Positions 1-63,999 are shown, numbered from the whole stretch's first letter. The stretch: 63,999 nt of DNA, filler included, from Stramenopiles sp. TOSAG23-2 (GCA_900128395.1; 6 parts of 6 records of this genome joined end to end with filler, not necessarily neighbours in it); one strand, 5' to 3'. Notes: generated by a model from the sequence alone, not told the origin. Made by a program: numbers and translations.

Positions 1-190
1 ATCCTCTGCTGTGTGCCTGTATTAAGATGGTAATACTATGTCTATCGTATATTTATGGAAATCTCATTGATCCTGCTGTGTGCCTGTATTAAAAATGGTA
101 GTTCTATGTCTATCGTATATTTATGGAAATCTCATTGATCCTGCTGTGTGCCTGTATTAAAAATGGTAGTTCTATGTCTATCGTATATTT
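1..190. repeat. Tandem repeat, ~68-69 bp unit, ~2.7 copies; related copies at 6435-6562
   Basis: Unit ATCCTGCTGTGTGCCTGTATTAAAAATGGTAGTTCTATGTCTATCGTATATTTATGGAAATCTCATTG recurs at 1, 70 and 138. Confidence 0.95.
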
Positions 191-527
191 ATCTCGAAAT
201 AGCTAGCATACAAATAGCCTTAGTTAAAAAATGGAAAGCATTTATATCCAACATTTTTCCATCTTTCTAATGCTATTACGGCCTACGGTTTAAAATATTT
301 ATCGCTCACAGCTACATGTTGCATATTAATATTATGGGGCAAAACCCTTAAAAAACAACTTCGGCGCCAGTCGTCTACCATAAGTATTCTTATCTATTTA
401 TGTTCCTGCCATCAAAGAGCCGCATCAAATAGCATTGGTATAGCAGTGAGTTCAACTTAAGTATAAATACGCATAGAGCGAGATATCAAATTTTACCATG
501 CTGTGTCCATTTAGATAATGTTAAAGT

Positions 528-692
528 TTTCCCAACTAACCCGCAGCCCTTAACCAACCTTAAATTGTTAGAGCATAATAGCATTAGTGGCCAAAATTAT
601 GTTTTATTACAAGGGAATTACGCTTTGATTGACGTTCAAACGTATTACCTATGTTGGGAAGGTTGGTTAAGGGCTGCGGGTTAGTTGGGAAA
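528..692. mobile_element. MITE-like inverted repeat, perfect 34-bp arms with 97-bp spacer
   Basis: 528-561 TTTCCCAACTAACCCGCAGCCCTTAACCAACCTT is the exact reverse complement of 659-692; no clear target-site duplication. Confidence 0.6.
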
Positions 693-899
693 CCCATTAC
701 CTAGAAGCAATATCATATGTTCTTATACCGACATAAGTGCATAAGACTATGCAACTGACAAAAACATTGTGATAAAACATAATATTGTTGTGATAAAATA
801 CATAATATTCATCATATTTATTTACTGAGAATCAGTTCTAATCCGTTATTACAGTAAGTGCAGTCAGCGGCCAACAATTATAAAATAAATTGAAAGACA

Positions 900-3236
900 A
901 TGAAAAAATCGACCACCGGCACAGGTGTTGAGGTGACAGATAAAGAAGAAGAAGAGGATCAAAGAAAGTCGAAGCAAGGAATCTCTGTATCTGCAGATAT
1001 CATTGACGCTAATAATAGTGTGATGCAACTAGAAGCAAATCCAATGGATATTGTCAAAACTGAGTCTCATACTCTCACACGTAAGGCGTCTAGACATACA
1101 ATGCAAGTCGCTAATTCAGTCATCAATAATTTATCGTATAAAAAACATGTACGTTTAGGTGGATTTACAATATTATTTATGTTATTATTGATAGCAATAG
1201 GTCATTTCGTCGTTTTTTCAATATATGCAAACGTTCCAAATACATATAGTTTTCAAGCTGTAAACAAGAGATGGATATGGATATTTGCTGTTTTTTCTTG
1301 CTTGTACCTTTTACGTCTTGTTCATGTAATAAAAACATGGAAAAGGAGGGCCAAAAATTGCATTAATGACATGTACGAATTAAATCAAAACAATTTATCG
1401 AAACCAGACGTTAATAATGAAGACGGTCTAAATCAAGAAGAAGAAGAAGAAGATCAAAGAAAGTCGAAGCAAGGAATCTCTGTATCTGCAGATATCATTG
1501 ATGCTAATAATAGTGTGATGCAACTGGAAGCAAATCCAATGAATAATGTCAAAACTGAGTCTCATATTCTCACACGTAAGGCGTCTAGTCATACGATGCA
1601 AGTCGCTAATTCAGCCATCAATAAAATATCCCATAGACGGAAGTCGTTTGTCTCTAAAGTCAGATCTGCTGCAGAAAAAGTGGAAAAATATTACGATCAG
1701 AATTTTGATATAAACGGCAAATATTACTTTTACATTTTATATGGAGGCGAATTTGCTGAAAGTTGGATACAACTCAGCAATTTAATTTTTGTTTACTCTT
1801 GTACGTTACCAATTGGCTGGAGCATAATGCTTGCAATTCTATTAATTGCAGAATCCTCATATCGTGCAAAACTCATGTATGTAAAACTGTGGGGCTCAGA
1901 GACAAAGATCAATTTTAAGGAGCGCAATTTTCAAATTGTTTTAGATGTCACAATTGATTTATTTTTCTTATTTGTCCCATTAGCCATTTTGAGATTTGGA
2001 TTTAACCTTTCAATAGCAGTTGGGGAAATTTTACTTATTGTTTTGGTGCCGTCTATGACCTTGTTTATTAAGCTGCCAAGCATAGTTGAACAAATAGTTT
2101 TGAACTATGTAATTGAAGATATTTCATTACAACAAAATGATATATCAAGATCATTCAAAAGAAAACGGAAATCAATTTTTGGTGCTTCACGTAATGAAAA
2201 CGTTGTTGAAATACAAAATCAGAAGTTTCCCTATTTAGCAAAAATAATGGTTTTTGTCTTAAGTCTCGTATTTGCGATAGGGTTAAGTGGACTTACCATT
2301 CTACAAGTAGCAAACTTATCGGCTCAAGACTTGTGCAAAATTAAATTCGGTAATAATGATATTTGGGAAAATGGATGTATTCTTAAAATTCCATATTGCA
2401 AAAGAATATTTTATCCAAAGTGTAATTGCGCTTCGTTGTATATTGAACATGATAAAACATTAATAACATTACCAGAAACCTTAGTTTACGAGATGGATGG
2501 TTTACGTTCATTTATAGTAAAAGATTGTAACTTAACCAAGCTACCAAAGAACATGGAGAATCTTTTAGAAATGGTGCATTTTGATGTTTCATTTAATAAC
2601 TTGGTGGAATTCCATGTCGATGTTAGTAAATGGGATAAATTGATTAGTTTGTGGTTAATGTATAACAAGATTACTAATTATAATAAAAAAGCTGTATGGA
2701 CTCATAAAAATCTTGTTAACCTTGCACTAAATAATAATCTGGGTATGAAGATATCGCATGATATTAAAATGCCTCTGTTACAGTTTCTTTGGCTTTCAAA
2801 CAATAGTATGAGTATTGGTTCAGATATTTTCAATACGAACAATTTCCCTAGTTTATTTTATTTGTATGTAGGCGGGAACACTTTAAAGGAATTTCCAGAT
2901 AAATCGTTGAGGAAAATGCTGTTGTATTTAGGTGTTTCTAGATGCAATTTAACTACGTTTCCGTTGTATATGTCTGACTTTACCAACTTGCGATATATTG
3001 ATGCAAGAAATAACAATATTTCTGTCGTCGATGAAAAATTCAAATTGTTGGTGAAAGCAAACAATATGAAAGCGTATTTTTCTGGAAATCTTGCTTGTAA
3101 GTTGGACAAAGAATTAGATTGTCAACCATTATGCAGTGAATACTGTTGGAGCAGAGACAGTGAAAAAAATGATTTTTGCGATACGAGTTGCAATTCCAAA
3201 AGTTGTGACTTTGATGGCGGCCAGTGTTCAGCTTAA
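900..3236 (+). CDS. Multi-pass membrane protein with C-terminal leucine-rich repeats and LNR (Lin-12/Notch)-like Cys module
   Basis: 778-aa ORF with about 7 hydrophobic segments, LRR consensus (NLTKLPKNMENLLEMVHFDVSFNNL; NLRYIDARNNNI) and terminal NDFCDTSCNSKSCDFDGGQC. Confidence 0.85.
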   Translation: MKKSTTGTGVEVTDKEEEEDQRKSKQGISVSADIIDANNSVMQLEANPMDIVKTESHTLTRKASRHTMQVANSVINNLSYKKHVRLGGFTILFMLLLIAIGHFVVFSIYANVPNTYSFQAVNKRWIWIFAVFSCLYLLRLVHVIKTWKRRAKNCINDMYELNQNNLSKPDVNNEDGLNQEEEEEDQRKSKQGISVSADIIDANNSVMQLEANPMNNVKTESHILTRKASSHTMQVANSAINKISHRRKSFVSKVRSAAEKVEKYYDQNFDINGKYYFYILYGGEFAESWIQLSNLIFVYSCTLPIGWSIMLAILLIAESSYRAKLMYVKLWGSETKINFKERNFQIVLDVTIDLFFLFVPLAILRFGFNLSIAVGEILLIVLVPSMTLFIKLPSIVEQIVLNYVIEDISLQQNDISRSFKRKRKSIFGASRNENVVEIQNQKFPYLAKIMVFVLSLVFAIGLSGLTILQVANLSAQDLCKIKFGNNDIWENGCILKIPYCKRIFYPKCNCASLYIEHDKTLITLPETLVYEMDGLRSFIVKDCNLTKLPKNMENLLEMVHFDVSFNNLVEFHVDVSKWDKLISLWLMYNKITNYNKKAVWTHKNLVNLALNNNLGMKISHDIKMPLLQFLWLSNNSMSIGSDIFNTNNFPSLFYLYVGGNTLKEFPDKSLRKMLLYLGVSRCNLTTFPLYMSDFTNLRYIDARNNNISVVDEKFKLLVKANNMKAYFSGNLACKLDKELDCQPLCSEYCWSRDSEKNDFCDTSCNSKSCDFDGGQCSA

Positions 3237-3489
3237 TATTTACTTCGTACGAAAGTACGAGAGTATAATTATAAAATACGCGTATATTTTAATTTTTTAT
3301 TTTCTACCCATGACAATTCCTACTCTCAAAAGAATAATAGTGTTTGAGCCAATATTAATATTAAAGTCATATTTTAAAATAAATATTAAAGCCATATTAT
3401 TTAAAAGCCATAAATAATTTTTTACTTCCCGTGGCGAATACTATGCTCTCAATACTCTAACCGATCCTACTATCATATAATGAAGCTGA

Positions 3490-5841
3490 TCAACAACAAT
3501 TTCCCCCCCAGTGCAATAACCTCCTTCTTCTTCGTCTCTCTGTGTCATCTTCTTCCGCCCCATCTCTTGGAATCCCCCCATTAACACTTGCCTCCAATGC
3601 TTTTTCAGTTTTACCATTCTGCATTTTCTGCAAATTGTATTTTATTAGGCCTTCCTCCTTATCATTTTCAAGACTTAAAACATACGACCCTTCTTCGTGC
3701 TCAATTTCATACGTAACTTTTACGAAATTTGCATTCTTTTTAGAAAGTGCATGTAAACAAGTACACATACTATTTTTTTTGTGACAGGAGAATTTATGAC
3801 AATCAAAACTGAATACATACCCTGATTTATCGTGATGTTGCGTGAAGGCTAGTTGTTCATCTAATCCACATAATTTTCTACGAGTATCTCCTTCGACGTT
3901 TTCAAGTTCTTTGCCATTTTCATCAAAAACTTTTACTGTAATTTTTTTACGGTCTAACTCTTGAACATTATCATCCACAAAAATAAATGCATTTGGTCCT
4001 GCTTTTATGTATTTTGTACTACTCATAACAGGTTTGTAAAAAGCATTCTGTTTAATATCATATAGTTTTTCGTGTTTTTCACTTAACGCAACTAATTCAT
4101 TATAGGCAACCTTATTCCCTTCATATTCGGATTTAGCATCCTTTAAAAGAAAGGATGCTAAATCCGATTCCTTTTGTAGTTCTTCGCGGTTTTCTTTCAA
4201 AGTCTCAAGGGTTGCTAGCCCCTTTTTTTGTTCCTCTTTATTTTTTTCGTCTTCCTCAGTTTGCCTCTTCATTAGCTTCCGAATAGAGGCATTTTTCTCC
4301 TTTAGTATTTTTTCCTTGTTGTCAAATTTCGTCTTTTTTGCAACGTTTGCACTATTACATTCATTTAAGCTCATTTCAATGTTAGACTTTTCTGATTGCA
4401 GTAATTTCATATTCTTAATATGTTCCTTGTAGTTCTTCACTTTTTTATCATCTAACTTTTCTTTCTTTTTTACTATTTTCACCAAGTCATCTTCATAATT
4501 TTTGATTTGTTTTTTAAAATCTTGCAACGAATTTGACTTTTGTGCTCTTAATTCTTTTACGTTCGTCAAGCTGGTATTTAGATTTTTGTTTGCACCTATT
4601 AATTGATTTAATAGGTCCTCATGAAACCTATATTGTTCAGATTTCAAAGTCTGTAGCGTTTTGATGTAGTAGTCTAATCGAAGCAAAATGTCTCTAATAT
4701 TTATAATATTACGACTATTAAACTCTTTAGTCATCTCGTAAAAGTTATTATCTTGTAAAAATCGCTCATTTTCAAATGTTTGCATTATTTTGCACAATTT
4801 ATCGCAACCAGCCTTCGAAGATGTTAACTCTAAAAAAGCAACTCCTTCTTTTTCGGTAGTCACTTTTCGTGATGTTACTTGCTCCGTTGATGATGCCACT
4901 TGCTCTTGCAATTTTTCAACTAGTTCTGCACATTTCTTGCTTTCTTTCCTTATTTCTTTTTCTTGGGTCTTTATTTTCGCTATTTTGCTCTTCACCTCTT
5001 TCTCCTGAGTCATTGCTTTATCTAATTTTTTTTTAATCTCTTCCATTTCTTTTTTATGTGCCATTTCAGCATTTTTGAGTTTAGTTTCTTGTTCTTCAAT
5101 AAACATATTGAAATTACTAATTCTTTTAGTCAAATCTTTCAGTTGGCGTTCTTTGATTTTCCCCAATTTCCTACAGCTTTCAAGTTTCCCTTCCTTTTCT
5201 TTTAAGTTCTTTTTCAAATCTTCTAGGTCTTTCATCTCGGTAGCATCAAATGATTTAATAGTATTTATAAATGTAGTAGTTTTCTCTATTGATTTTAAAA
5301 TACGATTAAGATTTTTTTCTTCTGACTCAGTCTGGAAAATATCTGCTGTAAGTTGTTGTTTTTCGCGTTTTAGTTGATTTTCTAACAACTTGTTTTTATT
5401 GTCCTTTTGTTTTTCAATAATCTCATGTTGTTTATATGATTCCATATATGAATTTGCCAAATTAGATTTTTTTTTCTTCAAAGAGTTTGCTGCCTCAATT
5501 AGTTTTTCAAACATAGTTTGACCAAGGGAAAGATCACGTAGTACTCCTTTGATTGCAAAAGAACAAAACTTCGAATTTTCTTCTTCCTTATCAACCGGTG
5601 TCCACTGTCCGATCTGACGCGAACAACACTTGTACTTATGTTTGCGGTTTTCTTTGTTCAATTTCGTATTTCCAAGATCTTCATTATGTTGTTGTTTTTG
5701 CTCTCCACAGCATCCGACGGCATTAATATCTGTTCCTCTGCACTCAGCTAGAAGAACAGGAGTCTTTAAAGGAGCACTTTTTGTTTCGCACAGTATTAGC
5801 AGTAAGAATAACAACTTGTAAAGGAAACAAAGATTCGACAT
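3490..5841 (-). CDS. Secreted coiled-coil protein with Cys-rich termini, unknown function
   Basis: 783-aa ORF; signal-peptide-like N-terminus (LLFLLLILCETKSA), long K/E heptads, C-terminus RRRRRRLLHWGGNCC. Confidence 0.8.
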   Translation of the reverse strand: MSNLCFLYKLLFLLLILCETKSAPLKTPVLLAECRGTDINAVGCCGEQKQQHNEDLGNTKLNKENRKHKYKCCSRQIGQWTPVDKEEENSKFCSFAIKGVLRDLSLGQTMFEKLIEAANSLKKKKSNLANSYMESYKQHEIIEKQKDNKNKLLENQLKREKQQLTADIFQTESEEKNLNRILKSIEKTTTFINTIKSFDATEMKDLEDLKKNLKEKEGKLESCRKLGKIKERQLKDLTKRISNFNMFIEEQETKLKNAEMAHKKEMEEIKKKLDKAMTQEKEVKSKIAKIKTQEKEIRKESKKCAELVEKLQEQVASSTEQVTSRKVTTEKEGVAFLELTSSKAGCDKLCKIMQTFENERFLQDNNFYEMTKEFNSRNIINIRDILLRLDYYIKTLQTLKSEQYRFHEDLLNQLIGANKNLNTSLTNVKELRAQKSNSLQDFKKQIKNYEDDLVKIVKKKEKLDDKKVKNYKEHIKNMKLLQSEKSNIEMSLNECNSANVAKKTKFDNKEKILKEKNASIRKLMKRQTEEDEKNKEEQKKGLATLETLKENREELQKESDLASFLLKDAKSEYEGNKVAYNELVALSEKHEKLYDIKQNAFYKPVMSSTKYIKAGPNAFIFVDDNVQELDRKKITVKVFDENGKELENVEGDTRRKLCGLDEQLAFTQHHDKSGYVFSFDCHKFSCHKKNSMCTCLHALSKKNANFVKVTYEIEHEEGSYVLSLENDKEEGLIKYNLQKMQNGKTEKALEASVNGGIPRDGAEEDDTERRRRRRLLHWGGNCC

Positions 5842-6434
5842 TGATCTATATCTTGGTTCTTGTTACTATGGCTGAAAGTGTGCAATACTTCGAATAAGAG
5901 TGGTATTATATGTCAATAAGCGAATCGCGATACAATACAAACAGTAAGATGCGATGTACGTGAATGAGGTATTGAACAATAGTGGTTTATGTGTCAATAT
6001 CATATATTAAATAGCAGACTATCTACTATCTACATATATTATTATATGTTTCCAATTTCCCAAATCCCAAACTCAATTTGGGCACCAGCCTTTTATTTTC
6101 CCCCTCTTTTGTTGTTGTTTCGACACCTCATTTTTTCGCTTTGCTATATGCCCTTGTAAAATTATCTGGAATCAATAGTACGATATTTTCATAATGTATA
6201 TATAGATATTACTGTATATCAATTTACAATGTTAGATTTAGGATTTAGATTACCTGAAGATTTTTAGATTTTTAGCCTGCTTTTAATAGATTTAAGGCAA
6301 GTTACGAAGAAACCTATCAAAAATAATTTTAAGTGTCGAAATATCAATCATAAATTAGCAGATACGTACCATTGGTCATGAACATAGCACGCGATTGAGA
6401 ATCCATGCTAAAATAATCAGTCACAGCCTATAAA

Positions 6435-6562
6435 CTGCTGTGTGCCTGTATTAAGATGACAATGCTATGTCTATCGTATATTTGATAATGCTGTGTGCAT
6501 ATATTAAGATGGTAATGCTATGTCTATCGTATATTTATGGAAATCTCATTGATCCTACTGTG
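6435..6562. repeat. Degenerate copies of the 68-bp tandem unit seen at 1-190
   Basis: CTGCTGTGTGCCTGTATTAAGATG...CTATGTCTATCGTATATTT twice, then GGAAATCTCATTGATCCT. Confidence 0.9.
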
Positions 6563-6573
6563 TACGTTAATAT

Positions 6574-7328
6574 CTCTCGAAACATCTCGGGCCATTTCGC
6601 CTATGAAAGTTAAGTCTAACTTTCTGTAGTCTTATCTTTACTATAGACATAGCAAAGAAAAGACAGCCGAAGGCCCTCGAATGAAACTCAGAATTTGGTT
6701 GACAGGTCCAGGAGGCCAAAAAATATCATACAATACTATTACCATGCTATTTGAAAATGGTACATCTACACATACATTTGTATAAAAAATGTATTTGAAC
6801 AATATTTATATCAATACAACGAATCAAATATCATATTTACACACCTATCAATATGTTTTAGAATGTTTTAATGTTTGAATTGTATATAGCACCTTCTTTG
6901 TAAAGCTAAAAGTAGCATACGCAATATACGTGATATATGATGCTATTCTGATCCTAATATCATAGTGCTATTTAGTTGCTAATTTGATTGTCAAAGCGAG
7001 TCATGTTTAATAAATATGTATATAAATTAAAACAAAATAATGATTCAAGGATGTTTGCATGTATGTAAATATGATATTTGATTCGTTGTATTGATATAAA
7101 TATTGTTCAAATACATTTTTTATACAAATGTATGTGTAGATGTACCATTTTCAAATAGCATGGTAATAGTATTGTATGATATTTTTTGGCCTCCAGGACC
7201 TGTCAACCAAATTCTGAGTTTCATTCGAGGGCTGTGACCAGCCTTCACCAAATTTTATATTTGTTAGTAGTGCTGTTCTTATACTAACAAGTATAAGAAA
7301 GTGGGAACAGTCCGAGATGTTTCGAGAG
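6574..7328. mobile_element. Foldback-like element with nested inverted repeats
   Basis: 169-bp arms 6673-6841 and 7064-7232 (one mismatch seen) plus outer perfect 17-bp arms 6574-6590 and 7312-7328. Confidence 0.7.
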
Positions 7329-8449
7329 TCGAGTACCCAGAGTACAGTGTGAAAGTATCTTGTCAAGTGTTTCGGAGGAAAATGGATAATGCTTCTATTA
7401 CTTATAAATTAATGGACAAATTATAGTTGTTTACTATGGAAAGAATAAATACCTTATCTGTTTATAAATTTTATATTTGTTTCTAAGAAACAGGTAATAA
7501 GTAATAAGGTTTTCGATCACCTAAAAAATTTGTTTCAATGCAGTTTAAAGTACGTTTGGTTGTTACTCACTACTCACTCATATTATTAACGAAATTGATA
7601 GGTATTTTTTGAATTTTAAGTATTCTTTTTAGTATTGTTCGATATGAGTAGTTCCTTTGATAATTAGTAATAATAATAAATAATCTAAATTTTATTATAA
7701 TTATCATTATATCTATATCTATATTATTTTTTGTGCATTCCAGCATTGCTATTGCACCAATTCAAATTACTACTGTATAATTGTTAATATTGAGTAGGTG
7801 TTTGCTTTATATCATTTCATTTAAGCTTATTGTAGTGTATCATTAATTACTTCGTGTTGACTGCATTATCCACTATACTACTAACCTGCTACTATCACTA
7901 TGTATATTATTATCTCAATTATAATAATAAATACATATCTATAAATGAAATAAATGATAAATAATAATAATGGATACGAGTTTTTAAAATATATTTACTT
8001 AGTAGTAAGGGTAGTATAGTAGTAGTAGTAGTAGTAGTAGTACTACCTCCTGCCGCTCAAAACGCGTCTATGAAAACTGATGGATACATGTAACACAACA
8101 ATAATAGCAAGAACAAAAAATTCATATTTGAGAGTCGGAATATTATTAGATACATACAAAAATAAGTAAACATCCACACTTCTGAAATCAAATTATGGAT
8201 ATTGAACAGTAAAAATGAATAAACAATAAATATACCACTTTCCAACTTTCGGTTTCCATACTACTATGTATACTAATAATGCATTCACCTATGTAAAACA
8301 TATGTTCCGTATATAATGCGGAATAAATAAACAACATGTTTCTACTCATGTACAATATAAACGCAAAACCATTGAAATATGCCAAATAAAAGGCAGTATA
8401 ATCCATATATTTTGCATAAACAACAAACAATAAACCCTTTCGATTTACG

Positions 8450-8735
8450 TACTAATATGTATACTAATAACAAAATAACCTATCTAAAACATATGTTCCG
8501 TATATAATGCGGAATATAATCGGATAAAATATCAGTGCAACACCATTTGATTTCCATACTAATATGTATACTAATAACAAAATAACCTATCTAAAACATA
8601 TGTTCCGTATATAATGCGGAATATAATCGGATAAAATATCAGTGCAACACCATTTGATTTCCATACTAATATGTATACTAATAACAAAATAACCTATCTA
8701 AAACATATATTCCGTATATAATGCGGAATATAATC
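8450..8735. repeat. Tandem repeat, ~107-bp unit, ~2.7 copies; diverged partial copy at ~8258-8325
   Basis: TACTAATATGTATACTAATAACAAAATAACCTATCTAAAACATATGTTCCGTATATAATGCGGAAT recurs near 8450, 8557 and 8664. Confidence 0.95.
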
Positions 8736-9292
8736 ATATACAACAAACTGTTTCCCGATTGCTACAGGAAGCAAAAAATATAAACAGTGCTATTACCTGC
8801 TAACTGAAAAAAATAAGCGATTTTAAAAAAGAATCGGGAAACAGTTTGTTTCTCATATTTGTGTACTTGAACTCAAAAACAAGGGTATTGTTTGTAAACA
8901 CCTTAGCCTATATAAGAGCATGATAGTTTTACCAAATCCTTGGAAAATGTATTGGAATTGGGGTTGCCTTACTGTTTACCTGCTATTTTGATTCTATTAT
9001 GTTAAACATTAAAGAACGCACAGAAAGTTATTGTTAACTATAAATAGTTTTTATCTCTAATTAGACATATATGTCGCATCTAGGGTTACAATATAATATT
9101 TTATGGACTTTTATAAGTTTATTTATATGCATATGTTGCTGTGGTTCAATGTGCTGCTCTAGCAGACACTGATTTTGATATACAAGTTCGTGCAAAACGA
9201 CAAAGTTCATCAGATAAAAAACTAGGAATTAAATTTTCTATAGATGGTGAAAGTGGGGTCTCAGACTCTGTCGCATACTAAAAAATTTCCTA

Positions 9293-9487
9293 TTTGTGCA
9301 ACAAAAACATGTAATACCTGCCATTATTTTGTAATACCTATCCTGTTTTAGTATAATACAGGTCATATTTCAGCCATTTTTGTGCAACAATAATGTTGTG
9401 TAGAGCGTTGCATAATATGAGGTGTTTGTGCAACAATTTTCTGTAATACGAGGCGTTTGTGCAACAATTTTCTGTAATACCTGCCAA
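9293..9487. repeat. Short imperfect repeats of TTTGTGCAACAA / TGTAATACC (31-bp period in last two)
   Basis: Four TTTGTGCAACAA copies visible. Confidence 0.8.
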
Positions 9488-10695
9488 ATAAGCTAAAGTA
9501 TAATATTATAGTAGTGTCCAATGTAGAATATTACCTATATGTATCCAAAACCCAAAACCAGTAAAACCAATGTATTAAACATAAAATAGTAATATATATA
9601 TATACATATATAGGATACATAAAAGAGTGTTAAAAAAGACATTTATAACATTAATTTTTCATGAAATTTTTCGAATATTGTATTCGCTCCATAAACGGTC
9701 GCCAAAACGAATGGTATTAATATAACTTAGATGATTAGTCTTTAATTATGTCATACTTCATAGTCAAATTTTGACTTTTTTTGGTCAACATGCCAGTATT
9801 ATCACGGCCTAAATAGTGTAAACAGATGCGTATATTGCCGAAGAAAAGATTTTTGGGATCTTGCAGTAAAATTAACAAAAGAGGGGAATTTCTCCATGAC
9901 TGTATTAAGTAATATTGATGTTGTTTATGGGGTGGAGCAAGTGTTATCAAGATTATACGACGTATACGTAAGGATGCTAAAAGACATGTATTATGAAAGA
10001 TACCGATAAATTTGTAATTTATTACTATGATAAAGTATGTTTTTTAAATTTTCTATTTTTTTTTTTAATTTACTAAGTTAAATTTATTAATTGTCGAGTA
10101 CAATTTCTTCCTATATCTTCGTATTCTAGTCGCCGAAGGCGGCTTCGCCGTGTTGCACTCAGTGTTGCACAGCTGGTGGGTACTCATATAATACCTCGAT
10201 CCAAAATTAGAAAAATGGAACATCATCCAAAATTAGATTAAGATCCACAGAGATTTTTTAAGATCCAACTGTGGCCAACATTGTGCACATTTCATTTTTT
10301 TAATTTGGACACAAAGGATTGAAAGAAGCTGCTGTGTCCTCCTTATATCTTTTTTTTCTGAATAATATAGAGCGTATTGCATTGCTATTTGTTCAACTAG
10401 AACATCATCAAAAAAAATAATAATTATCCAACACCAAAGCCGGTTTGAATTTATTTAAGGTATTAGAAAATAATTACAAATTTACAAATATGTATACATT
10501 ATATTAACAATGTAAAATAGTATTTATCCATTCATTACGGTTTTGATTTCCTTAATAAATAAAATATTGGCGTTGTATTTTTACTAAAAATACAATAATA
10601 TATGAAGTTAGTAATAGATGCATGCACATTCTTTACTATATTTACTACAAAAATTAATAATCAGAAGAAAATGTAGGAGTATATAATCATAATAT

Positions 10696-10795
10696 NNNNN
10701 NNNNNNNNNNNNNNNNNNNNNNNNNNNNNNNNNNNNNNNTTAATTAATTAANNNNNNNNNNNNNNNNNNNNNNNNNNNNNNNNNNNNNNNNNNNN
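10696..10795. other. Artificial contig linker N44-TTAATTAATTAA-N44
   Basis: Identical 100-nt spacer with stops in all six frames, occurring five times. Confidence 0.99.
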
Positions 10796-10969
10796 AAAAG
10801 CTATAGAACAATATAAAAAAGATGGATCAAACGGGTATCAACAAGTGAAAGAGATGAGGATATGGACAGCATATTAATTAATATATATTTATATACTACC
10901 AACTACAATATCTCTATATATATATATATATTTTTATACACGATACTATTTACCTGCTATATTTTTTAT

Positions 10970-13310
10970 TTACCGTTTCCTACCCCACATTTCCTTTGCA
11001 AATCTTGCACTTGGTGGTAATTCTTTCATCTTCTTACTCCCTTTATTATTATTACCATACGATGAATTGTTATTTTTATTATCATTACTTCCTTGATGTT
11101 TGGTATTACTATTATTACTATTTGGATTATTTGCTAATTCCGTATTTACACTAATTACACCTTTTTTTTTACGTTTTTTAGGTGGTTGTAATAAATTATC
11201 ATCATCCTTATCAACACCACCACGACGATTATGTTTCTTGTTGTTATTACGTGATAACGACGATGATGGATTATTAATAATCGCTGCAACACTTGGATTA
11301 ACACCACGTCTTTTATTTGTCCTATTTTTTGTACTTGATTGAACATCAAAATCATCAAATGTAAATTTCGCTTTACCTTTTGCACTACCAGTACTTTGTC
11401 CACCAACTAATGAGGACATACTTAATAATGGTGAACTTAAATTAAAATAATCAGCCACTTCTTGAAAATTCACATCCGGCAAATCATTTGGACCAACACC
11501 ATTTAAATTTCCATATGTATACATATTCATTGGTGTATTGTTACCACTTATAATACCACCACTACTATTCATGATTTCACTACTACGTGGTGTTGCTAAT
11601 AAATTTTCAGCAAATTTAGCAATATCCACATCTAATGGACCATGATTACCCATTGTAGGTGAAACAATTGAACCAAATACATTATCATCGTCATCATTAT
11701 TATTATTATTATTATTATTCCTTGTAGATGTTATTGCATTTGCATCTTCAAAATCATAACCATTGTCATCGATATCTTGTTGTTGTTGCACAAGTACATC
11801 ATCTTCTGCTTGTTCTTTAACAACATCTTCTTCTTCTTGCATAATATTTTGTGATGTATTCGATACTTTCGAGGATGATTTATTGTTATTACTATTACTA
11901 CTACTACGTTTACGTCTTGTATTCTTTTTTTTCTTTTCACTATTACTGTTGTTGTCCTTATTTGTACTACCACTAGCACTACTAATTGGAACAGCTTGTT
12001 TCATAAAATTATTTTTTGATAATAATTGTAATAACAATTGCGTATGTTTATAACGACGTGGTGTTTCCAATGGTACATGCATATTTGCACTATTATGCGG
12101 TGTAATTGGTTGTTGTTGTTGTTGTTGTAAATCTTCTTCACGTTGATGTTGTTGTAATTGATGCGTTCCAACCATATTATGATTAGAATTTGTACTAGAT
12201 GGAATACCTGCCATACCACTTTGTATGAATTTATTACTACTAATATTATTTACAGTAGTAGTAGTAGTAGTTGTTGTCGTGATTGCACCATTTTTACCCG
12301 TATTTACATTATGTTGTACATGTTTTTGTACACTAACACCACGTGGTAAATTTGTCATTTGATTTGGATTATTTGAACCACCAACATGATCATGTAATAT
12401 TGCATAACATTTATGAAATGTTTGTGTATCTTTTTCGGATAAATCTTGTAACATTGAACTAATATCAATCGGTGCACCATCTGATGTAGTTTCAATTGGT
12501 TTACGTGGTTGTGCTGGTATTTTATTTCCTTTTACCCCGATGCTAGCACTTATATGTTGCAATTGTTGAGAGGATAATAATGATGGGTGGATTGAACCAC
12601 CTTGTAACAATTGTTGTTGTTCTGCACTCATGCCACTTAAACCACCACCACCACCATTAACACCTTTTCTTCCACTTGCGAAATGATTAGGATTATTCGA
12701 ACCCTTATCAATACCACTACCATTTCCACTTTGTGCTTTTAATTGTTTCGTCATTTCTTTCGCAATTCTTCTCATATTACGTCTCATTGTGCTATACCAA
12801 TGGTTTTTAATTGCATTGTCAGTACGTCCAGGGAGTAATTTAGCAATATCAGCCCATTTGTTACCTGCATATATGGTGGAGAGATGTTAGTTTGTTTCTT
12901 TTTTGTTTGCTTTGTGTGTGTGTGTGCGTGTGTGTGTGTGTATCAATTTGAAGAAAGGAGAAATATATTTATTACGATATATTACAATATATATATATAC
13001 ATATTTGGAAAATGTGTTGGAGTACGTATGTATGATGAATAATAAATATAAACATACCTAATTTTTTTTGTGCTTCATATATAGTACGTTCTTCTTCTTT
13101 AGTCCATGGGCCTTTATTAATCGTTGGATCTAAATGATTTAACCATCTAGTACGACATTGTTTACCTGTACGTTTTGTACCAGCTAAACGCATAGCAGCT
13201 AAACGTTCTGCAATGATACTCCAACGTTTTGTACCAATTTCGTCTACTAATTTGACTATGGCATTATCTTCTTCAGCAGTCCAAGCACGACGTTCATGTG
13301 CAGTTGACAT
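10970..13310 (-). CDS. R2R3-MYB transcription factor, two exons (13310-13058 and 12864-10970), intron 12865-13057
   Basis: Exon 1 [27 protein letters not shown]; removing the GTATGT...TGCAG intron restores [30 protein letters not shown] in frame with the 605-aa ORF. Confidence 0.95.
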
Positions 13311-14443
13311 GATGTGTGTGTGTGTGTGTGTTGATTAAATTGACTTATGTAGTTTTTTTTTTGAGGTGGATATATATATTTATTTATGTATGTATATATA
13401 TGCCACGAATGAATGATGTTGTAATCTGTTTGTCTTTGTTATATTCTATCTCGCCACTATGAATATATATATATATATATAGAAAGAGAGAGGTGGTTAA
13501 TTGTATCAAATATTATTACTATTATATATTAATAATGGGGCAATAATGTTGTGATGGATGTGGAAAAAAAATAATAAATTTGGATGATGATGATCCAAAA
13601 AAAGTTGAAATATATTAATTTTTTTTTCACAAGCTCACAAAAACAAATAGAGAGAGAGAAAGAGAAACACGATAGTTATATATTACAATACAATCAATAA
13701 AAGTAATAGCAATACATACATATATATATATATCTCACACAACATACACACATACATACATACATGCAATCAATCAATCAATCAAATATATATAAGTTGA
13801 CAATTAATTTTTTATATTTTTGGATATTTCTTCTCGGTAATGCTATTCACCTGCTATATTTTCAAAATGATTTGGATCCTTCATCCAAGATGTTTTGTTA
13901 TGTGTAACGCCGATGGATAGCCGTGCTGTGCTGCTGTTCTTCCTTTTATCAAAATTGAAATACAGGGCACATAGCATAGCAATCCAATTATTATCATGCG
14001 CTATATGTGCTGTGCTGTTGTAGTGCTGCTGTTGTGCTGGGCACCTGGTAGATATTTGCACTGGTTTTGAAAGCAATCCTATATACTATTTGCATGCTAT
14101 AGATTTCTGAGGTTTTGAAAAGAAAAGAGGACGGAGGCCGGCCGCTGGAACGTACTTGTTCAAATACAATTTATACATAGGAAGAGATAATATTTTTAAC
14201 ACAAAAAATTTCTGAAGTCTTCTTCTGTGTTTTTTTAAAAAAATACATAAAATATATATTTTTTTTGACTTTTTTATATTGTACTACACACAAACACACA
14301 CAAAACAGAAACAAAACATAATCTCAAACACACCACAAACAACTCTTCTCATCATATCACCCTTATTTTTCTATCTTTTTCTCTCTGGTCTCTCGATACT
14401 TTAAACAACTAACAATATATCACACACACACACACCCATTTCA

Positions 14444-17400
14444 TCACACCGTCCACCCAACACTTTCATTACCAGTCAAACGAAAATCAGCATCCATTTC
14501 TAAACAATTATAAATGGCAAATAATAATTTCTCACGTAACACTTCTTTATTGCTATATAATGGTAAATTAATACTAAAAAAACATGTATGTGCTTTTGGT
14601 AAATATTTATCTGGATGATTACGTGGACCATCACCAACTAATGCTTGGATTTTAAATTTTTGTTTAAATTCTTTTGCTGTTGGTGGCAAATGGGAACGTG
14701 CCCATACAAAACGTAAAAATGCACGTCGTTTCTCATGATCCCATTCTTTCAATATTTCCCACATCCATAAAATATGTTGATCATCTGCACTAACATCATC
14801 ATCATATTCCGTATTTAAACGTAATAAATCAATATCAATTTCTTCTTTGCCACATACGGTTTCTTCTAATTCCTCCCATGTTAAAATAGGCAATATATCA
14901 GCTGGAACAACGGATAATAAACCATCCCTCAATGCTTTCATTGCATCTTTGCTTTCCAGTAAACGTGTGCGAACAACTGTTATAGCATATTGAACAACAT
15001 GTTCCACTATTTGTACATCGTTGTTGTTGTTGTTACTCTTTATATATTGAATAAATTGATTTTCAATATTCATATTTGTACCATCAGATAAACGTACATC
15101 ATATCCTAATTCATGCAATATATCTTTCATCATTGATATATTTTGACTCGTTTCTTTTGTCAACTTATTGTCTTTCTTATTTTTCGTCTTCACCTTCCCT
15201 AATAAAACATCATCATCATTAACAAATTTTAACAATCCATTCAACATAATACATACATTTTCATCATAATTCATTAAATCATTAAATGTTAAACATTCTC
15301 CAACTAATACTTTCCATATCATAGATGGGAAAGACAATGATAAATGAACACGACTACGCAATGCAATGCCAAGAATTTGACCTAAGAAATTATACATTTC
15401 AATATATAACTGGGCACTTCCAGCATATGAACGTACAGTTGATGGATTTAATACAAAATGTTTTTGATTTTCTCCTATAGAATTTTGTTGATTTGGGCAT
15501 GGTACTAATAATGGCAAGACACATGATGTACTATTATTATTAGTAGTAGTAGAAGCATTGCTGCTGATATTATATCCACCATTACTATCACCAACTTTTG
15601 ATTGTAATTCTTCAATAATTTGTGAGAAAAATTCACGATATGGACCACCGTAATCATCCACACCTTCCCCTTCAAATTTCACTTTAAACGTTCGTTCTTG
15701 CCCATCATCCATTGGATGTGTATATCCCATTCGTAATGATGCAGGTTCTAAAAAGTGTAATTCATCAAATGATTGGCCAAATACACTATAACTAAGACGT
15801 GTTTCTGGGTCTGGTTTATTCCTAGCTAAAATTGCTTTTGGGCGATTTAACACAACTTGTGGTAAATCTTCTGGATAATCATAATCATCCTCCGCTTTTT
15901 TTGCACGTGTTGTTGTTCTACGTAATCCAATTGTTAATAAATTATATTTCGTATGGAAAAAGATCGAACCGCGTATTGTAGATAATAAATTTCCAATATC
16001 GCCGTACAACCGTTTACGAATGCAATGTTTATTGTACGATAAATATGAATTATTTAAAATTGGCTTCTTATATTCATTTGCCATTGATGACAGCGGTAGC
16101 AATCCAATAATACGATCATTTAAATAGGATAACAATGCAAATCTAGCACTAATATAGGTGAAATTTAAATATTGTTTCACATTTAAAATATCAACATCAA
16201 CTTTTCTATCATCATTATGTTGAAATATTGTTGGTGTTTTTTGATATTTATTTACCGTTTCTTTTACACGTTTAATGATCAATGGTAATAATTTGTCATT
16301 TAATATTTTAGGTGTAACATTCCATGGTGACAATTCTTGTTTGTTCACAGATGCATTATTAATATTAGTACAATGTTGATTTATAATATCTACAATTGTA
16401 TTGTCTAATATTTCATTGTTGTTGTCGTTGTTGTTATTATTACTGATCGTTTTATTATTATCGATAGAAATAAATTCAGAAAATGTTTCCATCGTTAAAA
16501 ATGGCAAACCATCAGTTGTTTCTACTATTTTTAAATCATCCATCTTGTAATTATCGTTATTTGCAGAGCTGTTGTCGTTGTTGTTGTTGCTGCTGCTACT
16601 ACTGCTAGTGGTAGCAGTAGATTTATCATTTTTCTCATCATCGTTGATCTTCTTTTCCTTTTTCTTCACATCTTCAACCGTATTTTTCTTATCATTAATT
16701 TTCTTCCCAGACGTTGAAATAGCATTACTTTTCACCTTACATTCATCTAATTCACGTTGGCTGAAAAACCACACACCTTTTTCCGTTGCATCTTCCCCTT
16801 CAATTGAACGCCATAATTTACCATTTGGACCAATACCAATAACAGTCGCGACACCTCGTAACGTAGGTACTTGTTCCCCAATAGTTAAACCATATTTTTC
16901 CACACAAAGCTTATTATTCGTATCAAATTGCAAATCATATCCAGATTGCGTTAAATATCTAGAAGTTTCTTTTAAATACCATTTTTTATATGTATTTAAA
17001 TATATATCTTGTAAAAATAAATCTTTGTTAACACGTTGGGTTAATGTATAATTTCGTAATAACGTTGATGCACTTAGAATATTGTCTAAGCTAACACTAC
17101 TTGGAGCACCTGGTATATCGACACCGGCACCTGGTAAATCAAAATGTTCTGGTAAAATTTGTACTTGTTGTCCACGATTATAAAATGCGACAGCTGGATA
17201 AATTACACCAACTAAATTTGTTATCGCAACTCCTAAATCTTCACCATTTTTATCGAAACTCAAGGTACCTTCGTCCATATCTAACGTAACGCCAATCACA
17301 TCCCCTTGGCCAAACCGTTCGCCATATAATTTAACTTTGTTACGCTTATGGTACAACGCTCTATCACCAATATAACCCCATCCATTTTCATCTCCACCTA

Positions 17401-20400
17401 AAAATGTCGATAAATTTGCATCTTTTGTTGCTATACCAACAAATAAATATGCAGTTGGACTTCTTTCAATACGTATTTTCCAATGGTTTTTACCAATCAT
17501 AAATCCTACATTACCAAGCACGGTGCTCCAACTTTCACTACTACTAAATGTGGCATTATGCCCATTGTTACTAATATCAATCGATGGTCCACAGTGCATC
17601 CTATCAAATATAAATGAGTTTGTAGTTTCTTTTCTTAAGTCTTTTTGTACATTGTCCTCTTTACTCTTTTCTTCTTGATTGTTAACTTTGGCTTCTTCAC
17701 ATTTTTCATTGATTGCAACATTTAAATTCAACAACGATTGCAAGTAAGGTGACAATATCATACGACCATTGGAACGTTCATTTTTCAATCGTTCCGTTGC
17801 TAACTCTTTCAATTCTTTTGCAGGTAATCGATGGCACCATTCAATGGTGCCAAATTCAACGTTACAATACAAAAACAATATTTTTGCTAATAAATCATAT
17901 ACGATGCTATTGTAATGCATATTATTTGTCATCGTTGATTTGCAAAGCACGTCAAATAATAATTGCAATTTATCCGAGATATGATGGTAAGTAAAAATAC
18001 CTTTTCCATGCTGATCAAATATTGTATTGATCAGACACTTACTAAAATATGCACTTGGCTTACCAAGCCCATTGGAATGTATTGGGATTACATCCGTTTC
18101 AAGGAATAACAATGTATTATTTAATTCACTGATGCTGCGTTCCACCAATGCATTTAAAAATAAAAATGACATGCTGTTGCTCCCGCCATCTTTTGTTGCA
18201 TTGAATTCGTCAATTAACAATTGAACAATCACATTTTCAATCATATTTTGTGTACGCAAATGTTTAAAAGTATCAATACAAATGCATGAAGATAATTTCA
18301 GCGGTATAATGGTATCTGCTGGCACGACCGTTGGGTTCCTACAGATAACAAATTTTATGAAATTCAATAATAAATCATGCTTGTATCCAATTGCATTGAT
18401 AATACCAATGCGTCGTTTGGCATCGCTATCGTCATTATTTGTTGTTGTCTCATTATTGTTGTATTGTTCTAAATAAATACCAAATACAGACAATATTATT
18501 TGTTGAGAATACAAGGATGAAAGGATTGTTTCTGTCTCGACAACAGCTTGTTCAATTTGTTTTACAGAATCACAAATGGATATACTAGATACCACAGACG
18601 CAAATTTGCCCAAACGAGAACCACTGCCATATCCAGCAAAATCACTTTGCTGTGAATATTGGTTGTACATATTATTTTCTTGCGTTGCATCGTTTGGAAA
18701 GTAATTTTCATAACTTAAATCATCATCAACCATTGTATTCGAATGCAATCGATTTGTTGCATCTAATAAATGTTGCTCGCTTTCCATATGTTTATTCAGC
18801 GTTTGATCTTCATTATCACTATCATCCTCATCATCCTCTTCATCATCATCGTCGTCATCATCATCGTCGTCATCTGATGCATCATCATCGTCATCTTCCT
18901 CATCGCATTCTTCATGGCGCAATTGCGACAACATGTCTAAATTATCCACGATCCATGTACTAGCACTAACCATGTCATTTCCATTTTCACGCAAAGCGGT
19001 GACGCACCATTCCTCTGGAAATCCCATTGCCATCAGTTCATCAACCATTTCAGCAGGTGGGGCTTGCAAGGAAGTAATGTCCATTCCAACCATTAAATCG
19101 TCTGCATCGTGCTCATTGTGCATTGCTTGAATAGCAGCTAATTCATTTGCCATCTGTTGATCTGCATCAAATATATTATTATTATTATTATTGTTATTGG
19201 ACAAATCTCCATCCTGATCTTCTTCCTCGTTGTTGTTATTGTTGTTAGTAGTAGGTTTAGCCATGTCAACGGGACTAGATTCATTGTCTACAACAATAGA
19301 ATCGCCTTCAACTTTTACCTCCATGTTCTTCTCCTTGCCCCCGACATTGTTCATAACATGATTTGTCCACTTTTTCTTTAAGCTTTGCAAGCGTTGTCGT
19401 AGTAACAAGGCTTTACTCTCAAACAATTCAATAGTGGTGACGGCATTATCGGTGCGTGTTATTGAATTAATATGATCGTACACGCTATTATTAGTTACAA
19501 CACTTAATTGAAATAATGATTGAAGTAATGTGCTATTGCTACTGTCTTTTTGTAGTATTGTTTCGGCAATTTTATATGCATGTTGATTGTTGACGATCTT
19601 GTCATTCGTGATATCATCGTCACCATCATTTGTTTGGTGCTTACTTTTCGTTTGATCGTAATGTTCTAGCAAGGATGATAATGACTTTAATGTGCTAGAT
19701 AAGATTATATGATGTTCCACATCTTTACTAGTAGCAGGTGGTGTAGTATTGGCATTGAAAGAAACTGAATTTGAAAGGAATATTTTATCCAACATGTCTA
19801 AAATTGGCATTGTTATATTGCTATAGCATTGTGCCTCAAAATTGGAAACGGTTTCCTTTATAATTCTTAATTCCTCCGTATTCATACGAACTGCTTTCAA
19901 TGCATTGTTGTGTTTCAAAGTATTGGCTGCGGATTGGTCATATACTTGCGTTTCCACCATTGCAATTCGTGCAGCAGGTGCGGACATGGTTGCACCACAT
20001 GTATTGACATCAGAATCTAATGAGAGGACGGTCGCAGTTAAATTAGTATGTGATAACGATACCCGGCCACCTATTCTTAAGTTGTCAATGTGACCACCAA
20101 GTACAGCTAATGCCGCCCATGCACGGCTGTATGTGTTGCTACGTTCATCCACTTTTGCAGAATCATTATCATCACCATCATCCTTACCTTCTACAAGTTT
20201 TGATATTTTGATAATTGCTGCTTTCAAACTTGCTTCCAATGCATCTTGCCACAAGGAACTCTTGCTTAAGCGTTGTATTAACGATATAATTTCACTGCAT
20301 ATTATAAAGGAATTATTTGATTCCTCTAATGCTGGGCAGCCATATTCATCGGTACGCATCCAATCCTCCTGATTGCGTTGTATACCAGTTGTTGTTGTCA

Positions 20401-21487
20401 TAATCAAATCAGCTGGCTTTTGTTTTACACTGTTTATCTCCGGCCATACCGACAGACCAACAAAATCCAATAAGACGTTAACAATATTTTCTCCAGCGAA
20501 TTTAATATCCTTACTTGACAAATTGACAAACATATTTGTAAGGGAGATTGGTTTCACACGTGGGATCAAGACCCGTAAAACACGGATTGCACATTGTTTT
20601 AGTCTATGCGTTCCATCTTTCAATAAAGTAAGCAATAATTGCAACCATTTTTGGTTTGACATCATTTCTATTGCAACAGGTGTTTGGACGGATAACCATA
20701 GCAATAATTGCATTTGATAACAATGGTTGTCGACGATTTGATCCGTACTACCCAATGGTGGTCCTTTCTCACAATCAACGCGAACGTGTATTGGACTTAA
20801 AGCTCTGCTATGATATCGTAACTTTGCTAAGCATCCTTCCATGCCATGTTTAATTGGAAAATTGGCTGGCAATGCATTTTTGTCATAACCAACATAAATT
20901 GGGTTCCTTGATTGGTTTGCTTTCCGGTAAATACCACTATAATTTGTACGCTGTGCATCTAGTACTCCATTAATGTACAGTCTTAATTGCGCAGCTTCAG
21001 ATACTATCGCTACATGTGTCCATCGATGCAACGGGACAACACTTTTACTTGGTAGCCTCTCGCTATCGGTGGTTGGGCTCATGTTTCCTTGTCTGTTTGA
21101 GTTTTGTTTGGTCATAATTACTTCTATTGTACGTTCGTTTGGATTCAATGAAATCAATGGATTAAATTCATTTATATTTCCACGTAACAAAATCAATCTT
21201 CGTTGCCCAATGCTATCTTCAGTAAGCAACATCCAAAATGTTAAACTGAAGTCTCCTTGGCTATTATTTGGTAATACGTTTGCTGCAGGGACGACAAAGC
21301 TAGTTTCCCCTGGTACAATGTGATGTGGGGCATCGATAATATCTTGGCTATGTGCCATTCGAGGATATTGTTTCGACGTTTTAATATTATTATTGCTACT
21401 TTGCATTACCGTTCCATTTACAGATGAAATGGTTCTCAATGCAACTTGTTCCTCGACAAGATTTTCCTGTTGCTTCTTTTCCCACAT
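14444..21487 (-). CDS. HECT E3 ubiquitin ligase with LamG-like, UBA and SPRY domains; probably 5'-truncated at contig edge
   Basis: WTHVAIV..LYING (LamG), LMAMGFPEEWCVTAL (UBA), FGQGDVIGVTLD..YPAV (SPRY), GEGVDDYGGPYREFF and LPKAHTCFF (HECT catalytic Cys). Confidence 0.93.
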   Translation of the reverse strand: MWEKKQQENLVEEQVALRTISSVNGTVMQSSNNNIKTSKQYPRMAHSQDIIDAPHHIVPGETSFVVPAANVLPNNSQGDFSLTFWMLLTEDSIGQRRLILLRGNINEFNPLISLNPNERTIEVIMTKQNSNRQGNMSPTTDSERLPSKSVVPLHRWTHVAIVSEAAQLRLYINGVLDAQRTNYSGIYRKANQSRNPIYVGYDKNALPANFPIKHGMEGCLAKLRYHSRALSPIHVRVDCEKGPPLGSTDQIVDNHCYQMQLLLWLSVQTPVAIEMMSNQKWLQLLLTLLKDGTHRLKQCAIRVLRVLIPRVKPISLTNMFVNLSSKDIKFAGENIVNVLLDFVGLSVWPEINSVKQKPADLIMTTTTGIQRNQEDWMRTDEYGCPALEESNNSFIICSEIISLIQRLSKSSLWQDALEASLKAAIIKISKLVEGKDDGDDNDSAKVDERSNTYSRAWAALAVLGGHIDNLRIGGRVSLSHTNLTATVLSLDSDVNTCGATMSAPAARIAMVETQVYDQSAANTLKHNNALKAVRMNTEELRIIKETVSNFEAQCYSNITMPILDMLDKIFLSNSVSFNANTTPPATSKDVEHHIILSSTLKSLSSLLEHYDQTKSKHQTNDGDDDITNDKIVNNQHAYKIAETILQKDSSNSTLLQSLFQLSVVTNNSVYDHINSITRTDNAVTTIELFESKALLLRQRLQSLKKKWTNHVMNNVGGKEKNMEVKVEGDSIVVDNESSPVDMAKPTTNNNNNNEEEDQDGDLSNNNNNNNNIFDADQQMANELAAIQAMHNEHDADDLMVGMDITSLQAPPAEMVDELMAMGFPEEWCVTALRENGNDMVSASTWIVDNLDMLSQLRHEECDEEDDDDDASDDDDDDDDDDDEEDDEDDSDNEDQTLNKHMESEQHLLDATNRLHSNTMVDDDLSYENYFPNDATQENNMYNQYSQQSDFAGYGSGSRLGKFASVVSSISICDSVKQIEQAVVETETILSSLYSQQIILSVFGIYLEQYNNNETTTNNDDSDAKRRIGIINAIGYKHDLLLNFIKFVICRNPTVVPADTIIPLKLSSCICIDTFKHLRTQNMIENVIVQLLIDEFNATKDGGSNSMSFLFLNALVERSISELNNTLLFLETDVIPIHSNGLGKPSAYFSKCLINTIFDQHGKGIFTYHHISDKLQLLFDVLCKSTMTNNMHYNSIVYDLLAKILFLYCNVEFGTIEWCHRLPAKELKELATERLKNERSNGRMILSPYLQSLLNLNVAINEKCEEAKVNNQEEKSKEDNVQKDLRKETTNSFIFDRMHCGPSIDISNNGHNATFSSSESWSTVLGNVGFMIGKNHWKIRIERSPTAYLFVGIATKDANLSTFLGGDENGWGYIGDRALYHKRNKVKLYGERFGQGDVIGVTLDMDEGTLSFDKNGEDLGVAITNLVGVIYPAVAFYNRGQQVQILPEHFDLPGAGVDIPGAPSSVSLDNILSASTLLRNYTLTQRVNKDLFLQDIYLNTYKKWYLKETSRYLTQSGYDLQFDTNNKLCVEKYGLTIGEQVPTLRGVATVIGIGPNGKLWRSIEGEDATEKGVWFFSQRELDECKVKSNAISTSGKKINDKKNTVEDVKKKEKKINDDEKNDKSTATTSSSSSSNNNNDNSSANNDNYKMDDLKIVETTDGLPFLTMETFSEFISIDNNKTISNNNNNDNNNEILDNTIVDIINQHCTNINNASVNKQELSPWNVTPKILNDKLLPLIIKRVKETVNKYQKTPTIFQHNDDRKVDVDILNVKQYLNFTYISARFALLSYLNDRIIGLLPLSSMANEYKKPILNNSYLSYNKHCIRKRLYGDIGNLLSTIRGSIFFHTKYNLLTIGLRRTTTRAKKAEDDYDYPEDLPQVVLNRPKAILARNKPDPETRLSYSVFGQSFDELHFLEPASLRMGYTHPMDDGQERTFKVKFEGEGVDDYGGPYREFFSQIIEELQSKVGDSNGGYNISSNASTTTNNNSTSCVLPLLVPCPNQQNSIGENQKHFVLNPSTVRSYAGSAQLYIEMYNFLGQILGIALRSRVHLSLSFPSMIWKVLVGECLTFNDLMNYDENVCIMLNGLLKFVNDDDVLLGKVKTKNKKDNKLTKETSQNISMMKDILHELGYDVRLSDGTNMNIENQFIQYIKSNNNNNDVQIVEHVVQYAITVVRTRLLESKDAMKALRDGLLSVVPADILPILTWEELEETVCGKEEIDIDLLRLNTEYDDDVSADDQHILWMWEILKEWDHEKRRAFLRFVWARSHLPPTAKEFKQKFKIQALVGDGPRNHPDKYLPKAHTCFFSINLPLYSNKEVLREKLLFAIYNCLEMDADFRLTGNESVGWTV

Positions 21488-21587
21488 NNNNNNNNNNNNN
21501 NNNNNNNNNNNNNNNNNNNNNNNNNNNNNNNTTAATTAATTAANNNNNNNNNNNNNNNNNNNNNNNNNNNNNNNNNNNNNNNNNNNN
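21488..21587. other. Artificial contig linker
   Basis: N44-TTAATTAATTAA-N44. Confidence 0.99.
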
Positions 21588-22694
21588 TATTGGCCGTTGT
21601 AATTTCTTTTTCATATCCTTATAAAGTTTATAAAATACCTCATTGATTGCATTTTCTCTGCGTAATTGTTCAGGATCATCTAAAACTGATTTCTTATTTG
21701 CATTATTAGCTGCCTCGTCTTCTTCCGGTGTATCTAACTCATTGTTCAAACGACGCTCGGCCATATTGCGTCTGCGTCCGCCGCGATTTAAACCACCTTT
21801 CGCTCCGCGTGTATATGGGGATTTACGAGGTGTTCGTGCCTCTGTATACAATTCAAAGTTTAATTTCTTTGCCATGAAAGATTCTATACGTTTATCATAA
21901 ACACTTCCAGAAATATCAATCATCCATGACGGCTCGCGACCTTTTAAATGGTAACCTAAAACATTAATTAATTGCACTTCGCCCGATTCCGGTCCATTTA
22001 GAAACTCACATATTAAGCAACGTAATGTTGGGTTGTCTGTTGACAGGATGGCCATATTTTTGCACTTTTCAACTTGTCTTACTAAATGTAGTTTTAAACG
22101 TTTCATTCGTAGAAACAATGGATCTCGAAGAGATAACTTTGCTCCACCAATCTCTGCCTGATACGTATGGATTTGTAATTCGTTCATTTTATTGAATTGC
22201 AACGGTTCAGTTTGCTTCTTTTGCCTCTCTATAAACGGTAATGCGGTGATATTTGTAACTAGTGAGAAGGGATGTTGACCAGGTTGTAAGTACGAAGTTA
22301 GATAAGTTGTTTTATCCATTGTTGGAACGTTGTACATTTGCAAAACCCATGGAATTTCAGTTGGATGTCTCGTTTCAGCATGCATCCACCCTTTTGCTCT
22401 TAAAATGAACTCTCGTTTTGTTAAAAATTCTGAATACGTTTCAAAATGAAAGGCAAAAGTGGAACTTAAAGTTGACTTTTTTAACAAGTCCTCGCATACG
22501 CGAGGTATATTTAAGTGATCGTCATATTTCTTTTTCAAACGATAATTATATGAAGAATACCAAGCGTGTGGAAACTTATGATCATTAAAGAAAATAGTGT
22601 CTGGCACATGTATGCGTAGTGATGTTGGAAAGTTAGGTCCACTTTCTAAAGCTGCATACAATAATTGCCACGATTTATAATATGGTGGTGGCAT
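21588..22694 (-). CDS. Hypothetical protein, 3'-truncated at contig edge
   Basis: Open frame of about 369 codons running into the N linker; globular composition; no family recognised. Confidence 0.7.
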
Positions 22695-23522
22695 TGGTGG
22701 TATAACAAGCGGGGTTAGATATAACTTGTAGTTTTATTGTACCTTTTCTTTATTGTTTCTTCTCAAACAGCTTTTGTACAATTGATATATATACTCTCCC
22801 TGTATATATATTAAACACAACAATAATAATAACCGTGGAAAAAACAACAACAAATAATAATAGCACAATCCTGGCAATCCAGGGCAATATAAATAGCATA
22901 TGATACAACCTATGCACCTATAGATTCAATGATATTTCCTGTGTATTATTATAGCACTATTAAATATTTGTTGTGTAACTGCTTGTTTTTATGAAAATAA
23001 AAAAAGCTGTCGTTATGATTTTAAGAAGATGAAAGAGCTACCACCTGGTGGTAATTTTTTTAACCAAAATACAAGGGAATAGCACTGTCAAATTCAACAA
23101 AAATATCATCTCTCTTTTTGCTGTGGCTAATATTCGATTGTTGTGTCGCGATCTCATCTATAAATAGAAGAAATTAGTAAAATATTACTATTAATATTAA
23201 ATTATAACGGTAGCGATGATATAAATTTTGGTATAACAATATCTTGAAACGACTCACCCAGATTAATTTGTATATTCTTTAGTCATTCATTAGGCATTGT
23301 TTATTATTGTATGTAACGTGGTATTTATTTATTTTTTAATTTCATCCATCACACTTTTCATACTTTTAATATTTAAAATTAATTATTCCATCTAGATCTT
23401 ACCATCGTTTTTTCCTTTTTGTTGCTGGTTTAGTTTTAGTTAGGAGGTGCATATATACAACACAAACGCACGCGCACACACACGCACATTGTGATTATAA
23501 AATAGTTTGACGTGTTACTAAA

Positions 23523-26500
23523 ATGTTTGGTGGGAGCAAAGCGAAAAAGTTAGTTGACGAGCTCGATCGTGTATATTTTTTTGGACTGGAAGAGCCACAA
23601 CAGCTAGAGGTGCTTGACAAAATAAATGAATATACCAAGAGTAAAACCAAGTTAAACGCACTAGTTGAATATGGGTTATTATCTAAATTTGCAAATTTAC
23701 TTGCTGGTGTAAAAAATGCAAAAATATTACCAATACCGCAAACTAGATTGATGGAATTGCTGACGATGTTTGCAAAATTAGATGAAATTAAAGTAAAACT
23801 AGGCGTCGGTGCAGAATTATGTCAAATATTGATGCATGAAATCGAAGAATTAGTAGATAAAGTAGATGGTTTAATATCTAGTTCGGAAAGGGCAGCGGTA
23901 AAAAGCAAGCGTACTAAACTTAATTTAATTCGAAATATAGAAAAGAAGAAGGAAACGTTACAACCTCATAAATTTAAAGTGAAATTTCTACTAAACGGTC
24001 CATTAGGTATCAAATTGAAAGCAATTGATCCAAAAGATCCTAAAAAAGGATCAATAATAAAAGAATTGCTAACCAATGGATTGGGCTCAAAGGAGCCATT
24101 AATAAAGGTTGGTGATAGAGTCTTAGGATATAACAATAAAGTTTTTTCGAATCAGACCTATAAAAAAATAGAAAGTACCATATCAAACGCCAAAAGGCCC
24201 ATAATTATTCAATTCCAAGGCAAAAGGTACGGAAAGGAGATTAAACATATTGACGAGACGCTAATAAATAGACATGAAAATGAAAAGTCATCGAGGATCA
24301 AGCAAGATTTAATTAGTAAAGGAAAGGATTTAGATAAACTAGCGAAAAAGAAAGAGAAGAAAAAAGGTGAGCCATATGAATATGAATGTAATTTTCTTAA
24401 AGGTTCACTAGGTATACATTTACGTTCCAGGAGAAAAGATGGTAGAGGTTCAGTTGTAGATATGATTGAAAAAGGCTCGCAAGCTGAAAAAATGGGAGGG
24501 ATACATATAGGACATATTATTACCGGCATAAATGATGAAGATGTAAGAAACGAATATGTAAAAGAGTTAAAGCGTATGTTAGGTATGAAGATTAGAAAAA
24601 TGAAAAAAAAAGATGTTCTTAAAATTCGTTTTCAAGGTATTGATAAGTATTTTCCACCTGGATTTGAATATGATTTTTCCTTTCAAGCGGGTAGTATTGG
24701 TTTAGAATTAGCTGCTCGTGACGCGTTACTAAATAACGGTGCTGTTATAACAAGGATAGTAGATGGTAGTCAAGCGGACAATAGTGGCAAGTGTCGCGAA
24801 GGTCATCAAATTATTGCAGTTGCAGGTACACAATGTATAAATAAAACTTTAAAAGAAATAAAGACATTATTAGTTAAAAATCCTAGACCGGTAGAAATCA
24901 AATTTCAAGTAAGAGATTATGAAAAAGAAGAAAAAGAACGATTAGCGAGGGAATTTGACAAGAAAAAGAGGGAAGATGAGGCTCTGGCAAAGAAACGAGC
25001 TCCAATTAAAACGGTCATATTTGAAAAAGGACCACATGGAATATATCTAGAAAAGATACCTGGGAGAGTAAGAGGTGTTCGTATTTTAAAAACTGCTAGA
25101 AACAGTGCTGGTGCAGAGCATAACGATATATACCAAGGGTTAGAAATTGTCAGCATAAATGGAGAGGATTTTACAAAAAGAATGTTGAAACCAGCAGAAA
25201 AAAAGATGGGGAAAATGTCATATCCATGGACTTTAGTTGTAAAAGACGACTGGTTAGCCCATTTTGAAGCCGGTATGAAAATAGAAGCTTCCAAAGGTGA
25301 ACATAAAATTTTATGGAATGAACAAAATGGGTCATTAGACTTTACTATAAAACCAAATCCAAGCGGTTCGTTTGGTTGTGTAGTTGGTGCAATGAAGGAA
25401 GAAGTTAAGAACGGTTTTGCTGCTATGAAAGGGTTAAAAACTGGATGGCCACTACTACGGATTAATGATGTCGATGTAACACAAATGACGATGAATCAGA
25501 TTGATGAACTTTTTAAAATAACAAAGGTTAAAAGGCCTTTATCAATAACATATATGATTTTAACGGAGGAAGAGTTAAAGGATATAGCAAATAAAGCATC
25601 TAAGAAACGAATAGCTGGTATCGCGACAAAACTTGGGAAAAAAAAGTTAAATTTAAGAGGATTATTATGGAGCATGGCCCCAAAAGCAAGGAAAGAATTA
25701 CCGCTTCCACAAAATGCAGAAATCGCTTTGCAAATGATTCCAGAGTATTGTAAAGTTTTATATGAATTATGCGATGCAGAACCTTGTACGGAAGCAGCCT
25801 GCTCAGAAGAGGCATTTTTTGCTATAGCAAAAGGATTAAATATCTTTTTAAAATGTAAATCACGAGTGGAAAAAGAAGTTCGAGGTGCTTTGTTGAAGTT
25901 ATCCAGATTGTTAATTGATTCCAGTCACGGAATAGAACGCTTCTTAAATACATCCAAATTAATTGATCAGTGGATAAACATATTATATGCAGAGGAACAG
26001 ATATTACCCATTCACGATTTAGCATATGTTCTTCACAAGGTAACAGAGGCTCCTGGCACTACGGACAGAGAAGATTTTAGCTCTTTATATGTCTTTCGAG
26101 TCGGTATCAATAAATTAAATGCTGCTGGTCCAAAAATGTTAAAAGCGAAAGAACCAGAAGGAGAATTAGGTTTTTTTTTAATTGCATCTACTTGTTTGTT
26201 GATCTTCGATGTACCCAGATTTGTGGAACCGTTGATGAATTCCTATATGAAGCCTCCTGGTTTACTAGGTTTATGGACTTTACTTGCGAAAACTCGAAAG
26301 TTGAAAAGTATTGCTGTCATTACGGAGTTAGTTGCAAAAGTTAATCTGAATAATCAACATAAATTATTTGCGCTTCAAAATAAAGCTCCGAGTGCCGCCA
26401 CAATTCCGCCATTTAATGCATTACATGTTCTTGTTATGTCGATGCATCGAACAGGTATGCAAAATAAGCAAACTATTTTTGAATACGAAGTAACATTTGA

Positions 26501-29500
26501 ACCTGGTCCGCTGGGTTTGTTGTTAGACAAGGCGCCCGGTCAACGTGTTGGTGTAATCGTACATGGAGTTCGTGAAGACTCTCAGGCAGATGATCTAGAA
26601 GTTATTGAGGAGGGTGATATTTTAGCTGCGATAGGTGAGACAGATACAAGAAAGTATAACGTTGCAAGGGCGTTGAATCTCATAAAAAGTGCACCCCGGC
26701 CAATCAAATTGAAATTCCATAAACAGAATGTTAGTTCAGAGGATCCAAGTAAAAGATCTGAGTTTGAATGCAAATTCAACTCTGGTCCTATGGGTATAAG
26801 TATGGATTCAATTCCAGGTGCTGAAGTAGGTGCTGTGGTTACTGACGTTATGCCAAAATCTCAAGCAACACTTTTCAAGCGTTTAAATGCGGGCGATGTA
26901 ATCGTCGAAATTGCTGGTAAAAATGTTGAAAATGATCCGATTGGAGTTATAATGAAGAAGTTAACCAGTGCAAGGCGACCTGTTTTTGTTAAGTTTAGGG
27001 ATCCAAATCCGAAAAGTGAAAATGACATACTTGCAGATAGAAATTTAGTAAGTGCAACTAGATTATTAGGTGCTATTCTTCATTACCAAAGTAGTCCTGG
27101 TGCAATGGCAATTCGCTTAGCACAGCGTAGAAAGGCTGTTTCTAAAGGTGACGTTGGTAAAAAGGCTGGAAACAAATTATTTAAACGTTTCAAAGCAAAG
27201 AAAGCAGGAAAGGAAGCAGAGGAGGAAGATAAAGCTGAAGCGGCATTGAAGTTACAAAAGGTATCATTAGATCATCCACTTGATGGTTTGATGATGGTAG
27301 ACGATGCATTAATATTAACTGATTTAATCTTCAAAAGGTTGTTAAAAACACCTCACCCTTCATTTGAGCTTGCATATCATATGTTTGAAGTTGTTGAATT
27401 AATAACGTGTGTTGATCCAGATAAAATTGGGGAGCTAAGTATACCAGGTTTTTTGCATATGGCGACGTTGGAAGAGGAAGATACGACAATGACCTACGCT
27501 GCACATGTGTTAGAAGTTGCAACGGCTTCCATAGCACGACAAGCTGCAAAATATGGCCAATCTTTTTGCGAACTCTTGGTTACAGAAGGTGGTACGGCGA
27601 TGAGTATTCGATCATTCAATCGTATAGAAGAAGCGTACGATCAGGCGGAAAATAAACCTTTAATGACTGGTGATGTATCAGTTTTAAAATGGAATGATGA
27701 GGTTTGTAATTTACTAACTATTCTTGGCAGAGCAGAGTCTGAGCAAATTACTGTATTTTTGAAAGAATCTGGGGAAGAGCTAGTCCCAAACCTCTTTTAC
27801 ATTAGTGATGTCGTGCGTAAGCTAAGTCGTATGGAACAGGAAAATCTTGACGCTTTGATTGAGCAAGGTGACTACGATGGGGACGGTGTAATTGATGATT
27901 TAGACATGTTGAAAGATGTTAATGGGGCAAAAGCTAGAGTCAATTTGTTGCGTAAAATAGAAGGGACGATATACGAGGGTATATATCGATTTTGTCGAAA
28001 TAACAACTCGTGTAGGGATGAACTGACAGATATTTCATTTATTCCAACCACCATAAATGCTTTGCAATCGATGGCTACATTAGAAACTCGGTTTGGGACA
28101 CAAGGTATTGTTGCTTTGTCTCGTCTTCTATTACTACTTACATTCGATGAAGATCGATTGGATCCATTATTATCGGATAAAGGTGCAGTTTCGTCTACTC
28201 GTAGTTTTTGTAGTATATTCACAAGACTGTTAAACTCTTCTGATGATGAGTGGAACGATTATGGCGGTATTTGTATTCCTGCACAAAATATAGCGCAGGT
28301 TGCAGGGCAAATATTGCGTTTAATAGATATTGATGTAGTTTTAGATCATCACGGTGGACAGCCTTTGTGCAGACCACTGGCATTCCGTGTTCAGCAATTG
28401 ATTAGCCGGATTTTGCATGTTAATGATACAAAGTTTCCTAAATTTCGTGCTGATAAAAAGTCATGTATTCTTGCACTTGTTATTATTCTATATGAAATGG
28501 CATCGATAAATAATAACCGTGTAATGCTGGTAGGAGTTGGTGTACCTGAAGCTTTGTGCGAAGTTATGAGTGCGCAAATGTACCCTAAAACAGTTATGGT
28601 AAGTGCAGCGGGAGCAATGTTCAACCTTACCTGTAGTAAAGCTGCTGCATTAAAGATGCAAGAGACTCATTCTGACGGTGTTCTCCAGCGTTTAGTAAGC
28701 TGTATTCAATCGCGAGTTGAGGGTCCACATTGTCAATCGTTATTAATCGCTGCGTTGAGAAACATTGTTACAGGTACACGACTAAGTACGTTAAGAGCAG
28801 CTGCAGCTGTTCGGCATATTATACCAACTTTTCAATTGTATCTAGGGGAAGCTGCACATGTTGGTGGTCTACATAAATTAAAAAGAGCCGAAAGGATATT
28901 CACCAATGAGGATGAAGACTTTCTACCTAGCTTAGTCACGGAAGCATTGCAGTGCATGAAATTTATTACTCATGTTAAAGTTCTTGAATTGACTGGTGTT
29001 CGTGAGCGAGTTTTAACAGCTCGGAACGTGTTTCCAGCTGGTTTAATGTCGGTGGATACATTGGCTGAATTGCATAAACGTAGACGTGCAACACATGATG
29101 AAGATATACGTATCGTCGAAGAAGATGATACTCCAATGGATAAAGTTCATGCAACTATTAAAGAATGGCATACGAAAGCTATTGATAAAGGACTTAATGA
29201 AAATGCTCAAAAAGCATATGTGAAACGAAAATGTAAAGCGCGATCACAAAAGTTTTACGATGTCTTCTTGTCCCAAAATCTTCTCTTTAATAAGTATGAT
29301 CATGTTGATTTTGATGTCGTTGATGCAATGATACATTCGGAAAGGGATGATCCAAGTCGATCTATTAATGTTGTCAAGTGGGTAGATTTTGAATTTTATG
29401 GGGAGAAATTAAAAGAAGACAAGATATTTGATAAACATACAACGGCAATATGGAGGGAAGCGCATGAAGGGTATGACATCGAAACAATGCCAGAAGAAAT

Positions 29501-29963
29501 GCAGAAACGGGTAGGAAGAAGCAAGAAATCGCATTATATAGGTAGCATTTCAACAGCTTCTACATTGGAAATACATAATACGAAAGAAATTGAATATCAA
29601 AAAAATGCAAGATTAGATGACGTAGATGCATTACATGAGTTAAATCGGGAAATTCAAGAAAGGCAGGAACAGGAACGTAAAGTGTTACGAGATAAATTAC
29701 ATGAATTGAAAAATGAGTCTGTTGGTGGTGGGAAAGTTTTAAAGTCGCAGTTGGCAAAATTAGGTTTAACATTGATGAATACAGACTTTTATGGTGAGAG
29801 ATTAAACGCACATTCTCCTGAAAATATTAAAAGATTCAATAATAAATTTAGTACGACGATCAGTCCAAATCATCAAGATATGCTGAACGTTGCAAGTGTC
29901 GATGAAAATAATGCTGATGCATTGTCTGAATTTGATTATTCGTATTATTCAAATACCATTTAA
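23523..29963 (+). CDS. Large multi-PDZ (about 7) protein with ARM/HEAT-like helical regions
   Basis: GLGF-like loops GPLGI, GSLGI, GSIGL, GPHGI, GSLDF, GPLGL, GPMGI, mostly followed by G[DH]xIxxING-like and RP motifs; ARM-like AAGAMFNL. Confidence 0.88.
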   Translation: MFGGSKAKKLVDELDRVYFFGLEEPQQLEVLDKINEYTKSKTKLNALVEYGLLSKFANLLAGVKNAKILPIPQTRLMELLTMFAKLDEIKVKLGVGAELCQILMHEIEELVDKVDGLISSSERAAVKSKRTKLNLIRNIEKKKETLQPHKFKVKFLLNGPLGIKLKAIDPKDPKKGSIIKELLTNGLGSKEPLIKVGDRVLGYNNKVFSNQTYKKIESTISNAKRPIIIQFQGKRYGKEIKHIDETLINRHENEKSSRIKQDLISKGKDLDKLAKKKEKKKGEPYEYECNFLKGSLGIHLRSRRKDGRGSVVDMIEKGSQAEKMGGIHIGHIITGINDEDVRNEYVKELKRMLGMKIRKMKKKDVLKIRFQGIDKYFPPGFEYDFSFQAGSIGLELAARDALLNNGAVITRIVDGSQADNSGKCREGHQIIAVAGTQCINKTLKEIKTLLVKNPRPVEIKFQVRDYEKEEKERLAREFDKKKREDEALAKKRAPIKTVIFEKGPHGIYLEKIPGRVRGVRILKTARNSAGAEHNDIYQGLEIVSINGEDFTKRMLKPAEKKMGKMSYPWTLVVKDDWLAHFEAGMKIEASKGEHKILWNEQNGSLDFTIKPNPSGSFGCVVGAMKEEVKNGFAAMKGLKTGWPLLRINDVDVTQMTMNQIDELFKITKVKRPLSITYMILTEEELKDIANKASKKRIAGIATKLGKKKLNLRGLLWSMAPKARKELPLPQNAEIALQMIPEYCKVLYELCDAEPCTEAACSEEAFFAIAKGLNIFLKCKSRVEKEVRGALLKLSRLLIDSSHGIERFLNTSKLIDQWINILYAEEQILPIHDLAYVLHKVTEAPGTTDREDFSSLYVFRVGINKLNAAGPKMLKAKEPEGELGFFLIASTCLLIFDVPRFVEPLMNSYMKPPGLLGLWTLLAKTRKLKSIAVITELVAKVNLNNQHKLFALQNKAPSAATIPPFNALHVLVMSMHRTGMQNKQTIFEYEVTFEPGPLGLLLDKAPGQRVGVIVHGVREDSQADDLEVIEEGDILAAIGETDTRKYNVARALNLIKSAPRPIKLKFHKQNVSSEDPSKRSEFECKFNSGPMGISMDSIPGAEVGAVVTDVMPKSQATLFKRLNAGDVIVEIAGKNVENDPIGVIMKKLTSARRPVFVKFRDPNPKSENDILADRNLVSATRLLGAILHYQSSPGAMAIRLAQRRKAVSKGDVGKKAGNKLFKRFKAKKAGKEAEEEDKAEAALKLQKVSLDHPLDGLMMVDDALILTDLIFKRLLKTPHPSFELAYHMFEVVELITCVDPDKIGELSIPGFLHMATLEEEDTTMTYAAHVLEVATASIARQAAKYGQSFCELLVTEGGTAMSIRSFNRIEEAYDQAENKPLMTGDVSVLKWNDEVCNLLTILGRAESEQITVFLKESGEELVPNLFYISDVVRKLSRMEQENLDALIEQGDYDGDGVIDDLDMLKDVNGAKARVNLLRKIEGTIYEGIYRFCRNNNSCRDELTDISFIPTTINALQSMATLETRFGTQGIVALSRLLLLLTFDEDRLDPLLSDKGAVSSTRSFCSIFTRLLNSSDDEWNDYGGICIPAQNIAQVAGQILRLIDIDVVLDHHGGQPLCRPLAFRVQQLISRILHVNDTKFPKFRADKKSCILALVIILYEMASINNNRVMLVGVGVPEALCEVMSAQMYPKTVMVSAAGAMFNLTCSKAAALKMQETHSDGVLQRLVSCIQSRVEGPHCQSLLIAALRNIVTGTRLSTLRAAAAVRHIIPTFQLYLGEAAHVGGLHKLKRAERIFTNEDEDFLPSLVTEALQCMKFITHVKVLELTGVRERVLTARNVFPAGLMSVDTLAELHKRRRATHDEDIRIVEEDDTPMDKVHATIKEWHTKAIDKGLNENAQKAYVKRKCKARSQKFYDVFLSQNLLFNKYDHVDFDVVDAMIHSERDDPSRSINVVKWVDFEFYGEKLKEDKIFDKHTTAIWREAHEGYDIETMPEEMQKRVGRSKKSHYIGSISTASTLEIHNTKEIEYQKNARLDDVDALHELNREIQERQEQERKVLRDKLHELKNESVGGGKVLKSQLAKLGLTLMNTDFYGERLNAHSPENIKRFNNKFSTTISPNHQDMLNVASVDENNADALSEFDYSYYSNTI

Positions 29964-30165
29964 AATTTACGACTTTCCGTAAATTTGTGTGCCTGGTGTG
30001 CATAATACTGTGTAATATAAAAAATGTTTTTTTACATTTTTTAAAAAAAATATAATATTTTATTTACTTACGCCTCTCGTATTATCATCTATAATTTATA
30101 ATAATATATGAGTAGTTGATACTATCTATTTACCTTCATTGGTATTTTCGATTATGAGAATATCA

Positions 30166-30298
30166 ACACACTTGTGTGAGATAGATTATTTCAGTTATTT
30201 TATTCTTTTGAAGAGTAGGAATTATCATGAGTAAATTAAAAATAAATTATGCGTAAATTATAAATTATATTTAATATATGAGTAAGAGAAAATTTTAT
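30166..30298. repeat. Modular intergenic repeat family, copy in PDZ / hydrolase convergent gap
   Basis: 30166-30260 nearly identical to 35898-35995; AATATATGAGTAAGAGAA at 30273. Confidence 0.9.
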
Positions 30299-30433
30299 AT
30301 AATATATTATAAATTTTTTGATTTTTTTCTATTTTTTAATCACTTGTTCTTGTATATTTAATATTCGTGTACGAGACATTATGACATATCAGTACACACT
30401 TTTGTGACACACAGACACACACATCACATACAC

Positions 30434-31570
30434 TTATAATTTTGCATTTTTTAAACTTTCACTTCTTTTATCTAGTGAAAACGGAGAGGCTTCCAAAAGT
30501 TTTCTGCACATTTCATTGTTAAAAAAAGCTTCATCCTCATCTGGATCCATCCCCTGGCGTGCAACGACTAAGTTCAACGATGGGATAACAAAAATGCAAT
30601 TAGCATTGCTTCCCATTGCGGCGAACATATCGTCTGGGCCTTCGTCCATCAATGACATGCCAATTGGTTTTGCATTTGGCGTGAAAGACAATGCAGGTCG
30701 TACAAATGGTTTTCCATTTAACCAGAAGCCAAAGCCATAGGCTGGATTCAATTCTTGTGATGAAGTAAGTATTTGCTTAAGTGTAATTGGATTTATTATT
30801 TTTTTTTCATCTTTCCATATTCCATGCCTTAACGTTAATAATCCTATACGAGCCATATCACGACAACTAATATTTAATCCATACATTGGAATATCATCTG
30901 GAAATGTACTAAATTTTCTTTTTATCAATGTGCTTTCTTTGCTACAACCTATTTTATTGAGTAATTCATTCTTATAGATATCTTTCAATTCATTATTATC
31001 AAAAGCTTTTCTTAATACAGCTTGTAAACCTATCATATATGCAGCTGTATTATACTTCCATTTTTTTCCAGGAGCACATTCATATTGTAACTGTGGTTGT
31101 GTCAGAAATTCTGTTAAACCAGACGTCATTGACAGCAGATGTTTGATTTTTATTTTCGTTTCTTCTTCTTCCTTTGCATTACTCCATCCAATGCCAGCAT
31201 ATTTTGAAATATTATCAGACTGTAGATTAATTAATTGGTTATCATCAGCTATACCAATTAACAATGCAATACAAGATTTATCTACACTATAAACATCTGT
31301 AACCTTTTTATTTAAGTCTGCAAATTCGATTTGTAATTTTTCCAAGATTTCTTCTTGATTTGCCGACATGTTACTTCGACTTAGCTCCCACCGTTTTTCG
31401 CATACAATTTTTCCATTGTGTAGTATTATAAAATTAGAAGTGCTTTTTCTGCCTAAATATAACAACAATTTTTGTAATTTTTCTCCATCCCATCCTGCAG
31501 TCTCTGGGTTTTCTATTTTCTCCCATACTTTGTTCGTATTCTGGTCATTTGGTGGGTAATAATTTGACAT
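30434..31570 (-). CDS. Beta-lactamase-fold (AmpC/esterase-like) serine hydrolase with PTS1 peroxisomal signal
   Basis: SxxK (SVDK), HLLSMTSG, PGKKWKYNT, RDMARIG, YGFGFW, IPSLNLVVA; ends -AKL. Confidence 0.9.
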   Translation of the reverse strand: MSNYYPPNDQNTNKVWEKIENPETAGWDGEKLQKLLLYLGRKSTSNFIILHNGKIVCEKRWELSRSNMSANQEEILEKLQIEFADLNKKVTDVYSVDKSCIALLIGIADDNQLINLQSDNISKYAGIGWSNAKEEEETKIKIKHLLSMTSGLTEFLTQPQLQYECAPGKKWKYNTAAYMIGLQAVLRKAFDNNELKDIYKNELLNKIGCSKESTLIKRKFSTFPDDIPMYGLNISCRDMARIGLLTLRHGIWKDEKKIINPITLKQILTSSQELNPAYGFGFWLNGKPFVRPALSFTPNAKPIGMSLMDEGPDDMFAAMGSNANCIFVIPSLNLVVARQGMDPDEDEAFFNNEMCRKLLEASPFSLDKRSESLKNAKL

Positions 31571-31934
31571 AATGATGATCGTGAAAGAAGCTTTTTATAT
31601 ATTATATTCGTGGTTCATTTGGTTGTTTTCATCTGTGTTCTTTTTTGTTTTCCTTCTTTTCTTTTTTCTGTAAACCCATTATTCCAATTATATGATCCAA
31701 CCCAAATATATACAAAAGCAAATTCTATTTTCTCCCATACTTTGTTCGTATTCTGGTCATTTGGTGGGTAATAATTTGACATAATGATGATCGTGAAAGA
31801 AGCTTTTTATATATTATATTCGTGGTTCATTTGGTTGTTTTCATCTGTGTTCTTTTTTGTTTTCCTTCTTTTCTTTTTTCTGTAAACCCATTATTCCAAT
31901 TATATGATCCAACCCAAATATATACAAAAGCAAA
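31511..31934. repeat. Exact 212-bp tandem duplication of the first 20 codons and upstream region of the hydrolase gene
   Basis: 31511-31722 matches 31723-31934. Confidence 0.95.
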
Positions 31935-32273
31935 ATCACAACTTTTTTTGCGAGAAGAGCAGCACAGCACAAGAAGAAGAAACAAGAAAGAAACAAAAAA
32001 AGTGGTGCCGGGGTGGTGCCAAAAAACAAAAAGGGAAAAAAAATAGATTTTACAAATACCGTCACAAGCTAATATGCTACCGGGTAATCTACAAAATTTC
32101 AAAAATTTGATAGGGAAGTTGACGGCAATTCACGCATTCACGCTATAAAAACTTTTGTAAGGCCTACTGTCATACTAATTTACCATTGACACAGCACTAG
32201 CACAAATTCCTAAAACAAAAAGAATATCAATTCTAGTTCAATTGATAAAAAATCCCTCTAATTAAGTTTTAAG

Positions 32274-32373
32274 NNNNNNNNNNNNNNNNNNNNNNNNNNN
32301 NNNNNNNNNNNNNNNNNTTAATTAATTAANNNNNNNNNNNNNNNNNNNNNNNNNNNNNNNNNNNNNNNNNNNN
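32274..32373. other. Artificial contig linker
   Basis: N44-TTAATTAATTAA-N44. Confidence 0.99.
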
Positions 32374-32754
32374 TTGAAAAAAAAAAAAAAAAAAAAAATT
32401 TTCGCCATCTTTAATGTAGATAACTCTAATAATAAAATAATAATATTAATGATAGATCTATAATACAATCATAGCTGCTAATAATATGACGGCGGTGGTT
32501 TTTTTTTGAGAGGATTTTCAACATGTAATTATAATATAATTGAAATAATTTGATTAATTATTTAATAATAATTTGAATTTTAAAATACCACATCAGCCGG
32601 GCCCCCCCAGGCATGTTGTTAGTTAGAATTAGAATAAAATTAAAATGTAATGACACATTTATCAATATATCATTAAAGTCGATTTGTCCACCATACTAAA
32701 ATTAGTATAGATCTTGTCAACTAGTAGCAAATCGAAACTGCGAATCAAGAAATA

Positions 32755-35025
32755 ATGCAAAATACCAATGGTAGCAACAACTATATTGCTGATGCAAGCG
32801 AAAAACCTGAAGCGTTATTATTTGAAATTTTAAATGAAGTTGACGATTTTTTCGAGCAAGAACAGCAGGGACGGGGGGTATTAGGTTCTGCACGGAAGCG
32901 CCAAAGGATATCATACACAGATTCTATGGATGCAACAAATACTTTGTTGGAATCATTAAAGGATCAACTGAACAATTCAAGAACAAGAGTGGAAACGGTC
33001 GAAATGCGTTTAAAAGCTGTAGAAGCAAGGAATTTAGAACTTATTTCTGAAGCAAAGGAACGGGAAACCGGATGGTTACAAGAAAAACGAGAGTTGGAAG
33101 CTAAAATTTATGCTGGGAAACTTGGAGATAAATCGAAAGATATTGACTTGGCAACGAAGCTTAGGGATGCATTACGAATGATTAAAGAAATGCGACGTGC
33201 GCAAAGGGATTGGAATTTGAAAAAAGCGGAGATGGCAAGTACGAGTGCAAAATTCAAAGAAAAAATAGAGGAAACGGTGAATTTGAATACTAAATTACAG
33301 GTCGATTTGAAAAAATTGCAAGTTGAAAATGCGGCATTGATGAAAGGAAAGATGGAACTACGGAAGGAGACAAAAAGTCCACAAAAAAAAATGGATGCAG
33401 AAAACCGATCGATGGTCAAAATTGCACAGCTTGAAAGATCTGAAAGAAAATTGAATCGTCGTGTACAAGCGTTAACCGATGAGCTTCCAGAAGCGACGAT
33501 GTTACGTGAGCAGAATAGGGAAATTGAAGCTAAACTTGCAATTGCTAATAAGAATTTAGCATTGTTGGAAAAAGAAAGTGTTACTAATAAATACATACAA
33601 GAGCAACAAAAGCAATGGAATGATGCATTTACAGATATATTGAAAACACGAAAGGATGCAAAAGCATTGACGCAAGGAGTAGAACATTTTATTGATGGTT
33701 ATGGTAATAGCAATAATTATTTGAATGGAAACAACCAGAAAGATGTTTCTCCAACCACTGTATTATTAATGTTGCGTGAACTGCAAGAAAACGAGGCTAT
33801 TGTTTTAAGATCGAAAAATATGGCAGAAAACCGATCGATTGAGCTGGAAGTTCAACTTTCAACTTTGAAACAGCGATTGGTGGCTAGAAAAAAAATACAC
33901 GAGGAAACGGAGGAAAATGCGTTGAAAATGGAAGAACAATTAAGGCGTTGTAAAATGCAATGTAGTTTTTTACAAAAACAAAACGATGCATTAAAATCGA
34001 TTGTAAAATCTTATGATGATGAAAATAATAATCACATTGCAGATGAAAGAAGTAAATTAAATGCAAATATAAACGAGGAAGGATGTGGCGATAATAATAT
34101 TAGAGATCAGAAGAACCAGGATTCGACCACAGTGGTTCATTCTAACGATAGGGATAAACTGGATGGAAAAATTGATGCAAATAATTATCCAGCAAATACA
34201 TTAAAAGAGTATCAAACCGTGTTAAGAAATGTAAATGAACGCTTAGAACATACGTTGAAGGTAGTTGCTGCATGCCCATCTCCTGCTGTACAATCCTTAT
34301 TGAGAAGAAAATCTGCAACATTAGAAATTGAGCTGCAAGAAAAAGAAAATGAAATTCATAAATTAAAAAAAGAAAAGTCAAAGATGGAAGAAAAAATAAT
34401 TATTTTGGAACAACGTGTTGGTCGAGGTGAATATAACGCAAATACTACCAAGGTTGTTCATTTTACAATGAATCCAGCTGCACAAGTTGATGTCACGAAA
34501 CGCGACAAGGTTAAATTGCTAGAAAATGAAATTGTGCATCTAAAAGCAATGATAAAAAACAATAATGAAGAGATTGATAATAAAATGAATACGAGTAAGG
34601 ATGGTAATAGAAATTTCAAAAATAGCAAAAATTGTATTGGTAACAAGGGCAGTGATGTCGATATTGATAGAAATATCATGATAAACAATTTAAAAAAAAA
34701 AAATGAAAGGTTGAAACAAGTTTTTAAAGATTTGCGCACAAAATATAAAAATGCTGTATATATTTTAACTGGATGGAAAATCGATATGGATATGAGATCT
34801 AGTAGCAAGCCTATTGTTTTACGCTCTATATTTGCTGAAAATGAGTCTGATAGGTTAGAATTTCAAATGTCCTCTTCCGGTGGAATACAATTGATGGATA
34901 CCCCATTTGCAAAACAAATGGAGGAAAAAGTCTTATTTTATTTAACAACATGTAAATCTTTCCCAGCATTTTTAAGCCAATTGACCCTTCAACTTTTCGA
35001 AAAAACAACAATGACAGGGACATGA
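32755..35025 (+). CDS. MAD1: Mitotic spindle assembly checkpoint protein MAD1
   Basis: Long coiled coil; Mad2-binding KVVHFTMNP, RLK motif (ERLKQVF), RWD-like C-terminus LTGWKID..LRSIFAE..SFPAFLSQLTLQLF. Confidence 0.92.
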   Translation: MQNTNGSNNYIADASEKPEALLFEILNEVDDFFEQEQQGRGVLGSARKRQRISYTDSMDATNTLLESLKDQLNNSRTRVETVEMRLKAVEARNLELISEAKERETGWLQEKRELEAKIYAGKLGDKSKDIDLATKLRDALRMIKEMRRAQRDWNLKKAEMASTSAKFKEKIEETVNLNTKLQVDLKKLQVENAALMKGKMELRKETKSPQKKMDAENRSMVKIAQLERSERKLNRRVQALTDELPEATMLREQNREIEAKLAIANKNLALLEKESVTNKYIQEQQKQWNDAFTDILKTRKDAKALTQGVEHFIDGYGNSNNYLNGNNQKDVSPTTVLLMLRELQENEAIVLRSKNMAENRSIELEVQLSTLKQRLVARKKIHEETEENALKMEEQLRRCKMQCSFLQKQNDALKSIVKSYDDENNNHIADERSKLNANINEEGCGDNNIRDQKNQDSTTVVHSNDRDKLDGKIDANNYPANTLKEYQTVLRNVNERLEHTLKVVAACPSPAVQSLLRRKSATLEIELQEKENEIHKLKKEKSKMEEKIIILEQRVGRGEYNANTTKVVHFTMNPAAQVDVTKRDKVKLLENEIVHLKAMIKNNNEEIDNKMNTSKDGNRNFKNSKNCIGNKGSDVDIDRNIMINNLKKKNERLKQVFKDLRTKYKNAVYILTGWKIDMDMRSSSKPIVLRSIFAENESDRLEFQMSSSGGIQLMDTPFAKQMEEKVLFYLTTCKSFPAFLSQLTLQLFEKTTMTGT

Positions 35026-35377
35026 AATATTAGAATGTGAAATATATAACATTTTGACTATATATAATTTAGTTTACATTATATATATATATATATATAT
35101 GATATGTAATCAAAGAAATTTATGTAATATATGAGTAAGAGAAAATTATATATATATATATATGATACGAGTAATACAGATATAATGTATTAAATTGTAT
35201 CTTGGTTTCTTTGTATCATAATGATATGAGACATATGAGATCATATGACATAATATGATACGACTCGTATATTGAAAAATATGATATTTCAAAGCGTATG
35301 TGTGTAATATGGTAATAGCTTTATAGTTCTCGGCGAAATTAAAAAATACGAATTTAAATCACTCTATATATATTTTG

Positions 35378-35634
35378 ATGGTTAAAATCTACGAAGTTAT
35401 AATTAATTTTACACTTCTCGTGACTATATGTAATATCATTAATGCTCAATACTCAATCGCAAGAATAAATATATTCTACGTATCTCTCTATTAAAAATAT
35501 CATTATGCATAATCATTATAAATATATTTAGATTTTAACCATCAATATATTTATATGATGGTTAAAATCTAAGTTATAATATTTTTATACTTCTCGTGTT
35601 AAAGTAATATGCTCAATACTCAATCGCAAGAATA
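35378..35634. repeat. Local direct duplication with embedded hairpin
   Basis: GATGGTTAAAATCTA..CTTCTCGTG..ATGCTCAATACTCAATCGCAAGAATAA occurs twice; TTAGATTTTAACCATC / GATGGTTAAAATCTAA inverted pair at ~35528-35572. Confidence 0.8.
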
Positions 35635-35798
35635 ATATATGTTATCCTACTATAATAAAGCTCTCCTGACGTCGTGTTATGATATATATAAAAAATAAAA
35701 TATGATTATATTAAGCAATATGATATATGATGTAATATCATTAAAAAATTAATGATATATATCATTACCGCCGGTTACGAATGCATATATATATATAT

Positions 35799-35995
35799 AA
35801 TCATTTTTGATTTGAGATGTTAATGAACGGGAGTAAAAGAAATTTATACTTCGTACTCGTATAATATATGAGTAAGAGAACATTTTATATATAATCTACA
35901 CACTTGTGTGAGATAGATTATTTCAGTTATTTTATTCTTTTGAAGAGTGTAGGAATTAATCATGAGTAAATTAAAAATAAATTATGCGTAAATTA
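35799..35995. repeat. Modular intergenic repeat family, copy in MAD1 / RPP21 convergent gap
   Basis: Modules shared with 30166-30298 and 38889-39332. Confidence 0.9.
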
Positions 35996-36146
35996 AATTA
36001 TTAATAATACAATCATTACTAATTTTAAGTTATGTGTGATAAGTGACATACAAATATTACAAAAAGTCGTATTTCATTTTAAGAAGGAGCATAATTTTAT
36101 ATATTTTATTATATACGAAGTATATGTTTTACACAATATTTTATCT

Positions 36147-36617
36147 CTAAGTTTTTCTATTATTTCTTCTTTGAGTCAACATTCCAATTGTTTCTCTATT
36201 ACCACATATTTTACATGTATATACTAAGCCTTTATTTATGGTTTTCATCTTATTTTTTCCATGTCTTTTTCTTCTTTTATGCAATTCATGTTTTTTTCTT
36301 AATTTGGTTAATGTTCGAACGGTACAATTTTTACCAGGTATAAATATATTTTTACAAGTCGTGCAAAACAACGCAATTGACTGATTTGATGATGGCGTAT
36401 TTGAAGGGTTTTCTAATATTCTACCAATTGCTTCTTCAATTATTGGATCGATATCTTTTAAACCCAAAGTTTTGTTATTATTTACATTAATGCGCGATAC
36501 ATTAATGCGCCATAATCCAATTTTCCAAAGGTAATTTACATTATCTCTTACAACATTTTGTGTTTTTGTTGTACGTTGTTTGGAATCAATTAATTCCAAT
36601 GTTGCGACATTTAACAT
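36147..36617 (-). CDS. RPP21: RNase P subunit Rpr2/Rpp21 family zinc-ribbon protein
   Basis: FCTTCKNIFIPGKNCTVR...LVYTCKICG two-CxxC pattern with IPG, basic composition. Confidence 0.75.
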   Translation of the reverse strand: MLNVATLELIDSKQRTTKTQNVVRDNVNYLWKIGLWRINVSRINVNNNKTLGLKDIDPIIEEAIGRILENPSNTPSSNQSIALFCTTCKNIFIPGKNCTVRTLTKLRKKHELHKRRKRHGKNKMKTINKGLVYTCKICGNRETIGMLTQRRNNRKT

Positions 36618-37783
36618 TTATCGCTATTAGTGAGTTTCGTAAATTATTACAAAGTACGTACGTATTAACCGTAACTTTTTTGTAGTAATAATATAATTTT
36701 ATATTCACAAAATATTATGTTTTATATTTACAAATATATTATATTGAATGTCTGTATATATGTATATGATTCTACCGTGTATTCTTAGTTATTCATTGCA
36801 ACTCCATTCATTCATTTTTTTTTTTCAAAAAAAATGTATGTGTTGTAAGGTTATCCTGCAACGACAATATTCAATTTTTGGAAAAAAAAATTCCATCATC
36901 AATCATGTCTAATTTGCATGATGGATGGGCAGTTGTTACCCAAAAATATTGTTCGTTGGAATTTCTGAATTTACATTAATCATTGACCGCGATAATCCGA
37001 TTTTCCAAAGTCTTAAGTTGTGTTTTTGTTGTACGAAAACACATATCAATTAATTCCAATACAGAGGTGGAGGTCATTATAGAGGTATGTTAGCTGGATC
37101 ATCTGCTCCTGCTACTCTTGCATCTTACAATGATCATTCAGGTCCTTACCTACTTGGATATCTCCTTTGATTATAGACATTCCCATAGGATTTCTTTGCT
37201 GCAATCTGGATTCAAATTTTCTGTTCCATGGCCAATAACCTAGTACAAAAGCCATGTATTGTTTAACGAAATGTATGCCAATGGTTTGCCAACATGAAAC
37301 ATATTACTTCGACCCGGTAATATGTATGAAGGAAGATGTTTTTATAAATTTGTGCATGGACGATTTGGAGGAGAAGAGAAAATTGGACATAAATTTACAT
37401 TCTTGGTAATTGAGGAACTTAACTGTCACATAAGTACAGCATAAAGATAGTATGTTGAAAATGTCCCCCCATTTTTCATGTTCTCATTAGGGTTATACGG
37501 CCACAAAAATCTTCTTCCGATCGATCGATCCGGATGATAAAAACATATACAGAGAGTATATATTCTCTTTTTGAATATGAATAATAATAAAATAGATTTA
37601 TATAGATAGATAGATAGATGTTATACATGTTATTATACATACAGATATTCAGTATATGATACAAAAAAAAAAGAGAGAACACCAACTTTCATTATCATTT
37701 TCATATAATACATATCATATCTATAAATATATATATACCTATAAACATATACATATATATACATATATAAATCAATATCCACC

Positions 37784-38539
37784 ATGTTAAATGCAACCGT
37801 AAACGTCGATGGAACGTTGTTACGAGTTGTGAAAGCTTTAAATGTTTGTTCTACGAATGTATTAAATGCATTTAAAAGTTCAACATTTGCAACGAAATAT
37901 AAAAATCCAACTAGATTAGTTGCTGTCTCTAAAATTAAACCGGTAGAATTATTGCGCGCTGTGTACGACCAAGGACACCGTCATTTTGGCGAAAACTATG
38001 TAAAAGAAATATGTGAAAAAGCACCACAAATGCCAGATGATACGAATTGGCATTTTATTGGACATTTACAATCCAATAAATGCAATGCACTTGTTAAAGG
38101 CGTACCATCCTTGTACATGGTAGAAACAGTTGATACCGTGAAATTAGCAAATAAATTAAACAATGCATGTGAAAATGCTGGACGTAAAGAGAAGTTAAAG
38201 GTCATGATACAAGTCAATACGTCTGGTGAAGATCAAAAGTCTGGTTGCCAGCCAAATGATACAAGTGATATTGTAAAACATGTTCTATCATCATGTAATA
38301 AATTAGATTTTGCTGGATTGATGACGATTGGGGTATACGGCGAAGGTGCAGAAGAATGTTTTGAAGTCCTTGTGAAATGTAGGGAACAAGTTGCTAATGA
38401 TATTGAAGTCGATCCATTAACATTGGAATTAAGTATGGGTATGAGTGGTGATTTTGCAAGTGCCATTGCTATGGGTAGTACAAATGTACGTTGTGGTAGT
38501 ACAATCTTTGGTGCACGTGACTATTCAAAGAAGAAATAA
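37784..38539 (+). CDS. PLPBP: Pyridoxal phosphate homeostasis protein (YggS/PROSC family)
   Basis: LVAVSK (PLP lysine), FGENY, WHFIGHLQSNK, QVNTSGE, GLMTIG, LSMGMSGD, VRCGSTIFGAR. Confidence 0.97.
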   Translation: MLNATVNVDGTLLRVVKALNVCSTNVLNAFKSSTFATKYKNPTRLVAVSKIKPVELLRAVYDQGHRHFGENYVKEICEKAPQMPDDTNWHFIGHLQSNKCNALVKGVPSLYMVETVDTVKLANKLNNACENAGRKEKLKVMIQVNTSGEDQKSGCQPNDTSDIVKHVLSSCNKLDFAGLMTIGVYGEGAEECFEVLVKCREQVANDIEVDPLTLELSMGMSGDFASAIAMGSTNVRCGSTIFGARDYSKKK

Positions 38540-38888
38540 ACAAGTTTGCAAAGATCTCGAACAAAGCGGGGAAGTTCTAATTGGATTTCTACTATATACG
38601 TGTAGAGATATAATACAATCCGCGATTATTTAAAGCTTGCGCTTTATAATAATATCGTCTTGCTTGAAAAATGTGTATTTGGCAAAACTCGTATGATGAG
38701 TTGTACCCTGGTATATTATTACAATTTATTCTCCGCCTTCCTAGATGATGTCCATTTTTCATCAATCTATTTTACCTTTCATTGTGGTATTATTCGGCTT
38801 TTATTTGAGTGTGAGATATATGACGGAGTAGCTTCTTCACCTAATTGTAACTCCCAGACAGAGGAACAATCTTTTGAATACTAAATAA

Positions 38889-39332
38889 TTTACTAAACTT
38901 TATAAATCATTTTTGATTTGAGATGTTAATGAACTCGGGAGTAAAAGAAATTTATATAATATATGAGTAAGAGAACATTTTTATATATTATTTTTTGAAT
39001 TGAGAGTTTTTTTTTGTTTACGTACGTGTGTTAAAATGTGTATTACCGTGCCATGTGTGTATTTTTCTCTCTCTGATTATTTTTAAAAAATACGAACGGG
39101 ATGTGTAATTTTTACTAAACTTTATAAATCATTTTTGATTTGAGATGTTAATGAACGGGAGTAAAAGAAATTGAATATAATATATGAGTAAGAGAACATT
39201 TTATATATGATAGATATTATTGCCTTCAATTATCTGTATTCTTTTGAAGAGTAGTGTATAGTGCAGTACGACGTAAGAATTAATCGTCCCTTGATAAATT
39301 AAACAAGATACGTACAAATTAATGCGTAAATT
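38889..39332. repeat. Modular intergenic repeat family, duplicated copy in PLPBP / secreted-protein convergent gap
   Basis: TTTACTAAACTTTATAAATCATTTTTGATTTGAGATGTTAATGAAC..GGGAGTAAAAGAAATT..AATATATGAGTAAGAGAACATTTT twice (~38889, ~39111). Confidence 0.9.
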
Positions 39333-39438
39333 GTAAAATACATTTTAAAAATATAAAATTTAAAATATTAATATTATAATATAAATGAAAATATACATGG
39401 ATGTAACGTAACACAAACTTGTGTGTGCCGCGCGAAAG

Positions 39439-40053
39439 TTAAAACTTTTTAGCAGCAGCTGGACCAGATTCATCATCTTTTTCAGGACCAGAAGCACCTG
39501 ATTCTGAACCACTTTCATCATCACCAGATGCACCCGATTCTTCAGGTCCACTTGCACCACTACCACTTGCTTCTGGGCCAGTTCCTGGACTATCTGCTTC
39601 AGGCTCGGAATCGTCTACCTTTGGCTTTTTCTTTTCTGCATGTTTACATGGAACACCAGGTTGTTTAATTTCACCTTTGCACATACCTAAAAATGCAAAC
39701 CAACAGTTTTTTGGAGGAGGACAACGTGGTTGGTGCATATCGTGACAACGTTTAATTTTTGCTGGTTTATCTGGATCATTTGATTTAATTTGTGCAATAC
39801 ATTGTTGTTCTTCTTTTTTATCAAGAACTTCATCTTTTGTCTTCTCAGTTTGTGCACCACCAGTGGCACCATCAGTACCCGTTGCACCTGTTGCACCTGT
39901 TTGTTGGAAGCGTAAGCTACCGTCGTTTCTATTCCTATTATTATTAACTGGTCTTAAATCTCTACCGTGGTGATATGCATTTACTTGAAGAGTACACATA
40001 GTCATTGCTAAAAGCAACGATATGGTTATTATAATTGATGATATAGTTTTCAT
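39439..40053 (-). CDS. Small secreted protein with GAT and SGASGP repeats and a 6-Cys core
   Basis: Signal-peptide-like N-terminus; TGATGATGTDGATGG; SGASGPE repeats. Confidence 0.8.
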   Translation of the reverse strand: MKTISSIIITISLLLAMTMCTLQVNAYHHGRDLRPVNNNRNRNDGSLRFQQTGATGATGTDGATGGAQTEKTKDEVLDKKEEQQCIAQIKSNDPDKPAKIKRCHDMHQPRCPPPKNCWFAFLGMCKGEIKQPGVPCKHAEKKKPKVDDSEPEADSPGTGPEASGSGASGPEESGASGDDESGSESGASGPEKDDESGPAAAKKF

Positions 40054-41099
40054 ATTTCGTTCCGAATTGTTCTTATCTGTCTCTCTATTGATGTCTCTCT
40101 ATGTATATATGATCAATAACCTTTATCTAATTGTCTATCTATCTTACATATTGATCTATCTAGTTATCTGTAGTATTTAGTTGTAATTTAAATTATCTAT
40201 GTTTGTTTCCTCCACTTTTTAGTTGTTGTTGTGATGATTGCCTGGATTGATTCTTCATCCTCTCGAAGTAGGAAAAAGTCTTAAAGACCCTCGGTCGATT
40301 TAAGGAACAAGGAGAAACCATTACAGTAGTGATGTGTGGATGTTAAAAAGTAGATCAACACAGCAGCTGTTAATCCCTTTATTTTTGATAGTAAATTGTG
40401 TAATTTATACTTTTAGTATACGATAGAAAACATAGCTATATAGGAAAATATTCGCCAAAATAGTAAAATCCTATTATAATACGTTATAAATAAATCATGA
40501 AAAAAGTTTAATATGATTACACCACTTTAAATGTAATGAACGTTACTTGAAGTGTTGTAATATGACATTTTACGGATTTTAGCACATATTCATGAACTTG
40601 TAATTCAAATTCTACTTATCTGATTATATGTTTGAGATATATGTATATAAAAGTTTTTTATGTGTAGAATCGATTTATGTGGTCAAATTGGTGTAAAAAT
40701 CGGTATTTACGGAGATCGCGATTTATGAAAATGATATCCCTTAAATCGACGGTAGGGTCGATTTCTCCCACGAGAGGGATACTTCTATTTTCTTCGTGTA
40801 TTTTCATTATATTGCCGTGTTAATTTATTTAATATGGACACAGCATCCACTTCCAAACCCTATCTAGAACATGCAAGTACACATTTTGGTACACTTTTAT
40901 TACACCGTGCCCTCGTCTATTTCGTGCACTTCACGCTTGGAGCGAAGCGACGAATAGTACACTTTTATCAGGAAACAATAAAACATGCCTTGATGGCTCA
41001 GAAGCAACTGCTATCCAAAAATGACCTTGAAAAACTTTGAGCAACTTGCAATCAAGTCAACCAAGTAAAGGCGATTACAGAAGATATACGAATTAGATC

Positions 41100-41963
41100 G
41101 CCTGATTTCCATCCATCTCCAATGTTAGCCTTACTGGCAGTTCCAAATTGATTAGTGGTATCATTGACACTGTATAAATGATTTTTTACAATGAAACTTT
41201 TATTTCGTTTTTATGATAGAGAACTAATGGCTTTGATTGTGCAGTCAGTACCACAGACACCACAATTAAAGTTGAAGATATAACAAGTATAACAAGTAAA
41301 GCTGCTCTTGTTAGTATCAATAGGTAAATTTTTTGGGTGTTGTTGTAGGTGTCTTGCTGATACAGCTGAAACTATACCAATTACTTGATTGGCAGCAGCT
41401 ACAATAACAGTCAAGCTGATATTGCTGTAGCAAATGCAAATCCATGGTATTGTTCTATGCTTAATGCAGTGAAAACAATTCCAGAAGTATTCCAAATATG
41501 TCCTGGCTATATTTGGAATTGGCAATATTTGGGCGGGTATATGGCTATATTTGAAATAATCTCGTTATAACCGACATTTAATTGTATCAATTACAAGGTT
41601 GCAACTGCGGCATCATGTCCTAGTCTTTCTCCAAATGTTATTTGCTTACTCCAATGACCAGTGATCTGTGTAGTTACTGAACTGGTGTTACAAATGCAGC
41701 AGCTACAACTGTTAATGTACCACCAGCCAATATTAATGCTGGTGATATTGTAGTATTGAAATCGAGAAACCTTGTTTTAGGAGTAGTTGCGAGTGTACCT
41801 GGGTCTACTACAATCACATTGGCAGCAGGTTCAACCAATATTAAAAATACATTTCACAACTGTGTTTGGTGTCACTGGTAACGGAAAAGCTATATTTGAC
41901 AAAACCCCCGGTTATAACTTTGTTGCAGGAGACTTTTTAAGGTTAAATATTCAATTATTTTAA
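41100..41963 (+). pseudogene. Decayed ORF for a beta-strand-rich T/A/V/G protein
   Basis: Coding-like fragments across frames (GFDCAVSTTDTTIKVED; NINAGDIVVLKSRNLVLGVVASVPGSTTITLAAG; GNGKAIFDKTPGYNFVAGDFLRLNIQLF) broken by stops and frameshifts. Confidence 0.5.
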
Positions 41964-42417
41964 TTTTCCAGAGGAGCACCACCAGGACCACACCAGGACC
42001 ACAGAGAGAGAAGAAAAAAGATAATTATTGTTCTTCTACTAAAAATCTCTACAGATGTTTGCAACCAACACCGGACAGTGAGAGAGAGAGACCTGCAAGA
42101 AAAATAATTAATTATATATACAGAAGTTTGGAAAAATAATAAAAAATATTAAATCGGGTTTTAGCATATTAGCATATAAATAGCACTAAAATACATGATT
42201 TTGACTAAATTCGGGTTTTAATCAAATTCAATAATAATTCAATAATATATATATATATATCATACGAAGATAGACGACTTTGCATATAAACAAATATAGA
42301 TATATAGATATATATAGAAAACAGATATCGTTATACATACAGTATATTTCTTTCCACAATACAAATCATTACAAGAACATTTTGCCGTCCAAAGAATACA
42401 TTATCTACGTTACAATC

Positions 42418-43042
42418 ATGTCGACTGAAGAAGTAATCAGTTTTGATCGTCCCAGGTAAACCAATTAATAAAGAAGATTTTTGTACATATTGTGCAAACA
42501 ACAACGTTTATGAAAATTTTCAAGAAATTTATGATCGTATCGAAAGAACTTTTGGACCATTATTGAATGATGGAAACAATTTATATAATTTAGAAAATCC
42601 AGTTGCTGGTTATTTTGCAAGAAAAGCAGAACAAGGAATAACAACAAGAACAACAACAGTACAAATTCCTGCGAAATATCGAAAAGTATTTTATACACAA
42701 AAGAAACCAAATTATCAACATGCTTTATTTCCAACGAAAGAATTGACACCTTATTTGTTCGAAGAAATTATTGAAGAATACTTAAGTAATGATACAGGAG
42801 TTGCAACATCAATTGATTTAATTATTGGATTTGGAAATTATAATGAAGGAGCTATGTTAAAAATGACAGAATTTAATACTTTGAAACGAGTTGCTAAAAA
42901 TAAAAAAAGAATAGGTGAAGAAACAGTTACTGTAAGATTTAAACAAATTGCACGTACAAAAAATAAAAAAGTTGGTAGAGTAATGACAGAAGTAAATGTA
43001 CGGTCAGAGCACCAACGAAATGATCTTGGTCTGTTCTCATAA
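42418..43042 (+). CDS. Hypothetical protein with apparent 1-nt frameshift near the start
   Basis: ATG at 42418 (MSTEEVIS) joins the 199-aa frame if one T is removed from the T run at ~42441-42444. Confidence 0.5.
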
Positions 43043-43053
43043 TAAAATGTTAA

Positions 43054-43153
43054 NNNNNNNNNNNNNNNNNNNNNNNNNNNNNNNNNNNNNNNNNNNNTTA
43101 ATTAATTAANNNNNNNNNNNNNNNNNNNNNNNNNNNNNNNNNNNNNNNNNNNN
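43054..43153. other. Artificial contig linker
   Basis: N44-TTAATTAATTAA-N44. Confidence 0.99.
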
Positions 43154-46100
43154 GAAACTCATATTGTTAGTCTCATTAATGAACAATAGTAAATGCTTAT
43201 TCTCAACCACATCGTAGTTTACAATGTGATAACGTCTACGAATTGGTTTTTCTATGATTGAAAAGGTTCGTTTGGACTTTGCTTTTTTCATATGCGCTTT
43301 GTATTGATTCATTTGATTATCATATGTCTCCAACGTATCAATTAATTCAATACCATAATAATGGGACGATTGAACTTTTGACAAAAACAATTTGCTTTGC
43401 CGTTCTTTTTCTTGATAAAAATTTATGCGTGTTAATGTTACTAACTCGTTCGATGCGTGAAAGAGAAGTTCTTTTAAATTCATATCTATATAGTCTTTCC
43501 TATTTAATGTTTTTGATGGCAAATGCTTATGAAGCAAATGACCTTCTGAGTCATATAAATCTTGAATATATGCAACATCACAAAACTGGACGGGGCTGTA
43601 TGGTTGGAAGAAACGAATAATACGGTCTGTATGTTTTGGTTTGTACAGATTATAATCAAACCAATGATCAATAGTAATTCCATATACCTCAAATATTTCA
43701 GCTGGAAAGTAGTTTTTCATCTTGTTTGATTTTGTTTTATTTTTTATCTCTTCTATATTCATATCTACCGCCCAAATCAAGTAATTACTTGCAATAATGC
43801 ATGGATATTTATTTAAATTTAGCCAATACAATTTGTTCGTACTTAATAAAATCAGGTGTTTTTGTGACTGTTCGCTATAACCGACAATTCTCCCTGCAAA
43901 TAATGACTTTGGACGTACTCTTGCCGTGTTGTGAGTTTCTGTCCGAGTGTTGCCGTAAAAGTCAAATTCAAAAATAATACGCCTCCCTATTAATGTACGA
44001 GCATCGTTTGATTCATCATCATGAATGATTTGTTTCGGGATAAAATGACTTTTCTTTGCAATATTTGTGTTGTTGGAGGTTTGCTTTTGTGCAGCTATTT
44101 GCGTGACCGCTGCATTGGAACTTTTTGTTACACTATCATCCGCCTTGTTCATGTTGTTCACCTCACTTGATACATTGGTAGTAGACGCACTTGTCATCGT
44201 TTTGGCGATCGTTGCTGTTGTGGTGGTGGTTGTTGTTGTTGTTGTTGTGACAACATTCTCATCGTGCGTAGTGGCCACTGGTGACGATTCATTTAAATCT
44301 AATGTTTTCTTATGTTTTTCTTTGCCGTCTTTCTCCGCCTCTTGTTTAACAACAATATTTGTTTTTTCCTTTTCAATACTAGGATCAGATTCAATATCCA
44401 TATCAGAATCTTCATCGTCAGTTTCACTGTCACTACTTTCGCTACTACTTTCACTATCACTGCTTTCATCACTACTACTACTACTACCACTACTATCATC
44501 ACCATCACTAGGGTTGCCTGATGTATCTGGTCTATCTTGGTCATATATATAGATTTTTTGAAAGTCGTTAGCATCTGTTGCATTAATATTCTTCAACGTT
44601 AATGCAGTAGAAACTTTAATGCACAATGGACAATAAAATGGTTTTGCCATCTCATAGCCTTTATGATACAATTTCATAGCTTTTAAACACTTTACATGGC
44701 ATTGATTGCTACATGTGAAACATTTTATTTTTTTATTAACGTCTGTAATTTTATCATCCAGCTTCTCTTTGGTATTAAGTGCATTACCATCAGAATTTAT
44801 TTTCTCTACCATCGCGGCCGTTGTATCAGTTTCAATGTCAATATCCATACTATTATTGTTATTACTATTACTGCCATTAGTTGTTATTATAGGCGATGGA
44901 AACGTTGTTTTGGGATCTTCTACATCGGAAATGCTTGTATTTGAATTAATGGTATTCATAATTTTATCAGCTTCTTCAGTATAAACGGTATACAAACGTT
45001 TCAGTTGAGCAGAACCACTAGTAGTAAAAGGAATTTTCAGACGTTTCCGTACTGGTTGCCATAACTTGCTATTAACAACTTTTTCAAATCCTCCAAAATG
45101 ATCAACTGCATCAAATAATTTTTCCGGGTATACAAAAGCACCAGCCACCTTTCTGATTGTTTTCATATCCTTTTGTATCTTTTTCTTTGCTGTTGTTTTT
45201 GAAGATGCTTCGACTCTCTCCTCTACAACAAGATTGCATTCATCGCATAATGGACAAAGATGGCTTTTATCTGTCCAGACGTCAACATCTAATTTACTAA
45301 CATCCGTTAAAAATTTATTTGTTCCTGTATATTTGCAATGGTTACAAAACCATAAATCTTCTGGAATCTTCGCCAATGGTGGTTTCAAACAATAAATATG
45401 ATATTCGCTATCACATCCATCACATAAAAGCATTTGATTATGATTTACGTCCGTCCCACATTTATAACACCCCCCTCCATTTTTTGGCCGGGGCAATTTT
45501 TTCGACAAATGTTGTGGTGGAACAACGCTAGTTTGTTTTACGACTTCTCTCGTTATGTCTTGGACTTTATTCCTTATCAAATCATCAAGCACAAATTGAG
45601 ACTTCGTTTCATCGCATTCTTCATCTTCTGATATCTCTGATTCTTCATCGTCACTGATATAATTAGGATTGACCGTTGTTTTATGACGCCTTGTATTTAA
45701 ATGAAGATTATAATTGTATCGTGAAGGGCTTGCAAATTGACATATTTTGCATTCATATATTTTTTTTGGTAAGATAATTTTTTTGCGTTTAACCTCTTTA
45801 TTTCTTGCTTTGGTTCCATCTGGAGTAGAATTTGTAGTAGTAGTAGTAGTCGTTGTGATATTATTACTAGGTTTTGGCTTTTTGATGGCAGCTATTGTTT
45901 TTGGTATCTTCGTAACTACCATGGTTTTTGATTTCTTCATAGCTATTACGTTTTTCTTTGGTTGTTTCATAATAATTACTTTTTTCTTTTGTTGTTTCAA
46001 AACAAGTACTTTTTTCTTTTGTTGTTTCATAACAGGTACTTTTTGCTTTGATTTTTGAATAACCTTTGTTATATTTTCAATCTCTTGAAATTTTTTTGGT

Positions 46101-47743
46101 ATTTTTCTTGTTCGTCTTGGACGATTGCTATTGGACATGGCTATGTCATGATTTGTACTCGTCATTGTGGTAGTAGCAGCAGCAGTTGCTGTTGTTGACG
46201 TCGTCGTTACCATTGCATCTGTATGCCTAATTGCATTATTATTATTATTATGATTATCAGTATTGGCAGTAGAACTACTACTACATTTCTCTGTTTTCAT
46301 ATCGTTTGTTTCCATATCATTTGTCACTTTTGTTAATAATGGAATATTACCAACAATATTCAATTCTCTTATGGCATCAGCTACATCATGCGTTGGGTTG
46401 TTAATAGCAAAATTCACACAAATTGGACAAGCCCAATTGCCTTTGGGTATGTCTTTTAATGGCTCTTTTAAACAATATATATGATATTGCGAATCGCAAA
46501 CATCACATATCAATTGTTTCGAATCATCATCATCAAAACCACAATAACGACATCCAACTAAATCAAAGTCATTATTTTCAGAATAATATTGTTGGTTTGC
46601 TTTATGCCGTTTTGTTTTCATGTGATTTTTACGCCGACTAACTGTATTGGGATGCAATTGTACATTTTTCTTGCATAAATTGCAAAATTGAAGTTGGAAT
46701 TCACGCGCTGATACACTAGTCATTGACACTACAGAGCTTGATGATGTAGTTGACGATATTGGTAAACATGTTTTCAAATTATTTTCCATTGGTTTTGATA
46801 CTTGTGTATTTGTAGCGTTTTTTTCAATGTTCATCGTAGTAGTAGTGGTAGTAGTAGTAGTAGCAGTAGTCGTCGTCGTCTGGATAGGTAACGGATGTTG
46901 TTTGTTGTTTGTAGTTGTTGTTGGTGGTGGTGGTGGTGATGGTGATGGTGATGGTGATGGTTTTATTGTTGTTGTTTGTGGTGATGATAGTAGTGCTGCT
47001 GTTGTTGTTGTCGATGATGATGATGATGCGGTAGTCATCACTTTATCTGTCATTTTCTTGTCATCCTTGTTCATCATAACTATTTTAGATGGTGTGGTTT
47101 TGTTATTTTTCTTCTTCTTCTTAACAATTTTCTTCATACCACCATCATTTACGATGTTTAATTTTTTATTATTATTTAAGTCACCATGCAATATTGTCTT
47201 AACTTTCATAATATGTTCAGTATCATCAGGATGTTTTTTTGCATACACTTGGCAATAAGTACATACCCAAGTATCAATTGCATCTTTTTTTGGTAATTTG
47301 CTTTTCTTTAGACAATATGAATGGAAGGTACTATGACATACTTTACAGTCAATAAAACGTGTTTCATCAACATCAAATCCACATACACGACATCCTATCA
47401 CTTTTTGTTTTATATCTGATTTGATATTGTTTATTTTTGTCGCTTGAATGTGTTTATCGCGTTTAGAATGTACTATCAATTTTTGTTTGCTAGAAGCACC
47501 AGATACAAATTTTAAAGGTTTATCTTTACAATAAAAACATGTTTTATAGATTGTTGATGATGATGATGATGTAATTGTTGGTGTATCTTTACATATATTC
47601 TTGTCATTTTTTTGTATTGTTTTTTTGATTATATTGGTAGTCGTTGTTGTTTTAGTCTCTTTTCTTTTCTTTTTTGGTTTGAATATGTTTTTGTCCTTGT
47701 TATTATTTTTTGATTTCGATTTACTACGAGTACGACGTTTCAT
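43154..47743 (-). CDS. Chromatin reader with multiple PHD fingers, matrin-type C2H2 fingers and an ARID domain; 3'-truncated
   Basis: Three intact C4HC3 fingers (e.g. CYKC..MLLCDGCDSEYHIYCLKPPL..WFCNHC); CKIC..HLNTRRH; ARID LFDAVDHFGGFEKVVNSKLWQPV..SAQLKRLY. Confidence 0.9.
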
Positions 47744-48488
47744 AATGATTTGTGTGTTGATGTTGGATGAGATATATTTAACTTGATGGGAAAATCAATA
47801 TTATATATATATATATTATATATTAGTATAATTACGCAATATAATGATATACTGATGTTGATAATTATATAATCTACAACTATATGTATATGATACAACT
47901 GATATATAAACAGAAATGAATTCACTGTTTTAAATATAATTTTCACGATAAATAAAACCGAACGTATTTATATATTATATACACGAATGATACAGTACAA
48001 CAATATCTCTCTCTCTCTTCCACTCTTCTATTTGTGTCATACATATATGTATGACGACTCTTTCCAATTGAATGGACTATTTCCAAATTGTCCCCTGCAC
48101 AATAAAATGGCAAATTAAAAAAAATAAAATTATGATTGTGTAAGACCTTGTTGTAATGATAAACACTTTTATATTATGCAATTATTACGGGAGAGTTATG
48201 GTTACGTTTATATATATAAATGACAGAATATTATTCCCCTATACCTGGCATAATTTTGCGAAGTGGCGTCCCTCACTTTCAATCAAATTTTGTCTATTTC
48301 ACTTGATATTTAATAAATATTTCCGATTATTAGTGAACTATTTTAATGCCTTTAGAATCATTTTAATATAGAAACAAACACAAAATATTACCTAACGTTT
48401 TCCTAATATAGAATCAAGATTTCAGCGATTAAAAAGGAGCGATTCTTCAGTGTGAGAGGTGACAAGTGACAAAATGGAAATACCATTT

Positions 48489-48633
48489 GGTAGTCTAAAT
48501 TCCACCTTCAAGTATAAATGATGTGTCATTTGATAGAATGATATATTGTTTTGGTATTCTAAATTCCACCTTCAAGTATACATTATGTGTCATTTGATAG
48601 CATGCGATATAGTTTCGGTAGTCTAAATTCCAC
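48489..48633. repeat. Tandem ~64-bp repeat, ~2.3 copies; relatives at 63621-63782
   Basis: GGTA[GT]TCTAAATTCCACCTTCAAGTATA..TGTGTCATTTGATAG recurs. Confidence 0.9.
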
Positions 48634-48649
48634 GTAGGATCCTATGTGG

Positions 48650-48895
48650 GTTCAAAAACTTGGTCCACAGTATTCACCTGCTACCTGCTACCTGCTATCA
48701 TCTGCTATAGTGCTATAGTGGTATACTACATAGCATGGTAATGGTATTACTATATTAACGATTTATTTGGTCCACTTCGTACTTATTCTATACTAAATAT
48801 TATAATATATTCTATCAAACATTTACAATGATATGTCTATCTTATTTGCTTATTGTATATATAGCAGGTGAATACTGCGGACCAGGTTTTTGAAC
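48650..48895. mobile_element. MITE-like element with 34-bp terminal inverted repeats
   Basis: 48650-48683 versus 48862-48895, two mismatches; a second, partial family member at 53290-53452. Confidence 0.7.
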
Positions 48896-49187
48896 GATAA
48901 TATAACAAAAGTCATGTTTTTTAATAAATAAAACCATTAAAAATGCACATATTTACATGACATTGATGCATGTAATGCACATGTCAATTACCATCAAACA
49001 TATGTGTACAAAGTAAATCAGATCGTGCAGTGTCGATTGTATCTATTTGGATGCTATATCATCGGATGCTATATCATCGAGAGAGAAAGTGTTACAATTG
49101 TTGAATCATTAGTAGTAGTAGTAGTATCGTTGTATTATTATTATATGTAATATATATATATATATTGTAATATTATATAGTATAACT

Positions 49188-49925
49188 ATGGGTGCGGAAG
49201 AATCAAAACCAAATGATAATAATTTATTTATATGTTTTGATGGAAAAAATCAACCACAAAATAATACAAATAATCATAGATCATCGAGTGTATATAGAAA
49301 CAAACGTTTTCATGGAATGAAAGATACGTTAAACAATCCAAATAATAAATCACCAATATTATGTTTCAACAATCCAACAAGTAATAATAGACGAAGGAGT
49401 ACATTGACACCAAATCAACGACGGAAAAAATTAGAACAAATAGAATTAGAAAATAAAAATAAAATGTTTAATTGTTGTGGTGGTAGCAATAGACAATTAT
49501 TACATATGAATAATAATGCTGGTAAAAAAATACAACATATCAAAGATCCAAGTATTAAATTGACACGAACATATCAAAATGCAGTATGTACACCCATAAT
49601 ACCTCTAACAATTATAACAAGACTATATCTCATAATATATATTATATATATATATACTAACTTTATTCTTTGATTTCATATATATATACATATATATATA
49701 CTCTTATATATATACATGTCGAATGAACAACAATATTATAAGATTGATGATATTTTAGATATGCGTAATGAAGCATATATGAAACCACGTGCAAGTGTCT
49801 CATGTAATTGTCGTGGTTTATGTACCTGTCAATTAAAGAAAGCAAGAGCACGTAGTGATACTGCAAGTGAAGTCATTACTTCCTTTGAATCTAAATATGG
49901 CGTAATCGATGCATCAAATGTGTGA
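49188..49925 (+). CDS. Small putatively N-myristoylated protein, two exons (49188-49583, 49743-49925)
   Basis: MGAEES start; GTATGT donor at 49584, TACTAAC branch point at ~49655, first downstream AG at 49741-49742 gives in-frame YQNA/IDDILD junction. Confidence 0.6.
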
Positions 49926-49949
49926 AAGAATGGCCAATCAAAACTATAC

Positions 49950-50211
49950 GAGAAAATTAATTACAAAAGATGTAATTCTCCAACCATCGTATATATGTCA
50001 TATCAAAAGGTCAATCGATGAAAGTGTCGGAAAATGGGATATTATACCCGAAGAGATTGAATCTGGTAAATATGTCGTCGATTTGGATTATTACAGAGAA
50101 AACCAATTGATACCACCGTTAAAACGTATCGTAGAGAAGATATGCAAGGATCCTAGATCGTTATTTATGTTCCCATGTGTAGGGTGTGCAAACCTACCAT
50201 ACGTGTGGTGA
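49950..50211 (+). pseudogene. Isolated fragment resembling the C-terminal thumb of a family B DNA polymerase
   Basis: PEEI..VDLDYYRENQLIPPLKRI resembles the DxxYYxxxQxxPPxxR motif of Pol alpha/delta/zeta; no catalytic motifs nearby. Confidence 0.55.
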
Positions 50212-50754
50212 GTGCCAGAGTGGTGAGATTGTGAGATTTAGGAAAAAATAAATCACGGATAGGTTCGTAACAAAAATCCAATTTTAGGAAAATCGGGAGG
50301 TGGGATTTTTCCAACTTCACGCCGAATCTTCGCTTGCGCTTGCCAAGGGGAGACGAGACGATTTTATGAGTGTAGGGATCGAGTAGTATTTACCTATCTG
50401 GCTATCATAGTATAGCCTTTAGAATATCAGAATATCTGATTTTTTGTAATTTCCAGTATCTCTCTATCAAATATGCATAAATTAGTATACTAAATTAGTA
50501 CTTAAATTAAACCCAGTTTTGAATGCACTATCGATCACTTATTATCACTTTAGTATTACAAAGGTAAAGGTACTTGGTAAAGTGAAAGTGGTAAAGGGTA
50601 TAGTATATATTATACCGAGTGCCGAGTGTATATAAATATATAATTTAAATTTTGTTAATTGGGTGATATACTAAACAGATATAGACCCTCATGTATATAT
50701 CATAATCGATAGAGAGAGAGAAACCAAATCATTATTTATTATTACTATAACAGT

Positions 50755-53106
50755 ATGCCAATTCGATTTCAGTTTATATTGCTAATAGCAGCATTGTTAT
50801 TATTTAGCAATGAAGCAACGGTGAACAAAATACTAGTCAGTTCAAAAAAAACAATGCCATTTGCGTATCCATCAGGTGATGGTGATACACAGTGGGAGGG
50901 GTTTTCTATGGAAGTTTTTCGATATTGTATTGCAAACAATTTTGTAACTGATGGAACGACCACTTACAGCGAATACGAAGTTGTTACTCCAGCCGGTCAG
51001 ATTACTGGCAACAATGCTGGTTTCGAACATTTAAATAATAACAATTCAAGAATTTATATTGCAGCACCAACAATGACATACGCTCGTGAGCAAATCATAG
51101 ACTTTACTTTGCCATTCTTTAAGACTGGATTGGGTGTTGCAATCACTGTTGACGATAGCCAAGAAAAGAGAACGGAAGCGTTTATTAATACCTTGTTCAA
51201 CCCAGAAACGCTACAGTTCTTATTTGGTTTGCTATCCATATTATGGGCTTGCAGTTGCCTTGTATGGAGTTTGGAAATGGTTGGTAACGAAGAAGTAAGG
51301 TTGAAAAGCAAAAAATTTTTTAACTCGGATCCAAAATTTGGGATGGTAGAAGCGTTGACATGGAGCTTCTTCACATTGATAACACCCAGATCATATAAAC
51401 CACCCAACCATCCTGTTAGCAAAAAAATTGGTTCAACTTTGTCGCTTTTGACGGTAGTGTTTGCTGCGACTATTACTTCTTTAATTACAAATGCGATGCT
51501 TGCTCAACCGAATGTTCAAATCAATAAAGTAGAAGATATTGGTAACCCGGCAATCATACCTTTGCAAGGAAGAATAAAAGGAACCAGCACCGCATCTTAC
51601 TTGTTATCTAAAGGAATGAATAATTTCAAGGAATATGAGACGTTTGATAAGGCAATAGCTGGGTTGAAAGCAGGAGATATACATGCACTTGTTTATGACA
51701 AACCGATGTTACAATATGAAGAAAAACTACAAGCTACTGCTGTAAATGCTAATGAAGAAAAAATTAGTGACACTAATAAATTGATGAAGACATTACCATT
51801 ACAATTTGATCCACAAGAGTATGGTTTTGTATTGAAAGAACATTCAAGCATTGTACTAAAAGAAAAATTAGGAGAGTGTGTCTTAATGTACGCACGTGAC
51901 CCTCAATACGAGATTACATTGAATAAATATTTCAGTGCAGGAAGTGCAGTAACCAATGGGCAGCAAACGGAGAGCCTGGGTGGCACCATCGTTTATATTT
52001 GTCTATGGATCTTTCCATCAATAGGAGCATATTTTGTTGTGAACAAAAACCGAAAAGCGGCCGATGAGAAAGATCACGAACAAGAAATTGCAAAAGTCAA
52101 GATGAAGCGCTTAGGTTTGGTCAATAAAAATGACATATTTGAATTGCTGTGTTCAATCATGGAAGGACAAGCTGATATAATGGATTTGGTGTATCGGACT
52201 GCTACGAAAGATGAAACATATGATGGTAAATCCATAACAATGAAAGAAATACATGAAAGGCAACAACGGCTATTTAAAACAAAACAAAAGGTTTTAAACT
52301 TAAGGCAAGGTGATGTAAACCATCAAGATGAAGTTGTGAAACATGTAAAAGGTTTAACATCAAAATTGAAATCTGCTATAATAACAAAAGCTTCAATTGT
52401 TAAAATTGCATGGAAGAATGTTAAAGGTAAATTAACATATGAAAATGAGCATGAACGAGAGCAATTGGAAGGGTTTTTAGACAACGCTCTAGACCATCGC
52501 ATTATTCATAATATGAACAACAGCGCAGATGAAGCAATGAAAATCGCACATGGAATTTGGGATAGTGTCAAAGTATCTATTCCACCAGATGAAGAATATG
52601 AAAAAGTTGCAAATGGTTCGAAGAAGAAGAAAAAAGGTAATGAGGAAAAAATACAAGTTGGGTCTTCTGATGGAAACTCGAAAAAGATTAAATTACCTCA
52701 TGCGAATATGAACGTAAGCCCAAAGCCAGTAAATAAACAAGATAAAAGTTGGAACGATAAATTTGATGTGAAAGTATCTGGCCACTGGCTTACGGTGACA
52801 AGAAAAGATTCTACAAGTGGTTGGGGACAACAGCTAGTGCTTTCCGCAACACGTAATATGGAGGATAATATAAATAAAATATTCACTGAAAAAACATCTT
52901 CTAGCATTGATGCAATTGATCATTTCTTTGAATTATTGGGAGATTCCCACAAAAAAGTGAACTATAGATGGAAAGCTGTATTTTCCCATATGCAAGAGCA
53001 TTCAGTCGGAGATGGTCATGATGGGGACGAGAGCAGTGATGATGGCAATGGAACTGAATCGAATGGAACTGAATTGAAGGCAATAAATATTGTTCCAATG
53101 CAATAA
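50755..53106 (+). CDS. Ionotropic glutamate receptor-like ligand-gated channel (S1-M1-P-M3-S2-M4, no ATD)
   Basis: Signal peptide; PFAY..WEGFSMEV, TMTYAREQIIDFTLPFFKTGLGVAI, LVWSLE, EALTWSFFTL, GTSTASYL, ALVYDKPMLQY, QEYGFVL, LNKYF. Confidence 0.88.
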   Translation: MPIRFQFILLIAALLLFSNEATVNKILVSSKKTMPFAYPSGDGDTQWEGFSMEVFRYCIANNFVTDGTTTYSEYEVVTPAGQITGNNAGFEHLNNNNSRIYIAAPTMTYAREQIIDFTLPFFKTGLGVAITVDDSQEKRTEAFINTLFNPETLQFLFGLLSILWACSCLVWSLEMVGNEEVRLKSKKFFNSDPKFGMVEALTWSFFTLITPRSYKPPNHPVSKKIGSTLSLLTVVFAATITSLITNAMLAQPNVQINKVEDIGNPAIIPLQGRIKGTSTASYLLSKGMNNFKEYETFDKAIAGLKAGDIHALVYDKPMLQYEEKLQATAVNANEEKISDTNKLMKTLPLQFDPQEYGFVLKEHSSIVLKEKLGECVLMYARDPQYEITLNKYFSAGSAVTNGQQTESLGGTIVYICLWIFPSIGAYFVVNKNRKAADEKDHEQEIAKVKMKRLGLVNKNDIFELLCSIMEGQADIMDLVYRTATKDETYDGKSITMKEIHERQQRLFKTKQKVLNLRQGDVNHQDEVVKHVKGLTSKLKSAIITKASIVKIAWKNVKGKLTYENEHEREQLEGFLDNALDHRIIHNMNNSADEAMKIAHGIWDSVKVSIPPDEEYEKVANGSKKKKKGNEEKIQVGSSDGNSKKIKLPHANMNVSPKPVNKQDKSWNDKFDVKVSGHWLTVTRKDSTSGWGQQLVLSATRNMEDNINKIFTEKTSSSIDAIDHFFELLGDSHKKVNYRWKAVFSHMQEHSVGDGHDGDESSDDGNGTESNGTELKAINIVPMQ

Positions 53107-53289
53107 ATATTTAAATCAGCAAGTAGAGGGTAAGGGTGGAAGTTTTTTTATAGAACCAATCAGGGTGGCTTCGGCAGATCAATTTTAAGTAATTAAAAAT
53201 CTGTATCCTCATTGCCATTTTAAAAAAAGAAATTTTATTATAAAAAATATCGCACACAAAAGAGCGAGTTTAATTTCAGCCGTATACCT

Positions 53290-53530
53290 CTATGTGGTTC
53301 AAAAAGGTGGTCCATCGTCCATCGTCCATCGTATTCACCTCATAGCACGGTAATGGTATTAGTATTACTATTCTATTTATTTGGTCCACTTCGTACTTAT
53401 GATATACTAAATATTATAATATACCTATACAATATAAACAATGGTATGTCTATATTCTAAAATATACAATGGTCAATGGTACATGGTCAATGGTCAATGG
53501 TCAATGGTCAATGGTCAATGGTACATGGTA
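53290..53530. repeat. Partial copy of the 48650-48895 element ending in a (CAATGGT)n heptamer array
   Basis: Shared GGTTCAAAAA..TGGTCCA..TATTCACCT and TTTATTTGGTCCACTTCGTACTTAT..TATACTAAATATTATAATATA. Confidence 0.85.
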
Positions 53531-53804
53531 TTAATACATCTGGTACATGTCTAATGTCTATCTCCTGTCTTGTATGCTGTATTGTTATTTACAATCGGCG
53601 ATAGGTAAACTAAATATACCTTACTGACTACTCAAGCTTACTTCCTTAATTTAATTTAATTTACTCTCTAATACAACGTTGTGTTTGTTGGCATATGAAT
53701 GATGATTTATGGCCCAGCTCATGGAGCTGAATATGCTGCCTTCCAAAAGAAAAAATTTTAACTAACTATGCAGACCTATATCTATTAATGTCTAATAAAT
53801 ATGA

Positions 53805-53904
53805 NNNNNNNNNNNNNNNNNNNNNNNNNNNNNNNNNNNNNNNNNNNNTTAATTAATTAANNNNNNNNNNNNNNNNNNNNNNNNNNNNNNNNNNNNNNNN
53901 NNNN
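53805..53904. other. Artificial contig linker
   Basis: N44-TTAATTAATTAA-N44. Confidence 0.99.
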
Positions 53905-54047
53905 TATTCTTTTAGTATAAATTAACCCTATTTATCCAAATATCGTTAAATTTTTATTTTTTTTTTCTAACGATTGTTTTCGTCAATATTACTACAGAAT
54001 TTCCTATAATAATCCCCTTGTATTTTTAATAATTGTCGAATTTTGTT

Positions 54048-54344
54048 CGTGCCGAAATTGATTTCGGCACGTCCGAAAAAAATACACTCATACACTCCGT
54101 TCAAAGCGGACATTTAACATACAAAATGATATTAACAAAGTCCACTTTGTTAATGGAATCGAATAGAGCAAATTCTACAGAAAATCCCAGAGGAAAAAAA
54201 ATAAATACAAAATGTTTTACGAACGAGTACATTCATGGCACGCAAAATTATTTTTTGTGCCGAAATCAATTTCGGTCAAAATACATAAAAAATAAAACTA
54301 ATTATAATTAAAATTTTGTGGCACACGATTTTTTTCGTGTGCCA
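54048..54344. repeat. Cluster of three GC-richer palindromic hairpins
   Basis: CGTGCCGAAAT-TG-ATTTCGGCACG (54048-54071), CCGAAAT-CA-ATTTCGG (54260-54275), TGGCACACGA-T6-TCGTGTGCCA (54319-54344). Confidence 0.85.
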
Positions 54345-54575
54345 TGCAGATTGTCCTATATGTTATACATTGCTTTATACTCGACACTACTAGGGCATAG
54401 TTACCTGCTAAAAGTGATATCCCCACTATGAGATGCATATGCATATCATACGAAAACGTATTTTTACTACGAATATATTGTGTACTTTATGAATATATGG
54501 ATTTTAATAATATACATACCACACACACACACACATACAATTAGTTTTTTCTTCTTCTACGAACCCGCCTCGTAT

Positions 54576-55691
54576 TTATTTACCAAAAACGCACGTTTTA
54601 GATCTTGTATCAAGGCAACTACACATTCCAGGTCGACTCCATCCCATCTTTTCCATCCGTAATCTTTGTGAATGTGCTTTAAAATTAACGGCGCGAGTTG
54701 CCCATTGTTGTTTAATCATTTCAGGCAATGGAATTGATACATAACTCATTTTTGGCCCAGGTAATTTTACTGTAGGGCTATTCATATCTAAGTCGTTCAA
54801 CCATACGCATCCATGTTCCAAGCCATCCACTTTACAAGAATCTTCTCGGCGTAATTTACCACATTCAAAATGAACATTCACATGAAATTTTGATGCGTCT
54901 TTAACTTTGATATGCCCATGTTTATACAAAATACATTGAACTCTTAAATCTTTACGTATTTTATCATAAAGTTCTTTGTCCCATTCAGCATATACATTCT
55001 TTTCCGATTCCAATTCTAATTTGCAATGTTTTGGCACTGTTTCTTTGCCTTTTGAATCTATCAAAGCGCTTCTTTGTTTTACTGCATGTCGTGGCGAATT
55101 TATACAAAATATATATTTAACAATAGATTTCATTTGTAAAATTTTTGGTTGATGTTTCCTTAGAAATGTAATAGCAGTATTGATCTTATGTTCTTTGGAT
55201 ATTGGACACTTTGTTGCTATTTTTTTTTGTGTCGAAGACGTATGAGTTGAAGCTTTTTTAGCCGTCTTTCCTATTGTTGTTGTTATTGTTCTCGGATAAC
55301 TTTTCAAAGCACATTTTACTTGTGGGTGTAATAACATTTGTTTATAAGTTTGTCTCTCCATATCATAATATTTATCAGTTTTTTTTAACACACATGCTTT
55401 TGGTTGTGGATTGTGACTTGCTTCCAAGAAAGTTTTATGTTTCGCTCTTTTTTGTGGCGATAATAAGCAAAACATATGATCCAGGAAGAGTTGTTTCTTC
55501 AAACAGATCCTGTTAAAACTACTTAAATATGACAATGCGTTCCCGACATTATCTTCTTTACCTTTACAACGTTTCTTTATATTACTACATAAATTTTTTT
55601 CTTGATATTTAACATTACTTGCATTAACAGTTGAAAAATATAATGCAATTATGTACGAAATTGTTATTATCAATGTGATTTTATGATTCAT
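54576..55691 (-). CDS. Secreted basic Cys-rich protein with two internal ~85-aa repeats
   Basis: Signal peptide (..STVNA-S); two units with conserved FC..SP, P..C.L, Y, V.C.L. Confidence 0.8.
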   Translation of the reverse strand: MNHKITLIITISYIIALYFSTVNASNVKYQEKNLCSNIKKRCKGKEDNVGNALSYLSSFNRICLKKQLFLDHMFCLLSPQKRAKHKTFLEASHNPQPKACVLKKTDKYYDMERQTYKQMLLHPQVKCALKSYPRTITTTIGKTAKKASTHTSSTQKKIATKCPISKEHKINTAITFLRKHQPKILQMKSIVKYIFCINSPRHAVKQRSALIDSKGKETVPKHCKLELESEKNVYAEWDKELYDKIRKDLRVQCILYKHGHIKVKDASKFHVNVHFECGKLRREDSCKVDGLEHGCVWLNDLDMNSPTVKLPGPKMSYVSIPLPEMIKQQWATRAVNFKAHSQRLRMEKMGWSRPGMCSCLDTRSKTCVFGK

Positions 55692-56390
55692 CTTTCCTTT
55701 TTTGTATTGACGATTGATATTGTTTTAATATACGACGACAATATAAAATGTGAATGTGAATGTGAATGTATATGTATTCCACGTGTTTGTTCTTATTCCC
55801 TATGATGTTATTTGTGTATTTCTTTCAACATGTATTGCACATCTCCCCTCACTTTTTTGATGATTTAGAATTGTGTCATTTTTAAGTTCATCTGCGTCAC
55901 TTCATTTGATTTAGGAGGATCATAGCATTGAGTTCAGAGATCCTGTGTCTGGTATGACATCGGTAAAATCATGTGTGTAAATAGTATAACTATACCGTAT
56001 ACTTAATCGAAGTGTCTGTACCACCACCGGAGTCAAAAAGTGTTTGTTTTTACCACCTTTATTTTTGCTCTTATTTGTTCAAATAATCCAACGAATCTAG
56101 TCGTATTTACATGCTAATCTCTGCGAATGAAGAAGTTGGATAAGTTGGATAGATCAAAAACCCACATAGAAATAAATAAACATAGATAGATATATAAAAT
56201 GAATATTGCAACAATATCAATTGCACATAAAGTGTAACTATCTAAAACTAATACTAAGATAAAGATTGTTAGTAACCATTATTGCTAAAGATCCTGTACA
56301 CCATCCATATTTATACAGGAATACTAATATATTTTTGTTCTTACATTTTTTTTACCAATTGAACCCACTGTATTAAAAATCCAGTATTAA

Positions 56391-58820
56391 ATGGCACAAA
56401 AATATCAAGTGAACTTGCCCCTTGGTGGGACAAAAGAGGAGAAAGAATATGAAGGTGGATATTTAACAGTAAGAGAGGCTGCTTTTATTACACGTTCAGT
56501 GCGACTTGAAATAGAAAAAGCGGGAAAATTACCAGATGCACCTTGCGATGACCTAGTCGAAGCTGGTATATTATTAGCAGATATATCTGGTTTTACTGCC
56601 CTCGGAGAAAAACTAAGAGAAATGCACGGAGATGCAAAAGGCGCTGAAGAATTCGCGTTACAAATGTCAGAGGCTATCAGTGCATTAGTAAATATCGTTC
56701 ATAAATATGAAGGTGAGGTTGTTAAAATAGCTGGTGATTGTCTAATTTGTATATTTGTACAAGAAGCGCAAGATGAAGACGACGAGGAAGAGTTTTTTCA
56801 ACGTGCAAAATTATGTGCTCGTGACTGTCTAACGGCAATCAAGGAAACAAACGAGAATCTTGATTTACATGGTGGTCTTGACCGTGGTAATATCCAACGA
56901 ATGCATTTAAAAGAATTAAAAGGATCTTCTCCAAGATCAAATAGTGCGCGAAGTAGATTAAAAGAGCAACAAGCAACAATGATGAATAAAAGCGAATTGG
57001 AAGCATCAAGGCAGCGTTGGTTTTTAATTGCAGGGAGACCTATTAAAGTTGCTGGTTCGTTACTAGATAAAGCGCCTGCTGGAAGTATCAACGTGTATGG
57101 AGGACAAACAATTACCCGGGATACTAGTGAACAAGATTTAACCACCACAGACGTTAATATGGAAACTGAAATAAACCGTAGGAAAAGCAGTGTTGATGTT
57201 GTTGCTGCTGAACTCTCTCTATGCCCAGAAATAGCGGATTCTTACTTACCACCAATTGTTCGTGAGAAAAAGAGAAATGGCGTCGATTTAGGTAAATTTG
57301 TTAGTGAACATAGGCGCGTTGTTGTCGCATTTGTTGCTATACCGGGGTTGGCAAAAGCAGCTAGCAAGCCAAAAGGTGTGAATGTATCACACTTGAACGA
57401 TGTATACTCTGCATTGAAGTCTGTCTTAGCAAAATTCGAAGGGCAAATGAGAGATTTTCTCTTTGAAGACAAAGGGTGTACGATGATTTGTTGTTGGGGT
57501 ATTACTCAAATAACAGAGTTTGATGCTTTAAAAGCTGTTTTATTTACCCTTGATGCAATTTCTGCTTGTGAAGCTTTGTCAGAGCCATGCAAAATTGGTA
57601 TTAGCATGGGACAATGCTTTACTGGAATTTGTGGCCATAAAACAAGATGCGATTTTGTTGTAATGGGTGCTGAAATTAATATGGCTGCTCGTCTAATGGG
57701 TAAAGCTCCAACTGGAACCGCATTGGCATCCGAACGTGTGTACAATGCAACAAGCAATTATATTGGTTTCGACATGACGGAACCAGTTGAAGTAAAAGGT
57801 AAAGATGGTAATTTTCGTGCTTTGAGACCATTTGGTAAAAAAGCAGGTGCGGTACGTCATAAAGCCCAAGAAGGCTTGAAATCTGCGGTATTTGTTGGTC
57901 GTGCTAAAGAAATGAAAGTGTTGAAAGAAAATTTAAGCAAAATGCGTGAAGATGGCAAAGGCAGTGCCGTTATTTTGGAAGGTTTAGCTGGCATGGGTAA
58001 AAGTGCTATTGTTTGGCAGCTTCAAAGAGATGCACTTGATGTTGGTGTACGATTTTTGATGGGCACTGGTAGTGCAATTGAAAAACAAACTCCATTTTAT
58101 GCATTTGGTCAAATTTTATGTGCAGCTGCACAATTATCTTCCTCGCCTTCATATGGTGAGGTATTAGCATTGAAGCATAACTTTGATTTGGAAGATGAAG
58201 ATATTGATGCGATGGGTATTATTCTACCGTCAATGGCAAAGACAAAAGAACAAAAGAATTCTCATCTTGAAGCGCGTGCTGCGCAAGTGTGTTTGAAAAT
58301 CTTTTCTTCAATGAAAAATGCTATTTTTGTTTTTGAAGATGCACATTGGATCGATTCGCAGTCATGGGTTATGCTACAAATGGTATTACCAAAGTTAGCA
58401 TCACAAAGCATGGTTATGATTGTAACACGGCCACCAAATATGGAATCACAAGAGCGTGGAGGTGGTACCGAAGGTTTTGACGCTAGTGAAGAAAAAATGG
58501 CAGAGGAATTTTTAGAAGATGATGATCGTATCAAATTTACCAGAATTCTATCCGCACTAAAAGAACAGGAGGATATCAAACTTTTATCGTTATCTGGTAT
58601 GTCAAAGGACGCCATGAAGGAGTTAATTGCAAAAACATTGGATGTGCCGTTGAACAACATCACAGATGAATTTGTTGATACAATTGACCAAAAAGCGGGT
58701 GGCGTTCCAATGTATTTAACCTCAATCACGGCTTGGTTATCCGAAAAAGGAATGGTGACGAAAGATGAAAATGACAATATATCTTTTAAAGCTCTACAAG
58801 TAGACCAAAGCAAAAGTTAG
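56391..58820 (+). CDS. ADCY10/soluble adenylate cyclase-like protein: two class III cyclase domains plus STAND P-loop NTPase, C-terminally incomplete
   Basis: ADISGFT, KIAGDC (metal Asp), FEDKG, GAEINMAARLM (N/R), FVGRAKE, Walker A GLAGMGKS, Walker B FVFEDAHW, GGVP motif. Confidence 0.93.
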   Translation: MAQKYQVNLPLGGTKEEKEYEGGYLTVREAAFITRSVRLEIEKAGKLPDAPCDDLVEAGILLADISGFTALGEKLREMHGDAKGAEEFALQMSEAISALVNIVHKYEGEVVKIAGDCLICIFVQEAQDEDDEEEFFQRAKLCARDCLTAIKETNENLDLHGGLDRGNIQRMHLKELKGSSPRSNSARSRLKEQQATMMNKSELEASRQRWFLIAGRPIKVAGSLLDKAPAGSINVYGGQTITRDTSEQDLTTTDVNMETEINRRKSSVDVVAAELSLCPEIADSYLPPIVREKKRNGVDLGKFVSEHRRVVVAFVAIPGLAKAASKPKGVNVSHLNDVYSALKSVLAKFEGQMRDFLFEDKGCTMICCWGITQITEFDALKAVLFTLDAISACEALSEPCKIGISMGQCFTGICGHKTRCDFVVMGAEINMAARLMGKAPTGTALASERVYNATSNYIGFDMTEPVEVKGKDGNFRALRPFGKKAGAVRHKAQEGLKSAVFVGRAKEMKVLKENLSKMREDGKGSAVILEGLAGMGKSAIVWQLQRDALDVGVRFLMGTGSAIEKQTPFYAFGQILCAAAQLSSSPSYGEVLALKHNFDLEDEDIDAMGIILPSMAKTKEQKNSHLEARAAQVCLKIFSSMKNAIFVFEDAHWIDSQSWVMLQMVLPKLASQSMVMIVTRPPNMESQERGGGTEGFDASEEKMAEEFLEDDDRIKFTRILSALKEQEDIKLLSLSGMSKDAMKELIAKTLDVPLNNITDEFVDTIDQKAGGVPMYLTSITAWLSEKGMVTKDENDNISFKALQVDQSKS

Positions 58821-58834
58821 AAGAGGCAAAAAAA

Positions 58835-59512
58835 ATGGATACTACAGCAATTACTGTTGATTCTATGTTGACAAAATGGAAGAAAGGCGTTGTAGGAAAA
58901 GACCTTGGTCTAGGTGCTACCATGAAAATGAATTTTGATGGCGCTGGAGTTATCTTTATCGATGGTGCTTCAACACCAAACGCAGTCACGGGCGAGGATA
59001 AAGATGCAGATTGTACAATAATAATTTCGTTGGCAAACTTTATTTTACTTGCACAAAAAAAGTTAAATGCTATGGAAGCCATGGGAGATGGTCGTTTAAA
59101 AATTGAAGGTAATATGGGACTTGCTATGAAATTGGCTCCTGTATTAAAAATGTTAAACGATGTGCCAGAAGAAGAAAATGTATCAAATCAAGGATATACC
59201 AAGTTTGTTGCAAAAGCAAAAGAAAAATTACAAGGAAAAGATCTTGGATTTCCCAAAAAATTGAAAATGGAATTTGAGGGTGTTGGTGTGGTAATATTTG
59301 ATGGCACTGCTGGTGCGATGAATGTTACAACGGACGATGCTGCTGTCGATGCAACCGTCACAATGACAATGGAAACATTTGGCAAATTAGTTACGAAAGA
59401 ATTAGATTTCATGGCTGGAATGGGACAAGGATTGATAAAAGTTGATGGTGATATGTCAGTTTTAATGGGTATGGGTGCGATAATGAAAAAGATGGGAGAG
59501 GGAGAGGATTAA
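58835..59512 (+). CDS. Tandem double SCP2 sterol/lipid-binding domain protein; frame open from 58790, possibly the C-terminus of the upstream cyclase
   Basis: ADCTIII..KLNAMEAMGDGRLKIEGNMGLAMKL and VDATVTM..ELDFMAGMGQGLIKVDGDMSVLM match the SCP2 consensus. Confidence 0.9.
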   Translation: MDTTAITVDSMLTKWKKGVVGKDLGLGATMKMNFDGAGVIFIDGASTPNAVTGEDKDADCTIIISLANFILLAQKKLNAMEAMGDGRLKIEGNMGLAMKLAPVLKMLNDVPEEENVSNQGYTKFVAKAKEKLQGKDLGFPKKLKMEFEGVGVVIFDGTAGAMNVTTDDAAVDATVTMTMETFGKLVTKELDFMAGMGQGLIKVDGDMSVLMGMGAIMKKMGEGED

Positions 59513-59588
59513 AAGTATAATATTATAAAATATTCTTGTATATTGTATAGCATTATATTTAAAGAAAACTTCTTTCCAACACACGTTT

Positions 59589-60215
59589 TTAATACTTCAC
59601 CATCTCGAAAAATTTCACAATAATTATCACATTCGCTACGTAATACAAGACTTTTGCAACAATTCGACATATCAAAAGTAATTTTCCCATCGTACCAGAA
59701 AATCTACCTTGTATAATTGCAAAAAATGCTTCTAAAAATAAACAAACAGTTGCAAATATAAAACCTCGTTGTTTCATATATTCATCCGGTTCCGTTCGTT
59801 CTAAATCAACACTACCATGTAATCTTGCAATTAAAAACAATAATAATAACATTGGTATCGTAGAAGCAATAGGTGCAAGACGATCAAAGATATTATTATT
59901 TTTTCGGTTTAATTTTTCTTTTTCTTCTTTCATTGCTAATGAATCCTCTTCATCATCATCTGATGTTGGACCATTAATACTAAGCCGTTCATCTGGTACA
60001 TCTTTAAAACTAGTTGAATCTTTTTGTACATCATTATCTTCATCAAAAAAACAAAATTTATATATCACACCACCCATATCAATTGAATAAAATAATACAA
60101 TCAATGCTACTGAACATTGCATTGCCGTGCTCATAGGAGGTGCATCCCCTGGACTATACATTTGTCGAAAAGGATATCCTTTGTTTTTTGGAAAATCTGG
60201 TAAATCATCTGCCAT
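59589..60215 (-). CDS. Uncharacterised four-TM membrane protein
   Basis: Likely ATG at 60215 (MADDLP); four hydrophobic segments. Confidence 0.75.
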   Translation of the reverse strand: MADDLPDFPKNKGYPFRQMYSPGDAPPMSTAMQCSVALIVLFYSIDMGGVIYKFCFFDEDNDVQKDSTSFKDVPDERLSINGPTSDDDEEDSLAMKEEKEKLNRKNNNIFDRLAPIASTIPMLLLLFLIARLHGSVDLERTEPDEYMKQRGFIFATVCLFLEAFFAIIQGRFSGTMGKLLLICRIVAKVLYYVANVIIIVKFFEMVKY

Positions 60216-60740
60216 TGTATTATTAATCAAAGTATAAACATACAAAAAAGGTATTATAAAAGTAACGGTTTGTATTTCTCAGCTTATATATATATATATA
60301 TCCATTAATATATCACAATGTATAGATTATACACAAAAAAAAGATATATATTGTCCATGATATTCATTAAAATAATTGGGAGCAAAAGATATGGCACAAA
60401 TGTGCGAAATGTGCTCAACAAACCAAAAAAAACAAACACAAAAACGGATTTCGTAAAGTACATTTAGCATATAAATAGTATTGTAACTATGATTATTTGT
60501 ATAGTAATAGTTCGATTATATTCCTATTAATCGATATAGCATGGATATAGTATTAATGTGGCGGCAACTCATTTGAAATTTTGTTGTTGATTGAAAATCT
60601 CTTCTTTTCCGTCTCAACAACACAAACAAATTCAAATATATATAGATATAGTTATATGTTTCATGTTATATTTACTGCAAGCTAAAAGAAACAACAAATA
60701 TATATAAATATATCAATATATAAGAACATAAGAAAACACA

Positions 60741-61325
60741 ATGTCATCGTTTTGTTGGGGTACCAATGGCCGCGAGTTGCTGAAAGAATTGCAACGTAGT
60801 GAATTTTTGCCACCGTATAATACGGAGGGAGTTAGGAAAACATTAGCGGAAATGTCTGAAATTATCGACGATATGTTAAAAACAACACAAACGGAAGGGT
60901 TTGATAATAACGATCCAGAAATGTATTCCAGTGTCATAGTTAGTCATAGTGGTTACAATCGTAACAAACGTTGCTTGTTGGCATACATGCGTCATCGTAT
61001 GAAGAAAATTGAAGAGATGCGTATGGAAGTTGGACGTATTATTCCACAAAATATTAAATTACAACTTAGTGTCGAGGAACAAAATTATTTTAGAAACTTT
61101 AGTAATTTAACAGAAAAATATATGAAAGATATAGGATTTGATTTAACAACCAACATAAAACCACCGAAGGAACCATTTGTTGAAGTACGCGTATTGGAAT
61201 CGTGTGGTGAAATATTTACAGAAGATGGAACCAGTGTAAATTTAGAAGAGAATACTACACATTATTTACGTAGGAGTGATGTGGAACAATTAGTCAGGCA
61301 AGGATATCTTGAAGAATGTATGTAA
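60741..61325 (+). CDS. GINS1: GINS complex subunit 1 (Psf1)
   Basis: LPPYN, RNKRCLLAY..R, DLT..KPPK..VEVRVLESCGEI..HYLRRSDVEQLVRQGYL. Confidence 0.96.
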   Translation: MSSFCWGTNGRELLKELQRSEFLPPYNTEGVRKTLAEMSEIIDDMLKTTQTEGFDNNDPEMYSSVIVSHSGYNRNKRCLLAYMRHRMKKIEEMRMEVGRIIPQNIKLQLSVEEQNYFRNFSNLTEKYMKDIGFDLTTNIKPPKEPFVEVRVLESCGEIFTEDGTSVNLEENTTHYLRRSDVEQLVRQGYLEECM

Positions 61326-61604
61326 AAATAGGATAATAGTGGTATTATTCATATTGCGCCGGGGGGAAAGTGTGTGTGTGGTGTGTACCGTGTTGTTAAA
61401 AATACGATTTCGTGATTTCGTAATATATTATATATGCAGCAGTGTCAATAAATAATTTCTTCTGTATGTACATATGATGTGTTACAAAAGATACCATATG
61501 TAATATATAATACAACATCTCCTCTTCTAAAATACCTGAAATGGATGATTTGTGTGATTATTATTTTTTACATTTTTATCTCTTTTAAAATATTTGAATA
61601 CTTT

Positions 61605-63299
61605 TCATTTCTTTCTATGCGTACCACTTCCACCACCAATCATTCTTAATTTACCTTCTAATTCATTAATTTCATCTTCTTTCTTTTTATATGCAATGGA
61701 TGATTCAACATGTAAGCCTTTAATACTACGTTGTCGTAAAACTACATCTTTATGATTAGATGTTCGCATTGATAATGTTTCAATCATACTTTGTAATTTT
61801 CGTATTTCACCATCACTACTACCACTATATTTTGCTTCTGTCAATGTATTTGTTAATCGTTGTAATTTTGATTCCATATTTTTTAATTTTGCTTCATTTT
61901 GTAAAATTAATTTATTAGCTGCTATGTTTGAGCTTTTCCCGGTAGAACCTTTTTCACCACGATCAGCCATTGCTTTTAATTCTCGTTTACATTGTTTTAA
62001 CTGCATTTCAATAATAGCACGTTCTTTATTTACATCAATTGTTTTATTTACAACACCACTATTTGCAACACCAGTCATACGTTGTCCAAATCGTAACGTA
62101 CAATCTGATTCATCTTCATGTTCAGCTTCTGGGGAAACATTTACAATTACAGAGGTAACACATTTACCACCAAGGGATGATCTTAAAAGCATTGTTAAAG
62201 TTGAATCACGAAATGGAACATGTCCATTTTTTCGAACCAATCCATTAATACAACGCCCTAAGGTTGTTAATGAATTATTAATTTGTGCAGCTTCTAATTT
62301 TTTTTGACCTGATACACCACTTTTTGATATTCGTTCCGAACCCGCTAAATCAACAAATAATAATGATACTTTTTTTCCATTACTCATCCAAGATACACGT
62401 ACAAGGCAATGCGATCTACTTGAACGTTCATTTAATAAATGTCCTTTTGCCGCACGTGTCTGTTCAATCGTTCGTGCTAATCTTGCAACATCTTTTGCAC
62501 TTTTTAATGCAATTAATTTTTCACCAACAGTTTTAAATTCATCATGTCTTGAAGAATTGTCTCCATTATTATTATTATTATTACTACTACGGCGACGTGA
62601 GGAAGAAGAAGGTTTACGTCTTGCATCTTCAATTTTTTTTTGTCGTGCTAATTTTTTTAATTTTTTTTGTTCTTCAATATATTTAAAACAATGACGGCAT
62701 GTGCAACCAGATGGATGATTACCACTCATAGCAGAACGCATGGAAATATCCGACCCTCCTTCATCCATCACAGCACCACGTGGTACAACATTGAAATTTG
62801 CTTTTTTACTACTACCAATTCGTAAAACTTGACGTGAATTGTTTAAATCATATGCAACATTTTGATACACTTCAATAGCAGATGCATGCAATACGGTTGT
62901 ATTGGAATTCAAAATATGCAAAACAAAACGTGGAAAAATACCCCATTCGATTGGAATACCACCATATGCGCCATCAACACTAGATTCCGTTAAACATCCA
63001 GTTGGTCCAAACATTGTATATGTTTTTCCACTTCCAGTTTGGCCATATGCAATTAAGGTACAACTATATCCTTGTTCAGTTTGTCTTAAAAGATGTTGTG
63101 CCAATGTATTAAAAGCACCAACTTGATCACTACCAGTTACAACAGCAGCTGGATATGTAAATGTTTTATCTCGCACGGATATATTCCCTTTGCTATCACA
63201 GATAGTTGCTAAATTATTTGTTCTTTCTTTGAATAATGGTGGCCGTAAACGTACAGATACACGTATCGTCGAAGAAGATCGACTAGACCTGCTTTTCAT
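61605..63299 (-). CDS. Kinesin motor protein with short coiled-coil tail
   Basis: IRVSVRLRP, AYGQTGSGKTYTM, NERSSRSH, VDLAGSER, INNSL, HVPFRDSTLT; first ATG at 63299. Confidence 0.95.
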   Translation of the reverse strand: MKSRSSRSSSTIRVSVRLRPPLFKERTNNLATICDSKGNISVRDKTFTYPAAVVTGSDQVGAFNTLAQHLLRQTEQGYSCTLIAYGQTGSGKTYTMFGPTGCLTESSVDGAYGGIPIEWGIFPRFVLHILNSNTTVLHASAIEVYQNVAYDLNNSRQVLRIGSSKKANFNVVPRGAVMDEGGSDISMRSAMSGNHPSGCTCRHCFKYIEEQKKLKKLARQKKIEDARRKPSSSSRRRSSNNNNNNGDNSSRHDEFKTVGEKLIALKSAKDVARLARTIEQTRAAKGHLLNERSSRSHCLVRVSWMSNGKKVSLLFVDLAGSERISKSGVSGQKKLEAAQINNSLTTLGRCINGLVRKNGHVPFRDSTLTMLLRSSLGGKCVTSVIVNVSPEAEHEDESDCTLRFGQRMTGVANSGVVNKTIDVNKERAIIEMQLKQCKRELKAMADRGEKGSTGKSSNIAANKLILQNEAKLKNMESKLQRLTNTLTEAKYSGSSDGEIRKLQSMIETLSMRTSNHKDVVLRQRSIKGLHVESSIAYKKKEDEINELEGKLRMIGGGSGTHRKK

Positions 63300-63620
63300 T
63301 ATTATTATTATTAGTAGTAGTATTGGACTGAGCAAGAAAAATGAGTAACAATTAATTTATATGATAAAAAAAAATCACATAAAATAAATAATACCAAGCT
63401 CTACAAATATATTCAAAAATGAAACACAAATGTTGGTAAATATAGTCGTCTATTGTATTGAACGACAATATTCATACAGTTGGTCATCAAATTTCTATAC
63501 AGTATATATCTATATGTATGGAGTATATAATTGTGTTTGTCACTTCTTTTTAATATAATAATTTAACGCTCGAGAAGCCGAAGAAATCCGAATAATGGAG
63601 GATTCTTCTGGTAATAATTA

Positions 63621-63782
63621 TCCCTTTCAAGTACAAAATTTAGTGGTCATTTGATAGGAATCATGTTTCATTTTTTGATTTTGTAGGTTGAATTAATGAA
63701 TTTAGGAATTTGATGAGTAAGTATTTGTTTAATATTCTAATTTCCCCTTTCAAGTACAAATTATGTGCCATTTGATAGAATA
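63621..63782. repeat. Diverged copies of the 48489-48633 repeat
   Basis: CCTTTCAAGTACAAA..GT[GC]..CATTTGATAG twice. Confidence 0.75.
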
Positions 63783-63999
63783 AGATCAAATTGAATCTTT
63801 ATCATTTTTTTTAAATTTATCGATCCCGTGTACTACTATACTGTACTTTATACGTGCATTCCCAGCATTCCTTTCCTAAGGCATTCTAATTCCTCCTTAC
63901 CAGGTATCCTCCTATAATAAATAAATCAAAAAAAGAATTCTTTTTGTATCCTCTAAGCGTGAAATAGACTTATATAAGTCTATTAAGGTGATAAAATGA

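Follow-up and report, generated by a model that had tools for sequence, protein, structure and literature searches.

The stretch of DNA analysed here, referred to as the window (63,999 nucleotides, Stramenopiles sp. TOSAG23-2), is stitched from pieces with N44-TTAATTAATTAA-N44 linkers. One piece of about 10 kb, in which all six genes are single ORFs, carries two consecutive ORFs on the same strand (Table 1): ORF A encodes two class III cyclase domains and a STAND P-loop NTPase, and ORF B encodes two sterol carrier protein 2 (SCP2) domains. ORF A is closed by a TAG at 58818-58820, 36 codons after its GGVP motif (residues 770-773), and 14 nt (58821-58834) separate this stop from the ATG of ORF B, which is read in the -1 frame with respect to ORF A; this frame is open from 58790, with no stop after 58789. 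An earlier note on this DNA described the arrangement correctly, placing the end of ORF A at 58820, about 40 codons after GGVP, and the second ATG 14 nt later on the same strand. Spacers in the piece measure 76 nt to a convergent neighbour and about 500-700 nt at the other 5' sides. A by-eye comparison of the regions upstream of the ATGs of ORF A, ORF B, and PSF1 gave no convincing common start motif.

Table 1. Features of the two-ORF locus, in window coordinates
Feature	Position	Strand	Basis
ORF A, 809 aa, truncated ADCY10-like cyclase + STAND NTPase	56391..58820	+	ORF translation, Pfam, alignment
Cyclase domain C1 core, aa 48-125	56532..56765	+	alignment to ADCY10, motif positions
Cyclase domain C2, aa 294-472	57270..57806	+	Pfam best stretch 306-472; aligned to ADCY10 276-436
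STAND NTPase, P-loop + helical domain	57891..58709	+	Pfam, motif positions
Probable deletion junction	58788..58790	+	tblastn, alignments, run X2 contig
Tail-motif remnant, SSTSRPKQKLEEAKK in ORF B frame	58790..58834	+	aligns with [SG][AG]ASIPKQKLEDAKK in 8/8 homologue tails
Nine out-of-frame codons ALQVDQSKS + TAG closing ORF A	58791..58820	+	tail-motif DNA in wrong frame
ORF B, 225 aa, double SCP2	58835..59512	+	ORF translation, Pfam, tail alignment
SCP2 domain a, aa 8-108	58856..59158	+	alignment, AF2 model, Foldseek
SCP2 domain b, aa 116-221	59180..59497	+	alignment, AF2 model, Foldseek

In Pfam searches, ORF A matched Guanylate_cyc in two stretches (E 1.4e-16), AAA_16 at residues 501-675 (E 2.1e-15), and NB-ARC at residues 613-728 (E 4.8e-6). 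Its closest solved relative is ADCY10 (E 2.9e-24; two stretches, query residues 48-125 and 294-455). By sequence alignment, the motifs DISGFT (56580-56597) and IAGDC (56727-56741) of C1, and EDKGC (57465-57479) and NMAAR (57678-57692) of C2, correspond to DISGFT, FAGDA, FDKGC, and NLAAR of the human soluble adenylyl cyclase (sAC). The two C1 motifs fall on the columns of human sAC D47 and K95/D99, to which we assign the usual roles by assumption. The columns of what we take to be the ADCY10-type catalytic set, two metal-binding Asp in C1 and Lys, Asn, and Arg in C2, are kept in ORF A. A Lys matching K95 is present as well, which is no proof of stimulation by bicarbonate or calcium. The NTPase behind C2 has a Walker A motif (GMGKS, 57990-58004), a Walker B motif (FEDAHW, 58332-58349), and the GxP motif (GGVP, 58698-58709). 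ORF A thus has the tandem class III domains on one chain, and the STAND NTPase behind them, of an ADCY10-type sAC. By tblastn and alignment, the winged-helix region and the long TPR-like C-terminal arm are absent from the window; since the arm is present in the relatives described below, the window copy is a truncated derivative rather than a complete member of this type.

ORF B matched SCP2 (PF02036) in two stretches (E 1.9e-23; 83.2 bits against a cut-off of 21.3). An AlphaFold (AF2) model predicts two alpha/beta domains (mean pLDDT 87.3), for which the best PDB folds in Foldseek were sterol carrier protein 2 and the SCP2-like domain of MFE-2 (PDB codes: 1c44, E 4e-7; 1ikt, TM 0.71 on the target; 1pz4, TM 0.73). 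Domain b is the counterpart of the single C-terminal SCP2 domain in two full-length relatives of ORF A, P0181 and P0189, and is 56% identical to that of P0181. Domain a is an additional copy compared with these two proteins, with 34% identity to domain b and 37-45% to the single SCP2 of the relatives. An exhaustive HMMER search with the ORF B frame gave 630 matches at E <= 1e-3, and above 55% identity only P0031 was found, a 99% twin of ORF B from another assembly (ENA contig, 64,968 nt) that starts at the same Met and, towards its C-terminal end, is one A shorter in the run at 59486-59490. The contig of P0031 did not contribute a corresponding 99% twin to the homologue matches of ORF A. None of the 14 SCP2 matches scanned with Pfam contained a cyclase, and a metagenome locus scan with ORF B found four loci, all of them distant single-SCP2 genes (38-41% identity).

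The relatives of ORF A are uncharacterised marine-protist proteins of 1590-1750 aa, which are colinear with it and then continue for about 810 residues, part of which form a TPR-like helical arm and a coiled coil. Identity to the full-length relatives is 63-66% over the first 800 residues; residues 1-800 of ORF A are colinear with residues 1-821 of P0181 (63% over 825 columns), and the close relatives all extend past the sequence ...ILFKG. The earlier note proposed a search for single polypeptides with Guanylate_cyc, AAA_16, and SCP2, and such proteins do exist: P0181 (1749 aa) has all three on one chain (SCP2, E 1.6e-9), as has P0189 (1739 aa, from a 6674-nt contig) according to its precomputed domains PF00211, PF13191, and PF02036. 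Since both continue into SCP2 on the same polypeptide, the cyclase + AAA_16 + SCP2 architecture is a real one. Two fragments, P0032 (822-nt contig) and P0036, carry the family tail and SCP2 in one ORF. A word-based search for longer proteins that contain the SCP2 pair gave no match; it missed P0181 and P0189, which were found through cluster membership and a search with the tail of P0181. Other members, P0190-P0192 (1592-1639 aa) and P0011, differ in lacking SCP2 and end four residues after ...AKK(K/T)DA.

The order of domains in the family is a tandem cyclase, a P-loop NTPase with helical domain, a presumed winged-helix region, a TPR-like solenoid of about 550 aa, a coiled coil, the tail motif SIPKQKLEDAKK, and, in part of the members, SCP2. 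In the AF2 model of P0011, residues from about 440 to 990 are all helical (pLDDT mostly 75-96) and the best folds for this arm are TPR proteins, so that the part absent from the window includes, as modelled, the TPR-like helical solenoid. The NTPase and presumed winged-helix parts of the same model lie below pLDDT 50; therefore, the model says nothing about them, and the assignment of the first 125 or so missing residues to a winged-helix region is presumptive. A profile of five full-length relatives matched PDB sequences in the cyclase domains alone, without a solved relative of the arm. The earlier note placed SCP2 directly in the sensor position of the STAND protein, which does not agree with the intact relatives, where SCP2 follows only after about 810 residues of presumed winged helix, TPR-like arm, and coiled coil.

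A C-terminal SCP2 is also found in SCPx (thiolase-SCP2), in MFE-2/HSD17B4, and in fusions with MFS, acyl-CoA dehydrogenase, and enoyl-CoA hydratase (ECH) domains, as in P0181 and P0189. Fusions of this kind among our matches were P0085 (thiolase), P0135 (acyl-CoA dehydrogenase), P0150 (ECH), and P0082 and P0134 (MFS). Their partners are lipid-metabolising enzymes or transporters, whereas a signalling cyclase or STAND partner was seen in none of the 14 scanned SCP2 matches. The C-terminus of a larger protein is reported to be a common position of SCP2 (PMC2529247). A literature search, with subscription journals outside its coverage, turned up no publication that connects SCP2 to a soluble or STAND cyclase, and nothing relevant on sAC in stramenopiles and diatoms among the papers listed.

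Bacterial STAND proteins with a single cyclase domain, rather than tandem C1-C2, offer a more distant comparison. Their order is cyclase, AAA_16, and TPR; they appear among the distant matches of ORF A (21-29% identity) and form the nearest ESM-Atlas clusters to P0181 (0.95-0.96), with SCP2 in none of the ten rows shown.

At the window locus no single uninterrupted frame runs through all the domains, since the frame shifts at 58788-58790 and the stop at 58818-58820 follows. To the left of this point the sequence (...NISFK, frame 0) is homologous to the relatives through residue 821 of P0181; to the right it is homologous, in frame -1 (SSTSRPKQKL...), to the family tail from about residue 1630 of P0181. 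About 810 codons (about 2.4 kb of coding sequence) are missing between the two, and the frames are one base off. When P0011 and P0007 were compared with the window by tblastn, homology extended no further than 58787, and no other place in the window matched the missing middle. The counterpart of the family tail motif is SRPKQKLEEAKK at 58799-58834 in the ORF B frame, and the Met of ORF B (context AAAAAAAATGG) occupies the K, T, or N site of the AKK-K/T-DA motif of the relatives.

It appears from these results that ORF A and ORF B are probably the two ends of one ancestral gene that was split by an internal genomic deletion, and whose pieces are possibly still in use. The notion of one gene behind both ORFs, already put forward in the earlier note, is borne out by the tail motif before the ATG and by the fused chains of P0181 and P0189. 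For the break itself, that note listed an indel, a deletion or misjoin, or a short intron; the absence of about 2.4 kb in tblastn agrees with the deletion, and neither a simple indel nor a short intron accounts for it. That two unrelated genes merely lie close together in a compact genome is scarcely tenable, even though gene callers make the double SCP2 a protein of its own (P0031) and short spacers do occur in the piece, such as that of 76 nt before the convergent neighbour. The adjacency is not due to chance: directly ahead of the ATG of ORF B lie 15 codons that are homologous to the tail of the long relatives of ORF A. By sequence comparison, this reading is already contradicted by the tail motif in the ORF B frame, by the identity of domain b to the SCP2 end of P0181, and by P0181 and P0189 with all domains on one chain. 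In addition, the spacing of 14 nt stands against about 500-700 nt for the other 5' spacers in the piece.

It could also be supposed that the real gene is of full length and that the junction is a chimeric join made in assembly or amplification. The best DNA matches come from a single study, in two small runs of 2015 with 21 and 17 million letters, the window is stitched with linkers, and the join is out of frame, as artefacts often are. However, a contig of run X2, which has the same organism label and comes from another sample, spans 58681-58868 with no differences and no gaps, although this run belongs to the same study as the probable source run and its contigs are low-depth (4.7) assemblies rather than raw reads. 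Random chimeras are not expected twice and, because X2 has the same junction, an artefact is disfavoured. Furthermore, P0031 has the same starting Met on its 64,968-nt ENA contig, none of the loose ends listed (20 of 95) lies at 58788-58791, and the junction is away from any linker. An artefact is consequently an improbable explanation.

A short fused protein, cyclase-NTPase-SCP2x2 with SCP2 directly behind the NTPase, would result from a -1 frameshift at UCU UUU AAA G, a tiny intron, or an extra base in the A run at 58788-58790, and is likewise quite unlikely. Adding one base to this A3 run would bring ...NISFK-SSTSRPKQKLEEAKKMDTT... into one frame, the ORF B frame meets no stop beyond 58789, and A runs do vary by one base from assembly to assembly of this organism, as between P0031 and the window at 59486-59490. 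A long-lived short form would also suit the lineage-specific SCP2 duplication and the intact ORFs. Yet the X2 contig equals the window base for base over the junction, and the gene call for P0031 begins at this internal Met rather than giving a long fusion. On our own reading, U UUU AAA is not a slippery site of the X XXY YYZ type; no frameshift stimulator was found in the 121 nt around the candidate site, which fold no better than shuffled sequences (z = +0.61; 140 of 200 shuffles do as well). As for a tiny intron, the phase-correct GT..AG candidates found by eye span 11, 17, or 26 nt, and introns were seen in none of the six genes of the piece. A poly(A) metatranscriptome contig from run X8 (58815-58965) still has the genomic AG at 58815-58816 that would be lost in a splice of 58800-58816, and the tiny intron was rejected.

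Poly(A) metatranscriptome contigs with at least 99% identity were found on both ORFs: in run X8 at 57160-57402 (no differences) and 58815-58965 (one difference), and in run X14 at 58198-58426 (no differences) and 59233-59487 (one difference). The flanks at 56000-56267 and 59618-60000 have a depth of 0 in both RNA runs and are covered in the DNA runs. The mapping of DNA and RNA over the junction, which the earlier note proposed, gave an identical DNA contig; on the RNA side no contig bridges 58546-58813, and RNA libraries can hold DNA. RNA cover is patchy (20 of 30 bins in X8 and 10 of 30 in X14); therefore, the gap is no evidence for two transcripts. Contigs of X8 start 22 nt before the ATG of ORF A (56369, nine differences) and 20 nt before that of ORF B (58815, one difference), which is a weak hint only, since contigs cannot show RNA ends.

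Their substitutions suggest that the two pieces are still under constraint. ORF A retains 373 of the 424 columns that are invariant in 14 homologues, and invariant residues are lost more often in the NTPase part (30 of 181) than in the cyclase part (21 of 243; Fisher p = 0.016). Of the listed differences between ORF A and its relatives, 21 of 25 are synonymous and four non-synonymous, as against seven of 14 synonymous and seven non-synonymous for ORF B, both counts resting on relatives of 90-97% identity that may or may not share the deletion. The branch of ORF A is long (0.99, median 0.09). The residue loss in the NTPase and the 7:7 ratio of ORF B are compatible with beginning decay as well as with a changed role.

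It may then be asked whether the deletion and frameshift, though real, are recent and have left two non-functional, decaying ORFs. The out-of-frame join, the 14-nt spacing without room for a normal promoter, the NTPase losses, the even ratio in ORF B, and the long branch of ORF A would all suit a dead remnant, and other family copies under the same organism label could cover the function. Such copies were glimpsed in X2 contigs with loose ends at 58491 and 58549, which by eye resemble the clade of P0007. On the other side, both ORFs are fully open over 809 and 225 codons, the differences in ORF A are largely synonymous, and every checked catalytic and Walker motif is retained. Moreover, poly(A) RNA contigs lie on both ORFs and are absent from the examined flanks, and a strong-context ATG stands exactly at the SCP2 start, also in P0031. 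Overall, a dead remnant appears somewhat unlikely, and between pieces still expressed and useful and a fresh wreck, we lean slightly towards the former.

A split of one ancestral gene could have proceeded as follows. An internal deletion of about 810 codons (about 2.4 kb) would have brought the tail motif, shifted by one base, directly behind the NTPase helical domain. As the sequence shows, ORF A ends after nine wrong-frame codons, and the SCP2 part, doubled in this lineage, is left as a separate ORF with its ATG inside the old tail motif. ORF A may still be an active cyclase, with an output no longer gated by the arm or the SCP2 end, and ORF B, if translated from its own ATG, may be a free double SCP2 lipid carrier.

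The closest parallel is offered by mammalian sAC. ADCY10 resembles the family in having tandem heterologous class III domains, a STAND P-loop NTPase behind them, and a long helical region at the C-terminus, and its metal-binding Asp, Lys, and Asn/Arg columns align with those of ORF A. It differs in having no SCP2; a predicted heme-binding domain is mentioned instead in a 2025 study of full-length sAC (PMC12802110). According to the same study, the truncated form sACt, without the C-terminal regulatory part, has an approximately 3 to 3.5-fold higher specific activity than the full-length form sACfl (PMC12802110). The truncation of ORF A may be likened to sACt, about 3-fold more active than full-length sAC; however, sACt is a product of exon skipping that ends directly behind C2, whereas in ORF A a genomic deletion would lie after the NTPase helical domain. 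P0181 and P0189 share with the window locus the family, the tail motif, and an SCP2 end homologous to domain b, and differ in their intact chain, with a middle of about 810 aa and one SCP2, while at the window locus the middle is missing, the frame is shifted, and SCP2 is present twice.

The SCP2 domain of the intact relatives most likely enables the sensor end of the STAND switch, at the C-terminus, to bind lipids or dock at membranes. A bolder and rather doubtful proposal is that SCP2 serves as the ligand input of the STAND protein in these relatives, with lipid occupancy or membrane contact gating cAMP synthesis in a lipid-sensing soluble cyclase of uncultured marine protists; on this view, the device would have come apart naturally at the window locus, into a constitutive cyclase and a free double lipid carrier. 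Alternatively, if one base were recoded, the locus would give a minimal cyclase-NTPase-SCP2x2 with SCP2 in the place of the arm.

What controls the long C-terminal region of soluble adenylyl cyclases is not yet settled for the mammalian enzymes either, and the 2025 study of full-length sAC found no regulator specific to sACfl (PMC12802110). A protist branch with a lipid-binding SCP2 domain at the C-terminus, represented by two full-length proteins and a remnant, may offer a concrete candidate input for the sAC arm. The window copy, a naturally occurring deletion variant that lacks the arm and has SCP2 set apart, could be a ready comparison construct. In annotation, the calls for ORF A and ORF B would be better treated as one disrupted locus than as a novel compact fusion gene.

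The two open reading frames of the locus, a cyclase-cyclase-STAND NTPase (ORF A) and a double SCP2 protein (ORF B, domains a and b), are listed in the table together with the homology limits between them. Among solved structures, human ADCY10 is closest to ORF A (E 2.9e-24), and the DISGFT, AGD, DKGC and N.AAR columns align. Walker A, Walker B and GGVP are all present in ORF A, which ends 36 codons past GGVP. Its stop is followed after 14 nt by the ATG of ORF B, whose frame, open from 58790, is shifted by -1 against that of ORF A; the earlier note had described the ORFs, their domains, the gap and the open frame correctly in all details. AlphaFold models ORF B (mean pLDDT 87.3) as two alpha/beta domains, which in the PDB match SCP2 and the SCP2-like domain of MFE-2 best. 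The DNA of the window is eukaryotic and AT-rich (G+C 27-39% in 2-kb steps), and its sequence is represented in marine DNA and RNA runs. A 218-aa ORF with hydrophobic stretches and no Pfam family (59589-60245, minus strand) is convergent with ORF B, their stop codons being 76 nt apart.

Positions and domains of the two ORFs and the limits of homology at the junction
Feature	Position	Strand	Description
ORF A	56391-58820	+	809 aa; Guanylate_cyc (2 stretches, E 1.4e-16), AAA_16 (E 2.1e-15), NB-ARC (E 4.8e-6) (Pfam)
Left homology limit, ...NISFK	58776-58790	+	frame 0
Right homology start, SSTS	58790 onward	+	frame -1
ORF B	58835-59512	+	225 aa; SCP2 (2 stretches, E 1.9e-23) (Pfam)

A homologue search with residues 480-809 of ORF A gave 30 proteins at E <= 1e-3 from 3900 candidates, and PF02036 is on record for none of these 30. 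The 11 closest homologues are 63-65% identical, mostly 970-1245 aa long, and carry PF00211 and PF13191. The closest homologues all extend past the point where ORF A stops (...NILFKG-DIHDIKFPNSIMDTV...), and the C-terminal end of one protist relative, P0011 (...ASIPKQKLEDAKKTDAEINK), is similar to the ORF B frame directly before its ATG (SRPKQKLEEAKKMD). From the other side, an exhaustive HMMER search with the ORF B frame gave 630 matches at E <= 1e-3, including a 99% twin of ORF B (P0031). Two further matches of this search, P0032 and P0036, are short proteins in which the conserved C-terminal motif of the ORF A family (the tail motif) leads straight into the SCP2 domain. One member of the 90% cluster of P0032 is P0181 (1749 aa), in which Guanylate_cyc and AAA_16 are accompanied by an SCP2 at the C-terminus (residues 1666-1744, E 1.6e-9). 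A further search, with the last 370 residues of P0181, gave four proteins: P0189 (1739 aa, on a 6674-nt contig), with PF02036, PF00211 and PF13191, and P0190-P0192 (1592-1639 aa), which lack SCP2 and end four residues past ...AKK(K/T)DA. Guanylate_cyc, AAA_16 and SCP2 are thus found on one chain in two of the five full-length relatives, and the single polypeptide envisaged by the earlier note does exist (P0181, P0189). In the family tree, these two proteins belong to separate clades.

The family tree has 16 rows and leaves out the N-terminally incomplete P0010 and P0011 as well as the fragments or distant matches P0012-P0030. The clade of P0190, P0191, P0192 and P0011 has a conserved end, ...AKK(K/T)DA(E/A)IN(K/S), exactly where the SCP2-bearing members go on; therefore, SCP2 was gained or lost at a fixed boundary. 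As the window copy lies outside all three clades, loss looks more likely than gain, although the tree has no root. P0036 (129 aa, on a 47,998-nt ENA contig) is likewise called as an ORF of its own, starting at a Met immediately ahead of the tail motif (MVPSIPRKKIQDAKA...) and including the SCP2 behind it; this may reflect another split locus or an effect of gene calling.

Alignment with these relatives shows that the truncated cyclase-NTPase of ORF A and the separate ORF B derive from one gene. Residues 1-800 of ORF A are 63% identical to residues 1-821 of P0181, and from KQKLEEAKK on, the ORF B frame can be aligned with P0181 (residue 1636 onward), domain b being 56% identical to the SCP2 of P0181. 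In the tail alignment, SSTSRPKQKLEEAKKMD matches [SG][AG]ASIPKQKLEDAKK[KT]DA in 8/8 homologues. The last nine codons of ORF A (ALQVDQSKS, then the stop) are this tail motif in the wrong frame, and the position of the ORF B Met is K, T or N in relatives. When P0011 and another relative, P0007, were compared with the window by tblastn, each had one match, ending at 58787, and their remaining parts were absent elsewhere in the window. The left and right homology limits therefore place the junction at 58788-58790, with about 810 codons (~2.4 kb) absent and a frame offset of one base. The earlier interpretation is partly borne out: one gene broken by a deletion holds, and so does the fusion in relatives. 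In the window, the tail motif and the counterpart of the single SCP2 of relatives are, in addition, separated by a further SCP2, domain a, which is 34% identical to b.

The junction was also compared with independent contigs. In X2, a DNA run with the same organism label, a 188-nt Logan contig spans 58681-58868 with no differences and no gaps, another contig (59094-59558) shows no differences, and X2 and the window are identical at the junction; these contigs are of low depth, and X2, although from another sample, belongs to the study that also gave the probable source run of the window. No loose contig end falls at the junction among the 20 listed of 95 loose ends. P0031 is encoded on a 64,968-nt ENA contig and is called from the same Met as ORF B. 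Its end is ...MKRWERERIKSIIL compared with ...MKKMGEGED in the window (59483-59512), which the lack of one A in the run at 59486-59490 explains; here X2 (contig 59094-59558) agrees with the window. Therefore, one-base differences in A runs do occur between assemblies. A 99% twin of ORF A, to be expected from the contig of P0031, did not appear in the homologue search, in which the best match is 65% identical, and the exact ORF A sequence is absent from the protein collection searched; the counterpart on that contig may be fragmented or cut at the contig end.

The window is composed of six pieces, with 100-nt linkers (N44-TTAATTAATTAA-N44) at 10696-10795, 21488-21587, 32274-32373, 43054-43153 and 53805-53904. 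Their spacing is near-regular (~10.8 kb), and none of them is near the locus, which belongs to the last piece (53905-63999). Long ORFs elsewhere are cut by them: a PHD/ARID ORF enters N at 47794 and 43106, and a HECT ORF begins right at 21487. The latter (14447-21487, minus strand; 2347 aa, with Laminin_G_3, UBA, SPRY and HECT) has its start cut by the linker and is neighboured by a 2146-aa ORF with four PDZ domains (23523-29960, plus strand).

It is improbable that recoding or splicing still joins the two ORFs into a single fused product. Entry into the -1 frame would be possible at UCU UUU AAA G, but this is not a canonical slippery heptamer, and the fold of the surrounding 121 nt is no better than that of shuffles (z = +0.61). 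Splicing would have to use phase-correct GT..AG segments of just 11, 17 or 26 nt. Each of the six genes on this piece lies in one ORF, and the genes of relatives nearly fill their contigs (e.g. 1739 codons on 6674 nt). An RNA contig at 58815-58965 from X8, a poly(A) metatranscriptome run, has the genomic letters at 58815-58816.

What the deletion removed can be described from P0011, whose AlphaFold model (mean pLDDT 67.2) was built from a shallow 14-sequence alignment and is unreliable (pLDDT below 50) for the NTPase and the next ~125 residues. Residues ~440-990 form an all-helical solenoid (pLDDT mostly 75-96), followed by long helices to the end. The top Foldseek matches of the model are TPR-type solenoids, namely APC/C subunits, Tom70/71, the Ski complex and TTC7B (E 9e-5 to 1e-3, TM 0.2-0.4). 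For the deleted stretch that comes first and contains the invariant KFTHQII, the usual STAND domain order would suggest the winged-helix domain. The earlier placement of SCP2 in the sensor position was not borne out, nor was the idea of a lipid-regulated cyclase at this locus.

Some observations speak for continued use of the ORFs. ORF A retains 373 of the 424 columns invariant in 14 homologues (222/243 in the cyclase parts and 151/181 in the NTPase; the set is without P0190, which misses its N-terminus). Differences to related contigs (39 listed of 56, some from contigs below 95% identity that are possible paralogues; relatives of 90-97% identity occur in runs X3 and X8) are synonymous in 21/25 cases in ORF A, and poly(A) metatranscriptome contigs of at least 99% identity lie on both ORFs. 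Also in favour, the flanks (56000-56267 and 59618-60000) have a depth of 0 in both RNA runs and are covered in both DNA runs. Counted against continued use, or left open, are the relatively greater loss of invariant residues in the NTPase than in the cyclase parts (Fisher p = 0.016), the 7/14 synonymous differences in ORF B, and the long ORF A branch in the family tree (0.99 compared with a median of 0.09). Five of the seven non-synonymous ORF B changes are at aa 119-133, around the inter-domain linker. In addition, no RNA contig crosses 58546-58813. X8 contigs start 22 nt ahead of the ORF A ATG (56369; 173 nt, 9 differences) and 20 nt ahead of that of ORF B (58815; 151 nt, 1 difference); contigs cannot show RNA ends, and these starts may hint at short 5' leaders and at a separate start of ORF B.

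The locus is a disrupted copy of the cyclase-STAND-SCP2 architecture, in a family that forms a protist branch of ADCY10-like STAND cyclases. A C-terminal SCP2 occurs in none of the best 10 ESM-Atlas clusters listed, and none of the 14 SCP2 matches scanned has a cyclase-SCP2 architecture; in these, SCP2 either is repeated or has thiolase, acyl-CoA dehydrogenase, enoyl-CoA hydratase or MFS as its partner. SCP2-directed full-text literature searches did not find the cyclase-STAND-SCP2 architecture, and a literature search on soluble adenylyl cyclase in stramenopiles and diatoms gave nothing relevant among the papers listed. PMC12802110 gives truncated soluble adenylyl cyclase (sACt) as ~3 to 3.5-fold more active than the full-length form (sACfl). 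The analogy with sACt predicts that ORF A is an active cyclase lacking C-terminal control. Loss of the sensor arm in STAND proteins often leads to the same loss of control. ORF B, with its strong-context ATG and an RNA contig from 20 nt upstream, may yield a free lipid carrier. As for the intact relatives, lipid binding or membrane docking at the sensor end of the switch would be the most plausible contribution of SCP2.

X2 contigs with loose ends at 58491 and 58549 agree with ORF A over short conserved stretches before diverging, and the diverging sequence (AALKENSNIT..., GADAALKSKE...) resembles other family members by eye. From these sequences, the organism seems to carry further paralogues of the ORF A cyclase family.
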